A stretch of 64,000 bases of DNA from a virus: the IMG/VR virus record IMGVR_UViG_3300019889_000009, positions 7,799 through 71,798 of that record; one strand, given 5' to 3'. The translations under genes and the position numbers were made by a program. Positions within the stretch are counted from its first letter, which is position 1. The number at the start of each line of letters is the position of its first letter. Below, piece by piece: positions 1 through 64,000 of this stretch. A model generated the notes under the pieces. That model worked only from the letters and a program-made list of their open reading frames with translations. It made no database searches and was not told where the DNA came from.

Positions 1-512
1 AGGAGCGCATCACTGTTTATGATGAGCGCCGGATACTTGCGATCCAGTCAGCGGCTCGACGTGGATGCGAGGAGATCGAAGTCGAGGGGCGTGCTGATAT
101 CAGGGCCGGGGGTAACTTCGGCTCTGATCGTTGGCAGGATGGGTTTCGGGCAAAGCTTTCGTACCAGAGTCGTTCTGATCTCAATATCCGTGTGACACAC
201 TCAGTTCGTTATTGGGTCGTGTTCGAGGAAGGCCGCGTCATTAAGGGGCGACCGCTGTTGTGGATCCCCCTATCGTTCGCGAGTGATGCGCAAGGAGTCA
301 TGGCACGCGATTACCCAGCCCCCCTGTTTCGTGTTGATCGTCCGGGCAAGGCTCCGTTGCTGATGACCAATACCGGCGGTGGAAAAGCCGAAGCGAAGTA
401 TTTTGGTAAAGAGAGCGTCACTATTCCGAAGAAGTGGCACCTGCGCGATATCGCAAAAGCTGTGAGTCGCAAGCTAGGTGGCTACTACAAAGAGGCTTTC
501 CGCAATGGCTGA
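1..512 (+). CDS. Putative virion neck/tail-completion protein (5'-truncated by window)
   Basis: Frame of ORF 192..512 is open back to position 3; lies directly before the tape measure gene. Confidence 0.5.
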   Translation, partial: ERITVYDERRILAIQSAARRGCEEIEVEGRADIRAGGNFGSDRWQDGFRAKLSYQSRSDLNIRVTHSVRYWVVFEEGRVIKGRPLLWIPLSFASDAQGVMARDYPAPLFRVDRPGKAPLLMTNTGGGKAEAKYFGKESVTIPKKWHLRDIAKAVSRKLGGYYKEAFRNG

Positions 513-2520
513 AAATGACGAAGATCTAGTTTCGCAGATCAAGATCGAGGGTACTCAGCAATCGTCCGACGATCTGAACAAGATGGCAGACGACGGCGTC
601 TCCGCGTTTGATCGGTTAGGTGACGCGGCTAGAAAGGCGGGGGCACTCATTGCCTCCGGCTCCAAGACGATTTCCAATGCACTCGGGTCAATTGAGCCAC
701 CCAGTGCATTGACGGCTGAGCGGTTGGGAGAAATCGCTCAAGGGATGGGTGAGTTAAAGATCGCTGCAACTTCTTCGATCTCAGCCGTTGCTGGGTTTGC
801 CGCTGGCGTCGCGGCCATTGGAGCAGTCGTTGTTGGTGCGGTTGCAGGGGTTGCCAAGTTTGCGGCTTCGACGACTAGGGCGTATCGTGAACTGAACGAC
901 TCGACTAGTGATAACGTCCGCCTTACTCAAGCTCAGGGTAAGGCTTCGGTTCAGTCTGCGAACCAATCTAACCAATATGGAGAATCACTCCGCAAGCTTC
1001 GTGAACAATTGCGGCTTGGTAAGATCACATACTCTGAGTACGGTCTTGCCATTCGTTCATTGAATGAAGACTTTGCGCGCCAGGCCGCGTCAGTCCGTCG
1101 TGTTCAAGCTGCGCAAGAAGAAGCACAGAAGAAAAACGATTTGGCGCAACGGGCTGAGCAAGACCGCGTCGCACTTAAGAAGCTTGTCGACATGTACGGG
1201 GGGCCGTTGACCACCAGTCTGATCGCTCTAGGCACCACCTACGATCAGATCAAGAAGCAAGCTGTCGACGCCTTCTCACCAGCCCTTTCAAACTTGATCG
1301 ATAGCATTGGCGCGATCATTGACAGGAACCGCACTGCGATCACAAAATTCATTGATGACACTTCGACGGCGTTGGCGGACTTCATCAAGAACAATGGTCC
1401 GGCGATTGAGAAGTTTTTCAGTATCATCATGGACATCATCAAGGGTGTTGGCACGACTCTAACTCTGATCGTGATCCCGCGCCTGGTTCATCTGATGGAG
1501 ATACTTGACGCGATTGCTGTCAAGATTAACCAGGTGTTCGGCACAGAGTTCACGGGGGGAACACTGCTAGCTGCAGCCGCCATTTTGAAATTGACTGGTG
1601 GGTTCTCGACATTAAAGACTTTGATCCAAGCGACCATTGTCGCGCTCAGTGCGCTTGCTACGATTTTTAGTGTCAGCATCGTGACGGTGGGCCTTGTGGT
1701 TGTCGCAATCGGTTTGCTATTCGCCGCGATCATGTTGATTGACTGGACTGCATTCGGAGAACGTGCAGTGTCAGCCGGCACTAGGATACTTACTTTCTTT
1801 CAAACCATGCCAGCGAAAGTCGGTGCCTTTTTCTCAGCTCTATGGGAGAGCGTGAAGACGATGACCTCTGAAGCGGTGCAATGGGTCATTACAAAATGGA
1901 CTGAATTTGTCACATGGATCGCTGCGATACCCGATCGCGTGTCTCAGATCTTCACTGATTTGTGGAATAGAATTAAGCAAAGCGCGACTGAAGCGTTTGA
2001 TAGTCTCAAGACCACAATAAAAGGTTGGGTCGATAGTGTGCTGGGGTGGCTCAAGCCGATCTTGGACATGATGGCCAAAATCAATGCGCAGAGTGAAAGC
2101 TCGCCGGGTAGTGAGTCGGTTGGCGCATTCGCGGGTGGTGGTGCCGTTCGTGGTCCCGGCACTGCGACCAGTGACTCGATCCCGGCATGGCTGTCGAACA
2201 ATGAGTGGGTCATGCGCGCGAAGGCTGTGCGCAAGTATGGATCTGGTTTTATGCGCGCAGTCAATGAGGGTCGGTTCAAGATGCCGAAATTCTCAATGGG
2301 CGGTCTCAATATGATCTCACCCACGTCTCGCATTCGATACGCCGAAGGTGGTCCGGTTGGAGGATCATCAATGCAGCCCTTGAACCTGTCCCTGTTCGGC
2401 GAGGAGTTCAAGGGTTTGATGATGCCTGAAGATGTCGCGGGCCGCATGACCAAGTTTGCAATCGCACGTCAGTCACGTTCAGCAGGCCGCAAGCCGGCAT
2501 GGGTTGGAGGTAATCGCTAA
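505..2520 (+). CDS. Tail tape measure protein
   Basis: Long Ala-rich helical protein with hydrophobic segments, Trp/Phe-periodic repeats and C-terminal FAGGGAVRGPGTATSDSIPAWLSNNEWV motif typical of tape measure proteins; ATG 505. Confidence 0.85.
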   Translation: MAENDEDLVSQIKIEGTQQSSDDLNKMADDGVSAFDRLGDAARKAGALIASGSKTISNALGSIEPPSALTAERLGEIAQGMGELKIAATSSISAVAGFAAGVAAIGAVVVGAVAGVAKFAASTTRAYRELNDSTSDNVRLTQAQGKASVQSANQSNQYGESLRKLREQLRLGKITYSEYGLAIRSLNEDFARQAASVRRVQAAQEEAQKKNDLAQRAEQDRVALKKLVDMYGGPLTTSLIALGTTYDQIKKQAVDAFSPALSNLIDSIGAIIDRNRTAITKFIDDTSTALADFIKNNGPAIEKFFSIIMDIIKGVGTTLTLIVIPRLVHLMEILDAIAVKINQVFGTEFTGGTLLAAAAILKLTGGFSTLKTLIQATIVALSALATIFSVSIVTVGLVVVAIGLLFAAIMLIDWTAFGERAVSAGTRILTFFQTMPAKVGAFFSALWESVKTMTSEAVQWVITKWTEFVTWIAAIPDRVSQIFTDLWNRIKQSATEAFDSLKTTIKGWVDSVLGWLKPILDMMAKINAQSESSPGSESVGAFAGGGAVRGPGTATSDSIPAWLSNNEWVMRAKAVRKYGSGFMRAVNEGRFKMPKFSMGGLNMISPTSRIRYAEGGPVGGSSMQPLNLSLFGEEFKGLMMPEDVAGRMTKFAIARQSRSAGRKPAWVGGNR

Positions 2521-2960
2521 TGGTCACTCTCGCAGATCCCACCTTACTCCGATTGACGGGAGTCGGGGTACCGCCATATTCCGCGCGTGGTTTAACGCAA
2601 ACGCTTGCCCCAATACAGCAGGCGTCGCAAAACAAACGCACAGTCAATGGCGCACTCAAAGACATTTCGTTCCCCGGTTTTCGCAAATACAGAAGCGCGA
2701 TATCGGGGGGCGATCAGCAGCCACCGAACGTTGATGGCATCTGGCCGGGCCTGACAATCACCGTCGACTGCATCTCTGAATTGCAGTACACCACAATTGG
2801 AGGAGCGCCTGCACGAACGATCGTTCGTGCAGGCGCTCCTCCAATTGGTTTGTACACACTGTACCGCCCACGGTTGACCATGAAGATCCTTGGCTTCAAT
2901 GTGTCGACTGACGAATACGGAGCTCAAGTAAGTTGGGCAATGGATCTCGAGGAAGTTTAA
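2520..2960 (+). CDS. Putative distal tail protein
   Basis: 146 aa, TAATG-coupled to the tape measure gene; call is positional. Confidence 0.55.
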   Translation: MVTLADPTLLRLTGVGVPPYSARGLTQTLAPIQQASQNKRTVNGALKDISFPGFRKYRSAISGGDQQPPNVDGIWPGLTITVDCISELQYTTIGGAPARTIVRAGAPPIGLYTLYRPRLTMKILGFNVSTDEYGAQVSWAMDLEEV

Positions 2961-4811
2961 ATGGCCAAGAATTTCTATTTTGCATGGGTAGAACCGGGCA
3001 CTGCGTTCAATCCCGCGGTCCACAACGTCGAGGACGAGGACGTGTTCTCGCATGAATTCTCACATGAGGAGGGTGGCTTCGCGGCCTTGCAGATCGTGAT
3101 ACGCAACCCGCGTATCGGACTGCTGAACCCGAGCCGCAAGCGTTGGGCATATTTTTCGTTCAACAAGGGCACTGACGAAGCGCCTGATATCGTGCCTCAG
3201 TTCTATGGTCGCTTGCTAGGAGTCCCTGACAATATCTTCGACACTTTGGTCACCCTGCAATTCGTCGCAAGGCCGTCAAACTTTGTTGCGCAGAAGACCG
3301 CACTGGCGACGACGCTCAAAGTGTTGCCGTATTACGATCCAATCTTCGTGTCGCCTGATGCGTGGACGGACCCAGACGCGGTGCTCGAGGGCCGCACTCA
3401 ATTGTGGCATATCGATCCCGTTAGCCACGTTGTCAGTGTGTCGGACATCCTTGTGCCAGAGGATGGCACTGTCGAGTTTGAAGCTACTGACGTCTTCTAC
3501 GACTCGGTGGCAATTTCTTTGCAGTCAGTTCCCTTGCGAGCGGTATCGGTGGTCGCGACAATCCCGTGGACGCAGTCTGCTCAAGGCAGTGTGGATTTCA
3601 AACAACCGATACTCGGCATATTTGGTGGCCGGTCTTCTATTGGTTCGTTCTCCATGGAAGGCTTGGTATCATCATGGCCGCAGCCGGGTACTCAGATCGG
3701 AAACGGTTGGGTCGTCACAGCGGGAGAACTTGTCGACATTTCGTTCTTGTCGAAGCCGGAGTATGTGATCCCAGACGTATTCGCGCAGACCAACTCGTCA
3801 TTGCCACATCTTGCAGAAGGTTCGATCGTATTCCCCATTAAAGTCAGCGGTAAAATTTGGGGAGGCGTCGATGGCGCAGGTTACGACTTCAACTATGAAC
3901 TTGTTGGTGTGGCCAAGGGATGGGGTTCACCGACGCTGACTGCGCAATACACTGCGCAACGTGATTTTGCAGAGGTGGTCAATTTTACTTTGTTCAGCGA
4001 TCAGCAAGCAATCTTGACGTTGCCTGAAGATGATGAAGCGATGCTTGTGTCACTGACTGCTAACAGTGTGTCTGACATGACCGTTGACGGCTCAGTTCCG
4101 ATTGGAGACGTTCGCTCGCGGACATACGTCAACAGCGCTCGAGGCCGACAATCAGTTGAGCATTTGATCATGATCGCGCGTGCGCATTTGGTCAGCCGAT
4201 CGCGCGCGGTGCAGGTCAGTTTCAAAACCGATTATGTCACTGGCTTGCAGATTACATTGAGAAAGGCAGCACTGATCCACGATGACAGGATCCCAGGTGG
4301 GGTAGCGACTGGCAAGGTGATGTCTTACAAGTTCTCGTTAGACGGTGACTCGGGAGAAGCGATCGCGGAAATCACGATTGGGTGTGCTGTAGGTTACGGG
4401 GGTTCATATACGGAAATCCCTGGCAACCCGACTTACGTGGATGAACCTTACGTGGATAAGGAGTATCAAGAGTATGAAAGCGAGGTAGTGCTGTCGACCA
4501 CGTCCGACGTGTTGTACTCGATGCCACCATACCAAGCTTTCGATGACGGGCTGGATTTCAAACGTGGTTTGACCACCACCGCAATTACACATCTGTCAGT
4601 CGCAAATCCAGCCGCTGTGCAGGCTGCCGCGATTGAGGCAGTGAGTGGTGCTGATCAATCCGTGTTGAGTACTGTACTGCAAGCGATCCCGACACGGATC
4701 ACGATGCAGTTGGTGCCCATGGAAGGGGGTCCCTTTGTTGCGTCAGTCCCGATATCAGTCAGTGATTTAATCGTTCCGAAGCAAATCGACTTGGAGGCTG
4801 CCAGTGTCTAA
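2961..4811 (+). CDS. Putative tail tip/baseplate hub protein
   Basis: 616 aa beta-rich ORF following the distal-tail candidate; positional. Confidence 0.55.
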   Translation: MAKNFYFAWVEPGTAFNPAVHNVEDEDVFSHEFSHEEGGFAALQIVIRNPRIGLLNPSRKRWAYFSFNKGTDEAPDIVPQFYGRLLGVPDNIFDTLVTLQFVARPSNFVAQKTALATTLKVLPYYDPIFVSPDAWTDPDAVLEGRTQLWHIDPVSHVVSVSDILVPEDGTVEFEATDVFYDSVAISLQSVPLRAVSVVATIPWTQSAQGSVDFKQPILGIFGGRSSIGSFSMEGLVSSWPQPGTQIGNGWVVTAGELVDISFLSKPEYVIPDVFAQTNSSLPHLAEGSIVFPIKVSGKIWGGVDGAGYDFNYELVGVAKGWGSPTLTAQYTAQRDFAEVVNFTLFSDQQAILTLPEDDEAMLVSLTANSVSDMTVDGSVPIGDVRSRTYVNSARGRQSVEHLIMIARAHLVSRSRAVQVSFKTDYVTGLQITLRKAALIHDDRIPGGVATGKVMSYKFSLDGDSGEAIAEITIGCAVGYGGSYTEIPGNPTYVDEPYVDKEYQEYESEVVLSTTSDVLYSMPPYQAFDDGLDFKRGLTTTAITHLSVANPAAVQAAAIEAVSGADQSVLSTVLQAIPTRITMQLVPMEGGPFVASVPISVSDLIVPKQIDLEAASV

Positions 4812-5187
4812 CCAACTTGAACAAATTGTCCGCCCATCGCAATCTGCCCTGATCAGGCCCGCGGTTGCGATACAGATTTACGCGACGCCAAAGATCCCAG
4901 ACAACACACCCGTTGAGTGGGGTTCGTCGGGTAACTCCATCTTCGAGCTGCACGCTCACGCCGAGGACTCACTGGACAGGAATTGGCCGGAGGAGAAGCG
5001 GAAGTATGACGTTGTTCGCGTCTACAATGAGGATGATCGTTCGCAATATATCGATACCGAGGTCATGACTGAATATCAGGGTCGCAACAAGATCTCGCAA
5101 AATCGCATAGTCATGCAATTTGCGTTGAACTCCAACACCAAGAACACAGAAGTGATCGAGCGCAATCTCGTTCGAGAGACCAAGTAA
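4804..5187 (+). CDS. Hypothetical tail-module protein
   Basis: 127 aa, overlaps the upstream stop codon. Confidence 0.5.
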   Translation: MSNQLEQIVRPSQSALIRPAVAIQIYATPKIPDNTPVEWGSSGNSIFELHAHAEDSLDRNWPEEKRKYDVVRVYNEDDRSQYIDTEVMTEYQGRNKISQNRIVMQFALNSNTKNTEVIERNLVRETK

Positions 5188-5199
5188 AGGACAGCACCC

Positions 5200-5997
5200 A
5201 TGGACGGCATCATATATAAAACTACCGACGTCTTGAAGTGGGGCGTTGGTGGTGGGTCTGGTACAGGGGGGAACCTGAGTCCGACCGAACTCGATCTGAA
5301 TTTTTGGGAATTGTATTTCAGGTTAAAGGCCCTCGAAGACAATCCCCCGGAGTCAATCAATATATCGGGCATGACCGTCGTCGGCACTCAATGGCAAGTC
5401 AACATGTCCGACGGGTCACACTTTGGCCCGTTCACGTTACCGCTCGCGACGTTCCAGTTCCGTGGCGACTGGGTCAATGAGATGCATTACTACGAACTGG
5501 ATATCGTAGTAGCGCCAGACTTTGGATTGTTCTTGGTGCGGATCGAGCACGATACACCTCCCTTGCCTGCTGTATTTGACCCCCTTGCCGACGACGGCAG
5601 CGGCAACCTCCTTTACTTGAAGTTGTTCGGCGAGGGTCCTCGCATCTATGACTTTGGTTTCTTCTTTCCGGGTCAGCCGGGAGCTGGGATCGGTACGGGG
5701 GACTATATGGCCGCGCATGCGTTTGCGCGCGACGTTGTGCTGCCCATAAATCTTACGGGTTCAATTGCGCGCCTGCGACTGGCACCATTGGCAGATTTGT
5801 CATTCGACGCGCAAAAGAACGGAGTCGATATCGGCACTATTGATTTTGCAGCGGGAGAGACTGAGGGCACGTTTACTTTTGTAGATGCTACTGCATTTGT
5901 ATCGGGAGATGCATTTGGCGTGCTACCTCCAGCCGCACTTGACGATGATGCACGTTCATTGACTCTAACATTCGTCGGTACTAGAGGCACCCTGTAA
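5200..5997 (+). CDS. Putative tail fibre/adaptor protein
   Basis: AAGGA RBS; N-terminal GNLSPTELDLNFWEL resembles fibre-attachment segments. Confidence 0.5.
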   Translation: MDGIIYKTTDVLKWGVGGGSGTGGNLSPTELDLNFWELYFRLKALEDNPPESINISGMTVVGTQWQVNMSDGSHFGPFTLPLATFQFRGDWVNEMHYYELDIVVAPDFGLFLVRIEHDTPPLPAVFDPLADDGSGNLLYLKLFGEGPRIYDFGFFFPGQPGAGIGTGDYMAAHAFARDVVLPINLTGSIARLRLAPLADLSFDAQKNGVDIGTIDFAAGETEGTFTFVDATAFVSGDAFGVLPPAALDDDARSLTLTFVGTRGTL

Positions 5998-5998
5998 C

Positions 5999-7270
5999 AT
6001 GACCGTCGTATCAAGCTACGATCATATCTTTAGCCGAGGTGTCCGCTCGGGAACAAACGGCAATGGCTTCCTGGTGTCTGTCACGCGGTCTGCGGCTCTG
6101 GCGGCCATCGAATTTGCGCCGTGGACCGAAGCCTTTGATGCCTTTGGCTCTGGACCGTTTTACGACAGCGGCGCGACGCTGACCGGTGTTGATCATTTCA
6201 CGTTCCGCTTTTCTAGTGCGGTTGCCATCACGGGTATACGGTTCTGGGGAGAGGGCGGGGATATCACCGACTTAGGGATGTGGCAACTCAAGGGTTCGAA
6301 TGACGGGTCTAGCTTCACCAACATAGCGTCGCCGTTCCATTGGAACCAAGTTAACAACGGCATCGGGTCGTTGGATGGTTGCGTATTCGAATTTTCTAAC
6401 ACCGTCGCGTATCTTTATTACCGGCTGTCTTACGTCAGCGGCACCTTTGGCGGCGGACGTCTCTGCACCAAGGTGGACTTAAGAATAGCGCATAGCGATC
6501 GCGGGGGCGGGGATCGCTCCTCGACGGTGGTTATATCACGAAGCGGTCTAGCGCCGTCCCCGCAGCCGCTCAGTGACTTGATCGATGGCAAGTACTTCGC
6601 TGGTCTTCCTGTTCCCGGTACCGATCAAGTTTCCCTCCTTGCTCCGGCAAATGGAAACTACCTAGAGTTTGACTTCGGCATTCCCGTGTCGATCAGGCGA
6701 TGGAGGCTCAATAACGACGGGCAGCTTAATCAGAACTACGGAACCTGGAGGTGGCAGGGTTCAGCTAGTGGTTCATCGTTTGCTAATTCGGGAGTAACGT
6801 TTACCTTGAACAACACAACCAACACCAAGTGGGATTGGTTGCTCACGACACAGGTTCCTGTCTCCACGGACTTCTTTCGCTATTGGCGTCTGACTAGTAG
6901 CGGTGACGCGTCGAACCTGGATGGGCTTTACGAGATCGTGTTTGATCTTGTGGAGGGAGCGGTTGAAGAAAATCCAGTCGCTTGGTTTGAAGACGACACT
7001 GAGTTTCTTGCGGCCATCACCTCGGAGTATCCTGAGGAGAATCCGGTCGCTGACTTTATAGACGATAGCATTTTTGATGCCATCATCACGTCAGTCGCTG
7101 TTGAAACTTTAGTCGCAGAGTTTGTAGACGACACTCAATTCCTTGCTGCGATTGAAGTGGAGGAGGTACATCTTGTTGCGGAGTTTGTTGATGATGCGAC
7201 TTTCATTGCGATACCCGAAAATCAAAGAAGTCCCATAGTGCAAACTATAATCATTGTCACTGGAATGTAA
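5999..7270 (+). CDS. Putative receptor-binding protein with two discoidin (F5/8 type C)-like domains and acidic C-terminal repeats
   Basis: Two W-x-x-x-GS-x-x-GSSF ... Y-x-RL units; four repeats like EENPVAxFxDDTxFxAxI. Confidence 0.55.
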   Translation: MTVVSSYDHIFSRGVRSGTNGNGFLVSVTRSAALAAIEFAPWTEAFDAFGSGPFYDSGATLTGVDHFTFRFSSAVAITGIRFWGEGGDITDLGMWQLKGSNDGSSFTNIASPFHWNQVNNGIGSLDGCVFEFSNTVAYLYYRLSYVSGTFGGGRLCTKVDLRIAHSDRGGGDRSSTVVISRSGLAPSPQPLSDLIDGKYFAGLPVPGTDQVSLLAPANGNYLEFDFGIPVSIRRWRLNNDGQLNQNYGTWRWQGSASGSSFANSGVTFTLNNTTNTKWDWLLTTQVPVSTDFFRYWRLTSSGDASNLDGLYEIVFDLVEGAVEENPVAWFEDDTEFLAAITSEYPEENPVADFIDDSIFDAIITSVAVETLVAEFVDDTQFLAAIEVEEVHLVAEFVDDATFIAIPENQRSPIVQTIIIVTGM

Positions 7271-7282
7271 GGAGATACCACT

Positions 7283-8293
7283 GTGAAAGAAAATTACCAA
7301 AAAGCGATGGCCATCGAACTCAAGTTTGAGGGTGGCAAGGACGATGATCCGATTGATCCCGGGGGTCGAACAAATCAGGGAGTCACGCAACGCGTCTATA
7401 CAGCGTGGCGATTGAAGAACGGAAAGCTTGCGCGCGACGTGTTCGTGATGGAGGCCGGCGAGCGTGACGCGATCTATTATCAAAACTACGGTCTCAAGGT
7501 TCGGTTTGATGAATTGCCCCCGGGTGTCGATCTGGTGCTGTTGGACGGAGCCATCAACTCGGGCCCTTCGCAATCGATCAAATGGGCGCAGCGTGCATTG
7601 AACCTAAATGCCGACGGTGTGCTGGGTGACGTCACGATGCAGCGCATTCAAGATCATCCGGACCACGATAAGCTGATCGAGGGCATCTGCTTTCGTCGCA
7701 TGGCGTTCTTGCGTGGTCTCAAAACGTTCTATCATTTCGGAGGTGGCTGGACCTCGCGCGTCAGTCAATTGAAGAAGAGTGGTCAAGCGTGGGCCATGGG
7801 TACGGTCGGCCCGCCCGTCATATTCGCGCCGAACGGCAACAAGAAGGCGACCATCGTCGACGCAAAGGCACTCCCTTCGACAGCACCCGCGGATGCGACG
7901 GCTGCTGGTGGTGGTGTCAGCACTGCGTTGACAACGGCCCAGTCCGTCTTCGAGCCATTGCAGGGACGATCGAATACGATCGACAATATCCTGCTGGGCC
8001 TTATGGTCGGAGGTCTGTTGTTGACGGCCTTCGGTTTCGCATACGGCTATTGGGTCCGTCAGAAGAGGAACGAGCTCAATGATGTCCTCGATCTCGAGCC
8101 GCAGAAGATGGGTTACGCGGATAACGACAATATCCCCAATGAAGTGTTGGCACAGTATGTCGATCCGAACTTACATGGTTCAGAGACCGGCAACATTGCG
8201 CCGGGTAACGTCACGACGTCGGGGCGTACAGCGGGAGACGCCGAAGAACGTGTCAACCCTCCTGCTCCTGTACCTGAGAGCAAAGTAGCTTAA
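7283..8293 (+). CDS. Endolysin, glycoside hydrolase family 108 with peptidoglycan-binding domain and C-terminal TM segment
   Basis: EGG-x-x-DDPIDPGGRTNQGVTQ GH108 motif; FGGGWTSRV; AAGGAG RBS with GTG start. Confidence 0.9.
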   Translation: MKENYQKAMAIELKFEGGKDDDPIDPGGRTNQGVTQRVYTAWRLKNGKLARDVFVMEAGERDAIYYQNYGLKVRFDELPPGVDLVLLDGAINSGPSQSIKWAQRALNLNADGVLGDVTMQRIQDHPDHDKLIEGICFRRMAFLRGLKTFYHFGGGWTSRVSQLKKSGQAWAMGTVGPPVIFAPNGNKKATIVDAKALPSTAPADATAAGGGVSTALTTAQSVFEPLQGRSNTIDNILLGLMVGGLLLTAFGFAYGYWVRQKRNELNDVLDLEPQKMGYADNDNIPNEVLAQYVDPNLHGSETGNIAPGNVTTSGRTAGDAEERVNPPAPVPESKVA

Positions 8294-8300
8294 CACGACC

Positions 8301-8326
8301 GGGGTCGCGCGTCCGCGCGCGGCCCC
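8301..8326 (+). other. GC-rich hairpin after the endolysin (no U-tract)
   Basis: GGGGTCGCGCG-TCCG-CGCGCGGCCCC; a similar hairpin lies at 48348-48372. Confidence 0.5.
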
Positions 8327-8343
8327 ATCATCGGAGAAGCGTC

Positions 8344-8679
8344 ATGCATTATTTTGATTTGCTTTTGGGTTGGGTACCGTTATGGGGTTGGATCGTGATG
8401 TGCGTTGTTTTCGCGGCCCCGCTGTTTTATTTCTTCGGTCCGATCATTATCGCATTTTGGAACATGCTGCCGCGAACTGTGCAAGTCGTGCTTGGAGGCA
8501 TCGGAGCAGTACTCCTCGCGTTCGCAGCCGGCCGATACAAGGGGGCGTCGACGGAACGCGACGAGCAGCGCAGGCGTGAAGCGGGCGCCATCAAAAACAG
8601 AGAAGAGGTAGATCGAGATGTTGGAAGCCTTTCTGAGAAGGACACTCGTGATCGTCTCAATCGTTGGAATAGGGATTAG
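8344..8679 (+). CDS. Membrane lysis protein, probable i-spanin (Rz-like)
   Basis: Hydrophobic N-terminus plus charged coiled-coil tail; follows the endolysin and overlaps a lipoprotein ORF. Confidence 0.55.
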   Translation: MHYFDLLLGWVPLWGWIVMCVVFAAPLFYFFGPIIIAFWNMLPRTVQVVLGGIGAVLLAFAAGRYKGASTERDEQRRREAGAIKNREEVDRDVGSLSEKDTRDRLNRWNRD

Positions 8680-8830
8680 CTTTATATCCTTAGGCGGTTG
8701 TGGGTTCGGGTGCGCAGGCTGGCATGAGTTCGAACCCTCTAGCAGAGACGTGCTGACCGATGGTACTGCAAAGCAAATGCTGGCTCATAATGAGTTCGGT
8801 GCAAAACAGGGCTGCTGGAAAGCCCGCTAG
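8618..8830 (+). CDS. Probable o-spanin lipoprotein (Rz1-like)
   Basis: Signal peptide ending in LGGC lipobox; overlaps the previous gene in another frame. Confidence 0.6.
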   Translation: MLEAFLRRTLVIVSIVGIGISFISLGGCGFGCAGWHEFEPSSRDVLTDGTAKQMLAHNEFGAKQGCWKAR

Positions 8831-8839
8831 GGAGAAGGA

Positions 8840-9379
8840 ATGGCATCGGAGTTTGTCGAGGGTCAGATAAAGAGTATGGGTGTGGCGGGGGCCATCATCT
8901 CAGTGTTAATGGGAGTGATCGTTATATTGTCGGGTGCGATCCTGGTCATGTACCGACACGCAAATAAAGTTTATGGGTATCGGCTTGCTGAACGCGACAC
9001 ACTCAAAGACGCGTTGAACGATAGCAAGAACGCATTGAAGGAGATGCTAGACGCGACCAAGGACCGCAATGAGATTACCGAAGAACTGGCGGAGTTGATC
9101 GCCAAGCAGTCAATCGCGTTCACGTCGTTAGAGCAGACCGTGAACCATCATTACGCGATGCTGAAAGACAACCATGAGCGAATGCATATGGTGATGTCTG
9201 CGATCACGGAATCCATCAGGACACTGAGCTCGCACGTCGGCGACGTGCGCAATACGGTTCAGCACATGGGCACCGATATTAAAACCAGTCTTGGTAATGC
9301 CATGGGTGTATTTTTGAATGATATTAGGTCGGCGATCGATTATGCGTTGGACGTGGTCAAGAGGAGAGGTAGTAGATGA
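8840..9379 (+). CDS. Membrane-anchored coiled-coil protein (lysis module)
   Basis: One N-terminal TM helix; GGAG RBS. Confidence 0.5.
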   Translation: MASEFVEGQIKSMGVAGAIISVLMGVIVILSGAILVMYRHANKVYGYRLAERDTLKDALNDSKNALKEMLDATKDRNEITEELAELIAKQSIAFTSLEQTVNHHYAMLKDNHERMHMVMSAITESIRTLSSHVGDVRNTVQHMGTDIKTSLGNAMGVFLNDIRSAIDYALDVVKRRGSR

Positions 9380-9642
9380 GTTGGTTCTCGAAGTTTCTGC
9401 GGTCCATCGGTGTGCTGTCAGACTTCACGCACGACGACATCTTGAACGCGGAGGCAGAGGACGCTCTCTTGGAGCACAGTAAGGTGGTTCGCGAAATGGA
9501 GACTACTACGCGTGTGCGCAAGACCGTCAATGATAAATTGCGCAGAGTACTAGCGGAGGCTCGGGAACGGAGTTCGAGCTTTGGCGATTTTGAGCAGAAC
9601 ATTCGCAGGGAGACTCGCCGTCATGTACGACGTCCTAACTAG
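9376..9642 (+). CDS. Hypothetical protein
   Basis: ATGA overlap with the upstream gene. Confidence 0.5.
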   Translation: MSWFSKFLRSIGVLSDFTHDDILNAEAEDALLEHSKVVREMETTTRVRKTVNDKLRRVLAEARERSSSFGDFEQNIRRETRRHVRRPN

Positions 9643-10063
9643 CAATCTGATCATTCGTGAATGGTTGAACGGATCGCTGTTCCCGCTATCAGGTAATCTA
9701 GCTTTCATCATCATGGTATTTTTGATAGACAGTTTCCGCCAACGAGGCAATGACTCATGGTGGACCATGCCGGGTGTGCCGACGGGGTGTGCGTTGTTTT
9801 GGGTCTTCTCCCTCGACATGGTGCGCGCGGTGTGCGTGTGGTATGTGTTGCGCGCGAACAATGACGGGAAGCAGGTCTCGGAATGGGTGCGTGATTTGTC
9901 GAATTGGTTTTTGATATTTGCTAGTCTTGGTCTTGTTATCACGATGCTGCGTTGCACCTATCTGTTCACACCCCCGCGATGGGGCAACAGTTATTGGGTC
10001 TATTCAGCATTGTCTACGATCGCGTTCTTGTTACTGTCACACTTCTTCCCCTCAATCGGCTAA
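9623..10063 (+). CDS. Multi-pass membrane protein (holin candidate)
   Basis: About four hydrophobic segments; GGGAG RBS before ATG 9623. Confidence 0.45.
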   Translation: MYDVLTSNLIIREWLNGSLFPLSGNLAFIIMVFLIDSFRQRGNDSWWTMPGVPTGCALFWVFSLDMVRAVCVWYVLRANNDGKQVSEWVRDLSNWFLIFASLGLVITMLRCTYLFTPPRWGNSYWVYSALSTIAFLLLSHFFPSIG

Positions 10064-10078
10064 CCAAAGGAGACTACA

Positions 10079-10477
10079 ATGGCTTCCGACCTATCACTGT
10101 ATTTGGGCAACAAGGTCGCGCGATGGCTGGGCGGCAATGCTATGCCAACAGCACCCACGTCGATCTACACTGCGTTGTTCGACGGCGACCCCAAGGGGGC
10201 TGGTGTCGAAGTCACTGGCGATATCGATGCAGGTGGCCGCATTGCTCCGACCTGGACAGTACCCATTTCAGGTACAGACAATGTACTCGAGTCAAGTGCT
10301 GACGTCGATTATGGTCTTGCTGACGGGGCTGCCGATATCACGCATGTTGCGATCTTCGATGACGACACCGCGGGCAATCTGTTGAGTTCGAAAGTGTTGG
10401 CAGCTCCGATCGCAGCCGTCCTCGGGACACCCATCAAATTCTTGGCAGGAGATCTGAAGTTCACAATCGGGACTTGA
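10079..10477 (+). CDS. Putative virion structural protein
   Basis: AAGGAG RBS; IYTALFDGDP...ITHVAIFD pattern seen in small tail-associated proteins. Confidence 0.55.
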   Translation: MASDLSLYLGNKVARWLGGNAMPTAPTSIYTALFDGDPKGAGVEVTGDIDAGGRIAPTWTVPISGTDNVLESSADVDYGLADGAADITHVAIFDDDTAGNLLSSKVLAAPIAAVLGTPIKFLAGDLKFTIGT

Positions 10478-10552
10478 GGTCTGCGACCTGACCGGAGGAC
10501 CACCGGACAGCGGCGCGATATCGGGCTTGCTTTGCTGGCGCGGCGGCCCGAG

Positions 10553-10583
10553 GTAAAGGCGGGGGTGCAATCCCCGCCTTTAC
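10553..10583. terminator. Probable bidirectional terminator between convergent genes
   Basis: GTAAAGGCGGGG-GTGCAAT-CCCCGCCTTTAC inverted repeat. Confidence 0.65.
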
Positions 10584-10588
10584 TGTCT

Positions 10589-10903
10589 CTACCCCCCCAC
10601 TGGACGATCTTTCCACTTGCGAAATTCAAATCCGCGCGATGGGTGTTCCGCCGTGTACCATATCGACGCGATTTCCAACTTCACTGTCAGTGACGGTGTA
10701 TATGTTGATCCGTTCCAGGTATGCTGTTGGATCATTTGGTCCGGTGGATAACCAGCGTCGATCAATTGTTTTGCGATCATGAGTAGTGGGTGGATCGTAG
10801 GTTTAGTCACGAGCTTTGTTTCAGGGACGGATGCGACAAAAAGCGCCCCGATTTGCCCATGGTGCGAGCACTTGACGTTCGTGCGAATTGTTCCAGTTAT
10901 CAT
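10589..10903 (-). CDS. Hypothetical protein
   Basis: 104 aa ORF with AAGGA RBS on the minus strand. Confidence 0.5.
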   Translation of the reverse strand: MITGTIRTNVKCSHHGQIGALFVASVPETKLVTKPTIHPLLMIAKQLIDAGYPPDQMIQQHTWNGSTYTPSLTVKLEIASIWYTAEHPSRGFEFRKWKDRPVGG

Positions 10904-10989
10904 CGCTACATAGTCCTTTGATCAGGGGCCGCCCCGAGGGGGGCGAGCAAGGGGGGAAAACACGTCATTTGCTCGTCGCAGGGGGCGTG

Positions 10990-12391
10990 CTACAGCGGTT
11001 TTGGAGACAATCGGGGGTCCATGTCGGGGGGCCCCCCAATAACCGCTGTATCGCGCTCCCCTGTCACAGGTCCTTTTTCGCCAGTTGTCACCGCTATGAT
11101 CGCGTCGGTTATCGCATCCAAAGATTGGCGTTGGGTGATCAAGGGGGGTGCAAACAACAGCATGTTGCCCTGACCATGTATTGTCGCACCATCAGTGTAC
11201 GTCGAGACCCCGCGTTTGAGCAATTTGGTCTTTACGATCTTGTGCAGGCCGATCCATTCGGGTTCGAGTTGAATGCCGTACAAACAACCTGCACCTGATA
11301 CGCGCACGACTCCAGGCGCTTTTGCGATCTTTTCAGCTGCAAGTTGCATCTCCCATGCGAGGGATACCCAAACGTGGGACATTTCCTCGTAAAGACCGAT
11401 GGCTGCGACGACGGCCGCACAGCCGATCGGATGATTTTGATTTGTCGACGTGTGCCACAAGGTCGGAAGGTTTGAAGACACAAGGATATCGCGCATCGAA
11501 CTCGAACACACGACTGCCGACATGGGGAAGTACCCGCCCGTGATCCCCTTACCGAGGATCACGATATCAGGAGCGCAGTTTAGCATGGAAATTTTTTGAT
11601 AGGCTTGCCACGCAGTCAGGTACCCCAAACGATAATTGCCTGACAACACTTCGTCATAGATCAAGATCGCTTTGTATTGATTGCAGAGTGATCGAATAGC
11701 TGCGAGGTAGGTCGCCGACGGAGGTGCGACGCCGATCGTAGTGCCCCCGATTGTTTCCATGACGACAACGCAACGCCGACCCGTCGTGCGAAACTCGTCA
11801 TTCAGTATCCGACGCAATGACGCGATCGATGCTTCTCCGGTGCTGTCTTTCCACGGCATGAAAGCATCGAACCGGCCGACGCTTTGTTTAACCCATGATA
11901 TTGAGTACTCGAGACACATTTTGCGCGGATGATCTCCCAAGGACAGAGCGAAGATCGAATTGCCGTGGTACGAATGTTGACGTCCCACGAACAAGGGTGC
12001 CGGCCCATTGGTGCCGTCACGCAGTGCCATGATTTGGACTGCGAGCTTGCAGGCCGCTTCCACCGCCTCCGAACCCCGAATAAAACGTGACACCTCCGTC
12101 TTCGAAGCCCGGACCCGACGTGCCCAAGATCAAGTCACCCGCGGCTTCGACGGAGTCCGAGGTCCACTGCGCGCTGTGAGCGTACGGCATCTTCAATAAC
12201 TGATCGCTCATAGCAGTTTTGATTTCCGTGCAATTGTGGCCGAGACCCGTGACCCCGGCACCGCTCGACATGTCATAGACAAGTTCAAACCCCGTTTCGT
12301 CGGGAACAGGAGCGTGAACGAAGGTGATGCCCGTCGACGCGCGGGCGTGCGGGGGTGGGCTGTTTACCGATCGATGCAAAATTGACGACAT
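10990..12391 (-). pseudogene. Class-III PLP-dependent aminotransferase split by a frameshift near 12074-12077
   Basis: N-part 12391..12017 has YDMSSGAGVTGLGH; C-part has GSEAVEAACK, SYHGNS, LIYDEV and DIVILGKGITGGYFP (PLP lysine); frames switch at a G4 run. Confidence 0.8.
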
Positions 12392-12624
12392 TATTTTCTC
12401 CTCGATTTAATGGCCGCCTTGATCCAGGGACCGGCTTCGGTGGGTAGGAAACGTATTGTGGGACGTGCGGTTCCGTTGATGACGATGCATGGGCAGCCGC
12501 GATCACGCCACGCATGGACCGTCATTACTGTTGTCTTGAACCTTGCGCAGACGTCCTGCACGGTCCAGGTTTTGTTGATTGTGGACTGCAAGTCTTTGGA
12601 TGTGACTACTTTGCTTGATTGCAT
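12391..12624 (-). CDS. Small HTH DNA-binding protein (excisionase/MerR-like)
   Basis: TVQDVCARFKTTVMTVHAWRDRGCP; AAGGAGG RBS; TAATG-coupled to the aminotransferase. Confidence 0.65.
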   Translation of the reverse strand: MQSSKVVTSKDLQSTINKTWTVQDVCARFKTTVMTVHAWRDRGCPCIVINGTARPTIRFLPTEAGPWIKAAIKSRRK

Positions 12625-13203
12625 TGCCAAGTGCCTCCTTTGCACGTAAACACATACTGCCTGAAAATGACGGCAGTATGATTGTGATACAAAGGCAGCA
12701 CTCGCACACGTCGCAAACAGCACAGAGCCTTTGCCATCGGTTAGCCCGTCAATCGGGATCAAGAGTCCGTTCGCTACAAGAATGATGCCACGGGGTCCTC
12801 TGATAACAAAAACGCGACCTCATTGTCTTGATGACCTTGAGTGATCGCCTTGGAGTATTTGAGTCCCACCGCTTGTCCCGGTGACACGCTTGGTACTCCT
12901 CGACAAAAGCAGTACCAATGGGGCCAGCGTCAACACTGCAGGAGCGAGTCTCTCCTGACGCCATCGTAAAATGACTACACCCGACGTGACGGTTTGATAT
13001 CGCAGTCGCTTGCAAGCTCCCAGTCTAATCAGGCTGGGGGCCTTGCACCCTCAGATCAAGTTTGATGGAACCCTTATTCAACGAAATCTGATAACTACCC
13101 GGTAGTACTATCAATACAGGGGTTTGAAACGTCGATTTGATCAGGGCAGTACGAATGTATATGATTTGACGGTGCTTAAAACGGAGAACGGAGAACTGAA
13201 AAC

Positions 13204-13464
13204 ATGACGCTGATTGAAGTTGGGTCGGACGGGGACGTTCCTCGGGCGACCTCCCCCAAGCGAGTTAGACGCAAGTTGCCCGACGTGACCGGCTGCAAAC
13301 ACTGCGGTCTGGTTATTTTCGAGCATCATCGCACTAACCGTCGCAAATACCATGCTGAGTGCAAAGTCATTGTCGATCGGGCTTCCAATTTGCGATCGCA
13401 ACAGCGACGACGCGCACGACAAGGTCGCATTTCACCATCACTACAGAGGAGTCTAGGGCTGTGA
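13204..13464 (+). CDS. Hypothetical protein with CxxC
   Basis: GGAG RBS; first gene of the rightward accessory block. Confidence 0.5.
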   Translation: MTLIEVGSDGDVPRATSPKRVRRKLPDVTGCKHCGLVIFEHHRTNRRKYHAECKVIVDRASNLRSQQRRRARQGRISPSLQRSLGL

Positions 13465-13666
13465 GAAACTCAAGAATTCACTATGTGCGCAAGTTCAAAA
13501 TCGGAAATGTATTCTTGGAATGCGGTCGTCGCGCGCATTCGATCTATAATTGTGACTCGACACGACCCGGGACTGTCCGCGAACTGGAGGGCACTCAAGG
13601 GACACTGCATGCATCCAGTCATATGAACCTGGTGACATGTGTCGCCTGCAAACTGAGGAAACTGCC

Positions 13667-13933
13667 ATGACGACTCACAACAATACGACTCACTACGTGC
13701 TGATCAACGAGTCAGCCGTGTTCACGAAAGAAGCTGCGTTCTTCAAATCGCAAGGGGGGTTGACCGAGGAGTGGGGTCAGACGTGGATTCCCGTCAAGGC
13801 AATTTCGTTATACGACGCACGGGCGCAGGCCATCAACCTGCGACGCGCGCACTGGCCGAAATGCCACAAGACCATGGGGGAGTTCAAAGGTGACAAGCCG
13901 GAGGACTATTGGCCTGAAGCGAAAGGGCAGTGA
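13667..13933 (+). CDS. Hypothetical protein
   Basis: GAGG RBS before MTTHNN. Confidence 0.5.
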   Translation: MTTHNNTTHYVLINESAVFTKEAAFFKSQGGLTEEWGQTWIPVKAISLYDARAQAINLRRAHWPKCHKTMGEFKGDKPEDYWPEAKGQ

Positions 13934-13934
13934 C

Positions 13935-14297
13935 ATGCACCCGACGTTCATTACCGACCTCGCTCGCGTGTGTCTCGCGGCTGAGCTATCGACGCGTCAT
14001 GAGTTCAGGGGGTATGCTGCCAGCGATCCCCAACTGTTGCGCATTGCAGCTTTTTGGATGACCACGCATGACACTATGACTCAGCGTGCAGCAGTCGACG
14101 ATGCCTATCGCATGGCATGGTCTATATATCGTCATATTCAACCCAAACTACTGGACCTATGCGACGTCACCGCACAACACGCGCTCGAGGAGCCAAACCA
14201 TTTCTTGAGTACTGAAGTGCGTGAGAAGCTGATCGGCAAAGTGTTCCCTGATGACTCTCCAAAGAAAGGACCCCTTCGTTTTGTCCCCGACAAATGA
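13935..14297 (+). CDS. Hypothetical protein
   Basis: ATG directly after the upstream stop. Confidence 0.45.
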   Translation: MHPTFITDLARVCLAAELSTRHEFRGYAASDPQLLRIAAFWMTTHDTMTQRAAVDDAYRMAWSIYRHIQPKLLDLCDVTAQHALEEPNHFLSTEVREKLIGKVFPDDSPKKGPLRFVPDK

Positions 14298-14476
14298 ACG
14301 CATACACTTTCGCTTCATCGTGTGCCCGGAGTGCCAACATAATTTGTGCTGGGTGAACCCACGTTTGCCGTCATACTGCCCCGAATGCGGCAAGCATATT
14401 TACGCAACTGTTCGGGGGTGTATCCATATCGACGATGACAAAGCAACCTTGAGGTACTTATCATGATTGTGCCGAC

Positions 14477-15184
14477 ATGATCACCAATGCAACATTGGAC
14501 GCGAGACTGCAGGGCATGCGAAACCTCGAGCGCATGTTTGTTCGTGTGGACTTGATAGACTTTAACGAGGGTCAGCAAGCATACCTGCGATATCACGCGG
14601 TCATGCATTCGATCGCGTTGCACTATAAGTTCCCGATCGAGCGCGTGGTCGCGACGTTTGCATCCCTGTCCCCTAACTCCGACTACAAGGGCAACCTGCG
14701 TTCGACCGTTTCTGTATTGGACGGTTTGAACAATGATGTCCCGTGCAATCAGATCGTGGTCTCGACGTACAAGCATTGTCGAGACCGAGCTTACCGCTAC
14801 GCTCGCGGTGACCATGACTTCCTAAAAAAGACCAAGGGTCCCAAGATCAAAAACTTTTATCATAATCTTGTGGACCCCCTCGACAACCGATGGGTGACAA
14901 TCGACGGTCATATGGTCGGGTGCTGGCGTGACTCAAATAGCACGATGAAACAACTATTGATCAAGCCGCACGAGTACCGAGAGATCGCAGACGCGATCAA
15001 GATACTTGCGTTCAAGCATCAAATGCTGCCCAACCAAATGCAGGCAGTGCTATGGTTTGCGCGCAAGCGTACACTGAATATCAAGTACGATCCGCAGGGG
15101 TCTTTGTTTGCGGAGCGTGGAGATATGTGGAACACTCTGATCCACATTGACGATATCAAGCCCTACCCGAGGACAATGGGATGA
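14477..15184 (+). CDS. Conserved phage protein resembling the HhH DNA-glycosylase superfamily
   Basis: ASLSPN, GPKIKNFY, VTIDGHM and QAVLW motifs, recognised by eye only. Confidence 0.5.
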   Translation: MITNATLDARLQGMRNLERMFVRVDLIDFNEGQQAYLRYHAVMHSIALHYKFPIERVVATFASLSPNSDYKGNLRSTVSVLDGLNNDVPCNQIVVSTYKHCRDRAYRYARGDHDFLKKTKGPKIKNFYHNLVDPLDNRWVTIDGHMVGCWRDSNSTMKQLLIKPHEYREIADAIKILAFKHQMLPNQMQAVLWFARKRTLNIKYDPQGSLFAERGDMWNTLIHIDDIKPYPRTMG

Positions 15185-15580
15185 CAGTCCAGCAGGACTT
15201 TCACAACTTTATGTTGACGCACCGCGCGAACCACAGCAGCTGCTCGGTAGACGAGCTTAAACATGCGTTCGAGTGTGGTTGGGAATTGGGTTATGAAGAA
15301 CACGTCAAGGAGTCTGGCGTCACCACGATCATACTCCTTTGTGGTTTACTGTTTCTCTTGATAGGAGCCGTGTTGATATGAACAACCTTCCAGATCTACA
15401 CCATCCAAATTTACAAAAAGACTTTGAGGCATACATCAAAGATGCGTGGCCTGAACTAGTCGTGGGTCTCGCCGCCCACCAAAAGTATTTAGACTTGTTA
15501 AAGGAGGTCTACACCGAAGCCTGGAAGGCGGGCTTCGATACTGCTGATTGTGCAGCCCCTTACTCGGGTGAGGATGGAGA

Positions 15581-16042
15581 ATGATCACAGCCTATTGCGA
15601 CGGTTCATGCCCGAGACCGCACAAGCATGGTGGTTGGGCGTATGTCATACTGCACGATTACGAGACGCCAGTCTATATTGACAAAGGAGGGGTCAACGTC
15701 GCGACCAACAACACGATGGAGTTGCAAGCTGCCATCGAATGCATGAAAGGTCTGATACACCTCGAACTGCAGCAAGAAGCTTGCACGATCTGGACTGACT
15801 CAATGTACGTCGTCAATGGCATGCAGCATCATCGTCATGTCTGGGCTGAAACGAATTGGGTCAGCAGCAGTAATGGCGGCATGCCGATCAAGAACCCCGA
15901 ACAATGGAAGGAGCTTCATGAGTTAGCAAAACAGTTCAAGTCCCTGCGGTTCAATCATGTCAAGGGGCATGCAGGGCACTACTGGAATGAAAGAGTCGAT
16001 GGGCTCGCGGGCAGTGCCATGCGGGCCGCACGACGCGCGTAG
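15581..16042 (+). CDS. rnhA: Ribonuclease HI
   Basis: YCDGS, TNNTMEL, TDSMYV, HVKGHAG, NERVD catalytic motifs. Confidence 0.93.
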   Translation: MITAYCDGSCPRPHKHGGWAYVILHDYETPVYIDKGGVNVATNNTMELQAAIECMKGLIHLELQQEACTIWTDSMYVVNGMQHHRHVWAETNWVSSSNGGMPIKNPEQWKELHELAKQFKSLRFNHVKGHAGHYWNERVDGLAGSAMRAARRA

Positions 16043-16072
16043 TATGTTTTAACAGAGAACGGAGAACTACAA

Positions 16073-16660
16073 ATGGCAATCGGATTTACAGGCGAAGCCG
16101 TGCAGCAGATCGAGGCTGACTTGCACGCTGCGACAATCGAGAATGAGTCCCTGCGACGCACGAATGCATTACAGGAGATGGAGCTCGCACATTTGCGCGC
16201 GCAGAACGTCAAGCTGCGGGCGGATTGCAATACCGAAATGATCAGGTGTGCAGAGATGCGCACGATCATGGAACAGGTATCGGCAGGGCTTGTGTCGGGT
16301 CTGCAACGCATGAACTTCACGCGACGTCAGCGCCAAGAACGCGAGTTAGGTGTGAACAATGAAGACGATCGGTCTCCTTACCACAATCGCAAGCCCGAGT
16401 TTGACGCGATCAGTAACATGCTCGTCGAGGGAGATAATCAAAACGCGGAGCGGCTTGCACAACGCAATGAGGTATTGGAGGAGCGGTCACGCGAAGTCGC
16501 TCCTGTCGTGCCCATGCGCACGCGAAGCCTCGATCTGGAGTCCAAGCTTCGTACCGATATCGTTGATATGAGACTGCCACGTGTCGATTTGCCCGGTCAG
16601 TCTGATGACGACAATCTGCGGAAGATGTTTGACACACTGCAAACGCAAAACAGGAGGTGA
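16073..16660 (+). CDS. Hypothetical coiled-coil protein
   Basis: GGAG RBS, 195 aa. Confidence 0.55.
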   Translation: MAIGFTGEAVQQIEADLHAATIENESLRRTNALQEMELAHLRAQNVKLRADCNTEMIRCAEMRTIMEQVSAGLVSGLQRMNFTRRQRQERELGVNNEDDRSPYHNRKPEFDAISNMLVEGDNQNAERLAQRNEVLEERSREVAPVVPMRTRSLDLESKLRTDIVDMRLPRVDLPGQSDDDNLRKMFDTLQTQNRR

Positions 16661-16663
16661 CTT

Positions 16664-17155
16664 GTGCTTGATAAACAACCAAGCGATAATCAGGAAATTG
16701 TTGCGCGCATTTTTGCACAGAATGCAGGTGATGATGAGCAGATCGAAATTGCTCTATTGCGTGAAGCGAAGCGTAACAGCAGCTTAGCGCAGGAGTTTAT
16801 ACTTCTTGGTGTCAAACAAACTATCAGGTCTTATTACTCATTCGAACGTTCAACAGCTAGTCGTGCATTACCTGATCCTGCAGAACGAGAACGACGTGCT
16901 CAAGCACGGGAAGACTTACGTTCTCATTTTTGGGATCGTTACTCCTTGTTCGGGCATATGTCATTGAAGGACGCACGTGCAGAAGACTTGAGAGAGAGTG
17001 CTGCGAAGCGTAAGCAAATGGCGTCAACGAATATGCGGCGTGCTAGGTTTGAGTTGGCAGTTGCCAGTCGCATGGGAGAGTCAAAGAGAACAGTTGGGTC
17101 ATTCTTTGATGGAGCTACAATCGACAAGTTAGCGGAGCAGTATAATGCGGGGTAA
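16664..17155 (+). CDS. Hypothetical protein
   Basis: AGGAGG RBS, GTG start. Confidence 0.5.
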   Translation: MLDKQPSDNQEIVARIFAQNAGDDEQIEIALLREAKRNSSLAQEFILLGVKQTIRSYYSFERSTASRALPDPAERERRAQAREDLRSHFWDRYSLFGHMSLKDARAEDLRESAAKRKQMASTNMRRARFELAVASRMGESKRTVGSFFDGATIDKLAEQYNAG

Positions 17156-17363
17156 AATATATCCAAGAAACTCAGAGGGTTTAACTGATGCTATTTTTGA
17201 TGCATTAGAGTTATTGCGTGACGGCGCAATGACGCACCAAGAAGCATCAGCTTATGCGCAACTTGCCAATGCTGAACTTCAAAATGTAGCAATGGCGCAA
17301 CGCGCACAGTCTCAATCCTTGGAACATGATCGGCGCGCAATCGGAGGTCATAGGGATGACTAG
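17145..17363 (+). CDS. Hypothetical protein
   Basis: GGAG RBS; overlaps neighbouring genes. Confidence 0.4.
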   Translation: MRGKIYPRNSEGLTDAIFDALELLRDGAMTHQEASAYAQLANAELQNVAMAQRAQSQSLEHDRRAIGGHRDD

Positions 17364-18057
17364 ATGTGCATTATGTGCAGGGGATATAGATCGTAGTTTT
17401 CCAACTGAGTTGCGAAATCCATTTCGAGGTGTTGATAAAAGATGCCAACTTAGTGCAATTTTGGAGCATAACTACGCTGACAGTCTCGATGTGCTTCGAC
17501 GAGTCTGCATGGTGTGTATTGCAGAAACGTGGCGAGTGTCACGTGCGATGCCAGAATGGGCTAAGTCGTCATTGCGTTTGAGTATTTGCTGGATGGCTTG
17601 CCAAAAGTTACAGAGAAAACCGTTTTGGTCAAAACGAAAGCGGTTTGAGACGCGTAGTCACAAAAACTGGATTGATGGGTACCTCAATTGCTCCACTTCA
17701 CGTCAACGCGAAGCTGAGATGATCTATATAATTAACTGCATGTATTATAAAAGTCACGCTGCTGCAAAGCATGCCCGCAAACGTTTTGGCATACGAGGGA
17801 GTGTGGTTCGTTTTAAAATGGGGTGGAGTACCGCCAGAAGTAATTACTCGACTAAACCGATAAGGTACCCAAGTGACCTTGATCAAGTTTTGCTGGGAGA
17901 TACTCCAAGAGCACGAAGTTTGGTTCGTGGTTCTTTACTTGATGTCCCATTAGACCTACGGTTGCGTAGATACAAAATGCGTAAAGTGCGAAAAGAGAAA
18001 CCTTGGAGGGAGTTATATGGGCATACCAGATTTAAGTTCAAACCAAACTTACCTTGA
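17356..18057 (+). CDS. Hypothetical basic, Cys-containing protein
   Basis: GGAGG RBS before ATG 17356; visibly AT-richer DNA. Confidence 0.4.
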   Translation: MTRCALCAGDIDRSFPTELRNPFRGVDKRCQLSAILEHNYADSLDVLRRVCMVCIAETWRVSRAMPEWAKSSLRLSICWMACQKLQRKPFWSKRKRFETRSHKNWIDGYLNCSTSRQREAEMIYIINCMYYKSHAAAKHARKRFGIRGSVVRFKMGWSTARSNYSTKPIRYPSDLDQVLLGDTPRARSLVRGSLLDVPLDLRLRRYKMRKVRKEKPWRELYGHTRFKFKPNLP

Positions 18058-18067
18058 GGGGACGATC

Positions 18068-18526
18068 ATGAATGACTCAATCCCAGCCACTGTTAGCGAG
18101 GCGCAGTACCGACTGCACTTAACGTGGCACCAAGTCGAAAGCTTGGTCGACAATATCAAGGTCGATCTTGACCACGTCAAAACGATCACCGCGGTATCCC
18201 GCGGCGGTCTGATACCTGCGGCGATCCTCGCGCACCGTCATGGCATCAGAGTTGTTGAACTCATTCACGCGAGGAGTTACGACGACTCCAACAAGCGCGG
18301 AGAATTGTTCGTGCATTATCAGCCATTGGTCTTGAGCGAACCGACCCTGATCATTGATGACATCTGCGATAGTGGGAATACGTTTCGTGCGATCAAGACG
18401 CACGTCACGGGGCAGGTCTACACAATGGCTGCGCTCGTCGCAAAGGACGGGTGTGGCATGCTCGAGGAGTTTCAATACGGCGTTGAAGTGCCGTCAAACA
18501 TATGGGTGGTGTTTCCATGGGAGTAA
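18068..18526 (+). CDS. Type I purine phosphoribosyltransferase (Gpt-like)
   Basis: AVSRGGLIPA, PRPP-binding LIIDDICDSGNT, C-terminal WVVFPWE. Confidence 0.88.
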   Translation: MNDSIPATVSEAQYRLHLTWHQVESLVDNIKVDLDHVKTITAVSRGGLIPAAILAHRHGIRVVELIHARSYDDSNKRGELFVHYQPLVLSEPTLIIDDICDSGNTFRAIKTHVTGQVYTMAALVAKDGCGMLEEFQYGVEVPSNIWVVFPWE

Positions 18527-18531
18527 AGGGT

Positions 18532-19257
18532 ATGGAATTGCTTGATCGCTACAAACAATTGACGCTGGAGCAAAAACTGGCGTTGTTCATTACTGGGCCT
18601 GTTGACCCAGTGCCGGCAGACAGTCGGTGGGAGCTAGAGGAGATGCAAATGCAGCACTTCTGGCATACTCTCAGTCCGGATGAGCGTGTAGATGCGTTGC
18701 GACGCGCGAAGGCGATGGTTGCAATGGTGAGTCGTGACATGGGTCGCCCAGTACTGCAGGAGTGGGCGATGCAATGCAGTCTCATGCAGCAGTCGGTGTT
18801 GATGGGTATCGTTCGTGGTCCCGACGACACACCCAAATATCATCCCGTGAAGCCAGTACTTCGTTGGTACAGGCGCTGTCTCCTGTTATCGGCACTCGAT
18901 GGTCAGGTGATTACCGATCCTTACGATTTGCGCGGGGGGTCGTTTACTGGACCGTCATTGTCTTTGACAAACCCCATGCTCAATGACTGGAAGAAAGAGA
19001 TGTGGGCAAAGGTTGATGACTTCATGCAGCATATGGATCAGTACCCGATCCATTTCTGGTTACACATGATGCATGCGATTGAGATCATGGGCTACCATCA
19101 TTCCGACCTCGACATTCGGGAGTGGTGGAATGCTTTGTATCAGCGCATGGTTCATGCGATGCATGTTTTTCCCGAGTCTCAGGAACAGTTAGATAAGCGA
19201 CTGGGCGATACAAGAGAGGGTTGGGTTGAACGCTCTGACCCTGCGGTGACGAAGTGA
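18532..19257 (+). CDS. Hypothetical His-rich phage protein
   Basis: QQSVLMGIVRGPD and HFWLHMMHAIEIMGYHH; start uncertain. Confidence 0.55.
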   Translation: MELLDRYKQLTLEQKLALFITGPVDPVPADSRWELEEMQMQHFWHTLSPDERVDALRRAKAMVAMVSRDMGRPVLQEWAMQCSLMQQSVLMGIVRGPDDTPKYHPVKPVLRWYRRCLLLSALDGQVITDPYDLRGGSFTGPSLSLTNPMLNDWKKEMWAKVDDFMQHMDQYPIHFWLHMMHAIEIMGYHHSDLDIREWWNALYQRMVHAMHVFPESQEQLDKRLGDTREGWVERSDPAVTK

Positions 19258-19601
19258 GTGGCGATCAAAAAGATCCGTGGTGGATAAAGCTCATAGTCAT
19301 GGGTTTGATCGCGGGCATTGTCGTGGTGCCAGTCATTGCGATTTGGACAGAAGAGTTTTGGCTTCTGACCATCACGGCAGTTTGTTTCCTGATCGTATAT
19401 GCTGGGTGACATGATCTATATTCTTGCGACTACGGGGTCCATGCTGTTCGCGACGTATGGACCCTTTTCAATGACAATGCGCGAGTGCAATGCCCACGTC
19501 GAATTGTGGGTCAAGCTGTACCAAGCCTATCCTCCTATCGGCAAGAGGGTCGGCAATACTTATCAATGCGTCAATTATCAAATCAAGAAGAGGGGTAAAG
19601 T

Positions 19602-20693
19602 ATGATCACGTATTCTCCGCAAGTGACTAAAAAAGCAAACTTGTATATCGACAAATTGCGCGATCGTTGGATGGACAAGCCGGAGCGTTGGGATACCGAG
19701 GCACTGCGCACAACATTGTGCGAACTGATCTACTCGTGCTGCGGTGACTGCGTGCCGTATGAGGGGGAACCAAAATTCGTACTCCTAGGTCGTGACCCAC
19801 AAGCACCCGACCTGATCTTGGAGTGGGCCGAAACGAGACTGGCGATCGAACCAACAGCAACGGAGAAGTGTGAGTCAGCTCGATTGCGCGCGAACGAGAT
19901 GCTGTTTTGGAAATCGCACGTCATGACGCTCGGTCTCGATTATGAAGCGTACCTTGAGCATCTCAACTCCCGCACGTCGCGCGTCAAGTGGGTGGTCACG
20001 AACAGTGAGGGGGACAAGTTCGGTATTTGGGACGGGGGTCCGACGTGGTCCAAGAACATCGATCAGGCTTTGAAGTTCGCAGACCGCGAGTCCGCAGAGA
20101 AGTACTGCGCTGATGATGAAGACGCGTGGCGCGTCGTCGCGATCCCTGATCACACTCCCTTGACTGATGCACAACGCAAGACCGCAGCCGATGCAATCGC
20201 GGAGTATGTCGCGGAGTCGATCAAAACGATGCCCAAAGAACTGCGACGTGTCGCTGACACATTCCCCGACAATCACTGGGATCGCAACGTGCTCATGTTC
20301 ATGGCTGATTTGGTAGACCCTCCCGTCAACAGAGTGCTCAATTCACGGGAGCAAATTGCAGAAGCAATCGCTGACGTGGCCGATGCCGTTCTTACGCTCT
20401 CCATACCCGAGGACGGTCCCAAAATGGTGTTGGTCGATGATACGGATCCTGTGATGGTGCTGCAGTTGTTTCGGGAGTTCGTCACGCGCAACGCGACGCA
20501 GTGGGTCATGGGTGCCGGGGATCATCATCACCCAATGTGGGAACTGGTCGCGACTGCGATCGAAAACGGGTCGGAGATACTGCCCGAGGCCGACCTGCAT
20601 CGGGGCACTGCATACGCCTTCATCCAGCCGACAAACCGCAAGCCATGGTCTGAATTTGCGCAATCGCAGGAGCTCGATAACGGGGCAGTATGA
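19602..20693 (+). CDS. Hypothetical (probably mosaic) protein
   Basis: 363 aa ORF with GAGG RBS. Confidence 0.55.
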   Translation: MITYSPQVTKKANLYIDKLRDRWMDKPERWDTEALRTTLCELIYSCCGDCVPYEGEPKFVLLGRDPQAPDLILEWAETRLAIEPTATEKCESARLRANEMLFWKSHVMTLGLDYEAYLEHLNSRTSRVKWVVTNSEGDKFGIWDGGPTWSKNIDQALKFADRESAEKYCADDEDAWRVVAIPDHTPLTDAQRKTAADAIAEYVAESIKTMPKELRRVADTFPDNHWDRNVLMFMADLVDPPVNRVLNSREQIAEAIADVADAVLTLSIPEDGPKMVLVDDTDPVMVLQLFREFVTRNATQWVMGAGDHHHPMWELVATAIENGSEILPEADLHRGTAYAFIQPTNRKPWSEFAQSQELDNGAV

Positions 20694-20725
20694 TTTGATA
20701 TAAACGCGAACCCACGGGGAAACGA

Positions 20726-21088
20726 ATGTCAGATCCCACTGTTGATGAAATGAAGCACGCGATGGCTGAGCAACTCCTTGCTGAACGTCGCGCGCAATAC
20801 ATGCAAGACCGAACCGAAGCGCTTGTCAACCTGACGGCCAAAGGTTGGAAAGTGTTTTGCCTTCGTTGGAATTTACCTCCTCCACCTAAAGGATGGTCAG
20901 ACCTTAGCGCGATGCTGGGTGCCATGCATAAGATCAGACTCCTTATGCCGGAGATCCCACCTGAAGAAAAATTGCGATCGGCTCAGTACTGCGTGTCGCA
21001 CTTCATACAGCTGCCGCCCGGGCAGAAACTCAAGGATGGTGTTTTGACCGGGGCAACTTATGCTGTGGAACCCACACTCCCCGATTGA
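20726..21088 (+). CDS. Hypothetical protein
   Basis: 120 aa ORF. Confidence 0.5.
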   Translation: MSDPTVDEMKHAMAEQLLAERRAQYMQDRTEALVNLTAKGWKVFCLRWNLPPPPKGWSDLSAMLGAMHKIRLLMPEIPPEEKLRSAQYCVSHFIQLPPGQKLKDGVLTGATYAVEPTLPD

Positions 21089-21539
21089 TGTACTAGACCC
21101 GAACGAACTAGACTACCCCGACCAATATGAGCACCGCATCTACGGTAGTGCTGACTTGGAAATTTACGCGATCGTTGACTGGGTAGACTATTTGTATTTC
21201 AGTCGATGGCGTTGGTCGGTGCATTGCACACGTGGTAAGAAGAAGCTTTACCTGCGACGTGCGACCAACGAAATGATAGCACCCAGCAATGGGTGGTATA
21301 CGAACCCCGAGACTGGGCGCTACGTTCGCAATCGGCCGCGCGTGCAACGTAACCTGTTTCTGCATCAAGCGATCATGGAGCGTACGGGCATACCCAAACC
21401 AACACCTTCTCACAAGCTTGTCGATCATGGGGACCGCGACACGATGAACTGCAGACGTAATAATTTGAATTGGGCAACCACCACGATGAACCGCCACAAC
21501 GAGTTAGTATACATCGAGAAGCACAGCAGTATGATTTAA
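21060..21539 (+). CDS. HNH endonuclease-like protein
   Basis: LFLHQAIM...VDHGDRDTMNCRRNNL HNH motif. Confidence 0.75.
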   Translation: MLWNPHSPIDVLDPNELDYPDQYEHRIYGSADLEIYAIVDWVDYLYFSRWRWSVHCTRGKKKLYLRRATNEMIAPSNGWYTNPETGRYVRNRPRVQRNLFLHQAIMERTGIPKPTPSHKLVDHGDRDTMNCRRNNLNWATTTMNRHNELVYIEKHSSMI

Positions 21540-21540
21540 C

Positions 21541-22020
21541 ATGCGACAAGAACTACAAACGATCCTCACCCTCGTCCCCAAGCTCACACCCGCAGAGTGT
21601 GCGCAGGTGGCTTCTGCCATGAAGGCCGCAGGAGTGCTGGGCCCCGTCAAGGCCGTTGCGGACGAGGGGACCAGTGACGAATTATGGGTTCTGCAATCGA
21701 TCACCAAATGGATGCAGGATCGCGCTTTCGATCTGTCGGGTATAGAGCAGTTGAAAAAGACCGCAGGGTACAAATCGTTTCGGGAGAAAGTGCCGCCAGT
21801 CGTGTCTTACATCAGGCGCATCGGTAAGGATCGAAACACCCAACGCGCGTTTTTAAATATCGGGATTGAACTCCTGCATGAAGACCTGATCACCATCACC
21901 ATCGCTGCGACGTCGCGAACGATGATGCTTCACAGTCACCGCATTCCCGCGGTACTCAACCGTGCGTTCCCCGGGTACTTGCAAGCCGGGTTAATGCACA
22001 TGATCCTAAGGAAGAGATGA
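21541..22020 (+). CDS. Hypothetical protein
   Basis: 159 aa, tightly packed between neighbours. Confidence 0.55.
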   Translation: MRQELQTILTLVPKLTPAECAQVASAMKAAGVLGPVKAVADEGTSDELWVLQSITKWMQDRAFDLSGIEQLKKTAGYKSFREKVPPVVSYIRRIGKDRNTQRAFLNIGIELLHEDLITITIAATSRTMMLHSHRIPAVLNRAFPGYLQAGLMHMILRKR

Positions 22021-22021
22021 T

Positions 22022-22231
22022 ATGGTTAACGCAATAGCAGATGTTCAAATTATCGATGACCCGGCCGAGATCAAAAAAGCAGACTCGCCAAAGGGCAAAG
22101 CGTTCTTGCGCATCAAGCTTGACGATGGCACTGTCGTCGACATGACTTTGACTCTTGCGGAGATGATCGGCGGAGTCGGCAAGGGAGCGCAGTTGCGTTT
22201 CGGTTACGTCGCGCAAACAAAAGGGCACTGA
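22022..22231 (+). CDS. Hypothetical protein
   Basis: 69 aa, tightly packed. Confidence 0.45.
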   Translation: MVNAIADVQIIDDPAEIKKADSPKGKAFLRIKLDDGTVVDMTLTLAEMIGGVGKGAQLRFGYVAQTKGH

Positions 22232-22232
22232 C

Positions 22233-22949
22233 ATGTTCGGTAAGAACGAAATTACAAAACCATTCACGCATGAGGATGGCAGACTGCTGGTCAACGAGTT
22301 GTTCTACACAATACAGGGTGAGGGTCCCGACGCGGGTCGCCCTGCGATATTCCTGCGATTGTCGAAGTGCAACCTGCGGTGCTACTTTTGCGACACGCAG
22401 TTCGAAAAGGGAGAATGGATAACGGCACACTCGCTTATGGATCGGATTGGGCGCATGAGTGTGATCAATGGGTGCCCACTTGTCGTGATCACGGGGGGCG
22501 AACCGCTCCTGCAAAACATCGTGCCATTGACCAGGTCATTGAACGAATGCGGGATATCAGTGTCGGTCGAGACTGCGGGCACCACGTACTACCCTGAACT
22601 TGTCGACGTGTTTTCGCCGGTGCGGGCGATCGCGGGTAACCTGATCGTGTGCAGTCCCAAGACTGGCAAAGTCAATTCTGATATTGAACCGCTGGTCGGA
22701 GCGTGGAAGTACATCATCAAGAGCGGGCATACGTCGGTGTTGGGGATACCCGACAAATCGACTCAATTGCCTGGTCAGGACGCTGCGATCTTCCTGCCGC
22801 GTGATCGCACGGTGCCGATATACGTGCAGGCGATGGATGAGTATGACGATGTGCTCAATGCAGGTAACCTGATCGAGGCCGCCGCCATCGCAATGAAGCA
22901 TGGCTATCGGTTGTCGGTTCAGATACACAAGTTGGCGGACCTGCGCTGA
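22233..22949 (+). CDS. queE: 7-carboxy-7-deazaguanine synthase (radical SAM)
   Basis: ELFYTIQGEG, CNLRCYFCDT (CxxxCxxC), VITGGEPLLQ, SPK, RLSVQIHK. Confidence 0.93.
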   Translation: MFGKNEITKPFTHEDGRLLVNELFYTIQGEGPDAGRPAIFLRLSKCNLRCYFCDTQFEKGEWITAHSLMDRIGRMSVINGCPLVVITGGEPLLQNIVPLTRSLNECGISVSVETAGTTYYPELVDVFSPVRAIAGNLIVCSPKTGKVNSDIEPLVGAWKYIIKSGHTSVLGIPDKSTQLPGQDAAIFLPRDRTVPIYVQAMDEYDDVLNAGNLIEAAAIAMKHGYRLSVQIHKLADLR

Positions 22950-24394
22950 TGGCTATCGAGCGTCTGAACTCCACACTGCAGGAAAACTTGATCACACTGC
23001 TCGGTTATAGTGAGACGGGTAAGATCGTCGCGAACATGCTTGACACTAATCTGATGGAAGGTGATTACCGCCTGATCGCGGAGCGGTGTATTGACTACTG
23101 GCATCAATACAGTAAGTTCCCGGGAGATCACACCGCCGATCTCATGGCCGACATACTCGACGACAAGCACAACCGACGCACGAAGTCAGTTGCCCGCATA
23201 CTCCGTCAAATGGTCCAGCTTGCCGATACGGTCAATACTGAATACGTGATGACGCAGTTGCGCATGTTCAGTCGAATGCAGAGGTTCAAGTCTGCGATCA
23301 TTGAGTCGGCGGAGAAGATCAATTCGAACCAGCACATGGCAATCGAGGAGATCGAAGATATTTGGCATGGGTTGCTGCGTCACAACGAACGCGACTTCGA
23401 CGCGGGTATGAAGCTCAATGAATATGCCCGCGTGCTTGCGAAGCTTGACCAGAAGGCGACTGAGTTCTCGTCGGGTGTTGAAGAATTAGATGCGCGCGGT
23501 GTGGTGCCAATGCGCGGTGCCATGTACCTGTTGCTGGGTGCTGCGGGCCGCGGTAAGACATGGGGGCTGGTTCATATCGGCAAGCACGCGATCACTGATC
23601 GCAAAAAAGTCGTCCACATCTCTTGCGAAATGGACGAGGAAGATGTGGGTCTGCGCTACTACATGAGTCTGTTCTCAGTACCGAAACGACTCGCTCCTGT
23701 TGAAATAACGACCATGACCATTGACCAAGAGAATCATTTAGAGGAGTTGGTGCGCAAGAAATTCAAACCCGCGTTTGCGTTTGATGAAAGCGCGATTGAT
23801 GAAGAGTTGCGTTCGTACTCCGAGGCGTTCGGCAAGCGTTTTGATAACTTGCGCATCAAGCGTTACCCCCCGGGTCAATTGACCATTGGGATGATTGAAG
23901 CGTACCTTGATACTCTGGAGCAGGTCGAGGGCTTTATCCCGGACATGTTGATCGTCGATTACCCGGGCATCATGAAACTAGACCCAAAGAACATTCGTGG
24001 GAGTCTAGGGTATCTCGTGATGGAACTGCGTGGCCTGTTCGTGCGCCGCAATGTTGCGGGTGTCGTCGCGCATCAAGGGTCTAAGGAAGGGGAGAAGGCT
24101 GTAATGATGAAAGCAACGCATGTCGCAGAAGATTGGTCTGTCGTCGGTACTGCCGACGTCATTGTGACGTACTCCTGCACAGAGCGAGAGTTCAGATATG
24201 GGCTTGCGCGTTTGTTCGTTGCAAAGGCGCGATCGGAGGAGGATCGGTTCGCACTCCTGATCACGCAGTCATATAAAATCGGGCAATGGTGCTTGGAGTC
24301 TCATTTCCTCGACAAGGGCTATCGCACGATGCTTGATGACTTCACGGCCGACGACGTGGACGCTGATGACGATGACGACTCCGAGGAGTCATAG
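22949..24394 (+). CDS. DnaB-like replicative helicase
   Basis: Walker A GAAGRGKT, HISCEM, LIVDYP; acidic tail. Confidence 0.85.
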   Translation: MAIERLNSTLQENLITLLGYSETGKIVANMLDTNLMEGDYRLIAERCIDYWHQYSKFPGDHTADLMADILDDKHNRRTKSVARILRQMVQLADTVNTEYVMTQLRMFSRMQRFKSAIIESAEKINSNQHMAIEEIEDIWHGLLRHNERDFDAGMKLNEYARVLAKLDQKATEFSSGVEELDARGVVPMRGAMYLLLGAAGRGKTWGLVHIGKHAITDRKKVVHISCEMDEEDVGLRYYMSLFSVPKRLAPVEITTMTIDQENHLEELVRKKFKPAFAFDESAIDEELRSYSEAFGKRFDNLRIKRYPPGQLTIGMIEAYLDTLEQVEGFIPDMLIVDYPGIMKLDPKNIRGSLGYLVMELRGLFVRRNVAGVVAHQGSKEGEKAVMMKATHVAEDWSVVGTADVIVTYSCTEREFRYGLARLFVAKARSEEDRFALLITQSYKIGQWCLESHFLDKGYRTMLDDFTADDVDADDDDDSEES

Positions 24395-24397
24395 GGC

Positions 24398-24426
24398 AAA
24401 AAAAGACCCCCGCAACGTGCGGGGGC
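24398..24426 (-). terminator. Rho-independent terminator for the lone minus-strand gene
   Basis: Minus strand reads GCCCCCGC-ACGTT-GCGGGGGTC followed by T7. Confidence 0.75.
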
Positions 24427-24455
24427 TGTTAACTCAGTCTGGCGCTATGTCGTTT

Positions 24456-24770
24456 TTAAGCGCGGGCTTCGGTTGCCGTCGAGGGAGTCGCGCGTTCACG
24501 CTTCACAGGCTTCTTCGCACGTTTCGGTGCGGCGGCTTTCTTCACAACCTTCTTCGACGGTGCAGCTGCCTTGACGGCCTTTTTCGTGGCCTTGGCTTTC
24601 TTGACCTTGCCGGATTTCCACGACGAGATCCACGTGCGGGCCGTCGCTTCTTGCAGATCGAAACTCACTGCCTTTTTGATTGCGGCGTCCTTGCCTTTCG
24701 TATCGAATACGCGATGCACCTCACCCTTGGGAGAGCCCGCGCGATGGTCCTTATATGCTTCTTTCGTCAT
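24456..24770 (-). CDS. Small basic protein with histone H1-like Lys/Ala tail
   Basis: KKAKATKKAVKAAAPSKKVVKKAAAPK; AAGGA RBS; own terminator. Confidence 0.7.
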   Translation of the reverse strand: MTKEAYKDHRAGSPKGEVHRVFDTKGKDAAIKKAVSFDLQEATARTWISSWKSGKVKKAKATKKAVKAAAPSKKVVKKAAAPKRAKKPVKRERATPSTATEARA

Positions 24771-24913
24771 GACCTCAGTCCTTCTGTTTTGCAGTTATCG
24801 GAACTGAATGTTCCGAGCCGTCATATTAGACCCCTGATCAGGAGTTGCAAGGTTAAGGTTTTCTGTGTCGTTTGGCCGACATACTGTACCCATGTCGACG
24901 AGTTGTCATAACC

Positions 24914-26485
24914 ATGCTGAGCCCCCGCGCGATCAAAGCATTTGTTAAACGACCTCGAAAGGATTGGTCGACGTGGAAGCACATCTCGGATGCCGAGCTT
25001 GAACGTCGCGCAGATAATCTGCCAGTGTTTCCCCCGATATGGGACCCCCTGAAGAAGCATCAAAAGACTTGTGTCGTGATCGGAGCGCGCAAGCGTCGTT
25101 TCGCATTCTTCAACGATACGGGCACTGGCAAGACTTACCTGTGCCTCGCGCTGATGGATTACTTCGATGAAGTTCAGGTGGCGGAGCAAAACCTCGTATT
25201 GGTGCCCAACATTTTGAACAAGTGGGAATGGCTGGACGAGGGGTTCAAGAAGCATGCTCCACACTTAAAGGCTGTCGTACTGACTGGGTCATCGAAACAC
25301 AAATGGCAACAGATCGAGGACAACCCCGACGCCAACGCATTCGTGGAAACCTATGCGGGCTTTGTTCGCATGCTGTGTCAATTGAAGTCGGTCAAAAAGA
25401 AAGGCAAGCCTGCGAAGAATAAATTGGTTCCAGATAAGAAGCTGGTCAGACGTATGGTCGATTTGTTCAAGGGAGTGTACTGCGACGAGTCAACGTTCCT
25501 GAAGAACCGCGCGAAGCTCCCATTCCGACTCGTCAATCAATTGAGCAAGACCGCAGAAACGTTTTTCATTTTGACTGCGACGCCGTTCGGTCGCAATGCC
25601 GAGGACTTGTGGTCGCAAATGATGCTCGTCGATCGTGGCGAGACTCTGGGCGAGACGCTTGGTCTATTCAGGGGAGCGTTCTATGACGCGAAGCCAAATT
25701 ATTGGGGCGGGTTTGAATACAAGTTCAAGAAGGATGGCAAGAAGCTGTTGTCGCATTTCTTAGACCATGGTTCGATCACATACCCCGCCGACGAAGCGGA
25801 CTTGCCCAAGGTCTCGCGGATCCCACGTCACGTCTCCCTAGGCGAGACTGCGGAGGCGTACTACGAACGCGCAAAAGAACAGATCATGGCTGCGCAAGGT
25901 AACTACAGTGAGATGAAAAACGCGTTCATGCGAATGCGTCAAATCAGTTCTGGGTTCATCGGCTATCGCGATGACGAAACGGGTCTCAAGGCAAAGTTCT
26001 CATTCGACACAAACCCCAAGCTCGAACTCCTTGAGACAGTCATGTTGGAGATTGACCCTAAGTACAAGGTGATCGTGTTTCACGAGTTCCAATACAGTGC
26101 GAAGGTGATCTCCGAGATGCTCGGGGATATTGGCATTGGTCATGTCAACATTTATGGCGACGTCAAGGACCCGCGTGGTCTGCGCAATCAATGGCGCGAC
26201 AATCCGAAGAAGCAAGTGTTGGTCTTGTCGAACTCGTCGGGGGGCTACGGGCTTAACTTGCAGGCTGCGAAGTATGGGATCTATTACGAGTCACCGGTCG
26301 GTGCAATCTTGCGCAAGCAAACTGAAAAGCGTTTCGATCGCCAGTACTCCCTGCACAAAAAGATTTTCATGCTTGACTTGATCGTTCGCGGCACCGCTGA
26401 TCAATCGATCTTAGACTTTCACGCTGAGGGTCGCTCCTTGTGGAAGGCGATATTGAACACGGGCCCGCAGTCGGTCTTTGATTGA
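24914..26485 (+). CDS. SNF2-family helicase
   Basis: DTGTGKT, CDEST, LTATP, QISSGF, GGYGLNLQ, RFDR motifs. Confidence 0.88.
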   Translation: MLSPRAIKAFVKRPRKDWSTWKHISDAELERRADNLPVFPPIWDPLKKHQKTCVVIGARKRRFAFFNDTGTGKTYLCLALMDYFDEVQVAEQNLVLVPNILNKWEWLDEGFKKHAPHLKAVVLTGSSKHKWQQIEDNPDANAFVETYAGFVRMLCQLKSVKKKGKPAKNKLVPDKKLVRRMVDLFKGVYCDESTFLKNRAKLPFRLVNQLSKTAETFFILTATPFGRNAEDLWSQMMLVDRGETLGETLGLFRGAFYDAKPNYWGGFEYKFKKDGKKLLSHFLDHGSITYPADEADLPKVSRIPRHVSLGETAEAYYERAKEQIMAAQGNYSEMKNAFMRMRQISSGFIGYRDDETGLKAKFSFDTNPKLELLETVMLEIDPKYKVIVFHEFQYSAKVISEMLGDIGIGHVNIYGDVKDPRGLRNQWRDNPKKQVLVLSNSSGGYGLNLQAAKYGIYYESPVGAILRKQTEKRFDRQYSLHKKIFMLDLIVRGTADQSILDFHAEGRSLWKAILNTGPQSVFD

Positions 26486-26611
26486 CGCGCGCATATGGTA
26501 GTTATGTGCGATAACCAGTTTGATCGATATCGTTCAAATTGTACATAATTGACGTCGAACGGATCCCAAAAGCCCTTGCAACAGTGGGGCCTTTTTTCCA
26601 CAGCCTCCAAT

Positions 26612-26640
26612 TTGACAACTGTAGCAGGGGTTACTATTAT
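26612..26640 (+). promoter_or_regulatory. Near-consensus sigma70 promoter upstream of the ribozyme-punctuated region
   Basis: TTGACA (26612-17), 17-nt spacer, TATTAT (26635-40). Confidence 0.75.
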
Positions 26641-26966
26641 ACAGGGGTTATCGATTGTACGTTATGGGACCCCCCGTCGTGATGACGCGATACTCCCCCG
26701 ACATTCGATGAAAGGGACCGATCCGAGGCCTCGCGATGAAATGCGCGAAACAAACTCCTCGCATGATTGCAGCCCTTCACACGGACGAACGCGCAAGTGC
26801 CCATCGTGGCCGACGCAGCGCAAGACTCCCGGTGCATGATCGCCGCAAGGGCAAAAGTATTCGATGGTCAATACATCGATTTGGTTCCTGCGAGCGGCCG
26901 GAGCGTGGAGCTTGTGTAGACTCCCGACGAGGCGCGATCCATGTCATATGTTTTCTCCGAATAAAA

Positions 26967-26995
26967 TTGCCCAAACCCATGTTGCGGGCTAGCGT
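26967..26995 (+). promoter_or_regulatory. Possible second sigma70-type promoter just before hammerhead 1
   Basis: TTGCCC-N17-TAGCGT. Confidence 0.35.
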
Positions 26996-27010
26996 GAATT
27001 GACACGCAAC

Positions 27011-27093
27011 GTCGAAACCCCCTCACCGCGCTAACGTAATGCACCGAGGGGGTCAACGTCGATCGGCTATCGACGTTCTGATGATGACAAGCC
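27011..27093 (+). ncRNA. Type II hammerhead ribozyme, copy 1 (predicted cut after 27054)
   Basis: GTC-GAAA-CCCCCTC(21-nt loop)GAGGGGG-TC-AACGTCG(ATCGGCTAT)CGACGTT-CTGATGA-T-GAC; loop GGCT pairs with tail AGCC. Confidence 0.88.
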
Positions 27094-27107
27094 AAGGGAA
27101 AACGATA

Positions 27108-27296
27108 ATGTTCCTTATTGAGGTGTTTGATAAAATGTCCGAGCTCGAATTAAATCGGCTTGAGAAGCACCCAACAGCCAACAGCGAAGCGCACAAAGTT
27201 GGTAAGCGACGATATGAAGTGATCACCAACGATCTTCAGGAGCTGATCACATTAGTACCATCGTTGTGCGAAGGCAAGAGAGTCGAAACGGCCTAA
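27108..27296 (+). CDS. Small hypothetical early protein
   Basis: AAGGGA RBS after ribozyme 1; stop codon falls in loop III of ribozyme 2. Confidence 0.55.
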   Translation: MFLIEVFDKMSELELNRLEKHPTANSEAHKVGKRRYEVITNDLQELITLVPSLCEGKRVETA

Positions 27297-27344
27297 GGGC
27301 CGTCAACGTCGATTGGTCCCGACGTTCTGATGATGATAGACCAA
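27282..27344 (+). ncRNA. Type II hammerhead ribozyme, copy 2 (cut after 27304)
   Basis: GTC-GAAA-CGGCC(TAAG)GGCCG-TC-AACGTCG(ATTGGTCC)CGACGTT-CTGATGA-T-GAT; TTGGTC pairs with GACCAA. Confidence 0.9.
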
Positions 27345-27356
27345 ACACAATGGAGA

Positions 27357-27563
27357 ATGACAATGAGCGAATTGAATACGATTGCTGAACTGTTGAAACA
27401 TCGGCACGCTCCCTTTAACGGGTTGACGATTGAAAACGTTTCGAAGTTAGGACGAGTTACTGTCGTGCACTACGTCGTCGAAACGAACGCGTTTACTCAT
27501 TACCGCGTTGCGATTGTGAACGGTGATCATGTTGAGTCCGACATGATTGCCGATCAAGAATAG
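27357..27563 (+). CDS. Small hypothetical early protein
   Basis: GGAG RBS; TAG overlaps ribozyme 3. Confidence 0.55.
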   Translation: MTMSELNTIAELLKHRHAPFNGLTIENVSKLGRVTVVHYVVETNAFTHYRVAIVNGDHVESDMIADQE

Positions 27564-27625
27564 TCGAAACTCCCTAACAAGGGAGTCTTGAACGATTGGT
27601 CCCGTTCAACTGATGATGACAGACC
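27563..27625 (+). ncRNA. Type II hammerhead ribozyme, copy 3 (cut after 27587)
   Basis: GTC-GAAA-CTCCC(TAACAA)GGGAG-TC-TTGAACG(ATTGGTCC)CGTTCAA-CTGATGA-T-GAC-AGACC. Confidence 0.92.
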
Positions 27626-27639
27626 GAGGAGTTACGAAC

Positions 27640-27765
27640 ATGCAGTTTGAAATATGGATGGTGCCTGCGGCAGTCTGTTTGCTTGCTATAGGCTATTACT
27701 TTTGGATGTTGAAAACGCGCATTGAAAAAGTGCGGTACGATCGCATCATGAACATTGGGCGATAA
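27640..27765 (+). CDS. 41-aa membrane peptide (not in ORF track)
   Basis: GAGGAG RBS; MQFEIWMVPAAVCLLAIGYYFWMLK...; TAA abuts ribozyme 4. Confidence 0.6.
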   Translation: MQFEIWMVPAAVCLLAIGYYFWMLKTRIEKVRYDRIMNIGR

Positions 27766-27827
27766 GTCGAAACGGGCGCGAGCCCGTCTGACGCGATTGG
27801 TCCCGCGTCACTGATGATGACAGACCA
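27766..27827 (+). ncRNA. Type II hammerhead ribozyme, copy 4 (cut after 27788)
   Basis: GTC-GAAA-CGGGC(GCGA)GCCCG-TC-TGACGCG(ATTGGTCC)CGCGTCA-CTGATGA-T-GAC-AGACCA. Confidence 0.92.
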
Positions 27828-27836
27828 CAATGGAGA

Positions 27837-28148
27837 ATGAACATGACACCGATTGAACGATTTAAGATCCTTTTGGAGAAAGAGGCTAACAGCTCGAACT
27901 CGAAGGAGGCTAAGCGAGCTCGATTAGCTTTGAAAAGTCGTCAATTCAAGTCACTACGTCGATCGTTGCTTACACCATCTCGTTCTGATATCGGCAAACC
28001 CGTTCAATATGTCCCCGAACATCTCGAGGGTGTATTGGTCGACGTTTACGGCATCTTCGCAAAATTTAAATTCAAGCCCAAGGGGCGCGGTAAGAGCTTG
28101 TACGCTGAAACCGACGTGCGCAACTTGAAGCTGATCAAATCGAAATAA
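27837..28148 (+). CDS. Small basic hypothetical protein
   Basis: GGAG RBS; TAA abuts ribozyme 5. Confidence 0.6.
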   Translation: MNMTPIERFKILLEKEANSSNSKEAKRARLALKSRQFKSLRRSLLTPSRSDIGKPVQYVPEHLEGVLVDVYGIFAKFKFKPKGRGKSLYAETDVRNLKLIKSK

Positions 28149-28211
28149 GTCGAAACTCCCTACCAAGGGAGTCTTGCATGATTGGTCCCATGCAACTGAT
28201 GATGACAGACC
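28149..28211 (+). ncRNA. Type II hammerhead ribozyme, copy 5 (cut after 28173)
   Basis: GTC-GAAA-CTCCC(TACCAA)GGGAG-TC-TTGCATG(ATTGGTCC)CATGCAA-CTGATGA-T-GAC-AGACC. Confidence 0.92.
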
Positions 28212-28228
28212 GAACATGGAGAACTGAC

Positions 28229-28558
28229 ATGACAAAGATTTATCACACCCTACTCTCGCGTACGCCCGGTGAATTGTTCGCCATCGAGTTTGGCGATTTT
28301 GACAAATCGGTCGTTTTGCAGGAGCACGTTTATTTGAAGGAGTCGGGTTCGACGCCTCCCAAAACAACGTTCAAGGTGATCTCGTCGAAGTCTGATCAGC
28401 CATCGATCAAAGCGGCGGTTGAGTTCGAAAATGAAAAGATCAAAGCAAAAGTGCTGACTGAGGCGCTAGTCGCGTCGATCAAAAAGCACCACGGTGACGA
28501 ACGATCGCAACGTGCGCGCCATCAAGAAGCGATGGCACGTTTCCCGAAAGCGAAGTAA
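28229..28558 (+). CDS. Hypothetical early protein
   Basis: GGAG RBS; likely true start MTKIYH lies downstream of the ribozyme. Confidence 0.6.
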   Translation: MTKIYHTLLSRTPGELFAIEFGDFDKSVVLQEHVYLKESGSTPPKTTFKVISSKSDQPSIKAAVEFENEKIKAKVLTEALVASIKKHHGDERSQRARHQEAMARFPKAK

Positions 28559-28560
28559 CT

Positions 28561-28621
28561 GTCGAAACCCCCTGCGGGGGGTCTGCCACAATTGGTCCCG
28601 TGGCACTGATGATGACAGACC
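28561..28621 (+). ncRNA. Type II hammerhead ribozyme, copy 6 (cut after 28583)
   Basis: GTC-GAAA-CCCCC(TGCG)GGGGG-TC-TGCCAC(AATTGGTCCC)GTGGCA-CTGATGA-T-GAC-AGACC. Confidence 0.92.
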
Positions 28622-28635
28622 TTTAGGAGATTAAA

Positions 28636-28875
28636 ATGATGGAGTACTTGTTACTTGCTGTCATGAACGCACATCCTCGACAAGAGGTGGCGATTTTGCA
28701 GGCGACATTGATACCCACGACTGGGTGGCTGGTAATTTATGAGGCCGGCGACGAAGTGCGTTGTGGGTTCGTTATGGAGCAAAAGGCTAGTGTGGCGTTT
28801 GAATGGTCGCACAAATTGCGAAGCATCACGCGTCGAGCTAACCGAACGTTCCGAAAACAAAAAGCCAAGTCTTAA
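28636..28875 (+). CDS. Small hypothetical early protein
   Basis: AGGAG RBS. Confidence 0.55.
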   Translation: MMEYLLLAVMNAHPRQEVAILQATLIPTTGWLVIYEAGDEVRCGFVMEQKASVAFEWSHKLRSITRRANRTFRKQKAKS

Positions 28876-28878
28876 ACG

Positions 28879-28943
28879 GTCGAAACTCCCTAACAAGGGA
28901 GTCTTGAACGATTGGTCCCGTTCAACTGATGATGACAGACCAA
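28879..28943 (+). ncRNA. Type II hammerhead ribozyme, copy 7 (cut after 28903); identical to copy 3
   Basis: Same sequence as 27563-27625. Confidence 0.92.
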
Positions 28944-28951
28944 AATGGAGA

Positions 28952-29161
28952 ATGACAATGATTGAGAACCACTATGAACTGAACCTCGCGCTTGATGGTA
29001 GGCATTATGCGCGGGTCAGTTTCAGCCCGTCACTGTCGAGGGAAGACGCAAAGGTGCGCAGTTGCGTTATTGCGGAGGCCCTGCAAGCCGGCAACACTCA
29101 GGGGCGTTGGTCGTTTGACTTGACGTTCGTTGAATGCGTCGGGCGGTCGGTGACGTTCTGA
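28952..29161 (+). CDS. Small hypothetical early protein
   Basis: GGAG RBS, MTMIENHYEL. Confidence 0.55.
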   Translation: MTMIENHYELNLALDGRHYARVSFSPSLSREDAKVRSCVIAEALQAGNTQGRWSFDLTFVECVGRSVTF

Positions 29162-29532
29162 TGGCACGTAAGCGAGCTCTATCGACTGCGGAGTTGTCAG
29201 ACAGCTTCTCAAGCCCTGATGGCTTGATCAAGTACGAGGAGTGGGAGGAGCGAGTGTTCCGAGCCTCGATACGATACAGTACCAACGTCCCCCTAGGTCG
29301 GGGGCGTGTCGAGACGAAATGGTGGCCAACGTATCCTGAGGCCATGCTGATTGCGATGCACACTCCACGCGCGATATTGTATTGTTCGACACAAAGCGGT
29401 CGGTCAGTCTGCATCGCGCGCAAGGATTACGAAAAGTACTTGAAGCTCTACAATAAACTAACGAGGCAATCACTGCGAATGCCCCGTGACCCCCTCAAGC
29501 TGCGCGCGAAGCGTGAAAGGATACGATTGTGA
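29161..29532 (+). CDS. Hypothetical protein ending KRERIRL
   Basis: TGATG coupling to the upstream gene. Confidence 0.55.
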   Translation: MARKRALSTAELSDSFSSPDGLIKYEEWEERVFRASIRYSTNVPLGRGRVETKWWPTYPEAMLIAMHTPRAILYCSTQSGRSVCIARKDYEKYLKLYNKLTRQSLRMPRDPLKLRAKRERIRL

Positions 29533-29729
29533 AATGGGAGGTGAGCACTCCTGATGACTTCAAGCCGATCTTCGGTGAAAGTCTCCATACTGTTTTTCGC
29601 GGCGTCCACGTTGTTATGACCTGGGACGACACATCTAATCAGTATGTCGTGCAAGAGTCAAAAACTCGTAAGGTAATCGCAGCTGCACGTCGCAAAGGCG
29701 AATGTTATAAGCAGATGAGATCGAAGTAA
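29529..29729 (+). CDS. Small hypothetical protein
   Basis: GTGA overlap; stop 4 nt before ribozyme 8. Confidence 0.5.
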   Translation: MKWEVSTPDDFKPIFGESLHTVFRGVHVVMTWDDTSNQYVVQESKTRKVIAAARRKGECYKQMRSK

Positions 29730-29733
29730 AAAA

Positions 29734-29797
29734 GTCGAAACTCCCTACCAAGGGAGTCTTGCATGATTGGTCCCATGCAACTGATGATGACAGACCA
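29734..29797 (+). ncRNA. Type II hammerhead ribozyme, copy 8 (cut after 29758); identical to copy 5
   Basis: Same sequence as 28149-28211. Confidence 0.92.
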
Positions 29798-29813
29798 CGA
29801 AAGAGAAAACGAA

Positions 29814-30266
29814 ATGTCAAAAGCACCAAGAGCTGGTTCAAGCAAGGCCGCGGTCTATACCGTGTTCCATGCTGAGGGTCTAGCTGCTGCGATCAAGAAA
29901 GCAGTTGCGCTAGGTCTCAAAGAAAGCACAGCTAAATCATGGGCTGGAGGCTGGGCGCGGAGTCCGGAACAGGAAGTGACTCCTGTCAAGGTCAAGCGCG
30001 TCAAGCTCCCGAAAGCATCCCTTGATCAATTGGAGGACGACGGCACCGGACCCGCGTCAGTTGGCTATAAGGGTCAGTTGATCAGGAGGCGCATGCGCGT
30101 CGTCGAAGTCGGAGTCGGCAAAAACCGTGCCGGCCGCATCATGGAGTTGGGAGGTCAGGTATCCATTGTGAAATGGGAAACCGAAGCACTCCCGACGCCG
30201 CAGGCTATCAGCAATAAAAACCTCGCACCTTACGACACGTTCAAGACTGAAAGGGTACGGATATGA
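29814..30266 (+). CDS. Hypothetical protein; N-domain paralogous to 24456..24770
   Basis: RAGSSKAAVYTVFHAEGLAAAIKKAVALGLKESTAKSW. Confidence 0.6.
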   Translation: MSKAPRAGSSKAAVYTVFHAEGLAAAIKKAVALGLKESTAKSWAGGWARSPEQEVTPVKVKRVKLPKASLDQLEDDGTGPASVGYKGQLIRRRMRVVEVGVGKNRAGRIMELGGQVSIVKWETEALPTPQAISNKNLAPYDTFKTERVRI

Positions 30267-30466
30267 CGGGTCTACACAAGAAGACAATCGCGTTTGACTG
30301 CAACCTACGTCAACGTGCGTTGGAGATCGAGCGCATCGCATGTCGCGATTACCTCGATGATAACGCCGACGTCGCAGACATCGCACTCGATGAATTGCAC
30401 ATTGACTCCGATCGATCGGATCAAGCCATTGCGCGGGTTTGTTCAATGCGCATTGCGTACCCATAG
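30263..30466 (+). CDS. Small hypothetical protein
   Basis: ATGA overlap; TAG overlaps ribozyme 9. Confidence 0.55.
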   Translation: MTGLHKKTIAFDCNLRQRALEIERIACRDYLDDNADVADIALDELHIDSDRSDQAIARVCSMRIAYP

Positions 30467-30527
30467 TCGAAACGGCCCACGGGCCGTCTGCGAGGAGTGA
30501 GCACCTCGCACTGATGATGACAGCTCA
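30466..30527 (+). ncRNA. Type II hammerhead ribozyme, copy 9 (cut after 30488)
   Basis: GTC-GAAA-CGGCC(CACG)GGCCG-TC-TGCGAGG(AGTGAGCA)CCTCGCA-CTGATGA-T-GAC; TGAGC pairs with GCTCA. Confidence 0.92.
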
Positions 30528-30545
30528 TAATGTTGGAGAACGACA

Positions 30546-30719
30546 ATGGCTAAAGCACCAGCGACCGACGCGATCAAGGTCGCAATGACGCACACCAAGG
30601 ACACCAAGGGGACGTTCGTGTTTTCTAGCGATGATCCTGATGCTGCGGTGACGCAGTTATACGTTCGCCGTTCGGCAATGAAGACTCCGCGCGAAACGAT
30701 CACCTTGACGATTGAGTAG
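30546..30719 (+). CDS. 57-aa hypothetical protein (not in ORF track)
   Basis: GGAG RBS; MAKAPATDAIKVAMTHTKDTKGTFVF... Confidence 0.6.
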   Translation: MAKAPATDAIKVAMTHTKDTKGTFVFSSDDPDAAVTQLYVRRSAMKTPRETITLTIE

Positions 30720-30728
30720 GAGGAGTGG

Positions 30729-31037
30729 TTGGCGAAGTATCGAGGCGACTATTACACCATTACGCTCGATGAGCGTGAGTTAGGTGGTGACATGACAACC
30801 CTTGCCGCATTTGATGATTGGCGTGAAGCGCAAGCGGCGTGGGAAGCGATGCCTGAACCTGAACAGGGTTGCATTTGGTTTGGTAAATGCAACCATATAG
30901 ACAAAAGCTACAGCGAAGCGATCTCGTGCAAGGGGCCAGACAAAGACCCGTTGTTTGAGCAATGGGTCCAGGCGATCGATGAGTTGATAGAAGAGGGCTC
31001 TATTAAAGTGCGCGGTAAAAAAGCGACACGACACTAG
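30729..31037 (+). CDS. Hypothetical protein
   Basis: AGGAGGAG RBS, TTG start; TAG overlaps ribozyme 10. Confidence 0.55.
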   Translation: MAKYRGDYYTITLDERELGGDMTTLAAFDDWREAQAAWEAMPEPEQGCIWFGKCNHIDKSYSEAISCKGPDKDPLFEQWVQAIDELIEEGSIKVRGKKATRH

Positions 31038-31100
31038 TCGAAACTCCCCTACGGGGGAGTCTGCGAGGAGCGGCTCTCCTCGTACTGATGATGACAAGCC
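31037..31100 (+). ncRNA. Type II hammerhead ribozyme, copy 10 (cut after 31061)
   Basis: GTC-GAAA-CTCCCC(TACG)GGGGAG-TC-TGCGAGG(AGCGGCTCT)CCTCGTA-CTGATGA-T-GAC; GGCT pairs with AGCC. Confidence 0.9.
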
Positions 31101-31114
31101 AACGGAGAACTACA

Positions 31115-31420
31115 ATGAAACGGTTACTGATTACAGCCGCATTGATCACACTCACGACCTCCGCGTTTGCGGACTCGTATGTGTCAACGTCGAACTGTGG
31201 GCACTCGCGTGTCTACGGGTACAGTAAATGCAGCAACACAGTCACTTATGTTCCTGATCGCGACCGCAACCTCGAGCAAGAACGGCTCGACGCACTAGCG
31301 ATTGCAAAGGAGGACGCAAAGTGGGAAGCGTTTTGCAAGCCGTCGCGTTATGTCGACTCTTTCGGCATGACCAGGATGCATTTTGCACAAACTGGCTGTG
31401 AGTTTGGGAGGAGCGAATGA
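31115..31420 (+). CDS. Secreted protein with Sec signal peptide
   Basis: MKRLLITAALITLTTSAFA; GGAG RBS; four Cys. Confidence 0.65.
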   Translation: MKRLLITAALITLTTSAFADSYVSTSNCGHSRVYGYSKCSNTVTYVPDRDRNLEQERLDALAIAKEDAKWEAFCKPSRYVDSFGMTRMHFAQTGCEFGRSE

Positions 31421-31599
31421 GATCGAAGTTGTCATGCCCCTGCGGGTCGGGCTTAGACTCGCAATGGCAGTTTGATGCGCGCGGTATCGAATTGTGCCGC
31501 ACGTGTCGCAAGTGTAATGACACCAAGATGTCGGGGTATCGTCGCGACGTGTTGACGAACTCCAATTATCAATGCGACGAACCAATTGAGGAGGATTAA
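31417..31599 (+). CDS. Small zinc-finger-like protein
   Basis: CPCGSG...CRTCRKC; GGAGG RBS. Confidence 0.6.
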   Translation: MRSKLSCPCGSGLDSQWQFDARGIELCRTCRKCNDTKMSGYRRDVLTNSNYQCDEPIEED

Positions 31600-31605
31600 A
31601 TCACA

Positions 31606-31776
31606 ATGGCACAGATCAGAGTCACCCTACGCGGGCAAGGCGGTGAGTTGGATTCCCGGGTCATCAATCCGTCTGAAGATGCATTTGAGGCGGAGGTTCG
31701 TCACGCGGTGATGGATATTGTCCTCAATTGCGTGCTTGCCGCAGGCGATAGCATCACGATCGAAGAAATGGATTAA
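31606..31776 (+). CDS. 56-aa hypothetical protein (not in ORF track)
   Basis: GAGGA RBS; MAQIRVTLRGQGGELD...; stop 2 nt before ribozyme 11. Confidence 0.55.
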   Translation: MAQIRVTLRGQGGELDSRVINPSEDAFEAEVRHAVMDIVLNCVLAAGDSITIEEMD

Positions 31777-31778
31777 AT

Positions 31779-31843
31779 GTCGAAACCCCCTATCAAGGGG
31801 GTCTGCCGCAATTGAGCACGCGGCACTGATGATGACGGCTCAA
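31779..31843 (+). ncRNA. Type II hammerhead ribozyme, copy 11 (cut after 31803)
   Basis: GTC-GAAA-CCCCC(TATCAA)GGGGG-TC-TGCCGC(AATTGAGCAC)GCGGCA-CTGATGA-T-GAC; TTGAGC pairs with GCTCAA. Confidence 0.92.
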
Positions 31844-31857
31844 AGGAGAAAGAAACT

Positions 31858-32841
31858 ATGGCACATAAAGTAGAGAGTATGGCGTATGCGGGACAAGTTC
31901 CTTGGCATGGGCTCGGCGTCAACGTCGATCACAAGCAAACTCCCGCGCAAATGATGAAGGCGTCAAAGACCGATTGGAAGGTCTCGAAGCGCCAACTTCA
32001 TTACCCCGACACTGCAGGCAAGCTTATTCCTGCCGATGGGGAGTTCGCTATCGTTCGTGATACGGACGACAAACTTCTGACGACGGTCGGCGCCACATAT
32101 ATGCCGGTCCAGAACGAGGAGATTTTTGATTTCTTCAAGAAGTTTACGACGGCCGGCAAAATGACAATGGAGACTGCGGGCTCCCTGTCGGACGGTCAAT
32201 ACATTTGGGCCCTTGCTCGTCTCGGCAAGGACTTCAAAGTCGGCAACGGCAAAGGAGGCGACGAGGTCAGACCGTATCTCCTGATCATGTCACCTCATGT
32301 TCATGGCAAAGCCTTGATCATGCAGTACACACCCATTCGTGTGGTCTGCTGGAACACGTTGTCGATGGCTCTCGGTTCCGACCTCAAAGGAAAGAGGGGC
32401 GAGGGCTTCAAGATGGCACACTCACAGAAGTGGGATGCCAAGAGTGGTGAAGCGGAAATTGCATTGAACCTCGCGATGGTACAGACCGAGGAGTTCAAGG
32501 ATTGCGCGCAACACCTCGCGAAGAAGAAAGCGACCAAGGACACGGTTGACAAGTACTTCCTGTCGATCCTTACAAACCCTGGCAAAAAGATCGAAGGCAC
32601 CGAGGAGTCCAAGAAGACTCCGACATTGCTTCCGAAGTTTCGTGCCGCGTTGGAGCGAGCTCCGGGTGCGACGATGCCATCTGCGCAAGGCACCTGGTGG
32701 GGTGCGTTGAATGCAGTCACCTATGTTATCGACCACGAAGTTGGCAAAGATCGCCAAACTGCGTTGCGAGGAGCATGGGTCGGCAATCACCAGAAGACGA
32801 AGCTGCGAGCGCTTCAGCTGGCGATTGAAGGAGCGAAGTAA
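31858..32841 (+). CDS. DUF932-family phage/plasmid protein
   Basis: MAHKVESMAYAGQVPWHGLG, YMPVQN, ETAGSL, TPIRVVCWNTL, GTWWGALNAVT. Confidence 0.85.
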   Translation: MAHKVESMAYAGQVPWHGLGVNVDHKQTPAQMMKASKTDWKVSKRQLHYPDTAGKLIPADGEFAIVRDTDDKLLTTVGATYMPVQNEEIFDFFKKFTTAGKMTMETAGSLSDGQYIWALARLGKDFKVGNGKGGDEVRPYLLIMSPHVHGKALIMQYTPIRVVCWNTLSMALGSDLKGKRGEGFKMAHSQKWDAKSGEAEIALNLAMVQTEEFKDCAQHLAKKKATKDTVDKYFLSILTNPGKKIEGTEESKKTPTLLPKFRAALERAPGATMPSAQGTWWGALNAVTYVIDHEVGKDRQTALRGAWVGNHQKTKLRALQLAIEGAK

Positions 32842-32880
32842 ACTACACCTGATGATGTAAACAGTAACGGAGTAAAGAGA

Positions 32881-33297
32881 ATGCCTAAACCAATGACCAT
32901 GACAATCGAAGTCGAGGAGATCGCCTTCGGTCGCGTGTGGAGAACCCTTGATCAAATGCAGGGGGTGATAACGTTGAAGATGCACGGCACCGGGCCCAAG
33001 CCTAATAAGGGGTCCCCTGTAGCGCGTGCGTCGTCAAAGAAGGGGGACACGGTTACGTGCGTCGTCCTCAAGGCTCTGGCTCATGGTAAGCCGGAAAACA
33101 AAGCAGCATTGATTGATGCTGTGGTTGCTGCGGGTAAGGCGGCGACGTCATTTCCCGACTCGATCAGTAAACTGAAGAAAGCGAAGCACATTACCAACCC
33201 ATCGTCGGGGGTATTTAAGATCACCGTCGCGGGCGCTAAGTATCTCTCAACTGTCTGCAACGGTGCACCGAAACAGGAGTCCAAGTCCAATGGCTAA
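32881..33297 (+). CDS. Putative winged-helix DNA-binding protein
   Basis: GGAG RBS; basic C-terminal wHTH-like segment. Confidence 0.5.
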   Translation: MPKPMTMTIEVEEIAFGRVWRTLDQMQGVITLKMHGTGPKPNKGSPVARASSKKGDTVTCVVLKALAHGKPENKAALIDAVVAAGKAATSFPDSISKLKKAKHITNPSSGVFKITVAGAKYLSTVCNGAPKQESKSNG

Positions 33298-33643
33298 ATC
33301 GTCATTCATTCGACCATATCACTATATCGATAAAAATCCTGTTATCGATAAAGTCCGAACGATGCTGCAAGATGTCGGTCTGATCAACAAGCTTGGTATC
33401 GTTGCAAACCTCTCGACAATGAACAAAGCAACATTCGAGGGGTGGTTTGACGGCGACGTGAAAGACCCACGTCACTCGTCAATCGCACGCGTGACGGAAT
33501 CTGTCGGCTATGAACTGACGCTGCGCAAGCAGCGTACGATCAAGTTGGACGAGGAGTTGGCCGCCGCTAAGGAGTGGCGTGCGGAGCAACGCAAAAAGGC
33601 GAACGGCAAAAAGAAGCCTGCTGCGAAGAAGAAAAAGAAATAA
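33290..33643 (+). CDS. XRE-like HTH protein with Lys-rich tail
   Basis: VANLSTMNKATFEGWFDGDVKDPRHSSIARV; AGGAG RBS; TAA abuts ribozyme 12. Confidence 0.6.
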   Translation: MAKSSFIRPYHYIDKNPVIDKVRTMLQDVGLINKLGIVANLSTMNKATFEGWFDGDVKDPRHSSIARVTESVGYELTLRKQRTIKLDEELAAAKEWRAEQRKKANGKKKPAAKKKKK

Positions 33644-33708
33644 GTCGAAACGGGCCTACGGGCCCGTCTGTCACGATTGATCACGTGGCACTGATGATGA
33701 CAGATCAA
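33644..33708 (+). ncRNA. Type II hammerhead ribozyme, copy 12 (cut after 33668)
   Basis: GTC-GAAA-CGGGCC(TACG)GGCCCG-TC-TGTCACG(ATTGATCA)CGTGGCA-CTGATGA-T-GAC; TTGATC pairs with GATCAA. Confidence 0.92.
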
Positions 33709-33719
33709 GGAGAAGTAAC

Positions 33720-33983
33720 ATGACGACATTGAGTCATAAGAATTTGACCGCTCATAACTTTTTGACCGATCAAGGTGCTTGCGTCCATCTGCACCACGAA
33801 GCTGAGCACGGTGGTGACGCGGAGAACGGTCCCGGCAAGGTATTTCCGGCGTGGGACGAGTACGATAGCGAGTCGCATTTTATTGTGATCGATGATAGCG
33901 GCCTGATCGTGCACACTGAAATGATTGATTGGGATTTACTTGCTTGGCTTGAGGATCGAGAGTGGGAGGCTGATCATGGCTAA
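33720..33983 (+). CDS. Small acidic hypothetical protein
   Basis: AAGGAG RBS directly after ribozyme 12. Confidence 0.6.
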   Translation: MTTLSHKNLTAHNFLTDQGACVHLHHEAEHGGDAENGPGKVFPAWDEYDSESHFIVIDDSGLIVHTEMIDWDLLAWLEDREWEADHG

Positions 33984-34371
33984 CCGAGTTATCGTTACCC
34001 TGCAGTTCGACGTGAACGCACATGGTAATAAGCAATGGTTCAACGTGTTCAACGAGCATGCGGTGGACCTTTTGAAGCATGCTAACGAAATGCCCGGTCT
34101 CGGACTGCTAGTCAATGCGACAAGTACGCGGGCAAGTGGAGTTGGAGATGTGCGACGGTTGAACGTGAACGTAAGGGGAGTGCCCACTGCGGGTGCTCCC
34201 AAGATATTCACGTTTTGCGCTGACTGCCCAAACACGTCGTGGTGCCGAACACAAGGGCATTGCGAACGTGCAGCTCTAATGCGGTTGCGTGATGCCAACC
34301 ACGCTCGCGCTTATGGTAACCAAGACCCCCCTCGCAAGAAAAAGGTCGTCAAGAAGAAGAGGGTCAAATGA
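33976..34371 (+). CDS. Hypothetical protein with C-terminal Cys cluster
   Basis: GGAGG RBS; CADCPNTSWCRTQGHC. Confidence 0.55.
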   Translation: MANRVIVTLQFDVNAHGNKQWFNVFNEHAVDLLKHANEMPGLGLLVNATSTRASGVGDVRRLNVNVRGVPTAGAPKIFTFCADCPNTSWCRTQGHCERAALMRLRDANHARAYGNQDPPRKKKVVKKKRVK

Positions 34372-34562
34372 TCACGATACAGAAAGCACGCGCTCGCACT
34401 CCGATCATTCGCGGTCAGCTATCGTCTTACGGGGGCCGCATGGATGATGGGAAGTGGAAGCATACGTTCACGGTCGCCGATGCTAGCGGTCAGCACGTCG
34501 AAGTGTTGATTGACGGCGACACTTTTATCGAACTCTTGCAAGGTTGGGAGACCAGAAAGTGA
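34368..34562 (+). CDS. Small hypothetical protein
   Basis: ATGA overlap. Confidence 0.5.
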   Translation: MITIQKARARTPIIRGQLSSYGGRMDDGKWKHTFTVADASGQHVEVLIDGDTFIELLQGWETRK

Positions 34563-35680
34563 CTGATTTAGCAAACGAGCTGATCCGCGCGACGTGGCGC
34601 AACCCGAAGAAAGCGTGGAAGCTTTCAACAATGCAACCGCGTCCCCTGCATGTGATACGCCACGCAGTTGCGAACGCAAAGCGGTTCATGCTTGACAGTG
34701 CGATGAGCGGGTTCCTTGCGGAGCTCTCTACTATACCATTCTTGGTGTCGGAAGAGAGGAGGCACGACGTGCTAGACTCTTTGCGGCACTCCTCGGTCTT
34801 GCCGTTCCCCAAGATGTTTGTTCAGTTTGACGGACTAGCATTTCGTAGGAGCTTACTACACGTCAAAGGCGGGCAAGGGGGTCGTGATTTTCATGGCAAC
34901 AAATTGCTGCCTCCAGAACAGGGGGTGGTGCCTGAAATAGGATGGCTGATCGAGCAGCAGCCAAATGGCTCGATCATGATGACGGAGTTTTTTGAAGTGG
35001 AAGACGATATCGTCACCCTACCATTCGCGTTTTTGTATCGTACAGATGATGTAGAGTTGCGCGATACCGACACGATCAGCGTACTTGCTGGTGCATTCGC
35101 ACATGGGATCAGCGGTGTGTACGCTCCGTCAATTGCGATACAGTACGGTCAACCTCTTAAGCAGTATCCGCCAGATCAAATGACGCTGGTTGAAGATGAC
35201 ACAGTCGTTCCATCTAAACACTATGCGGTGCATTATCTTGTACCCGAATATGGCGGAGTCCTTCGGTACTTGTTCGCATTCCTCGCGACGTTGAACAACG
35301 TTCCGAAGATTGCAACGGAGGTGCGCCCACAAAAAAGTTATATGGGTGGCGGTCAAGTTCGTAAGTATCTTGATCATACGGTGTTGAAGTTGAGCCTGCC
35401 TGCACGTCAAACGACAACGCAGTTGGCTAAGCGGTTGATCGCGCATGCTCGCAGGGGTTGGCATTTAGTACGCCCACACTGGCGCGTTATGCACGAACGA
35501 TTAGGTGGCAACTATTGTGCAACGCGCGAAGCGCATATTTGGGGGGTCATCGACACGACGGGACATGCGACGTGCAAACAATGCGACGCACGCCGCATAT
35601 GGATCACACTACCGCATGGCCGAGGAGATCCCACGATATCAGTTCGAACCCATGAGTACTCTGTTACGCACCCAGTATGA
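34559..35680 (+). CDS. Hypothetical phage protein (HLVRPHWR motif)
   Basis: GTGA overlap; about 370 aa. Confidence 0.6.
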   Translation: MTDLANELIRATWRNPKKAWKLSTMQPRPLHVIRHAVANAKRFMLDSAMSGFLAELSTIPFLVSEERRHDVLDSLRHSSVLPFPKMFVQFDGLAFRRSLLHVKGGQGGRDFHGNKLLPPEQGVVPEIGWLIEQQPNGSIMMTEFFEVEDDIVTLPFAFLYRTDDVELRDTDTISVLAGAFAHGISGVYAPSIAIQYGQPLKQYPPDQMTLVEDDTVVPSKHYAVHYLVPEYGGVLRYLFAFLATLNNVPKIATEVRPQKSYMGGGQVRKYLDHTVLKLSLPARQTTTQLAKRLIAHARRGWHLVRPHWRVMHERLGGNYCATREAHIWGVIDTTGHATCKQCDARRIWITLPHGRGDPTISVRTHEYSVTHPV

Positions 35681-35698
35681 TTGTGCAGGAGTATCAGC

Positions 35699-36697
35699 AT
35701 GTCGTTTGAATGGCGATCGTTTCTCGACTCGTATAACGTCAAGTATGTGACCTCGGGGCCAAACGTGTCCCGGGGTCACGTCGCGGTGCACTGCCCGTTC
35801 TGCGGGAGTGCCGATCCCTCGCAGCATATGTCGATCAATCTTGCGGGACAGGGCTGGCGCTGCTTCCGCAATACGTCACACCGGGGTAAGCACCCGGCAT
35901 ACCTGATCGCGAGACTACTGAACACGTCGACGGAGCGCGCGTCGCAAATCGTCGGCGACTCCGTATTCATTCCTGAGGACTTCATGGGCGCGGTTATGGG
36001 CAAGCTCACACCCAAAGTGATCGAACCCCGCAAGACACCCCTGTTGATGCCGGAGGAGTTCAAGCCGATCGGTGACAAACCATCATGTCGTCACGCGGTG
36101 AACTACCTGACAGGTCCGACCCGCATGTTCACTTATGACCAAGTCATGGGCATGACCGATCGATACGGTCTGAAGTTCGCAGTGCGCGGCCCGTTCACGG
36201 GTCGCATCATTTTTCCCGTCGAGTTCGAGGGTGATCTCGTCACGTGGACAGGGCGCACGATATACTCGCAAGAGGAGTTGCGCTATCGCACGTTGAGCGC
36301 AGACCCCGAACTTGAGGATGATCCAGCAATTGGTCCAGTCAATGATTATCTATTGTGGTATGACGACATTCGCGACAATGTAAACGATGCTGATGTCCTG
36401 GTGTTGTGCGAGGGGCCTTTTGACGCGCTCAAGGTGCGAGTGCTCGGCCGTCGTCACGGCATCGAGGCGACGTGTTTCTTTACGGCGGCCCCCTCCAGTC
36501 GTCAGATCGATCTCCTGCACGACGTTGTCCACAGATATCCACAACGGTACTTGCTGCTCGATCGCGGTACCTTGGGCACTGCAATGAGGGCGCAGGGGGA
36601 CATGTCGTCGCTTGAAATGCGTGTTTTATCATTGCCTTCGGATGTCAAGGATCCTGGCACGCTCACAGAACGACAACTGCTCGAAACAATCCCTTGA
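35699..36697 (+). CDS. DNA primase (zinc finger + TOPRIM)
   Basis: CPFC...WRCF, RIIFP, WTGR, LCEGPFD, LLDR, VKDPG. Confidence 0.88.
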   Translation: MSFEWRSFLDSYNVKYVTSGPNVSRGHVAVHCPFCGSADPSQHMSINLAGQGWRCFRNTSHRGKHPAYLIARLLNTSTERASQIVGDSVFIPEDFMGAVMGKLTPKVIEPRKTPLLMPEEFKPIGDKPSCRHAVNYLTGPTRMFTYDQVMGMTDRYGLKFAVRGPFTGRIIFPVEFEGDLVTWTGRTIYSQEELRYRTLSADPELEDDPAIGPVNDYLLWYDDIRDNVNDADVLVLCEGPFDALKVRVLGRRHGIEATCFFTAAPSSRQIDLLHDVVHRYPQRYLLLDRGTLGTAMRAQGDMSSLEMRVLSLPSDVKDPGTLTERQLLETIP

Positions 36698-36878
36698 TCA
36701 GTTGAATTTCTAGGAGCATTGTCGGGTATCGCACAGAACACGGTTGCAGTAGCGCGAACTGCAAGGGCACTTGGGTCTCAATTCTCCCCCGGTGCCCAAG
36801 TCATCAGCGGAGCCAAGGGTCCCGTTCGCGCAACCCGAATTTATTTTTTTTCAATCAAGAAAAGACGGGGACCAGCAT

Positions 36879-37421
36879 ATGGACATGGATCGCGGAGTTA
36901 GGGGGTATCTTGTCAACACTTCACGTGAAAACTTCTGGCGTGTCGCGGGGTGGTACGACTTCGACGACATGATACAGGATGGCTGCTGGATGTGGCAGCG
37001 ACTCGTTATCAAGTATCCAAATGTCACACCGAAACATCGCATGGCGCTTTTCAAAACCGCCTTCACAAATCACATTCACGACCTGTCGAAGAAGCGCAGC
37101 CGCAACGAGTTTGTGGTCAATGAGTCTGACCTTGGTGCTGAAATGCATGAGGTCGAGTCTCTCATGTTCTCCGAACTCCCAGACACGTCGCTGATTGTGT
37201 CGAGACTCCCCCCGCTCTTGCGGGCACTCATTCACGCAATTCAAAACGACCCCCGCGCACGATCAGAGAACTACCGTCTGCATCGTGACGACACCCGCGA
37301 AACAACCAACGAGCGGTTGTGTCGTATCGTTGGCGTTGACCCCACGTCGATTGATTTGCTGGGCACCCTGCGCCAGTATCTGAGAGGGGAAGCACCCGGT
37401 CTAACAAACTCCGCAGTATGA
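36879..37421 (+). CDS. Sigma-factor-like protein (region 2-like)
   Basis: YDFDDMIQDG...ALFKTAFTNHIHDLSKK. Confidence 0.5.
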   Translation: MDMDRGVRGYLVNTSRENFWRVAGWYDFDDMIQDGCWMWQRLVIKYPNVTPKHRMALFKTAFTNHIHDLSKKRSRNEFVVNESDLGAEMHEVESLMFSELPDTSLIVSRLPPLLRALIHAIQNDPRARSENYRLHRDDTRETTNERLCRIVGVDPTSIDLLGTLRQYLRGEAPGLTNSAV

Positions 37422-37459
37422 TTGTGTGACGACACACTCAAACTGACTCGGGAGTTCTC

Positions 37460-37906
37460 ATGTATCACGTCACCAAACACTACCCACACTCACTTGGGTT
37501 GTCCGTTGCGTTTCGGCAGCCGGGGGCGACGTCGCATTGTAAGTACCTGCATGGGTACGCCCTCGCATTCACGTTCGAGTTCGAGGCCGAGGAGCTGGAC
37601 GAAAACAATTGGGTCATTGACTTCGGCAGTCTCAAACGATTGAAGGAGTGGTTGGTCGAGACATTCGATCACAAAACCGTGGTCTCGAATGACGACCCGA
37701 TGCTGCACACGTTTCAGGAACTCAACGGCACCTTGATCGATTTGCGCGTGCTGCCTGCGGTCGGTATGGAGGCTTTCGCCAAACTAGCATTTGGTGCCTG
37801 TTGTCATGTCATAATGACCACCGGCAATTTTCCTCGCGTTCGACTCACAAAGGTAACGGTCGCGGAGCATGAGGGCAACAGCGCCTCATACTCCGAACCC
37901 TTGTGA
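37460..37906 (+). CDS. queD: 6-carboxytetrahydropterin synthase
   Basis: HCKYLHGY, WVIDFGSLK, FDHK, VAEHEGNSA. Confidence 0.92.
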   Translation: MYHVTKHYPHSLGLSVAFRQPGATSHCKYLHGYALAFTFEFEAEELDENNWVIDFGSLKRLKEWLVETFDHKTVVSNDDPMLHTFQELNGTLIDLRVLPAVGMEAFAKLAFGACCHVIMTTGNFPRVRLTKVTVAEHEGNSASYSEPL

Positions 37907-37942
37907 TCCTATAGACCACCCACCATCTCAAACGGAGTTAAC

Positions 37943-38776
37943 ATGCCACAGAGTGCAATCGAAACAGTACTATCGAAAGCTACCAAGATCAAGCAGGGCG
38001 CGAAGGAGGATCGACAAACGTTCCTGATCGCGCTTGGCAATGGTATTCAGGACCTCACTGATAAGCAGTGGGATGTCCTCGGCGAGGGTGACCTCGGCGA
38101 CGAGTGCCAGAAGTGGGCGAACGAAGCAACGAAAGCGATCAAGGCGAAGAAGACCGTCAAGGATTTTTCGGATGTCGGCAAGGTCAAGCCGGATGCCGAC
38201 GAAGACGGTGATGACGACAAACCGCCACGTCGCGGTCGCGGTCGTGACGCCGACGGAGAAGCTGATGACGATGACGACAAGCCGTCACGTCGCGGTGCTG
38301 CGAAAGAAGATGACGACGATGACAAACCTGCTCGTCGTGGTCGCCGCGACGCCGAAGAAGCCGATGACGACGACAAGCCGGCACGTCGTGGTCGCGCGGC
38401 GAAGGAAGAAGAAGCCGATGATGATGACAAACCAGCGCGTCGCGGTCGCGGTGCGAAGGATGATGATGACGACAAGCCCGCACGTCGCGGTCGTGCAGCG
38501 AAAGAAGACGATGACAAGCCGGCACGTCGCGGGGCGGCATCGAAGGAGAAGGAAAAGTCGTCGGGCATCAAGCAGTCGGGTACGGGAGTCAAGAACTCGA
38601 TCAAGCTCGCGATCCTCGATGACCTTAAGATCTCCGTCGACGACCTGGTGAAGAAGTTGGGCAAGGGCGGCGCCTCCGTGTCAAAGGTCACGGTGTCGAA
38701 CATTCGCGCGGAGTTTCGTCACACGTTGAAACTCCTGCACGATGAAAAGGTCAACTGCGCGAAGTTGGAGATCTGA
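37943..38776 (+). CDS. Hypothetical protein with central DDDDKPARRGR repeats
   Basis: GGAG RBS; about seven acidic/basic repeat units. Confidence 0.75.
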   Translation: MPQSAIETVLSKATKIKQGAKEDRQTFLIALGNGIQDLTDKQWDVLGEGDLGDECQKWANEATKAIKAKKTVKDFSDVGKVKPDADEDGDDDKPPRRGRGRDADGEADDDDDKPSRRGAAKEDDDDDKPARRGRRDAEEADDDDKPARRGRAAKEEEADDDDKPARRGRGAKDDDDDKPARRGRAAKEDDDKPARRGAASKEKEKSSGIKQSGTGVKNSIKLAILDDLKISVDDLVKKLGKGGASVSKVTVSNIRAEFRHTLKLLHDEKVNCAKLEI

Positions 38777-38779
38777 CCC

Positions 38780-39505
38780 ATGCCCCTGCGAGCACTCGAC
38801 ATTCAAGACTCACTGGTACTGTTCTCGGGAGGAATGGACAGCACCATCGCTCTATTCGATCGCCTGTCGCGTGCTCGCAGGGAAGGGGGTCAGGTTCACG
38901 CCCTGACCTTTTCCTACGGTCAGCGTCATTCGTCGGAAATAGGACACGCACGCCTGATCATGTCACGCGTCGCGACGTCGAGTCTGTACGGCCCGATTAT
39001 GGGTCGGTTCATCACGCACAGAATTCATATGCCCGCATTCGGGTCACTCCTTGCCGGCGAACCCGTGATGAAGTATGAGAACGTCGAGCAGGCTGAACAA
39101 GCGGCCTTTGACAACTCATTCGTTCCGTATCGCAATATGATCTTCCTGACAGTTGCTGCGCAATACGCGTACAGCCTTGGAGTCAATATCATAGCGACGG
39201 GTTTGCGAGGGGGCTTCCCCGATTGTACCAGTGAGTGGGAAGCGCACATGGCTGACATGTTGCGGGAGTCCGTGCCGTCACATCCTATTCAGATGCGAAC
39301 GGTGACCCATCAATCGCGTGCGGACTGTTTGACGTTCGCAATGGGCATCCCCGAATGTATCGATGCGCTCGCGATCAGCATGACGTGTTTCGAGGGGTCA
39401 ACTCCCCCCTGCGGGCATTGCCTCCCGTGCCTCAAACGTGCGCAAGGCTTCTCCTCGCTTGGGTTGTCAGATCCCCTTGAAACGCCCCGATACGGGCCTC
39501 GTTAG
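38780..39505 (+). CDS. queC: 7-cyano-7-deazaguanine (preQ0) synthase
   Basis: SGGMDS PP-loop, FSYGQRH, VPYRNMIFL, FPDC, TC...CGHCLPC. Confidence 0.92.
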   Translation: MPLRALDIQDSLVLFSGGMDSTIALFDRLSRARREGGQVHALTFSYGQRHSSEIGHARLIMSRVATSSLYGPIMGRFITHRIHMPAFGSLLAGEPVMKYENVEQAEQAAFDNSFVPYRNMIFLTVAAQYAYSLGVNIIATGLRGGFPDCTSEWEAHMADMLRESVPSHPIQMRTVTHQSRADCLTFAMGIPECIDALAISMTCFEGSTPPCGHCLPCLKRAQGFSSLGLSDPLETPRYGPR

Positions 39506-39607
39506 GGGGCGCCACAGAGCGGTTTTAGGGGTCCCCCGCATATGGGGCCCCCGAATGCCCCCAAAACGTCCCCAGCACGCCCCCTGCGACGACGAAAGGC
39601 CCCCCAA

Positions 39608-40207
39608 ATGACGATAAAGCCCCCCCGAACGTCCCCCCATGACGCGATCGTTAAACAGTTGTTAAAACTGATCGTACCGGACCCCGAACGCGAGGGGCTG
39701 GCCGACACCCCATTTCGCGTCCTGCAAGCGTGGCAGGAGTGGACCGAAGGCTATCACGTCGACACCGATGCACTCTTGAAAACATTCGAGGATGGTGCAG
39801 AGAGTTACGACGAGATGGTTTTTGTTGGAGCGATCCCGTTCTACTCGACGTGCGAGCACCACATGGCTCCGTTCTTCGGTCTTGCGCATGTCGCGTACAT
39901 GCCGGGCAATGGTCGTATCGTCGGACTGTCGAAGATACCCAGGTTAGTTGACGCATTCGCACGACGCCTCACTGTGCAGGAGCGTATCACGACGCAAATT
40001 GCTGACACGATGAATACAGTATTGAGACCAAGAGGAGTCGCAGTGCTCATGCAGGCGCGCCATATGTGCGTCGAGAGTCGTGGTGTAGCGAAGCCGGGTA
40101 CTATCACGACTACAAGTGCGGTCCGGGGTTTGTTCAAAACTGACGCGGCCGTGCGATCGGAGTTTCACAGTCTAGTCGCTTTGCAGAAAGGTATGGGCAA
40201 TGGTTAA
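39608..40207 (+). CDS. folE: GTP cyclohydrolase I
   Basis: REGLADTP, STCEHHMAPF, GLSKIPR, RRLTVQERIT, HMCVESRG. Confidence 0.95.
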   Translation: MTIKPPRTSPHDAIVKQLLKLIVPDPEREGLADTPFRVLQAWQEWTEGYHVDTDALLKTFEDGAESYDEMVFVGAIPFYSTCEHHMAPFFGLAHVAYMPGNGRIVGLSKIPRLVDAFARRLTVQERITTQIADTMNTVLRPRGVAVLMQARHMCVESRGVAKPGTITTTSAVRGLFKTDAAVRSEFHSLVALQKGMGNG

Positions 40208-41354
40208 GCGTATTAGATTGGTTGACGACGTTTCCCCGAATAAGGTCAATCTATTTTTAGACTCTGGTGTGTTTGGCGCTTGGAACAGGGGCGAGACTCT
40301 CGACATTCAAGAGTACTGTGACTTCATCAAACGCAATGAGCAGTACCTGACATGCTACGCGGGCATGGATGTGATCCCCGGGAAGTTCGGGCAACGTCGC
40401 ACGATGGAGGAGGTCGAGGACTCCGCAGAGCAATCAGCGAAGAACCAGACCTATATGCGCAAGCAGGGTCTGACGCCCATTCCGATCTTCCACCAAGGTG
40501 AGTCGTTCAAGTGGCTTGAGAAAATGATGGCCGACGAAGAACCTTATGTCGGCATCTCGACGGCTAAGGACTTGACCCATCGTGAGCATCGAGTGTGGCT
40601 TGATCAGGTCTTTACCATGATCACGGATGCGTCGGGTGTGCCGTTCATCAAGACTCACGGGTTTGGGATCACAACGATCTCGCTACTCCTGCGATACCCG
40701 TGGTGGACTAGTGACAGCACGACGTGGTCGCTTGCTGCGGGTTTCGGTCTGATCTACGTTCCGGGAATGCGAGGGAGCAAACCAGATTACACTCAGTTGC
40801 CTGTGCGAGTGATCATGTCAGGGCGTACGCAGATGGCGTGGTCGTCAGCGAAGCGTCAATATGAAAATCTTTCGATCATTGAAAAGGACCACGTAAACAG
40901 TTACCTCGAGTATCTGGGTCTGTCGATCGAGCAGGTGCGTTATCAATCGTCTGCACGTCGCGCGGCGTGCTTGCGGTACTTCATTGACTTCCACGAACAA
41001 TTGAAACTCAAACCGTTTCAGCATCGTCTGGGTGACAGTATCGGTCGCAAAGCGTCAAAGAAAAAAGCACCCGAGTTGTGGGATCATATGACCATCGTGT
41101 TCGCGACCATGATGTCCAATGGTCAATTTTCGCGCATCATGAACGCGGCCAATGCGAGCAATCGATTGGTCTCGTATTATGAACTGATCGGTAAGCCGGA
41201 ACAGCCCCTGCACAATTATGTGCGCGATGGCATCACCGATATTGACTACGAACGTCGCAAGCCCGCCCCGATATGGAACGACACTTACACGTCGTCCCGT
41301 AGAATGTCCCTCCTAGAACGATTGAAAGGATACCCCCTCGATGGCCAAGGATGA
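40200..41354 (+). CDS. TGT-fold protein, candidate DNA 7-deazaguanine transglycosylase (DpdA-like)
   Basis: FLDSGVF, MDVIPG, PIFHQGE, HGFG, SDSTTW motifs; overlaps folE. Confidence 0.65.
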   Translation: MVKRIRLVDDVSPNKVNLFLDSGVFGAWNRGETLDIQEYCDFIKRNEQYLTCYAGMDVIPGKFGQRRTMEEVEDSAEQSAKNQTYMRKQGLTPIPIFHQGESFKWLEKMMADEEPYVGISTAKDLTHREHRVWLDQVFTMITDASGVPFIKTHGFGITTISLLLRYPWWTSDSTTWSLAAGFGLIYVPGMRGSKPDYTQLPVRVIMSGRTQMAWSSAKRQYENLSIIEKDHVNSYLEYLGLSIEQVRYQSSARRAACLRYFIDFHEQLKLKPFQHRLGDSIGRKASKKKAPELWDHMTIVFATMMSNGQFSRIMNAANASNRLVSYYELIGKPEQPLHNYVRDGITDIDYERRKPAPIWNDTYTSSRRMSLLERLKGYPLDGQG

Positions 41355-42411
41355 TATCACCCGGCCCAAACTCGTGCAGCTCATGACTGACGTCGAACCC
41401 GCGCTCTCTAGTTTGGGCCTTGTTCCTGTCACCAGTCACTTTTGGTTCACGGGCAAGGAGATCATGGCATACGATGGTCGGATAGCGATTGAAGTCGAGT
41501 GCAAGACACCGTTCGCAGGAGCAGTGCCGCCAGCACTCCTCGCATTGCTCAAGACTTCAACGGCGGAGACACCCATAGAATTTAAACTTGACGACGCGGG
41601 CACTCTGCACGTCAAAGCCGCATCATCGAAGTTCAAGCTCGCGATCATGCCCAAATCGGACTTTGTGTTCAAAATGCCCGCGTTACCGCAGAATGCGTTT
41701 CCATGCGATGCCGGTCGGTTCCTCGAAGCGATGACGACGTGCATGTACTCTCTTGGTAATGACACGTCGCACACTGACCATTTGGGTGTGACGTTGATTG
41801 CGGAGGACGGGTTCCTGTTTCTGTTTGGTTATGATCGCGCGACTCTGTCGTCGGGCCGCGTCAAGCTCACGGGTAAGGTCGATTTTGAACGCATCATTCT
41901 CCCGACGAACTTCTGCAAGCAGTTGTTGCGCATCGGTGCAGGAGCAAAAAAGCTGTACCTTGAGATCGCCGATGACTTCGCCATGTTCGAGTGTGACGGC
42001 ATCGCTCTATATGGCAGGCTTGAGGAGTTGGACAAGCCTATCGACTTCATGAACATCCTTGACCAAGCTCTTTTTAAGAACAAGCAAAAGCTTTGTGAGT
42101 TACCAGAGAACAAATTGCCAGCCGTATTGGAACGCGCCTGCATCATCACTGATGCGGCGGTCGACAAGACGCGAATGGTGGTATCGATCAAGAATGCGCA
42201 TGGGCATTTTGACTCCGTCTCCGAACGTGGAGAAGTTCATGACGAGTGTGGGTTTGAAAAGCAGCACCCCGATTGTCTCGCGCATGTTGACCCAGTACGA
42301 ATAAAGGACGGGATTGATCGCTTCACCCATATCTTGTTCACTGAAGAAGCCTGCATCATGGCGAACAAGGAAGCATCGATGGTCTACTTGATACAGGCGA
42401 AACCAGGTTAA
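41341..42411 (+). CDS. Sliding clamp (Pol III beta-like)
   Basis: 356 aa with a beta-clamp-like pattern (MAYDGRI, GYDRATL); sits beside polymerase and clamp loader. Confidence 0.65.
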   Translation: MAKDDITRPKLVQLMTDVEPALSSLGLVPVTSHFWFTGKEIMAYDGRIAIEVECKTPFAGAVPPALLALLKTSTAETPIEFKLDDAGTLHVKAASSKFKLAIMPKSDFVFKMPALPQNAFPCDAGRFLEAMTTCMYSLGNDTSHTDHLGVTLIAEDGFLFLFGYDRATLSSGRVKLTGKVDFERIILPTNFCKQLLRIGAGAKKLYLEIADDFAMFECDGIALYGRLEELDKPIDFMNILDQALFKNKQKLCELPENKLPAVLERACIITDAAVDKTRMVVSIKNAHGHFDSVSERGEVHDECGFEKQHPDCLAHVDPVRIKDGIDRFTHILFTEEACIMANKEASMVYLIQAKPG

Positions 42412-42421
42412 GGAAACTGCA

Positions 42422-45040
42422 ATGGGATTCTTCGGATTAGACGACGGGTCAGCACCCAAGAAGTTAGCAAAAAACGGAGGCCCCCAGAAGGGGGTCTCTG
42501 TCGATTTACTGCACAAGATCGAGTGCAAGGCTTGCCCACTCAATCACGCGCAGGTCACGTCCAACAAGATGGAGCCATTGGGTCCAAAGCAGCCATTGAT
42601 TTACGTGCTGGGCTCCGCTCCCTCGAAAGAAGCCGACAAGGCCGACAAACCATTTGCGGGAAACGAACTGCGTGTGATCAGGCAAATGATGGGCAGTGCT
42701 CATAAGGATGCGCGGTTCAACAATGTGATCCGTACTTACCCGGGTGAAGGTCCCGACGTTGTGTCAAAGGTTATTGAACTAACGCGTCCGCGCGCGCCCG
42801 CATTCGTGGAGATCGAATGCTGCCGACCATCGATCGTTCGCGATATTGAGGACGCGCGACCTCGCGCCATATTCGGGTTTGGAGGAGTACCCCTGAAGTG
42901 GGCCGCAGGAGAGACTCACGCCTATCAATGGATGGGGCGTCGGATCCCCGTGCGCATCGGCAACCACACCTGTTGGTACTACCCGTTCATTGACCCTATC
43001 GATGCGTTGGCCGACGTCAAGTGGGAAGGTCATGAGCCCGACAACATGTTCACCATGCGCAAGAAGATGCGGGCCGCGATTGCGCAGGTGTACGACGAGA
43101 ACGATATCGAACCGCATATTCATTCGGAGGAGTTCGCGCGTCGGGACGTCAAGATCGTGATGGGTGACAGCGATGCTGACTTGCAAGTCATCGAGAAGCA
43201 TCTCAAAGCTGCGATGGAAGAGGACTTCGTGGGTCTCGATTATGAAACCAGCACTCTGCGCCCCTACAACAAGGCTGCGAAGATTTGCACAGCGGCCGTC
43301 TCGATCGAGGGTGCGCACCTCGCGTTCCCGTTTGCGCATCGGCAGAGTAAATGGACGGCGAAGCAAGCTGATTACCTGCACGACATGTTCCGCGAGTTTC
43401 TATATGCCGAAGGTCCGATGAAGATCGCGCATCAACTCGCATTCGAGATGGAGTGGTCTGCGGAGTTCTTTGGACCCGAATGCCTGCGGGCCTCAGAGTG
43501 GGGTGATACGATATCGCAGGCATACGTTATCGACGAGATGCAGGGCTTGCTTTCGCTCGAGGCTCTGACCACGCAGCACTTCGGTATCAATATCAAGGAC
43601 CTTAGTCAAGTCAATCGCAAAGACATTGACTCCGAGCCACTCAAGGATGTGCTGACCTACAACGCGATTGATGCGAAGTACCATCGACTCCTGTACATGG
43701 AGCAAGTGCCGATCATTGCACAGCTGGGTATGATGGATGTCTATCGGCATCAACTGCGACGCGTGCCCACACTGGTATTGACGCAGCGTCATGGTATCCC
43801 GATCGATCAGGACGAACTCGCGGACTTCAAGAGTGACTACGAAGACGAAATTGCAGGAGTTGAAGCAAAGCTTGCCAAAGACCCGTCGGTCATTCGATAC
43901 AACAAGCGATACCCCGATGCACCATACCGCCCGTCAGCATCGCAGGACCTTGCGAAGATGCTACAGATGCTCGGTCACACGTTGAAGAAGACTGAGAAGG
44001 GAGGAGACGCTACCGACGAAAAGAATTTGAGGAAGTACAAGGAGCCGGTAGTCGCTCTTACGATCAAGCATCGCAAAGCTTCTAAAATCTTGTCGACCTA
44101 TTGTTCTCCTGTCAGTACTGGGTCAGAGCATCTATTCGACGATAATATGATCAGACCCATCATCTCGACCTACAAGGTGCGCACGTGGCGCACGTCGTCG
44201 GAAGACCCCAACATTCAAAACTGGCCTAAACGCGGACCGAACGTCGTGATCCGCAAAGTCGTCGCACACCGCAAGAAAAAGATTGTGGCGTTTGACTACG
44301 CTGGCATTCAAGCGCGCAATGTCGCAATGGAAAGCCTGGACCCGACACTGATCGACGCATTCTTCACCGGCTACGACATTCACAAAGACTGGGTCAATAA
44401 TCTTGACAAGCGCTATCCGAAGTGGTCGAAGAAAGGGCTGCATGATGACCCAAAGGTGTTCAAGGACGTTCGTGGTGGTGTCAAAAATCAATTCGTGTTC
44501 CCGACGTTTTTTGGTGCGTCTCCCAAGTCAATAGCGGTCGGGCTTGCGGGCTCGGGTAACATGTCGCCCCCTGTCGAAGTCGTCGAGGAGATGCAGGACG
44601 AGTTCTTTAAGCGGTTCCCAAAGATCAAAAAGTGGCACGAACGACTTCAAGGGCAATACAGGCGCGACGGTTACGTGACTGGTCTATCAGGGCACCGACG
44701 TCACGCTCCGATCTCCTATAACGAAATAATCAACTCACCTATTCAGGCTGACGAGTCTCTAATCGTGCTGACCGCTATGTCAGAGTTGTCAGAACGCGAC
44801 TATAAACTGTACCAGCCGATGATGGAGATCCATGACGACTTGACGTTCTTGTGGCCGGAGGATGAGATTGACGAGCGGTCGGATGTCGTGATCTCCGAAA
44901 TGTGCAGGCCGCGGTTCGAATGGATCAATGTGCCATTGGAGGTCGAGATGTCGATCGGCGACAATTGGTGCGATTTGAAAGAGATTGGGAAGTTCATCAA
45001 TGTGGGCACTAAGGGCGACTACAAGGAGTTAAAGAAATGA
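42422..45040 (+). CDS. Family A DNA polymerase with N-terminal uracil-DNA-glycosylase-like domain and 3'-5' exonuclease
   Basis: CKACPL...GSAPS...KPFAG (UDG4-like); LDYET exonuclease; RTSSEDPNIQNWP, FDYAGIQAR, NSPIQ, EIHDDL. Confidence 0.9.
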   Translation: MGFFGLDDGSAPKKLAKNGGPQKGVSVDLLHKIECKACPLNHAQVTSNKMEPLGPKQPLIYVLGSAPSKEADKADKPFAGNELRVIRQMMGSAHKDARFNNVIRTYPGEGPDVVSKVIELTRPRAPAFVEIECCRPSIVRDIEDARPRAIFGFGGVPLKWAAGETHAYQWMGRRIPVRIGNHTCWYYPFIDPIDALADVKWEGHEPDNMFTMRKKMRAAIAQVYDENDIEPHIHSEEFARRDVKIVMGDSDADLQVIEKHLKAAMEEDFVGLDYETSTLRPYNKAAKICTAAVSIEGAHLAFPFAHRQSKWTAKQADYLHDMFREFLYAEGPMKIAHQLAFEMEWSAEFFGPECLRASEWGDTISQAYVIDEMQGLLSLEALTTQHFGINIKDLSQVNRKDIDSEPLKDVLTYNAIDAKYHRLLYMEQVPIIAQLGMMDVYRHQLRRVPTLVLTQRHGIPIDQDELADFKSDYEDEIAGVEAKLAKDPSVIRYNKRYPDAPYRPSASQDLAKMLQMLGHTLKKTEKGGDATDEKNLRKYKEPVVALTIKHRKASKILSTYCSPVSTGSEHLFDDNMIRPIISTYKVRTWRTSSEDPNIQNWPKRGPNVVIRKVVAHRKKKIVAFDYAGIQARNVAMESLDPTLIDAFFTGYDIHKDWVNNLDKRYPKWSKKGLHDDPKVFKDVRGGVKNQFVFPTFFGASPKSIAVGLAGSGNMSPPVEVVEEMQDEFFKRFPKIKKWHERLQGQYRRDGYVTGLSGHRRHAPISYNEIINSPIQADESLIVLTAMSELSERDYKLYQPMMEIHDDLTFLWPEDEIDERSDVVISEMCRPRFEWINVPLEVEMSIGDNWCDLKEIGKFINVGTKGDYKELKK

Positions 45041-45363
45041 CTGACAACTGCTATAGAATCCCCGAAGGTCAAGAAGAGCAAATAGAAGTACTGATCACTG
45101 CGGTGCATGAGGACGTCAGTACTGAGTTTGCAGAAAAACTACGCCAGCTTGTTCACGCAGAAGCGACTTCCAACAACCTGTCGAGAGCTACTTGTTTAGC
45201 AACCTTATCATTCGTGCTAGCCAATACATGCTTTCGAACCAGGCAGTTCGACGAGTTGGCTGGCTGCGAACTTACTTTCATCTACACAAACTACATGCAC
45301 GCAACTGTGCATGCTCTTTATGATGACCAGCGCACCGACGCAATAAACAAAACCAAATCGTAG
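45037..45363 (+). CDS. Hypothetical protein
   Basis: AGGAG RBS, ATGA overlap. Confidence 0.5.
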   Translation: MTDNCYRIPEGQEEQIEVLITAVHEDVSTEFAEKLRQLVHAEATSNNLSRATCLATLSFVLANTCFRTRQFDELAGCELTFIYTNYMHATVHALYDDQRTDAINKTKS

Positions 45364-45392
45364 CAGTATGATTTAACAAAGGAGCACCACAC

Positions 45393-46325
45393 GTGACAGC
45401 ACTTGCGACGAAGCACCGCCCCCTGAACTTCGAGACCGTGAAGGGGCAAGACAAGGCCATCAAAGCCTTGAAGACAGTACTCGACGCTGACACCGCGTCG
45501 ACTTTCCTGTTCTCTGGGCCGTCGGGCACAGGCAAGACCACGCTTGCGCGTATCACGTCGGCATACCTCGAGTGTGACAAGGATCTACTTGAGATCGATG
45601 CTGCATCGAACTCCGGCGTCGACAAGATGCGCGAAGTCATGGAGCTCATGCGCTACACCCCTGTCGGGGGCAACGGGGGTCGTGCTGCGATCGTTGACGA
45701 ATGCCACAGATTGTCGGGGCAGGCGTGGGATGCGTTATTGAAAGCGACTGAGGAGCCGAAGAAGGGAGTCTTTTGGTTCTTCTGCACAACGAACCTCGGG
45801 AAGGTCCCGAAAACAATCATGACGCGCTGTGCCCACATTCAACTCAAGCCCGTGAGTGATGATGACCTCGAGTCAGTGGTGTTGCGTGTCGCGAAGAAAG
45901 AGGGGATCGACGTCACCGATGGTGTACTGCAAATCATTTGTCGCGAGGCCATGGGGTCCCCACGTCAAGCCCTCGCAAACCTCGCATTGGCTGCGAACGC
46001 AACGACCGCGAAAGAAGCATCGGCACTTCTGCATTCGGCCGTTGACTCCGATGCTGTTCGCGAGCTGTGCCAGTTCTTGCTCAAAGGGGGTTCGTGGCCC
46101 AAGGTCATGAGTATCCTCAGTCGGCTTGAGGACGAGTCATTCGAAGGCGTGCGCATTGTCGTCACCAACTACATGGGGGCCGTGCTCAAAGGGGCCAAGT
46201 CCGATCGTGAAGCAATGGCGACCCTCCATATCATCGAACAGTTCTCGAACGAGTATAATCAATCGGAGGGCATTGCGCCCTTGCTCCTGTCAGTCGGTAG
46301 GAGCATATACAGCGGAGGAGAATGA
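45393..46325 (+). CDS. Clamp loader AAA+ ATPase (DnaX gamma/tau-like)
   Basis: KHRP, GPSGTGKTT, EIDAASNSGVD, IVDECH, LLKATEEP, TRC. Confidence 0.9.
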   Translation: MTALATKHRPLNFETVKGQDKAIKALKTVLDADTASTFLFSGPSGTGKTTLARITSAYLECDKDLLEIDAASNSGVDKMREVMELMRYTPVGGNGGRAAIVDECHRLSGQAWDALLKATEEPKKGVFWFFCTTNLGKVPKTIMTRCAHIQLKPVSDDDLESVVLRVAKKEGIDVTDGVLQIICREAMGSPRQALANLALAANATTAKEASALLHSAVDSDAVRELCQFLLKGGSWPKVMSILSRLEDESFEGVRIVVTNYMGAVLKGAKSDREAMATLHIIEQFSNEYNQSEGIAPLLLSVGRSIYSGGE

Positions 46326-46879
46326 CGATGGCGAAGAATACGCGGGTGCGGACCGACGACAAGCAAACCGATCATGACGGTTCGTTTCTCGAGGAGATGA
46401 CCGAGGGCATGTCGATTGACAAGCACGCCCTTGATGAAGCACTGACGATGCAGGTGCACAATTTTCACAAGGTCTCGGAGCGTCTCGCCATCGATATCAG
46501 TATCCGAGACATGCAAAAAGATGAAGCGAAGCGCATCGAGGCCGAAGCGGACGAGGAGATACGACGCATGGCTGAAGAAGAAGAAAAGAAAAAGCCATCA
46601 GAGACTGCGATCAGGAATTTGGTGATGCAGGACAAAGCGGTCGTCTCCGCGAACAAGGAGTTGGCTCGTCTGAACAAATCGGTTGGACTCCTGCAAGCAC
46701 TAAAGGAGTCGTATCTGCAACGATCGTATGCATTGAAGGAGCTCGTCTCCCTGTATCTTGCGGGATACTTCGGCGAGGGCATGGTTGAAGGAGCAGGCGC
46801 GCACCGCGTCAAAGAAGGAGCGCATGAAGGCAATCGTGCAGCCATGCAGCGTGAGCGCGAAGAACGCAAGCGGAGGTAG
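46322..46879 (+). CDS. UvsY-like coiled-coil recombination mediator (putative)
   Basis: KPSETAIRNLV...RSYALKELV; context between clamp loader and SSB. Confidence 0.45.
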   Translation: MTMAKNTRVRTDDKQTDHDGSFLEEMTEGMSIDKHALDEALTMQVHNFHKVSERLAIDISIRDMQKDEAKRIEAEADEEIRRMAEEEEKKKPSETAIRNLVMQDKAVVSANKELARLNKSVGLLQALKESYLQRSYALKELVSLYLAGYFGEGMVEGAGAHRVKEGAHEGNRAAMQREREERKRR

Positions 46880-47020
46880 CTGTGGAAGAGTTCTTTCTAA
46901 AACTATTTGTCGGTGTCTTGGCGGTGTATGCCTTGGGCCGATTGTTGCTGGTTGCATACTTTGCAGCCAGGCGTCGTCACGTGAGAAATGTCTTGCGTGA
47001 CCTAACCTCAGGAGAAGGCA

Positions 47021-48340
47021 ATGGTCGCTAGGACCGGGAGTAAGAAAGACAAGGGCGGGTCCAAGGGTTCGTCTTTTGTGTACAAGAAGCGCAATGCTGA
47101 CGACGTGAAGAAGCGGGCCGAACAAACTGGCGGCCGGTTTGACTCACCGTTCAAGCAGGGCTTCGACGTGTTCCGCCCGAAGAATGGGGAGTCGCAGGTC
47201 CGCATCCTCCCTGCTTCATGGGAAGACCATGATCATTATGGGTTCGATGTTTGGATGCATCGCTTCGTCGGTGCTGACAATTCGAACTATCTATGTGCGA
47301 ACAAAATGCTGGGCAAGAAGTGCGCAGTGTGCGTCGAGCAGAAACTCGCGAAAGACGCGGGTGAAGATCAGGAAGCGAAAGATCTTGCACCCGTCAAGCG
47401 AAGCGTCGTGTGGTTGATCGATCGCGACGACAAGGCCGATCCACCGGTCCCGCAGTTGTGGGAAATGTCGTGGACGCAAGATCGCGATATCGCGGCACTG
47501 TGCCACACCGAGCGTACGGGCAAGATACTCCTGATCGATCACCCGGACGATGGCTATGATATCATCATCAAGAAGACTGGTCAGGGTCTCAAGACACGAT
47601 ACTCATTCATCATTGACCGGGAGTCTACCCCGATTTGTGATGACGTCGACGACCAGGACGATATCCTCGCGTTCATCACTGAGAACCCAGTGCCTGATAC
47701 TCTGCGATACGACACCTTCGAACACGTCGAGAAGCAAATGTCGGGTACCTCGGAGTCCAAGGACGAGGAACTCGACGATGACAAGCCCCGCGGTCGCAAG
47801 CGCAGTCGTGATGATGACGACGACGAGAAGCCGCGTGGTCGTGGTCGCGCTCGTGATGAAGATGATGACGAGAAGCCTCGTGGTCGGCGTGGTCGTGATA
47901 AAGACGACGATGACGATGATGACCGTGCTTCGCGGCGCCGTCGTGACCGTGACGATGATGACCCGGATGACGAGACAACGGAGCGTGGCAGTCGTGGTCG
48001 TAGTCGCGCTAAAGACGATGATGATGATAAACCGGCACGTCGTGGTCGTGGCAGAGATGCTGACGATGATGACGACAAGCCGGCACGTCGCGGTCGTGAA
48101 CGTGCGGACGAGGATGACGACGACAAGCCGAGAGGCCGTCGTTCTCGGGAAGAGCCTGAAGACGATGATAAGCCAGCGCGTCGAGGGCGTGGTCGCGATG
48201 CGGATGATGATGACGACAAACCCGCCCGCCGTGGTCGCGAGCGAGTTGATGAAGAAGAAGATGACAAACCGTCGCGACGTGGCCGCGCTCGTGACGATGA
48301 TGACGCCGAGGAGCGCCCTGCTCGCCGCAGTCGGCGTTGA
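47021..48340 (+). CDS. Single-stranded DNA-binding protein (gp32-like) with a long D/R repeat tail
   Basis: VRILP, H...YLC...CAVC zinc site, GYDIII..TGQGLKTRY; precedes recA. Confidence 0.7.
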   Translation: MVARTGSKKDKGGSKGSSFVYKKRNADDVKKRAEQTGGRFDSPFKQGFDVFRPKNGESQVRILPASWEDHDHYGFDVWMHRFVGADNSNYLCANKMLGKKCAVCVEQKLAKDAGEDQEAKDLAPVKRSVVWLIDRDDKADPPVPQLWEMSWTQDRDIAALCHTERTGKILLIDHPDDGYDIIIKKTGQGLKTRYSFIIDRESTPICDDVDDQDDILAFITENPVPDTLRYDTFEHVEKQMSGTSESKDEELDDDKPRGRKRSRDDDDDEKPRGRGRARDEDDDEKPRGRRGRDKDDDDDDDRASRRRRDRDDDDPDDETTERGSRGRSRAKDDDDDKPARRGRGRDADDDDDKPARRGRERADEDDDDKPRGRRSREEPEDDDKPARRGRGRDADDDDDKPARRGRERVDEEEDDKPSRRGRARDDDDAEERPARRSRR

Positions 48341-48394
48341 TACCATCGGGGGGTCGCGCGTTGCGGCCCCCCATTACATTGAACGGAGTCCGAT

Positions 48395-49393
48395 ATGGTG
48401 GCGCGCGAACGATTGAAACAGGGCAACTATTTTTCAGCCCCTAAGTCAAACTTACAATTCATACCGTCGGGGTCCAAGCTGTTGGATCTCTCGCTAGGTG
48501 GGGGGTGGTGTGAAGAACGGATCATCAACGTGGTTGGTGACAAGGCGACGGGCAAGACCCTGCTCATGATCGAAGCCAGCGCAAACTTTGCCCGCAAGTA
48601 TCCCAAGGGCAAGATCAGATACCGCGAAGCAGAGTCTGCATTCGATAAACCGTATGCAGGAGCACTCGGGATGCCGATCGAGCGTATTGACTTCGGTGGT
48701 GACGCTCCGATGGAAACGGTCGAGGACATGTTTGAGGACCTGCAAAAGATCGTGACGAAAGCGAAGCAAAAAGAATTGGTCATCGTTGACTCGTTGGACG
48801 CGTTGTCAGACCGCAGCGAAATGAAACGCGACATGGACGAGGGCACCTATGGCGCGCAGAAGGCCAAGATGCTGTCGCAGTTGTTTCGCAGACTGACGAG
48901 TCAATTAGCTGATAGCCAGGTCACGCTCATAATCGTGTCGCAGGTCCGCGACAAAATCGGAGTGTCATTCGGTCGCAAGTTTTCACGATCAGGCGGCAAG
49001 GCATTGGATTTTTACGCGTCGCAAGTCGTATACCTTGCGCACGTCGGTCGCCTGACCCGTAAGGTCTCGGGTCTCGCACGTGCAACTGGAGTCAAGGTGT
49101 TGGCGAAGATTGACAAGTCAAAGGTCGGACTCCCGTTCCGCGAAGCTGCTTTTGACGTGCGGTTCGGCTATGGGATCGATGACGTTCAGTCATGCGTCGA
49201 TTGGCTCAAGGAGTGTCGGTCACTCAAGCTCGCCGATATCAGGGAGTCTGAGGTCAAGGACTATTTGGATTGGGTGCTAGCAATGTCACCCGAGGATGGG
49301 CAGAAGGAGATCGACCGCATTCGTGCGATCGTTGAACACAAGTGGTATGAGATCGAAGACAAGCTGCTAACTCCGAGGAAGAAATATGGGTAA
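48395..49393 (+). CDS. RecA/UvsX-like recombinase
   Basis: SGSKLLDLSLGGG, GDKATGKT, IVDSLDAL, SQVRDKIG, SGGKALDFYAS. Confidence 0.92.
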   Translation: MVARERLKQGNYFSAPKSNLQFIPSGSKLLDLSLGGGWCEERIINVVGDKATGKTLLMIEASANFARKYPKGKIRYREAESAFDKPYAGALGMPIERIDFGGDAPMETVEDMFEDLQKIVTKAKQKELVIVDSLDALSDRSEMKRDMDEGTYGAQKAKMLSQLFRRLTSQLADSQVTLIIVSQVRDKIGVSFGRKFSRSGGKALDFYASQVVYLAHVGRLTRKVSGLARATGVKVLAKIDKSKVGLPFREAAFDVRFGYGIDDVQSCVDWLKECRSLKLADIRESEVKDYLDWVLAMSPEDGQKEIDRIRAIVEHKWYEIEDKLLTPRKKYG

Positions 49394-49476
49394 GCATAAA
49401 CCTGCACGACTACGACGCGCCAAAAAGAAAGCTGCACAACGCAAAGCCTATCGGGCACGCAAGAAGGAACGAGATA

Positions 49477-50136
49477 ATGCGCAAGGGAGGCGGGAAAGCA
49501 AAGGGGTCAGCGTATGAGCGCGAAGTTTGCAAAGCTTTGTCACTGTGGGTCTCGCACAATAAACGCGAGGATTTGTTCTGGCGGTCGGCGATGTCTGGGG
49601 GTCGTGCGACTGTCGGCCGACGTGCAGGCAAAGATCTTGCGCATCATGCGGGTGACATCTCCGCAACCCATCGGCTTGGACACGCGCTTACTGATCAGTT
49701 CTACGTCGAGTGTAAACGATACGCCGACCTGAAGATCGAGTCAGGAGTGTTGCGAGGAGTTGGTAAGCTCGCAGCGTTTTGGAAAGAGACTTGCAAGCAG
49801 GCCACCATTCACAAGAAGCTTCCGATGCTGATCGCGCGGCAGGACCAATCAAGCACCCTTTTGATCATCCCCCTTGCGTCAATTATCAACCCTTATGGCA
49901 CCCCGATGTACGCCCACAAGACGGTGGTGCTGCGATCGTGGGTAATGCGCGCGGACTTCTTCGAGTTCGATGCAGTGATGAAGCTTCCGTTCCCCGACGT
50001 CAACTCCGTCAATGAACCGTTCCTGAAAGCGGGGGAGCTTGCGCGCATCCTCGGCTATGAGGTTGCAAAAGTCAGTACTCGATCACGTGAACGCATTCGG
50101 CTTGAACCAATCAAACGCAAGAGGATAAGACTATGA
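49477..50136 (+). CDS. PD-(D/E)xK Holliday junction resolvase-like nuclease
   Basis: KGSAYEREVC, SAMSGG, GDI, VECK. Confidence 0.75.
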   Translation: MRKGGGKAKGSAYEREVCKALSLWVSHNKREDLFWRSAMSGGRATVGRRAGKDLAHHAGDISATHRLGHALTDQFYVECKRYADLKIESGVLRGVGKLAAFWKETCKQATIHKKLPMLIARQDQSSTLLIIPLASIINPYGTPMYAHKTVVLRSWVMRADFFEFDAVMKLPFPDVNSVNEPFLKAGELARILGYEVAKVSTRSRERIRLEPIKRKRIRL

Positions 50137-50762
50137 AATATACCGCAGCACCAGAATGGTTTGGATATGGTGGCCCGACATTGAACTTGCGCAGGGGACG
50201 CCCGTGCATCATCGTTGATTTGGACGGTACTCTCGCGAACAACGATCACCGACAACACTTCATGACTGGTGGTCGTAAGCAGTGGGGTCCATTCTTCGAC
50301 GCAATACCTAGGGACAGTGTTTATTCAGAAGTTAAGTTCATCATGAACTTGATTTTTAACAACACTGAAGTTGAAGTGCTAGTATGCACAGGCCGCCCTT
50401 CGCAGTATCACGGTCAGACGCGTGATTGGCTTGCGTTTCACGATATCAATTACTCAGCTTTGATCATGCGCTCTCAAAGTGACAATCGTGCGGACACCGA
50501 CGTCAAGCTAGACATGTTGGGTCACATCAAATCGCAGGGGCTTGCACCTTTGTTTTGTATTGATGATAGACCCGAGGTTGTTGCCATGTGGCGTGCGCAA
50601 GGCATCAGGACTTTGCAGTGTGATGCAACGGTGTGGGAGCAACGCGACAAGGTCGTGGCTGGGATGGACCCTCGAGCATTGCTTGACGAGTTGGAGCGTG
50701 AGCGTGAGTTGTGTGCTGAATTGCGCAGGGACAACATTATGCTGCGGGAGAAGTACGAATGA
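50133..50762 (+). CDS. HAD phosphatase resembling the T4 PNK 3'-phosphatase domain
   Basis: DLDGTL, CTGR, LIMR...DNRAD..VK, IDDRPEVVAMWR. Confidence 0.85.
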   Translation: MKYTAAPEWFGYGGPTLNLRRGRPCIIVDLDGTLANNDHRQHFMTGGRKQWGPFFDAIPRDSVYSEVKFIMNLIFNNTEVEVLVCTGRPSQYHGQTRDWLAFHDINYSALIMRSQSDNRADTDVKLDMLGHIKSQGLAPLFCIDDRPEVVAMWRAQGIRTLQCDATVWEQRDKVVAGMDPRALLDELERERELCAELRRDNIMLREKYE

Positions 50763-50995
50763 GTCATGAGCTTATGCCCGGCGAACTACATAAGCTGTAT
50801 GAAGCGTGGCGCCGTCCTAACAGCATTGTGCCGATGGACGGTTTGCCTGCGGGTCGAGCCCGCAGACGCAACAAGAACAATTCATTACTGCGTCAGTTGG
50901 GTTACCTTGAGCGTTTGCCCGATGGTGACTATAAATTGACACCACTGGGCATCGAGGTCGTGCTCGCGTACATCAAAGCAGGGAAGCCACGATGA
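50759..50995 (+). CDS. Small hypothetical protein
   Basis: ATGA overlaps on both sides. Confidence 0.5.
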   Translation: MSHELMPGELHKLYEAWRRPNSIVPMDGLPAGRARRRNKNNSLLRQLGYLERLPDGDYKLTPLGIEVVLAYIKAGKPR

Positions 50996-51996
50996 TTAAC
51001 CTATTGGTCACGGGCGATTTGCATTTGACCGACGACCCCGCGAACGAGTACCGACATTCGTTCATGCGGGAGTTGTGGTCGATCGCGAAGCAACGGCAGC
51101 CCGACGGCATCGTGATCCTCGGTGACTTGACACAAGAGAAGGATCGGCACTCCGCGTCATTGGTTAATCGAGTGGTTGATCATATCGATGCATTGGCATC
51201 GGTTGCCCCTGTCGTGATACTCGAGGGCAACCACGATTATGCGGATGAGGGGTCTCCATTCTTCGCGTTCCTGTCGCGGATACCGGACTGCACGTGGGTC
51301 GGCGCGATCACGGATGGTGCTGATATCGGCAAGCAGTTCAAGAGCTGTTTGTTTCTGCCACACACTCGACGCTACAAGGAGGATTGGAAAGATGTCGACT
51401 TCGAAGCGTTCGAAATCTGTTTCGCCCACCAAACCTTCACCGGTGCAAGCATCGGGTTTGGACGACAGCTCGAAGGTGTCCCTCTCGAATACATTCCCGC
51501 GCGTGCCTCCGTGGTGTCAGGAGACATTCACGTCCCTCAGTCACTGGGGCCTGTTATCTACGCCGGTGCACCCTACACGATCAATTTCGGAGACGAATAT
51601 ACTCCAAGGTTACTCAGCATCGATCTACCAAATGGACGAGTCCGTAGTATTGGAGTTGGCACCTTCCCTCAAAAACGTTTGGTCGTTGTCGGAGGAATTG
51701 AAGAACTCCCAACTGCAGGCTTTAACGAGAGAGATATTGTTAAGGTCCGCATCCGCGTTGACGACATGGGAACCTGGCACTCCACCAAAAAGGCAATCGA
51801 GGAGTGGGGGCAAGAGCACGGCCTTACCATTCAACGTAAAGAACCGATCCTCGAACACAAAGCGATAAAGCGCCGTATCAAGATCAAGGAGTCAAAGCAG
51901 TCTGATGACCATGAGTTGGTCGAGCAGTACGGCAAACGCCACGACCTCGACGACAAGACGATAGACATGGGTCTCGCGATCATGGAGGGCAAGTAA
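50992..51996 (+). CDS. SbcD/Mre11-like nuclease
   Basis: GDLH, LGD, GNHD, AHQ, SGDIH metallophosphoesterase motifs. Confidence 0.9.
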   Translation: MINLLVTGDLHLTDDPANEYRHSFMRELWSIAKQRQPDGIVILGDLTQEKDRHSASLVNRVVDHIDALASVAPVVILEGNHDYADEGSPFFAFLSRIPDCTWVGAITDGADIGKQFKSCLFLPHTRRYKEDWKDVDFEAFEICFAHQTFTGASIGFGRQLEGVPLEYIPARASVVSGDIHVPQSLGPVIYAGAPYTINFGDEYTPRLLSIDLPNGRVRSIGVGTFPQKRLVVVGGIEELPTAGFNERDIVKVRIRVDDMGTWHSTKKAIEEWGQEHGLTIQRKEPILEHKAIKRRIKIKESKQSDDHELVEQYGKRHDLDDKTIDMGLAIMEGK

Positions 51997-52229
51997 TGCG
52001 CAAGCGGCCATCACGTCGTCGCCTCAAGGCGCGTTTTATGCGCTATCAGCGGATTGCCCTTGAAGATGTCTACGAACGCGACCTTGTGGATTTCGTCAAG
52101 CGTTATGGGTATGAGACTGACCACACCGCAATGATCCGTAGATACTTTAAGCCAGTGCGTGTCGTTCTAGAGGAGTTCGGTGTGAAAAATTTGCGAGCCG
52201 CATTTTTAGGTTTAGGAGATGACCTATGA
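51996..52229 (+). CDS. Small hypothetical protein
   Basis: TAATG coupling. Confidence 0.45.
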   Translation: MRKRPSRRRLKARFMRYQRIALEDVYERDLVDFVKRYGYETDHTAMIRRYFKPVRVVLEEFGVKNLRAAFLGLGDDL

Positions 52230-52498
52230 AAGTTCACGCAATGCTTACGATCGTGCCCGAGACAAGATCAGTTAAAACATTTTGCGGTCGGTGGGGTAAG
52301 GCGACAATGGTCAGCACCGACAAGCCATTCGAGATCACAGCACCGTCGGGCACCACACTGACGGTGACGCAATCAACTGAGAACGTGGTCAAGCCATTGA
52401 GTGAGCAGCGGCAGCGTATTGTCGCGTACGCCATCCCAAATGACGCGGTGACGTGCTACAACTGCGTGCGTGTGTTCCGAAAAGCGATCAGGGCCTAA
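52226..52498 (+). CDS. Small hypothetical protein
   Basis: AGGAG RBS; overlaps neighbouring genes. Confidence 0.5.
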   Translation: MKVHAMLTIVPETRSVKTFCGRWGKATMVSTDKPFEITAPSGTTLTVTQSTENVVKPLSEQRQRIVAYAIPNDAVTCYNCVRVFRKAIRA

Positions 52499-54339
52499 TG
52501 ATGCCACACCTAGAGTTCGCGCGTATCACACTGATTGACTTCAAGGAGTTCAGGGGTGGGCCGCACAAGCTTGACCTCGCGAAGATCGGACTCGGCTGTC
52601 ACTTCATGTCAGGGGAGAACCGGGTTAACCCGCGATTGGGTAGCAACGGTGCGTCGAAGTCGTCGGTGTGGGACGCATTGTGTTGGTGTCTGTACGGGCG
52701 TACGGTGTCGGGCCTGCGGGGGATGGACCTGCGAACGTGGGAGACCAAGAACCATCCGCGGGTGCTGGTTGATGTTTATGTCGACGGTGCATTGATGACC
52801 GTGACCCGATCGACGACCACCAATGGTCTGTGGATCAATGACAAGGTGGTGACGCAAGAGAGTGTGGACAAACTGATCGGGCTATCGTTCGCGACGTTTC
52901 AGCACACACTGTACTTTGCGCAGAAGGCCGACACGTTCCTGGACCTGAAGTCTACGGCAAAGCTGGCACTGCTGTCGGAGACACTCGATCTCGATCGATG
53001 GGAAGAGCGCTCGAGGGCCGCGAACAAAAAAGCCAGTGACTACGAAGTCGCCATGTCGAGTCTTATGCATCAGTCTGCAAACCATGAGTTCATGATCTCC
53101 GACGCGCGCAAGACACTCGACGACCTCAAAGACAAGAGTGCTGGTTGGATGGACGAGCAGGCCGCAGCCCTCGAGACGAAAGAGAAGAACCTGCGACTGC
53201 TGTTAGCGGCTGTCGAACGCGCGCAGTTGGAGCTCGGTAACTACGATCTGGCCTATGACGGAGCCGAGACTGAACTGCGACATGCCCAGCGCGAACTCGA
53301 CAAGGGTGTGAATGCGTTCAGTGCCGCGGCTGCTAAGTATGCGGAGATGGGTGCGGAGTTTGATGCAGCTGACCGTGAACGCGTGCGGCTTGAGCTGGAC
53401 CTGCGCGACATGCTCGACGGCGACAAGTGCCCGACATGCGGCCAGACCCTCAAGGGTGACCACAAACTCCACGCGGCGAAAGCCCGCAAGGCGCTCAAGG
53501 AGCAGACCGAACGCGTGAAGAAGGCGAAGCGATCGTGGGAAGCATCGGGTACTGCTCGAGGAGCAGCCCGCATGAAGAAGGAGCGTTGGGAACATGACGT
53601 GCGGGTCTATCGTGCGAAGTCTGATGAAGCTGTCGACGGCCGCACGCGGGCGCAGGGCAAAGTGCAGGAGTTCAAGGCCGGTTACAAGGCACTGAACGAT
53701 CAGACGGCCGGACAGACCGACAATCCGTATTCACCCCTGATATCGAAAGCGCGAACGCAATGGAAGACCCTGATCAATCAAGCAGACGAATGTGACCGCC
53801 TGATCAAGGTCGCTGAACAAAAGCGCGAACGTGCCAAGTATTGGGTCAAGGGGTTCCGCGGCATCAGACTGTATCTGTTGCAGGAGGTGTTGGACGAATT
53901 GTACGCTGTTACCCAAACCCTGTTGCCGCAAATCGGTCTCGACGATTGGGAAGTACGATTTGATATCGAGCGCGAGAGCAAGGCGGGGGACGTGACGTTG
54001 GGTCTCAATGTCGAGGTGATGAAAATGGGAATGCAAAAGGGCGTCAAGATGGAGTCGTGGTCAGGCGGTGAGGGCCAACGCATAAGGTTGATCGGTGCCA
54101 TCGCCTTGAGTGAAGTGTTGCTGCGTCGTGCAGGAGTCGAATGCGATTTGATGATCCTCGACGAGGTCACCAAGCACATGTCGCCTGAGGGCGTCAACGA
54201 AACCATTGAGTATTTGAATGAGCGCGGCCGTGACAATCAAGTGTTCTACATCGATCACCAGGCGATCGAGAGTTCTCGTTTCTCTTCCGTCGTGCACGTC
54301 GTCAAGAGCGATCAGGGGGCCCGAATTGTCATTCGCTAG
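52498..54339 (+). CDS. SbcC/Rad50-like ATPase
   Basis: SNGASKS Walker A, CPTC zinc hook, SGGE signature, ILDE. Confidence 0.9.
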   Translation: MMPHLEFARITLIDFKEFRGGPHKLDLAKIGLGCHFMSGENRVNPRLGSNGASKSSVWDALCWCLYGRTVSGLRGMDLRTWETKNHPRVLVDVYVDGALMTVTRSTTTNGLWINDKVVTQESVDKLIGLSFATFQHTLYFAQKADTFLDLKSTAKLALLSETLDLDRWEERSRAANKKASDYEVAMSSLMHQSANHEFMISDARKTLDDLKDKSAGWMDEQAAALETKEKNLRLLLAAVERAQLELGNYDLAYDGAETELRHAQRELDKGVNAFSAAAAKYAEMGAEFDAADRERVRLELDLRDMLDGDKCPTCGQTLKGDHKLHAAKARKALKEQTERVKKAKRSWEASGTARGAARMKKERWEHDVRVYRAKSDEAVDGRTRAQGKVQEFKAGYKALNDQTAGQTDNPYSPLISKARTQWKTLINQADECDRLIKVAEQKRERAKYWVKGFRGIRLYLLQEVLDELYAVTQTLLPQIGLDDWEVRFDIERESKAGDVTLGLNVEVMKMGMQKGVKMESWSGGEGQRIRLIGAIALSEVLLRRAGVECDLMILDEVTKHMSPEGVNETIEYLNERGRDNQVFYIDHQAIESSRFSSVVHVVKSDQGARIVIR

Positions 54340-54383
54340 GAGCGTCACAGAGCGGTGCGACGCGATCAGGGGGGTATCGGCCC

Positions 54384-54965
54384 ATGCAAACGCGTAAAAT
54401 CGCCCCAGCGCGCTCCGATCGCACGGCAAATCCCCCTCGCAAGGGGCGTGCCCCGCACAAATCGCGTCCCCGCGTCGTCGATCCCCGTTGGGTGCTCGTC
54501 ACTACGCAATCGGGAAGAGAGAACTGGGCACGTCAAAACGTCGAAAAACAGGATATGAGAACCTTCATGCCGCGCATCGAGATCACCCACAAGGGCAAAT
54601 TGGTCGTGATGTTTCCCGGTTACCTGTTCGTGCAAGACTCCCCAAACCTGCACAGGTTAAGGGGAACGTTCGGCGTCATTGGTCTGGTACCGTCCAATCA
54701 CCGGATCGAATATGTGCCCCGACGTCACATGCAAGTGCTGTTCAACATGGTCAATGAGGAGCAGTACCTCGCACTCCCTCCCCCCGTCGTGCTCCCGAAA
54801 CTGCGCAAAAATAATCGTGTGAAGATCCTCACGGGGTCTTTTCAATCATGGCTCGGTTCGTATATAAGGGAAACCAAGGACGGATTGCACGAAGTGGCAA
54901 TCGAGTTCATGGGACAGATAGTCAAAGCCCGTTTCGGTCGCGAGTGGTTGGAGCTGATCGAATGA
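54384..54965 (+). CDS. NusG/RfaH-like transcription factor
   Basis: WVLVTTQSGRE, MFPGYLFV, GVIGLV, KOW-like VKILTGSF. Confidence 0.8.
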   Translation: MQTRKIAPARSDRTANPPRKGRAPHKSRPRVVDPRWVLVTTQSGRENWARQNVEKQDMRTFMPRIEITHKGKLVVMFPGYLFVQDSPNLHRLRGTFGVIGLVPSNHRIEYVPRRHMQVLFNMVNEEQYLALPPPVVLPKLRKNNRVKILTGSFQSWLGSYIRETKDGLHEVAIEFMGQIVKARFGREWLELIE

Positions 54966-55073
54966 CGCGGTACCCATTGAGCGGTGTCCTGCGGTAGCGT
55001 CCCTGCAACATACAAATGGAAGAGTCGATCAGAAGCCAGCCGACTCATGCCACCCACCATAAGGATCGCAATC

Positions 55074-55346
55074 ATGACAACAGACTACAACGCAATTCGC
55101 ACCAACGTCGAACTGGTATTGAAGGCACTCGAACGCGACAAGTTGCGCCCGCAGCAAATGTCGGCCGACGACGCCCGCAAATTCGCAAAGCAATCAGAAG
55201 AGATCGAAAGACAGGGACGCCAGGCCGTGGGCGACCTGTTCGTTACACTGCTGTCTTCGATCGCCCGCATTGCCGACTCCCTCGGGCCCGTCGAATTGTT
55301 CGCGACCGAAGGGACTCCTGCAGATCGCGAAGGAGAACTGCAATGA
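55074..55346 (+). CDS. Hypothetical protein
   Basis: AAGGA RBS before MTTDYN. Confidence 0.5.
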   Translation: MTTDYNAIRTNVELVLKALERDKLRPQQMSADDARKFAKQSEEIERQGRQAVGDLFVTLLSSIARIADSLGPVELFATEGTPADREGELQ

Positions 55347-55633
55347 ACACTCGCAGGAACATCCTCAAGGTGTTGGGCATGACGGCTGTCGCGGGTACTG
55401 TATCGACGGACACGATCGCGGGCAATGACAGCCCGGGTTACCCCGCTATCACGGTCGAAGGTTCCAAGCAGTTTCAGGATCGCGTGGCTGAGTCTCTGGA
55501 GTCTCTTGCGAAAGCAATCCGATCAGGTGAAGCTACAGCACTCGCGATCGACGTCCAGTCCAAACTGGAACTCAATAATTGGCTGCAACATGAAGTCAAG
55601 ATCAGAGTCGAGATCTTGCAGGACAATTCATGA
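55343..55633 (+). CDS. Hypothetical protein with twin-arginine-like N-terminus
   Basis: AAGGAG RBS; MNTRRNILKVLG. Confidence 0.5.
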   Translation: MNTRRNILKVLGMTAVAGTVSTDTIAGNDSPGYPAITVEGSKQFQDRVAESLESLAKAIRSGEATALAIDVQSKLELNNWLQHEVKIRVEILQDNS

Positions 55634-55867
55634 ACCAGTCAAATCAATTCCCGCAAAGGGAAATCAGGGACGACGTGGACAGACCGATGCACGCCCACCC
55701 CGGACGTTATTGTTCAATCGAGGGTCCCGTCTATTGCAAGACACTCGATCAACACATCAGGTGCGAGACTTGCCCGGTCTCGGTCGATGATAGTCTAGTA
55801 CTGCAGTTCAGTTAGACTGAGACCGCATAAAGTAAACCTATAATAGCAGTTAGATAGGAGTGCGCCA

Positions 55868-56317
55868 ATGAAACGCGAACGCTTAGACAGACCGACAGCA
55901 CGCCAGGCTGTCCACAATGAAGCCAAGAAGCCACTCGATCGTGGTTTCATCAAGGGTGGTAAGAAGATCGCAGGACGTCAGAAGGGTACTCCGAACAAAC
56001 TGACGTTCATGATCAAAGAAGCGATGTTGGAAGCAATCGTGCGCACGGGCAACGGCAGGGGTAAGCAGGGTGCTGTTGAGTTCTTCATGGAGCTTGCACG
56101 ACAAAAGGACAAGACACTGATCGTGCGGTTGCTTGAGCGTTGTCTGCCGTATCAGGTCACTGGCAAGGACGGTGGCCCCGTGCAGATGGTGTACGAGACT
56201 GTGGAAGACGTCAAGCAGCGCATGAAGGAACGCGGTCTGCCTGTTCCCAAGACATTGACCGCAATGCCGATCTATCAGCCGCTCGAGGAAGACTCCGACA
56301 CAGCGGGCGAGGCGTGA
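55868..56317 (+). CDS. Probable terminase small subunit
   Basis: GRQKGTPNK and VTGKDGGPV motifs; AGGAG RBS; upstream of the large terminase. Confidence 0.7.
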   Translation: MKRERLDRPTARQAVHNEAKKPLDRGFIKGGKKIAGRQKGTPNKLTFMIKEAMLEAIVRTGNGRGKQGAVEFFMELARQKDKTLIVRLLERCLPYQVTGKDGGPVQMVYETVEDVKQRMKERGLPVPKTLTAMPIYQPLEEDSDTAGEA

Positions 56318-56409
56318 CAGACTGGCTACACGATAAATGGCTACGGGTCTATTGGTACTTCCATGGGCCCGTGACAAACCCGCAACCACGTGGACAAGGA
56401 TATGTCGCC

Positions 56410-56601
56410 ATGTCAGGTGAGTCAATTATTCGTTTCCTCATTCTCGAAGTCGTGATTATTTGCGTGATGCTCCTCGCAGTCTGGGGCGTCAAGAAAATGG
56501 CGTGGGATGCTGAACCGACGAAGTACGTCACCATGATGATCTACGTGATCTTCGGTGGTGCAGCACTGCTCGCTGCGATGCGGTTCGCAGGCGTGTGGTG
56601 A
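56410..56601 (+). CDS. Small two-TM membrane protein
   Basis: AAGGA RBS; two hydrophobic helices. Confidence 0.5.
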   Translation: MSGESIIRFLILEVVIICVMLLAVWGVKKMAWDAEPTKYVTMMIYVIFGGAALLAAMRFAGVW

Positions 56602-56606
56602 TTGTC

Positions 56607-57359
56607 ATGACGGACCCAGTCACGTCAACAGTACGAGCGCACGATCACACTACCCCGTGGCATTATGAGACTGCATTGATTGCGGCACAGATGTGGAGCA
56701 AGGGCTCCAGTGCCAGTGTGATCAAGGCCGAGCTGTCAGCTGTGCATGGTCTCGAAGTCACACGCAGTGGTGTGCTTGGCAAGATGCATCGCATGGGCAT
56801 TCGATCACCTGCAAGTTGGACCCGTGCAGACCGCATCATGAAGAAGAGACGTCGCACAAACCGCAATCAATACGAGAAGCAGCTGATGGTGTGGACGCCT
56901 GATATCGATCAGCGCATGATCGAACTGCACGAAGCAGGAGTTCAAGTGAGTGCTATCGCAGGGACCATCAATATCGGGTTCAAGCAATCGATCACCTATC
57001 CGATGGTGCGCGCACGATTGACGGAACTTGGTAAGTGGAAGGGTGCTCCCTCGAGACGTCAAGCTACTGTATCGAAGGGTGGTGTGTACCTGTCAGCCAA
57101 GACCACCAACTCAACACCGGGCTATCTCGTCGATATCGTGGAGACGTTGCCGTCGACCAGTGTCGCGTTCTTTGCAACGTCAAAACAGGACTGCAAGTGG
57201 CCGACGTCGAATGAAGTGCGGGAGATGCAGGTGTGCGGAGCCCCCGCGACGATGGGTGCCTATTGCGAACACCACGGCCTGCTGGCCTATCGCACGTTGC
57301 CGTCACCGTCACGTCAAGCACGGTACTTCAAGCGCGAGGAGTTCGAACCTCATGACTGA
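56607..57359 (+). CDS. GcrA-like cell-cycle regulator
   Basis: W...GSSASVI...VTRSGVLGKMHRMG and C-terminal CKWP...CG...YCEHH. Confidence 0.78.
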   Translation: MTDPVTSTVRAHDHTTPWHYETALIAAQMWSKGSSASVIKAELSAVHGLEVTRSGVLGKMHRMGIRSPASWTRADRIMKKRRRTNRNQYEKQLMVWTPDIDQRMIELHEAGVQVSAIAGTINIGFKQSITYPMVRARLTELGKWKGAPSRRQATVSKGGVYLSAKTTNSTPGYLVDIVETLPSTSVAFFATSKQDCKWPTSNEVREMQVCGAPATMGAYCEHHGLLAYRTLPSPSRQARYFKREEFEPHD

Positions 57360-57559
57360 TATGGTGCCATACAATAGGTGTGGGCGCATACACCTTGGGT
57401 CGTGCTTGGTGAACGGCGATCGTGCGGACGGCACTGTAGGTCCGATATGCATGTGGTGTAACCAGCCGATGACGCGCGCCGATCGCGAACTCACACAGCG
57501 TACGTGGGACGAGGTGAGCATCATACTTGCGCCCTACCGCAAGCGATTAGACCACTGAC

Positions 57560-59095
57560 ATGAACCGCCAGTTGATCATGCCGACCGAGGAGAACCAACG
57601 TGCGGTCAGGCGTGGTTGGGTCGAAGACGATTTTGAAATGCACGAAGAACTGTTCGCGATGGAGTCTCGCGAAAGCTTCTGGGCGTTTCGTCAATACATG
57701 GACCCCAACCTCCTCAAGGGCTGGTGGGTGGCTGAGGTGTCGGTCAAGCTGCAGGAGTTCTATGAGCGGCTGATCAACAATGAACGGCCCAAGCTGTTGC
57801 TTGAGGCACCCCCGCAGCATGGCAAGTCGCGATCATTGCAGGACTTCATAGCGTGGGTGTCGGGTAAGCAGCCGCAGACCCGTTCCATGTACGCGTCGTA
57901 CTCGGACGAGTTGGGCATCATGACCAACCTGTTCATTCAGCGCATGATGGACGACCGCACGAAGTATGGTCGGGTGTTCCCCTCGACGGTACTCAACACG
58001 TCGAACGTGGTCACGCAAGCCGGGCGCTATATGCGCAACTCCTCGTTCCTCGAATATGTGGGACAGAAGGGGTCGTTTCGTAATGTGACTGTGCAGGGGC
58101 AGGTCACGGGTAAGGGCTTGGATCTGGGCATCATTGATGACCCGATCAAGGGACGCGCGGAAGCGCAGAGCAAGACCATTCGCGACAAGACCTGGAATTG
58201 GTTCCTTGACGATTACTTCAACCGGTTTTCGGAGTATGCTGGTCTGATCATGATCATGACCCGGTGGCATGTCGACGATCCCGCAGGAAGGTTTCTTGAG
58301 CACTTCCCCAACACCATACAGCTCAAGTACCCGGCGATGGGGTTGGGTAAACAATTGAGGGGCAACAGCGCCTACGATCCGCGACGCAAGAACGAACCGT
58401 TGTTCCCCGAGTTCAAGTCGCGTGCGTTCTTGATGGAGCGCAAGAAGGCGTACACGATCGCGTCATGGGAGTCGCTGTATCAGCAGTCGCCGATCATTAG
58501 CGGCGGTGGGATGTTCCCGCTGAACAAGATCCGATATGTGCCGACTCCTCCCGACAAGGCCGATATCAGACGCACCGTACGCTATTGGGACAAGGCGGGC
58601 ACTGCAGACGGGGGTGCCTATACAGCGGGTGTGCTCATGCATCTCCTCAAGGACGGTCGTTGTGTCGTCGAAGACGTGCGACGCGGGCAGTGGTCTGCAT
58701 GGGACCGCGAGAAAATGATCAAGGCCGCAGCTCAAGCCGACGACGTGATGCATGAGCGCGTTGAGGTGTGGGTGGAACAGGAGCCGGGGTCTGGTGGTAA
58801 GGAGTCTGCGGAACGCACGATCGCGGAATTGCGCGGTCACATCGTCAAGGCCGATCGGGTCACGGGTTCGAAGGAGATGCGCGCGGAACCGTACGCTGCG
58901 CAATGGCAAGCAGGCAACATCCTGCTGGTGGCCTCGAACCGTTGGAACGCGGCGTTCACTGACGAACACGAGTCGTTCCCTGCGGCTGCATATAAGGATC
59001 AGGTGGACGCGGCGGGCGGTGCCTTCGCGAAGCTGGTCAACAAGCAATACAAATACGACGGCTCAATGGCATGGGTAGGATCAGCAAATGGCTAA
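57560..59095 (+). CDS. Terminase large subunit
   Basis: APPQHGKS, IIDDPIKG, MTRWHVDD, LYQQSP, RYWDKA, KDQVDA. Confidence 0.93.
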   Translation: MNRQLIMPTEENQRAVRRGWVEDDFEMHEELFAMESRESFWAFRQYMDPNLLKGWWVAEVSVKLQEFYERLINNERPKLLLEAPPQHGKSRSLQDFIAWVSGKQPQTRSMYASYSDELGIMTNLFIQRMMDDRTKYGRVFPSTVLNTSNVVTQAGRYMRNSSFLEYVGQKGSFRNVTVQGQVTGKGLDLGIIDDPIKGRAEAQSKTIRDKTWNWFLDDYFNRFSEYAGLIMIMTRWHVDDPAGRFLEHFPNTIQLKYPAMGLGKQLRGNSAYDPRRKNEPLFPEFKSRAFLMERKKAYTIASWESLYQQSPIISGGGMFPLNKIRYVPTPPDKADIRRTVRYWDKAGTADGGAYTAGVLMHLLKDGRCVVEDVRRGQWSAWDREKMIKAAAQADDVMHERVEVWVEQEPGSGGKESAERTIAELRGHIVKADRVTGSKEMRAEPYAAQWQAGNILLVASNRWNAAFTDEHESFPAAAYKDQVDAAGGAFAKLVNKQYKYDGSMAWVGSANG

Positions 59096-61331
59096 TGGAC
59101 GACAAGCGACTGCCCGCAAGGCAGACAAGGCACCCGCAAGTCCTGCGATCGTACAGGGGTCGCAGGGAGCACCGCATGCGCTGATGCGGGAAATGAATGA
59201 CACCCTGTTCAATCTAGTGACCGGGATGGGCACCGAGAAGGACAAGAACACGTCGACCATGTTCGGGTACTCGGAGTTACCCAAGGCCCAGTTGGAAGCG
59301 GCCTATCGTGGTGATTGGGTATCGCGCAAGGTGATCGACATCCCGGCCTATGATGCAACCCGCGAATGGCGCTCATGGGAGTCCGATGCCAAGGACTTGA
59401 CTGCGATCGAGGACCTGGAAAAGTCGCTGAACCTGCAACGCAAGACCATGATGGTGATGCAGCGTGCGAGATTGTACGGGGGTGCAGCCTTGGTACTGGG
59501 TGTCGATCAGGGCAAATCAGAAGACCCGTTGGAGATCGAGAAGCTCGGCAAGGACTGTTTGAAGTTCGTGCATGTCGTCAATCGATATGAGCTGACCGCG
59601 GGTGAGACCGAGTGGGACATCATGTCACCCTACTTCGGTCAGCCGTCATACTACACCCGATCGATCCCGCGATCGGCAGGCAACTTGCGACTGCATCCGT
59701 CACGGGTTATTCGCTTTGTCGGTCTTGAAGTGCCCGACGTGAACCTCGCCAACGGCTGGGGTGACTCGTGTCTGCAGGTCGTCGCCGATGCGGTGATGGC
59801 AATGGGCACCGTGTCGAACTCCCTCGCCTCATTGGTGCAGGAAGCGAAGGTCGATATCGTCAAGATCCCTGAACTGTCGGAACGGATCTCCAACAAGGAA
59901 TACGAGGAGCGACTCAAGACCCGGTTCGCAATGGCGAACGTGATGAAGTCGCTTTATTCGTTGCTGTTGATCGACAAGGAGGAGGAGTGGGAGCGAGTCA
60001 ATCAAACGTTCACGGGTATGCCCGAGGTGTTGCAGTCGTTCATGATCATGGTGTGCGGGGCCGCTGACATCCCCGCGACCCGCTTCATGGGGCAGGCACC
60101 GCAGGGCATGAACGCGACTGGTGACTCCGATACCCGCAACTACTACGATCGCACGTCGACGGAACAGGAGATCACGATCCAGCCGGCCTTGAAACCCCTC
60201 GACGAGATCCTGATGATTTCCGCCTTGGGTACCAAGCCCGACGGTCTGTTCTACAATTGGAACCCGTTGTGGCAGATGGACGACGCACAGGCCGCAGAGA
60301 TCGCAGTCAAGCAAGCCACTGTGATGAAGGCCGACGTCGATGCCGGGCTAATGGATCCCCTTGTGCTGCAGAAGGCCCGCGAAAATCAATTGATCGAGTC
60401 TACTTGGTATCCGGGTATCGAGCAAATCATCGTGGAGTTCGGTACCGACATTGACGAGCGCGAGCCGTCGACCGAAGAAAAGGCTGCACAGCTGGCACTC
60501 GAGGCACAGGCCGCGGGCTCACAGATCGATCCCAAAACTGGCAAGCCGATGCCCCCTGCTCCTGCGAACAATAACTTGCCCAAGGCAGTACCTAAGAAGA
60601 AGGTGGTCGGTGAAGACGCCGTCATCGAGTCAATGGCAGAACGCATTCGCGATGCCGAATTGATTGACCAGAGTACACCTCGTACCCTGTACGTGTATCG
60701 GCCGGTACTGAATTGGCGCGACGTGGCGAAGCATTATAAGGCGCAGGGTGTGCAGAACGTGCTGGATGCAGAGATGCATGTCACGGTCTGCTATTCGAAG
60801 AAGCCAGTCGATTGGCTCAAGGTCGGGGAAGAGGAATGGAATACTGACGACAAGGGCAACCTGCGGATCAAGGCCGGTGGCCCGCGCGTCAATGAGAAGT
60901 TCGGCAAGTACCTGGTGTTGGGGTTTGCGTCGTCGCCCCTGTCATGGCGCCATCGATCGATCAACGATCGCACGGATGCCAGTTGGGACTATGAAGACTA
61001 CACGCCGCACATTTCGATATCGATGGACGCGGGTGCCGTCGACCCCTTGACGATGCCGGCCTATCAGGGGGAGATCGTATTGGGTCCTGAAGTATTCGAG
61101 GAGATCAAACCCAGTCGCTTCAACAACCCTGCTCGTGACGAGATACCGTTCTCGCTGCCCAATGCATTTGCCGATGCGCTGTCGCGGATGCCCCCTGCAC
61201 AAGTTACGGTGACGGTGCCCGTGACCGTCAAGGGCAAGGCCGGAAAGGAAACTGTGCGGGTCACGAAGCACGATGGGAAGGGTCGCATTTCAGAGTTTGA
61301 ACGTGTAACCGATGACAGTGAGGACGAATAA
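59088..61331 (+). CDS. DUF1073-type portal protein fused to a C-terminal Acb1-like 2H phosphoesterase
   Basis: Follows the large terminase; ARLYGGA, DIPATRFMGQAPQGMNATGDSD; C-domain HVTVCYS and PHIS (two H-x-T/S motifs). Confidence 0.82.
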   Translation: MANGRQATARKADKAPASPAIVQGSQGAPHALMREMNDTLFNLVTGMGTEKDKNTSTMFGYSELPKAQLEAAYRGDWVSRKVIDIPAYDATREWRSWESDAKDLTAIEDLEKSLNLQRKTMMVMQRARLYGGAALVLGVDQGKSEDPLEIEKLGKDCLKFVHVVNRYELTAGETEWDIMSPYFGQPSYYTRSIPRSAGNLRLHPSRVIRFVGLEVPDVNLANGWGDSCLQVVADAVMAMGTVSNSLASLVQEAKVDIVKIPELSERISNKEYEERLKTRFAMANVMKSLYSLLLIDKEEEWERVNQTFTGMPEVLQSFMIMVCGAADIPATRFMGQAPQGMNATGDSDTRNYYDRTSTEQEITIQPALKPLDEILMISALGTKPDGLFYNWNPLWQMDDAQAAEIAVKQATVMKADVDAGLMDPLVLQKARENQLIESTWYPGIEQIIVEFGTDIDEREPSTEEKAAQLALEAQAAGSQIDPKTGKPMPPAPANNNLPKAVPKKKVVGEDAVIESMAERIRDAELIDQSTPRTLYVYRPVLNWRDVAKHYKAQGVQNVLDAEMHVTVCYSKKPVDWLKVGEEEWNTDDKGNLRIKAGGPRVNEKFGKYLVLGFASSPLSWRHRSINDRTDASWDYEDYTPHISISMDAGAVDPLTMPAYQGEIVLGPEVFEEIKPSRFNNPARDEIPFSLPNAFADALSRMPPAQVTVTVPVTVKGKAGKETVRVTKHDGKGRISEFERVTDDSEDE

Positions 61332-61750
61332 TGGCTTCCATGATCTTTAATTCGGCGATCGAAGACATGGCGACTGATGCCATTGACTTCGACACCGACA
61401 CGTTCCAATGCATGTTGGTGACGTCGGGGTACACTCCTGACAAGGACGCGGACACCAAACGTTCCGACGTCACCAATGAGATCGTGGGTACCGGCTACAC
61501 CGCGGGTGGTGAAGTGACGTCGGTGTCAGTGACGAAAGACACAGCGAACGATCGGGTCGACGTTGAACTCGACGGAATCTCGTTACCGGCGTCGACAATC
61601 ACGGCACGGGGTGCGGTCTATTACAAGGCGCGCGGGGGTGCAGCCTCCGCCGATGAACTGGTCGCCTACATTGACTTCGGCGTGGACGTGATATCAGTCG
61701 CCGGTTTGTGGGCATTGACCCCCTCGACGCTCAGGTTGCAAAACACATGA
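61331..61750 (+). CDS. Putative virion structural protein
   Basis: TAATG-coupled; IDFDTDTF..MLV, GTGYTAGG, LVAYIDFG. Confidence 0.6.
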   Translation: MASMIFNSAIEDMATDAIDFDTDTFQCMLVTSGYTPDKDADTKRSDVTNEIVGTGYTAGGEVTSVSVTKDTANDRVDVELDGISLPASTITARGAVYYKARGGAASADELVAYIDFGVDVISVAGLWALTPSTLRLQNT

Positions 61751-63216
61751 CCGTCGCGTTCCTCGACGTCTGCAAGTTCTTACCCGCGTCGGGTGGCACC
61801 GGCGACTGGGTTTATGACTCGGTGGTGCAGGGCTATCAAGACCCGACCGCGGCCGATGCTGCCGATGGCAAGATCTATCGCTATCGTGCGGAGTCCGCAG
61901 ACCTGTTGGAATGGGAAGTGGGTCTTGGTGAATACGACGCGGGTACCGACACGTTCGCGCGTACCGAGGTCATTGCGAACTCATTGGGTACCACGGCCAA
62001 GATTAACTTCACGGTACCGCCCGTCGTCGGCATCACGTTCCTTGCCAAAGACCTGATACGCGGACATGGTCAATGCGTGCTGATGTTGGTCGGCGCGAAC
62101 CTGGTGCTGCAGCCCAAGAACGGTCACCTGCTTATCATCAATGGGCGCTCTGAAGAAGTCCCGGCAGGCGGTGTGTCATTGCCCCCGACAGGACTGACCG
62201 CGTCGACGAAGTACTACATTTACGCGCTCATGAGTTCGGGTGTGATGATACTCGAGGCCGTGACCACGGCCTACGCCGTGTCGACGGCTGCGGAGAACAG
62301 GGACGTCGTTATCAAGAGCGGCGACAACACGCGCACACTGGTCGGCATGGTGTATCCGATCGCGGGACCCGCGTTCGTGGACTCGTGGTCGCAGCGTTTC
62401 GTGCGCACGTGGTTCAACGACCCGGGGGTGCGAACGCAGGTTCGTATGAACAACACCAGTGGCGTGCGATACAGCACATCCAACACCGGTCCGGCGTTCG
62501 CGGAGGTGACGTCGACTATCAGGAACTACGCTCTGTTCTGGGCGGGCGAGGACTGGGACATCTCGCTGGCGGGGGCCGCGTTGGCACCGTCGCAGGGTCC
62601 GGCAATCTGGTGCGGTCTCGGCGTCGACAGCACGACGGTGAGCGAGCCGATTGGCTCGTACTTCAACGGCGGAGGCGGGGGATACGCGTCGTCGATCAGC
62701 GCGCCCAACATCAAGACCGGACTCTCAGAGGACGTGCACTACGTCACATTGTTGGCGCTGGTCTCGAGCGGGACGTATCAATTTGCTGGTGGTTCGTTAG
62801 ACAACACGGCGACAGCAGTCGCAGCTCGCACGGTCGGCAAGGCGGCGGGTTCGGGAGGCGCGGTCAGGGGCGATAACGGCGCGGCTGGCGCTGCGGGTCC
62901 GACCAATCTGCCGCAGAACTCGCAGGGCGGAAACTACACGACGGTGCTGGCCGACGCGGGAAAGCACATCTATCACTCGGCGCTCGCGACTCACACCTAC
63001 ACCATCGACGCTGCCGTGTCCTACGCCATCGGCGACACCATCTCGTTTGTCAACAGCAATGGTGGAGGCGGGCTCAACATTGCACTGAGCTCCGGCACGC
63101 TCGTGCTGGCGGGCTCAACGACCACGGGAACGAGAGCGCTCGCGGTCAACGGCATCGCCACGGCGCTGAAGGTCGAGGCCGCCAGATGGCTGATATCGGG
63201 ACCAGGACTGACGTGA
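61747..63216 (+). CDS. Putative tail fibre-like protein
   Basis: WEVGLGEY N-domain, short Gly-X-Y stretch, C-terminal YTTVLADAGK...WLISG domain. Confidence 0.6.
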   Translation: MTVAFLDVCKFLPASGGTGDWVYDSVVQGYQDPTAADAADGKIYRYRAESADLLEWEVGLGEYDAGTDTFARTEVIANSLGTTAKINFTVPPVVGITFLAKDLIRGHGQCVLMLVGANLVLQPKNGHLLIINGRSEEVPAGGVSLPPTGLTASTKYYIYALMSSGVMILEAVTTAYAVSTAAENRDVVIKSGDNTRTLVGMVYPIAGPAFVDSWSQRFVRTWFNDPGVRTQVRMNNTSGVRYSTSNTGPAFAEVTSTIRNYALFWAGEDWDISLAGAALAPSQGPAIWCGLGVDSTTVSEPIGSYFNGGGGGYASSISAPNIKTGLSEDVHYVTLLALVSSGTYQFAGGSLDNTATAVAARTVGKAAGSGGAVRGDNGAAGAAGPTNLPQNSQGGNYTTVLADAGKHIYHSALATHTYTIDAAVSYAIGDTISFVNSNGGGGLNIALSSGTLVLAGSTTTGTRALAVNGIATALKVEAARWLISGPGLT

Positions 63217-63217
63217 G

Positions 63218-63904
63218 ATGCTGCCGTCCACACTGCTCATGGCCATTTCTCCACCGATCGTGGTCACGCCCGGATCGGCCGAGTACAACAGCGCGGGCGC
63301 GGGTAGTCAGGTTCTCCCGAACTTCAACACGCTCGTGGTCGAGCTCTGGGGAGCCGGCTCGTCGGGCAACGGTCTCACGCCGCCATCGACAAACTTTCCA
63401 GGCAACGACGGAGGGACCACGACGTGTTCCACGCTGGGCCTCACCGCTGGAGGTGGTGTCAGGCCCTCGGGCGCTCCAGCCAATCCTGGAGCTGGAGGGC
63501 TGGCCAGCGGAGGTGACATCAACACGTCCGGCTCGCAGGGTGTCGCCGGAGGTGCCTACAACGGAGTGTTCGGCAGAGGTGGATCTTCGCCCAACGGGGG
63601 AGCGACCACGCTGCCTCCCGCCGGACAGGGCACTCCGGGTCTTGCCGACAATGGTTTCAACGGCGCTGCTCCCGGAGCTGCCGGCTCTGCCCCGACGTAC
63701 AATGTGAGCGGCTCTCAGTTCAGTGGCTGCGGTGGCTCCGGTGGTGCCTACTGCAGAAAGACCTACACGCGCGGATCGCCTGGAGCACCGGCGATTGGCG
63801 ACACGATCAATCACATCGTGGGAGGCGGAGGGGCGAGGGACGCCGCCGCCAACTTCGACGGCGGCAGCGGTGCAAACGGCAGGATAAGATACACGTGGAG
63901 TTGA
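63218..63904 (+). CDS. Glycine-rich virion-associated protein
   Basis: VELWGAG, GGSGGAYC, IVGGGG, GANGRI. Confidence 0.65.
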   Translation: MLPSTLLMAISPPIVVTPGSAEYNSAGAGSQVLPNFNTLVVELWGAGSSGNGLTPPSTNFPGNDGGTTTCSTLGLTAGGGVRPSGAPANPGAGGLASGGDINTSGSQGVAGGAYNGVFGRGGSSPNGGATTLPPAGQGTPGLADNGFNGAAPGAAGSAPTYNVSGSQFSGCGGSGGAYCRKTYTRGSPGAPAIGDTINHIVGGGGARDAAANFDGGSGANGRIRYTWS

Positions 63905-63922
63905 ACCCGAAGGAGATATCTC

Positions 63923-64000
63923 ATGACCTTGCTTGACGATTGCGTCTTCAATAATCGCGGAGCCGACACTGGTCTGCATCCCCACGGCGTTCCGACGAGT
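63923..64000 (+). CDS. Start of next gene (3'-truncated)
   Basis: AAGGAG RBS then ATG 63923, frame open to the window end. Confidence 0.45.
   Translation, partial: MTLLDDCVFNNRGADTGLHPHGVPTS

What the first reader, a model, noticed from the sequence alone, without database searches (positions are those of the whole stretch)
27011..33708. Twelve type II hammerhead ribozymes punctuate the phage early operon at gene boundaries
Seen: twelve ~62-83 nt intergenic elements start at 27011, 27282, 27563, 27766, 28149, 28561, 28879, 29734, 30466, 31037, 31779 and 33644. All read GTC-GAAA-[hairpin]-TC-[hairpin]-CTGATGA-T-GAY. Established: this is the hammerhead core (CUGANGA, GAAA, GUC cleavage triplet) in type II topology with stem II open; an extra base between A9 and G10.1 is a tolerated natural variant. 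Seen: stems I and III differ widely between copies yet stay paired while the core is invariant, which indicates selection on RNA structure. Each copy precedes an RBS, and all lie downstream of a near-consensus sigma70 promoter. Inference: one early transcript cuts itself into 1-3-gene units of 250, 283, 201, 385, 410, 320, 855, 730, 573, 742 and 1865 nt. This would be a protein-free analogue of RNase III processing of T7 early mRNA, giving 5'-OH hairpin-capped ends that are poor for RNase E 5'-monophosphate sensing. Phage hammerheads are known; I cannot tell from here whether an array this dense has been described.
Basis: partly seen in the sequence, partly recalled or inferred. Interest (0 to 1): 0.96.

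Follow-up and report, generated by a model that had tools for sequence, protein, structure and literature searches.

The report
Twelve-hammerhead ribozyme array in a soil phage
A soil phage places twelve well-formed self-cutting hammerhead RNAs between its small genes of unknown function, probably chopping one long message into short ones; this layout has been known in prophages since 2011, so it is a large, clean example and not a new kind of system.

Summary
Eleven of 12 pass Rfam RF02276's gathering score; the first scores 33.4 against 37 because of an insertion in stem III. My own covariance model finds all 12 and no other strong match in the 71.8-kb record. The catalytic core is invariant. 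Stems I and III and the loop I/3'-tail pseudoknot covary (95.8% of cells paired, against 30-42% in slid controls). All twelve predicted cut sites and all eleven fragment sizes check out. The only 11-of-12 sigma70-like promoter in the window lies 370 nt upstream.

Self-cleavage of one transcript into 1-3-gene mRNAs is the best reading, but it was not tested: no RNA run holds this DNA and the host is unknown. "Early" is an inference.

The idea is in print. Perreault et al. 2011 described clustered hammerheads flanking genes in prophages and showed that triple arrays cut in vitro and in vivo. I found arrays of 9 and 6 copies in other IMG/VR phages. This scan's earlier notes, which I did not check, report such arrays on other DNA in at least 108 genomes, with up to about 33 copies. 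Verdict: a new member of a known kind, of moderate interest.

The parts
26574..26599 (+). Terminator-like hairpin with a T run. It follows the SNF2-type helicase gene (24872-26485) and would close the upstream transcription unit.
   Evidence: Pattern scan. Helicase domains. Consensus match only.
26612..26640 (+). Sigma70-like promoter TTGACA-17-TATTAT. The predicted start is near 26647.
   Evidence: 11 of 12; the only 11-of-12 site in the 64-kb window on either strand, where 30 shuffles give a mean of 0.33. Function not tested.
26647..27010 (+). Leader of about 365 nt with no convincing ORF. Cleavage at 27054 would release it.
   Evidence: The ORFs 26736-27002 (+) and 26777-26980 (-) translate to Arg-rich, junk-like sequence. 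No Rfam match.
27011..27095 (+). HH1, cut after 27054. It has a long stem III loop insertion, a 9-bp stem I and the pseudoknot GGCU/AGCC.
   Evidence: Rfam 33.4 bits, below gathering. R1 66.2 bits. Anatomy.
27282..27344 (+). HH2, cut after 27304. The stop codon of the upstream gene (27294-27296) lies in its stem III loop. Stem II ends in a G-U pair.
   Evidence: Rfam 48.5 bits..
27563..27627 (+). HH3, cut after 27587. Its first G is the last base of the upstream TAG. It is identical to HH7 over about 63 nt.
   Evidence: Rfam 43.6 bits when scanned alone..
27766..27828 (+). HH4, cut after 27788.
   Evidence: Rfam 48.5 bits..
28149..28213 (+). HH5, cut after 28173. It is identical to HH8 over about 63 nt.
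   Evidence: Rfam 47.1 bits..
28561..28623 (+). HH6, cut after 28583. The pseudoknot is 4 bp (GGUC/GACC).
   Evidence: Rfam 40.1 bits..
28879..28943 (+). HH7, cut after 28903.
   Evidence: Rfam 44.1 bits..
29734..29798 (+). HH8, cut after 29758.
   Evidence: Rfam 47.5 bits..
30466..30528 (+). HH9, cut after 30488. The pseudoknot is GUGAGC/GCUCAU.
   Evidence: Rfam 50.1 bits..
31037..31102 (+). HH10, cut after 31061. The pseudoknot is GGCU/AGCC.
   Evidence: Rfam 46.6 bits..
31779..31843 (+). HH11, cut after 31803. The pseudoknot is UUGAGC/GCUCAA. It directly precedes the DUF932 gene.
   Evidence: Rfam 42.5 bits..
33644..33708 (+). HH12, cut after 33668. The pseudoknot is UUGAUC/GAUCAA. It is the last copy; downstream genes run on without ribozymes.
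   Evidence: Rfam 52.9 bits..
27108..33643 (+). Nineteen small + strand ORFs (41-327 aa) in 11 ribozyme-bounded units of 1-3 genes. Genes within a unit overlap or lie 6-39 nt apart.
   Evidence: ORF and RBS calls. No Pfam match at or above cut-off and no PHROG match, except for the gene at 31858-32841. No paralogues among them.
31858..32841 (+). DUF932 protein, the only array gene with a family match.
   Evidence: Pfam PF06067, E 2e-41. phrog_1221, E 6e-61.

Best explanation
Host RNA polymerase probably starts at the sigma70-like promoter at 26612-26640 and makes one long + strand transcript. That transcript carries twelve type II hammerhead ribozymes, each in an intergenic gap.

How each ribozyme folds: three helices surround the conserved core.
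- Stem II is 3 bp (GUC/GAC), with a bulged U after A9.
- Stem III is a hairpin of 6-7 bp.
- Stem I is a hairpin of 6-9 bp.
- A 4-6-bp pseudoknot between loop I and the 3' tail holds stems I and II parallel.

Each ribozyme cuts after C17 of GUC. The result is 11 internal RNAs of 201-1865 nt, each carrying 1-3 genes.

What each product looks like:
- It starts, with a 5'-OH, at the first paired base of stem I. The 5' hairpin is therefore flush with the end. The pseudoknot tail, an SD motif and the start codon follow within 11-18 nt of the pseudoknot.
- It ends in the stem III hairpin of the next ribozyme, plus one C bearing a 2',3'-cyclic phosphate.
- Every upstream stop codon lies 5' of the cut, so no message loses its stop.

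The likely benefit is that each small gene unit gets a standard, insulated 5' UTR and structured, chemically unusual ends. Its translation and decay are then uncoupled from its neighbours.

Shown here: the motif, the core, the covariation, the geometry and the positions. Inferred: transcription, cleavage in vivo, timing and the effect on stability.
For: - Rfam RF02276: 11 of 12 copies at or above gathering, the twelfth at 33.4 bits.
- The core is invariant in 12 of 12 copies while the stems vary.
- Covariation: 95.8% of cells paired against 30-42% in slid controls. Twelve of 22 pairs changed on both sides, including 3 pseudoknot pairs in four sequence classes.
- The same fold covaries across 78 copies from 28 other phage loci: 97.9% paired, 14 of 16 pairs changed on both sides. 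That alignment is fitted to the model.
- The near-identical pairs HH3/7 and HH5/8 differ from each other by two compensatory base-pair swaps in stem I.
- All 12 copies are on the gene strand. They start -15 to +8 nt from the upstream stop, and the next start codon lies 11-18 nt after the pseudoknot.
- Every gap longer than 39 nt between 27002 and 33720 holds a hammerhead. Junctions without one are overlaps or gaps of 6, 9 and 39 nt.
- The promoter is the best sigma70 match in the window.
- Precedent: PMC3088659, section 6 (read in full). Clustered hammerheads flank genes in prophages; triple arrays cleaved completely in vitro, and one cleaved in E. coli. Type II hammerheads use exactly this pseudoknot, and its disruption lowers the rate 20- to more than 100-fold.
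- Three type II hammerheads near phage-like genes cleave in vivo in Desulfovibrio vulgaris (PMC8782182, passages).
- The extra nucleotide after A9 is tolerated, and a U there raised the rate (PMC3705267, passage).
Against: - There is no RNA evidence. No listed run holding this DNA is on record as RNA.
- The host is unknown. The best terminase matches are below 40% identity.
- Transcription, timing and cleavage are all inferred.
- HH1 is below Rfam's gathering score.
- Stem II is only 3 bp with a bulge.
- A nested MFE fold recovers the full three-way junction in 7 of 12 copies. In four copies (HH3, HH4, HH6, HH7) it prefers the loop I/tail helix to stem I, and in HH12 it misses stem II. So folding depends on the pseudoknot or on co-transcriptional order.
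- Ribosomes terminating 0-8 nt upstream, or inside HH2, would cover the 5' strand of the ribozyme and could delay cutting.
- From recall, a 5'-OH end is a decay signal in hosts that have RNase J1 (the glmS case). The stability benefit is therefore not general.
Confidence: 0.8

Rival explanations
1. The ribozyme-plus-RBS cassettes act mainly, or additionally, at the DNA level. As about 65-95-nt near-identical repeats at every unit boundary, they would serve as sites of homologous recombination. Recombination there would swap, add or delete accessory-gene cassettes between co-circulating phages, as proposed for the PeSL promoter/stem-loop cassettes of T4-type phages. This does not exclude cleavage.
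For: - HH3 equals HH7 and HH5 equals HH8 over about 63 nt, while the genes they flank are unrelated.
- The repeat extends through the RBS (GGAGAAYGACAATG) in several copies.
- In contigs of a second study that hold 61% of the words, four of seven distinct points where a contig leaves the window sequence fall at a cassette edge: 27841/27843, 30527, 33663 and 32881. One record joins 33703 to 27826.
- A 45%-identical DUF932 gene lies in a hammerhead-punctuated block at another place and orientation in a distant relative.
- PeSL precedent: PMC2839356 and PMC4122927 (search listing and start of abstracts only).
Against: - The contig evidence is weak. Depth is 2-5, unitigs break at any repeat, and unrelated phages in the same soil that carry similar hammerheads would give the same loose ends.
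- An invariant catalytic core with covarying stems is selection on RNA, not on DNA identity.
- Ten of the 12 copies are not identical to any other.
Confidence: 0.25
2. Cleavage is gated by translation of the upstream gene. The stop codon abuts or overlaps the 5' strand of each ribozyme, so a terminating or translating ribosome unfolds stem II and stem III. The cut can then happen only before the first ribosome arrives or once ribosome traffic falls. That would link the separation and decay of each unit to its translation state.
For: - The stop-to-ribozyme distance is -15, -1, 0, 0, +2, +3, +4, -1, -1, +2 and 0 nt for HH2-HH12.
- In HH2 the stop codon sits in the stem III loop, so ribosomes read through the stem II strand, GAAA and half of stem III.
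- In three copies the stop TAG shares its G with the GUC strand.
Against: - Tight packing of signals is normal in phage genomes and may simply save space.
- Hammerheads with this pseudoknot cut at more than 1 per minute at 0.5 mM Mg2+ (PMC3088659, passage). They may therefore cut co-transcriptionally, before ribosomes arrive.
- Nothing here tests it.
Confidence: 0.2
3. After cleavage the fragments are rejoined. Every released unit carries the 3' half of one ribozyme at its 5' end and the 5' half of the next at its 3' end. Stem II is the same in all copies. Any two ends could therefore reassemble a hammerhead that ligates, or a host RtcB-type ligase could join them, giving circular or re-ordered mRNAs.
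For: - Stem II is GUC/GAC in 11 of 12 copies and GUC/GAU in HH2, so the halves are interchangeable.
- Cleavage leaves the 2',3'-cyclic phosphate and 5'-OH that ligation needs. This is established hammerhead chemistry, as stated in PMC8782182 (abstract).
- Perreault et al. raise spliced or circular products as a possibility.
Against: - Perreault et al. looked for such products in their clusters and detected none (PMC3088659, section 6).
- A 3-bp stem II is a weak clamp between separated halves.
- No RNA data exist for this phage.
Confidence: 0.05
4. The elements are catalytically dead repeats that act only as hairpins, for example as terminators or attenuators, nuclease sites or protein-binding sites. 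On this reading the hammerhead resemblance is an evolutionary leftover.
For: No cleavage assay was possible. HH1 scores below Rfam's threshold. On the - strand three copies also match a terminator-like pattern.
Against: - All catalytic positions (C3-A9, G12-A14, A15.1-U16.1, C17) are invariant in 12 of 12 copies, while nearly every stem position varies with compensation. That pattern is not expected for mere hairpins.
- The same pattern holds in 78 copies from other phages.
- The - strand terminator-like matches are not above the shuffle expectation: 10 found against 9.7 expected.
Confidence: 0.04

Closest known systems
Clustered hammerhead ribozymes flanking genes in prophages (Perreault et al. 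2011, PMC3088659; sections 6 and 8 read, figures and supplements not seen)
   Same: - Type II hammerheads with a loop I/3'-tail pseudoknot and a short stem II.
- They lie between single genes or short gene blocks of phage origin, on the gene strand.
- The proposed role is processing long phage transcripts into gene-length mRNAs.
- They are associated with anti-restriction-type accessory genes.
   Different: - There are twelve copies in 6.7 kb here, against the three-copy arrangements that were tested there. I could not see how many copies their Figure 3 examples hold.
- This is a free phage contig from soil, not a prophage.
- All copies here carry the extra U after A9.
- Cleavage was not tested here.
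Hammerhead arrays in other uncultured phages
   Same: - The same ribozyme variant (GUC-GAAA ...
- Arrays of 9 copies in 3.6 kb at a contig end (G001) and of 6 copies (G002) have single-gene spacing.
- Earlier notes of this scan list arrays of 10, 12, 17, 24-33 and about 30 copies in other genomes (I did not check them).
   Different: The genes between the ribozymes are unrelated. Of the 118 contigs I examined myself (the 117 pattern-selected contigs plus this one), this one has the most copies.
RNase III processing of the phage T7 early transcript (recalled, not checked in a call)
   Same: One polycistronic early RNA is cut at intergenic structured sites into separate, hairpin-ended mRNAs.
   Different: The cut here would be made by the RNA itself, without a host enzyme. 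It would leave 5'-OH and 2',3'-cyclic-phosphate ends, where RNase III leaves 5'-phosphate and 3'-OH.
Synthetic ribozyme insulators (RiboJ, VtmoJ) placed before each RBS in engineered operons (Lou et al. 2012, as cited in PMC6993053; passages read)
   Same: A hammerhead directly upstream of the RBS removes the upstream context and leaves a 5' hairpin that is reported to lengthen mRNA half-life. Engineered polycistrons frame each gene with its own ribozyme.
   Different: Those are engineered parts derived from a plant satellite RNA ribozyme (as I recall). This array is natural, of type II, and pseudoknot-stabilised.
PeSL promoter/stem-loop cassettes of T4-type phages (PMC2839356, PMC4122927; search listing and start of abstracts only)
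   Same: Short conserved regulatory repeats lie at the boundaries of small variable genes and are proposed to mediate modular shuffling.
   Different: PeSLs are promoter-terminator motifs, not ribozymes. Shuffling at hammerhead cassettes is only hinted at here.

Membership tests
Hammerhead ribozyme, type II (Rfam RF02276) | Score at or above the family's gathering threshold (37 bits) | tested here: met
   Eleven of 12 copies score 40.1-52.9 bits. HH1 scores 33.4 bits.
Hammerhead ribozyme, type II (Rfam RF02276) | Conserved core: C3 U4 G5 A6 N7 G8 A9, G12 A13 A14, the A15.1-U16.1 pair, and H17 at the cleavage site | tested here: met
   CUGAUGA, GAAA, the A-U closing pair of stem III and GUC are invariant in 12 of 12 copies.
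Hammerhead ribozyme, type II (Rfam RF02276) | Three helices around the core, with stems I and III closed by loops and stem II open (type II permutation) | tested here: met
   Stem II 100%, stem III 100% and stem I 97.6% of cells paired. Nine of 13 stem I and stem III pairs changed on both sides.
Hammerhead ribozyme, type II (Rfam RF02276) | G10.1-C11.1 pair directly next to the core | tested here: met
   The pair is present in 12 of 12 copies if the U after A9 is read as a bulge. Copies in other phage arrays with and without the U keep the pair: C-G in 78 of 78. The next pair covaries: UA 56, CG 16, AU 3, GC 2.
Hammerhead ribozyme, type II (Rfam RF02276) | Pseudoknot of 4 or more bp between loop I and the nucleotides just 3' of stem II (found in a majority of type II members, per PMC3088659) | tested here: met
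   The pseudoknot is 4-6 bp in 12 of 12 copies, in four sequence classes: GGUC/GACC, GAGC/GCUC, GAUC/GAUC and GGCU/AGCC.
Hammerhead ribozyme, type II (Rfam RF02276) | Site-specific self-cleavage giving 2',3'-cyclic-phosphate and 5'-OH ends | not testable with these tools
   No RNA run holds the stretch, and no assay was possible.
Clustered prophage hammerheads that process polycistronic transcripts (Perreault 2011) | Several hammerheads close together, on the gene strand, flanking single genes or short gene blocks of a phage | tested here: met
   Twelve copies in 6.7 kb, all on the + strand, bound units of 1-3 genes. Phage identity comes from terminase, portal, DNA polymerase A and helicase domains and from the IMG/VR record.
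Clustered prophage hammerheads that process polycistronic transcripts (Perreault 2011) | One transcript spans the cluster and is cut at every ribozyme | not testable with these tools
   There is only a promoter-like site upstream, with no other site of 10 of 12 or better inside the array.

The most novel reading that the evidence does not exclude
All twelve ribozymes share the same 3-bp stem II, and each released unit carries complementary ribozyme halves at its two ends. The units could therefore reassemble hammerheads in cis or in trans and be re-ligated, by the ribozyme's reverse reaction or by a host RtcB-type ligase. The products would be circular or re-ordered phage mRNAs. That would be a protein-coding circular RNA pool in a bacterial virus, resistant to exonucleases.
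Probability: 0.05. Interest if true: 0.85.

Novelty: new member of a known kind. Interest (0 to 1): 0.36.

Why it matters
The biological role of bacterial and phage hammerheads is still described as largely elusive (review PMC6765202, passages). This locus is a clean natural test bed for that question. It has one strong promoter, twelve intact ribozymes and eleven defined products, all in 7 kb that could be cloned whole. Work on it could show several things:
- whether ribozyme punctuation sets the stoichiometry and lifetimes of phage accessory-gene mRNAs;
- whether 5'-OH hairpin ends evade host RNases;
- whether translation gates cleavage;
- whether the cassettes also drive gene shuffling.

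It is also a natural counterpart of the ribozyme insulators used in synthetic operons. It does not reveal a new kind of system. My five literature searches found no paper that describes arrays of ten or more copies, so a census of such arrays may still be worth publishing.

Tried and rejected
**RNA evidence.** No RNA holder was listed for window 26500-34000; the four runs listed are soil metagenome DNA? runs. I laid contigs of three of them. Contigs can show neither RNA ends nor expression.

**Close relatives.**
- blastn of 26900-34000 against 50,697 phage records gave 1 record, matching one 66-nt ribozyme only.
- A search with the SNF2 helicase in IMG/VR gave 4 loci at 35-37% identity. They carry 2-4 hammerheads each, at other positions and orientations. 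Conservation of this particular array could therefore not be tested.

**Other RNA families.** No other Rfam ribozyme or RNA family reached E <= 1 near the array. Two MIR2084 matches at 2785-2856, far below gathering, were treated as chance.

**Possible decayed ribozymes.**
- At 32848-32866, in the only ribozyme-free gap of 39 nt, the model gives 5.4 bits.
- At 29137-29163 it gives -1 bit.
- A seed-level likeness exists, but I do not claim either as a relic.

**Gene functions.** Nineteen of the 20 array-region ORFs searched have no Pfam match at cut-off. Nine of the 10 searched in PHROGs have none. Mrr_N (22.4 bits against a cut-off of 29.5) and LNP1 matches are below cut-off and were ignored.

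**Leader ORFs.** 26736-27002 (+) and 26777-26980 (-) look non-coding.

**Segmental duplication as the source of the identical ribozyme pairs.** Rejected, because there are no paralogues among 25 proteins.

**A phage-specific promoter box inside the array.** CAGTATGATT has 6 copies in the window and none between 21536 and 35673. Seven of 100 shuffles reach 6 at one mismatch or fewer.

**Host.** Terminase matches are all below 60% identity, the best being 38% to an Erwinia phage. The host is not assigned.

**Literature.** Five searches found no paper on hammerhead arrays of ten or more copies in phages. Subscription journals, and the supplements and figures of PMC3088659 (closed or not held), may hold larger examples.

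Full report
**What the window is.** The window is bases 7799-71798 of a 71.8-kb linear IMG/VR virus record, estimated 76% complete. Nearly all large ORFs are on the + strand. They include a DnaB-like helicase, an SNF2 helicase, a family A DNA polymerase with a UDG domain, a large terminase and a portal protein. DNA runs of soil metagenomes from two studies hold the stretch. So it is a real tailed phage from soil. Its host is unknown: the best terminase match to a cultured phage is 38%.

**Checking the observation.**
- GTCGAAAC and CTGATGATGA each occur 13 times in 64 kb, 12 times at the stated elements. Chance expects 3.7 and 0.29.
- Rfam's type II hammerhead model (gathering score 37 bits) matched 9 copies in the whole-window scan.
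- The twins at 27563 and 28879 were lost to the speed filters. They score 43.6 and 44.1 bits when scanned alone.
- The first copy scores 33.4 bits because of about 20 extra nt in its stem III loop.
- A covariance model built from the 12 copies finds all 12 on the + strand. The rest of the record gives only weak matches, the best at 21 bits inside an ORF.

**Anatomy.** Each element reads, 5' to 3':
1. GUC, the 3' strand of stem II.
2. GAA (G12-A14).
3. A stem III hairpin opened by the A15.1-U16.1 pair.
4. C17, the cleavage site.
5. A stem I hairpin.
6. CUGAUGA (C3-A9).
7. One extra U.
8. GAC, which closes stem II (GAU in HH2).
9. One linker base.
10. A tail that pairs with loop I.

The alignment has 27 invariant columns covering the whole core. 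On this structure 95.8% of cells pair, against 30-42% for partners slid by 1-3 columns. Twelve of 22 pairs have changes on both sides, and 0 of 500 shuffles reach the covariation score. The pseudoknot comes in four compensating versions: GGUC/GACC, GAGC/GCUC, GAUC/GAUC and GGCU/AGCC. The nearly identical pairs HH3/HH7 and HH5/HH8 differ from each other by two double (compensatory) changes in stem I. This is selection on RNA structure with a fixed catalytic core.

**The extra U.** A review passage (PMC3705267, citing de la Pena and Flores 2001) states that a natural viroid hammerhead has an extra A between A9 and G10.1, and that changing it to U raised the trans-cleaving rate 3-4-fold. A conserved nucleotide at this place is also reported for Penelope-element hammerheads (PMC4209133, passage).

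I took 78 copies that my model found in 28 other phage loci. Those loci were chosen because at least one copy matched my pattern, so they are biased towards the variant. About 62 of the 78 carry the U and about 11 lack it, sometimes within one array. Stem II covaries: GUC/GAC, GCC/GGC and ACC/GGU. The middle pair is UA 56, CG 16, AU 3 and GC 2. The U is therefore a facultative bulge next to a 3-bp stem II.

**Placement.**
- HH2-HH12 start -15 to +4 nt from the stop codon of the upstream gene. HH1 starts 8 nt after a doubtful upstream ORF.
- In HH2 the stop codon lies in the stem III loop. In three copies the stop TAG shares its G with GUC.
- The next start codon follows 11-18 nt after the pseudoknot. 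A GGAG motif lies between them in 10 of 12 copies.
- All stop codons lie 5' of the cut.
- Between 27002 and 33720 every gap longer than 39 nt holds a ribozyme. The eight junctions without one are overlaps or gaps of 6, 9 and 39 nt. The units are therefore translationally coupled blocks of 1-3 genes.
- The 19 genes in the units are 41-327 aa. Only one has a family match, DUF932. None is a paralogue of another.

**Transcription.** TTGACA-17-TATTAT at 26612-26640 is the only 11-of-12 sigma70 match in the window on either strand, where shuffles give 0.33. It follows a terminator-like hairpin with a T run. A leader of about 365 nt with no credible ORF separates it from HH1. This fits one transcript entering the array. 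But it is a consensus match, and 'early' rests only on that match and on the small orphan genes.

**Mechanism.** The best reading is self-cleavage into 11 internal mRNAs plus a released leader and a long downstream RNA.
- After the cut, each mRNA begins at the first paired base of stem I. The 5' hairpin is thus flush with the end, and the end bears a 5'-OH.
- Each mRNA ends in the stem III hairpin plus one C with a cyclic phosphate.
- From general knowledge (recalled), flush 5' hairpins and the lack of a 5' monophosphate hinder RNase E. A 3' hairpin without a tail, and without the 3'-OH that poly(A) polymerase needs, hinders 3' exonucleases.
- From general knowledge (recalled), in RNase J1 hosts a 5'-OH promotes decay. 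The net effect therefore depends on the unknown host.
- Synthetic biology uses the same trick. RiboJ-type ribozymes before each RBS insulate the gene, and their hairpins are reported to lengthen half-life (PMC6993053, passages).

**What is already known.** Perreault et al. 2011 (sections 6 and 8 read) report the following:
- Type II hammerheads are common in bacteria.
- Most have this pseudoknot, and breaking it lowers the rate 20- to more than 100-fold.
- 'On many occasions' several hammerheads flank single genes or short blocks in prophages, implying processing of long phage transcripts.
- Three triple arrangements cut fully in vitro, and one cut in E. coli.
- Spliced or circular products were sought and not seen.

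A 2019 review repeats the polycistronic-processing idea and calls the function largely elusive (PMC6765202). Three type II hammerheads near phage-like genes cut in vivo in Desulfovibrio vulgaris (PMC8782182).

**How unusual twelve is.** Most of the loci have 1-2 copies. One record has 9 in 3.6 kb at its end, another has 6, and three have 4. Of the 118 contigs I examined, this one has the most copies.

This scan's earlier notes, which I did not check, list 123 findings of hammerhead arrays on other DNA in at least 108 genomes, with 10 to about 33 copies. Five literature searches found no paper on arrays of ten or more. I could not see Perreault's Figure 3 or the supplements.

**Secondary leads.**
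- *DNA-level shuffling.* Identical ribozyme pairs flank unrelated genes. In low-depth contigs from a second study, four of seven distinct break points lie at cassette edges, and one record joins HH12 to the tail of HH4. Unitigs break at repeats, and other phages in the soil carry similar ribozymes, so this is only a hint. It would parallel the PeSL cassettes of T4-type phages (listing only).
- *Translation gating* follows from the stop-codon geometry but is untested.
- *Re-ligation into circles* is chemically possible because stem II is universal, but the one published search for such products was negative.

**Verdict.** The function is plausible and has precedent but was not tested here. This is a large, very regular new member of a known kind.

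Noticed in passing
window 59088-61331 (+): The portal protein (Phage_portal_3, E 1e-99) carries a C-terminal Acb1 anti-CBASS domain (PF23474, E 1e-29, residues 532-674).
   Followed up: no
window 42422-45040 (+): One 872-aa protein combines an N-terminal uracil-DNA-glycosylase-superfamily domain, a 3'-5' exonuclease and a family A DNA polymerase.
   Followed up: no
window 26704-26855: The untranslated leader upstream of HH1 is the most variable part between samples. Contigs of the second study show about 17 substitutions and two 1-nt deletions there. From 26856 to 33836 only three places differ.
   Followed up: no
window 27841/27843, 30527, 32881, 33663; joint 33703 to 27826: Contigs from a second soil study leave the window sequence at the edges of ribozyme/RBS cassettes, and one record joins HH12 to the tail of HH4. 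This may mean cassette exchange, or it may be a repeat artefact.
   Followed up: partly
window 32842-32880: This is the only ribozyme-free gap longer than 10 nt in the array. It contains CCTGATGATGTAAACAG, which resembles the 3' half of the ribozymes, but my model gives only 5.4 bits. It may be a decayed copy or chance.
   Followed up: yes
window 29137-29163: A 27-nt stretch is 74% identical to stem I plus CUGAUG of HH1. It lies at a TGATG stop/start overlap between two genes. The model gives -1 bit.
   Followed up: yes
window 20068-20129 (+): A weak hammerhead-model match (21 bits, E 0.001) lies inside the ORF 19602-20693 and contains CTGATGATGA. It is probably chance.
   Followed up: partly
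L129 13926-18143 (- strand of the locus): A distant relative (SNF2 helicase 37% identical) has a DUF932 gene 45% identical to the window's. That gene sits between four hammerheads, in the opposite orientation to the helicase.
   Followed up: partly
L133 (GenBank MW202801.1) 8002-8064: A complete 40-kb Caudoviricetes genome has one unannotated hammerhead of this variant (54.8 bits). It lies just after a gene annotated 'antirestriction protein' and a small ORF, and it overlaps two annotated hypothetical CDS ends. That protein is unrelated to the window's DUF932 protein.
   Followed up: partly
G001 (record of L073) 87-3646, - strand: Nine hammerheads lie in 3.6 kb at the very end of a 75.6-kb contig, spaced 241-872 nt apart. 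The array may continue beyond the contig end.
   Followed up: partly
window 12674, 20686, 21527, 35673, 37414, 45364 (+): There are six exact copies of CAGTATGATT, all on the + strand and none inside the ribozyme array. Seven of 100 shuffles reach six matches at one mismatch or fewer.
   Followed up: partly
HH3, HH5, HH7, HH8, HH10 (stem III): In 5 of 12 copies stem III is CUCCC paired with GGGAG. That is an anti-SD-like strand paired with an SD-like strand, and it stays on the 3' end of the upstream product. Its meaning is unknown.
   Followed up: no
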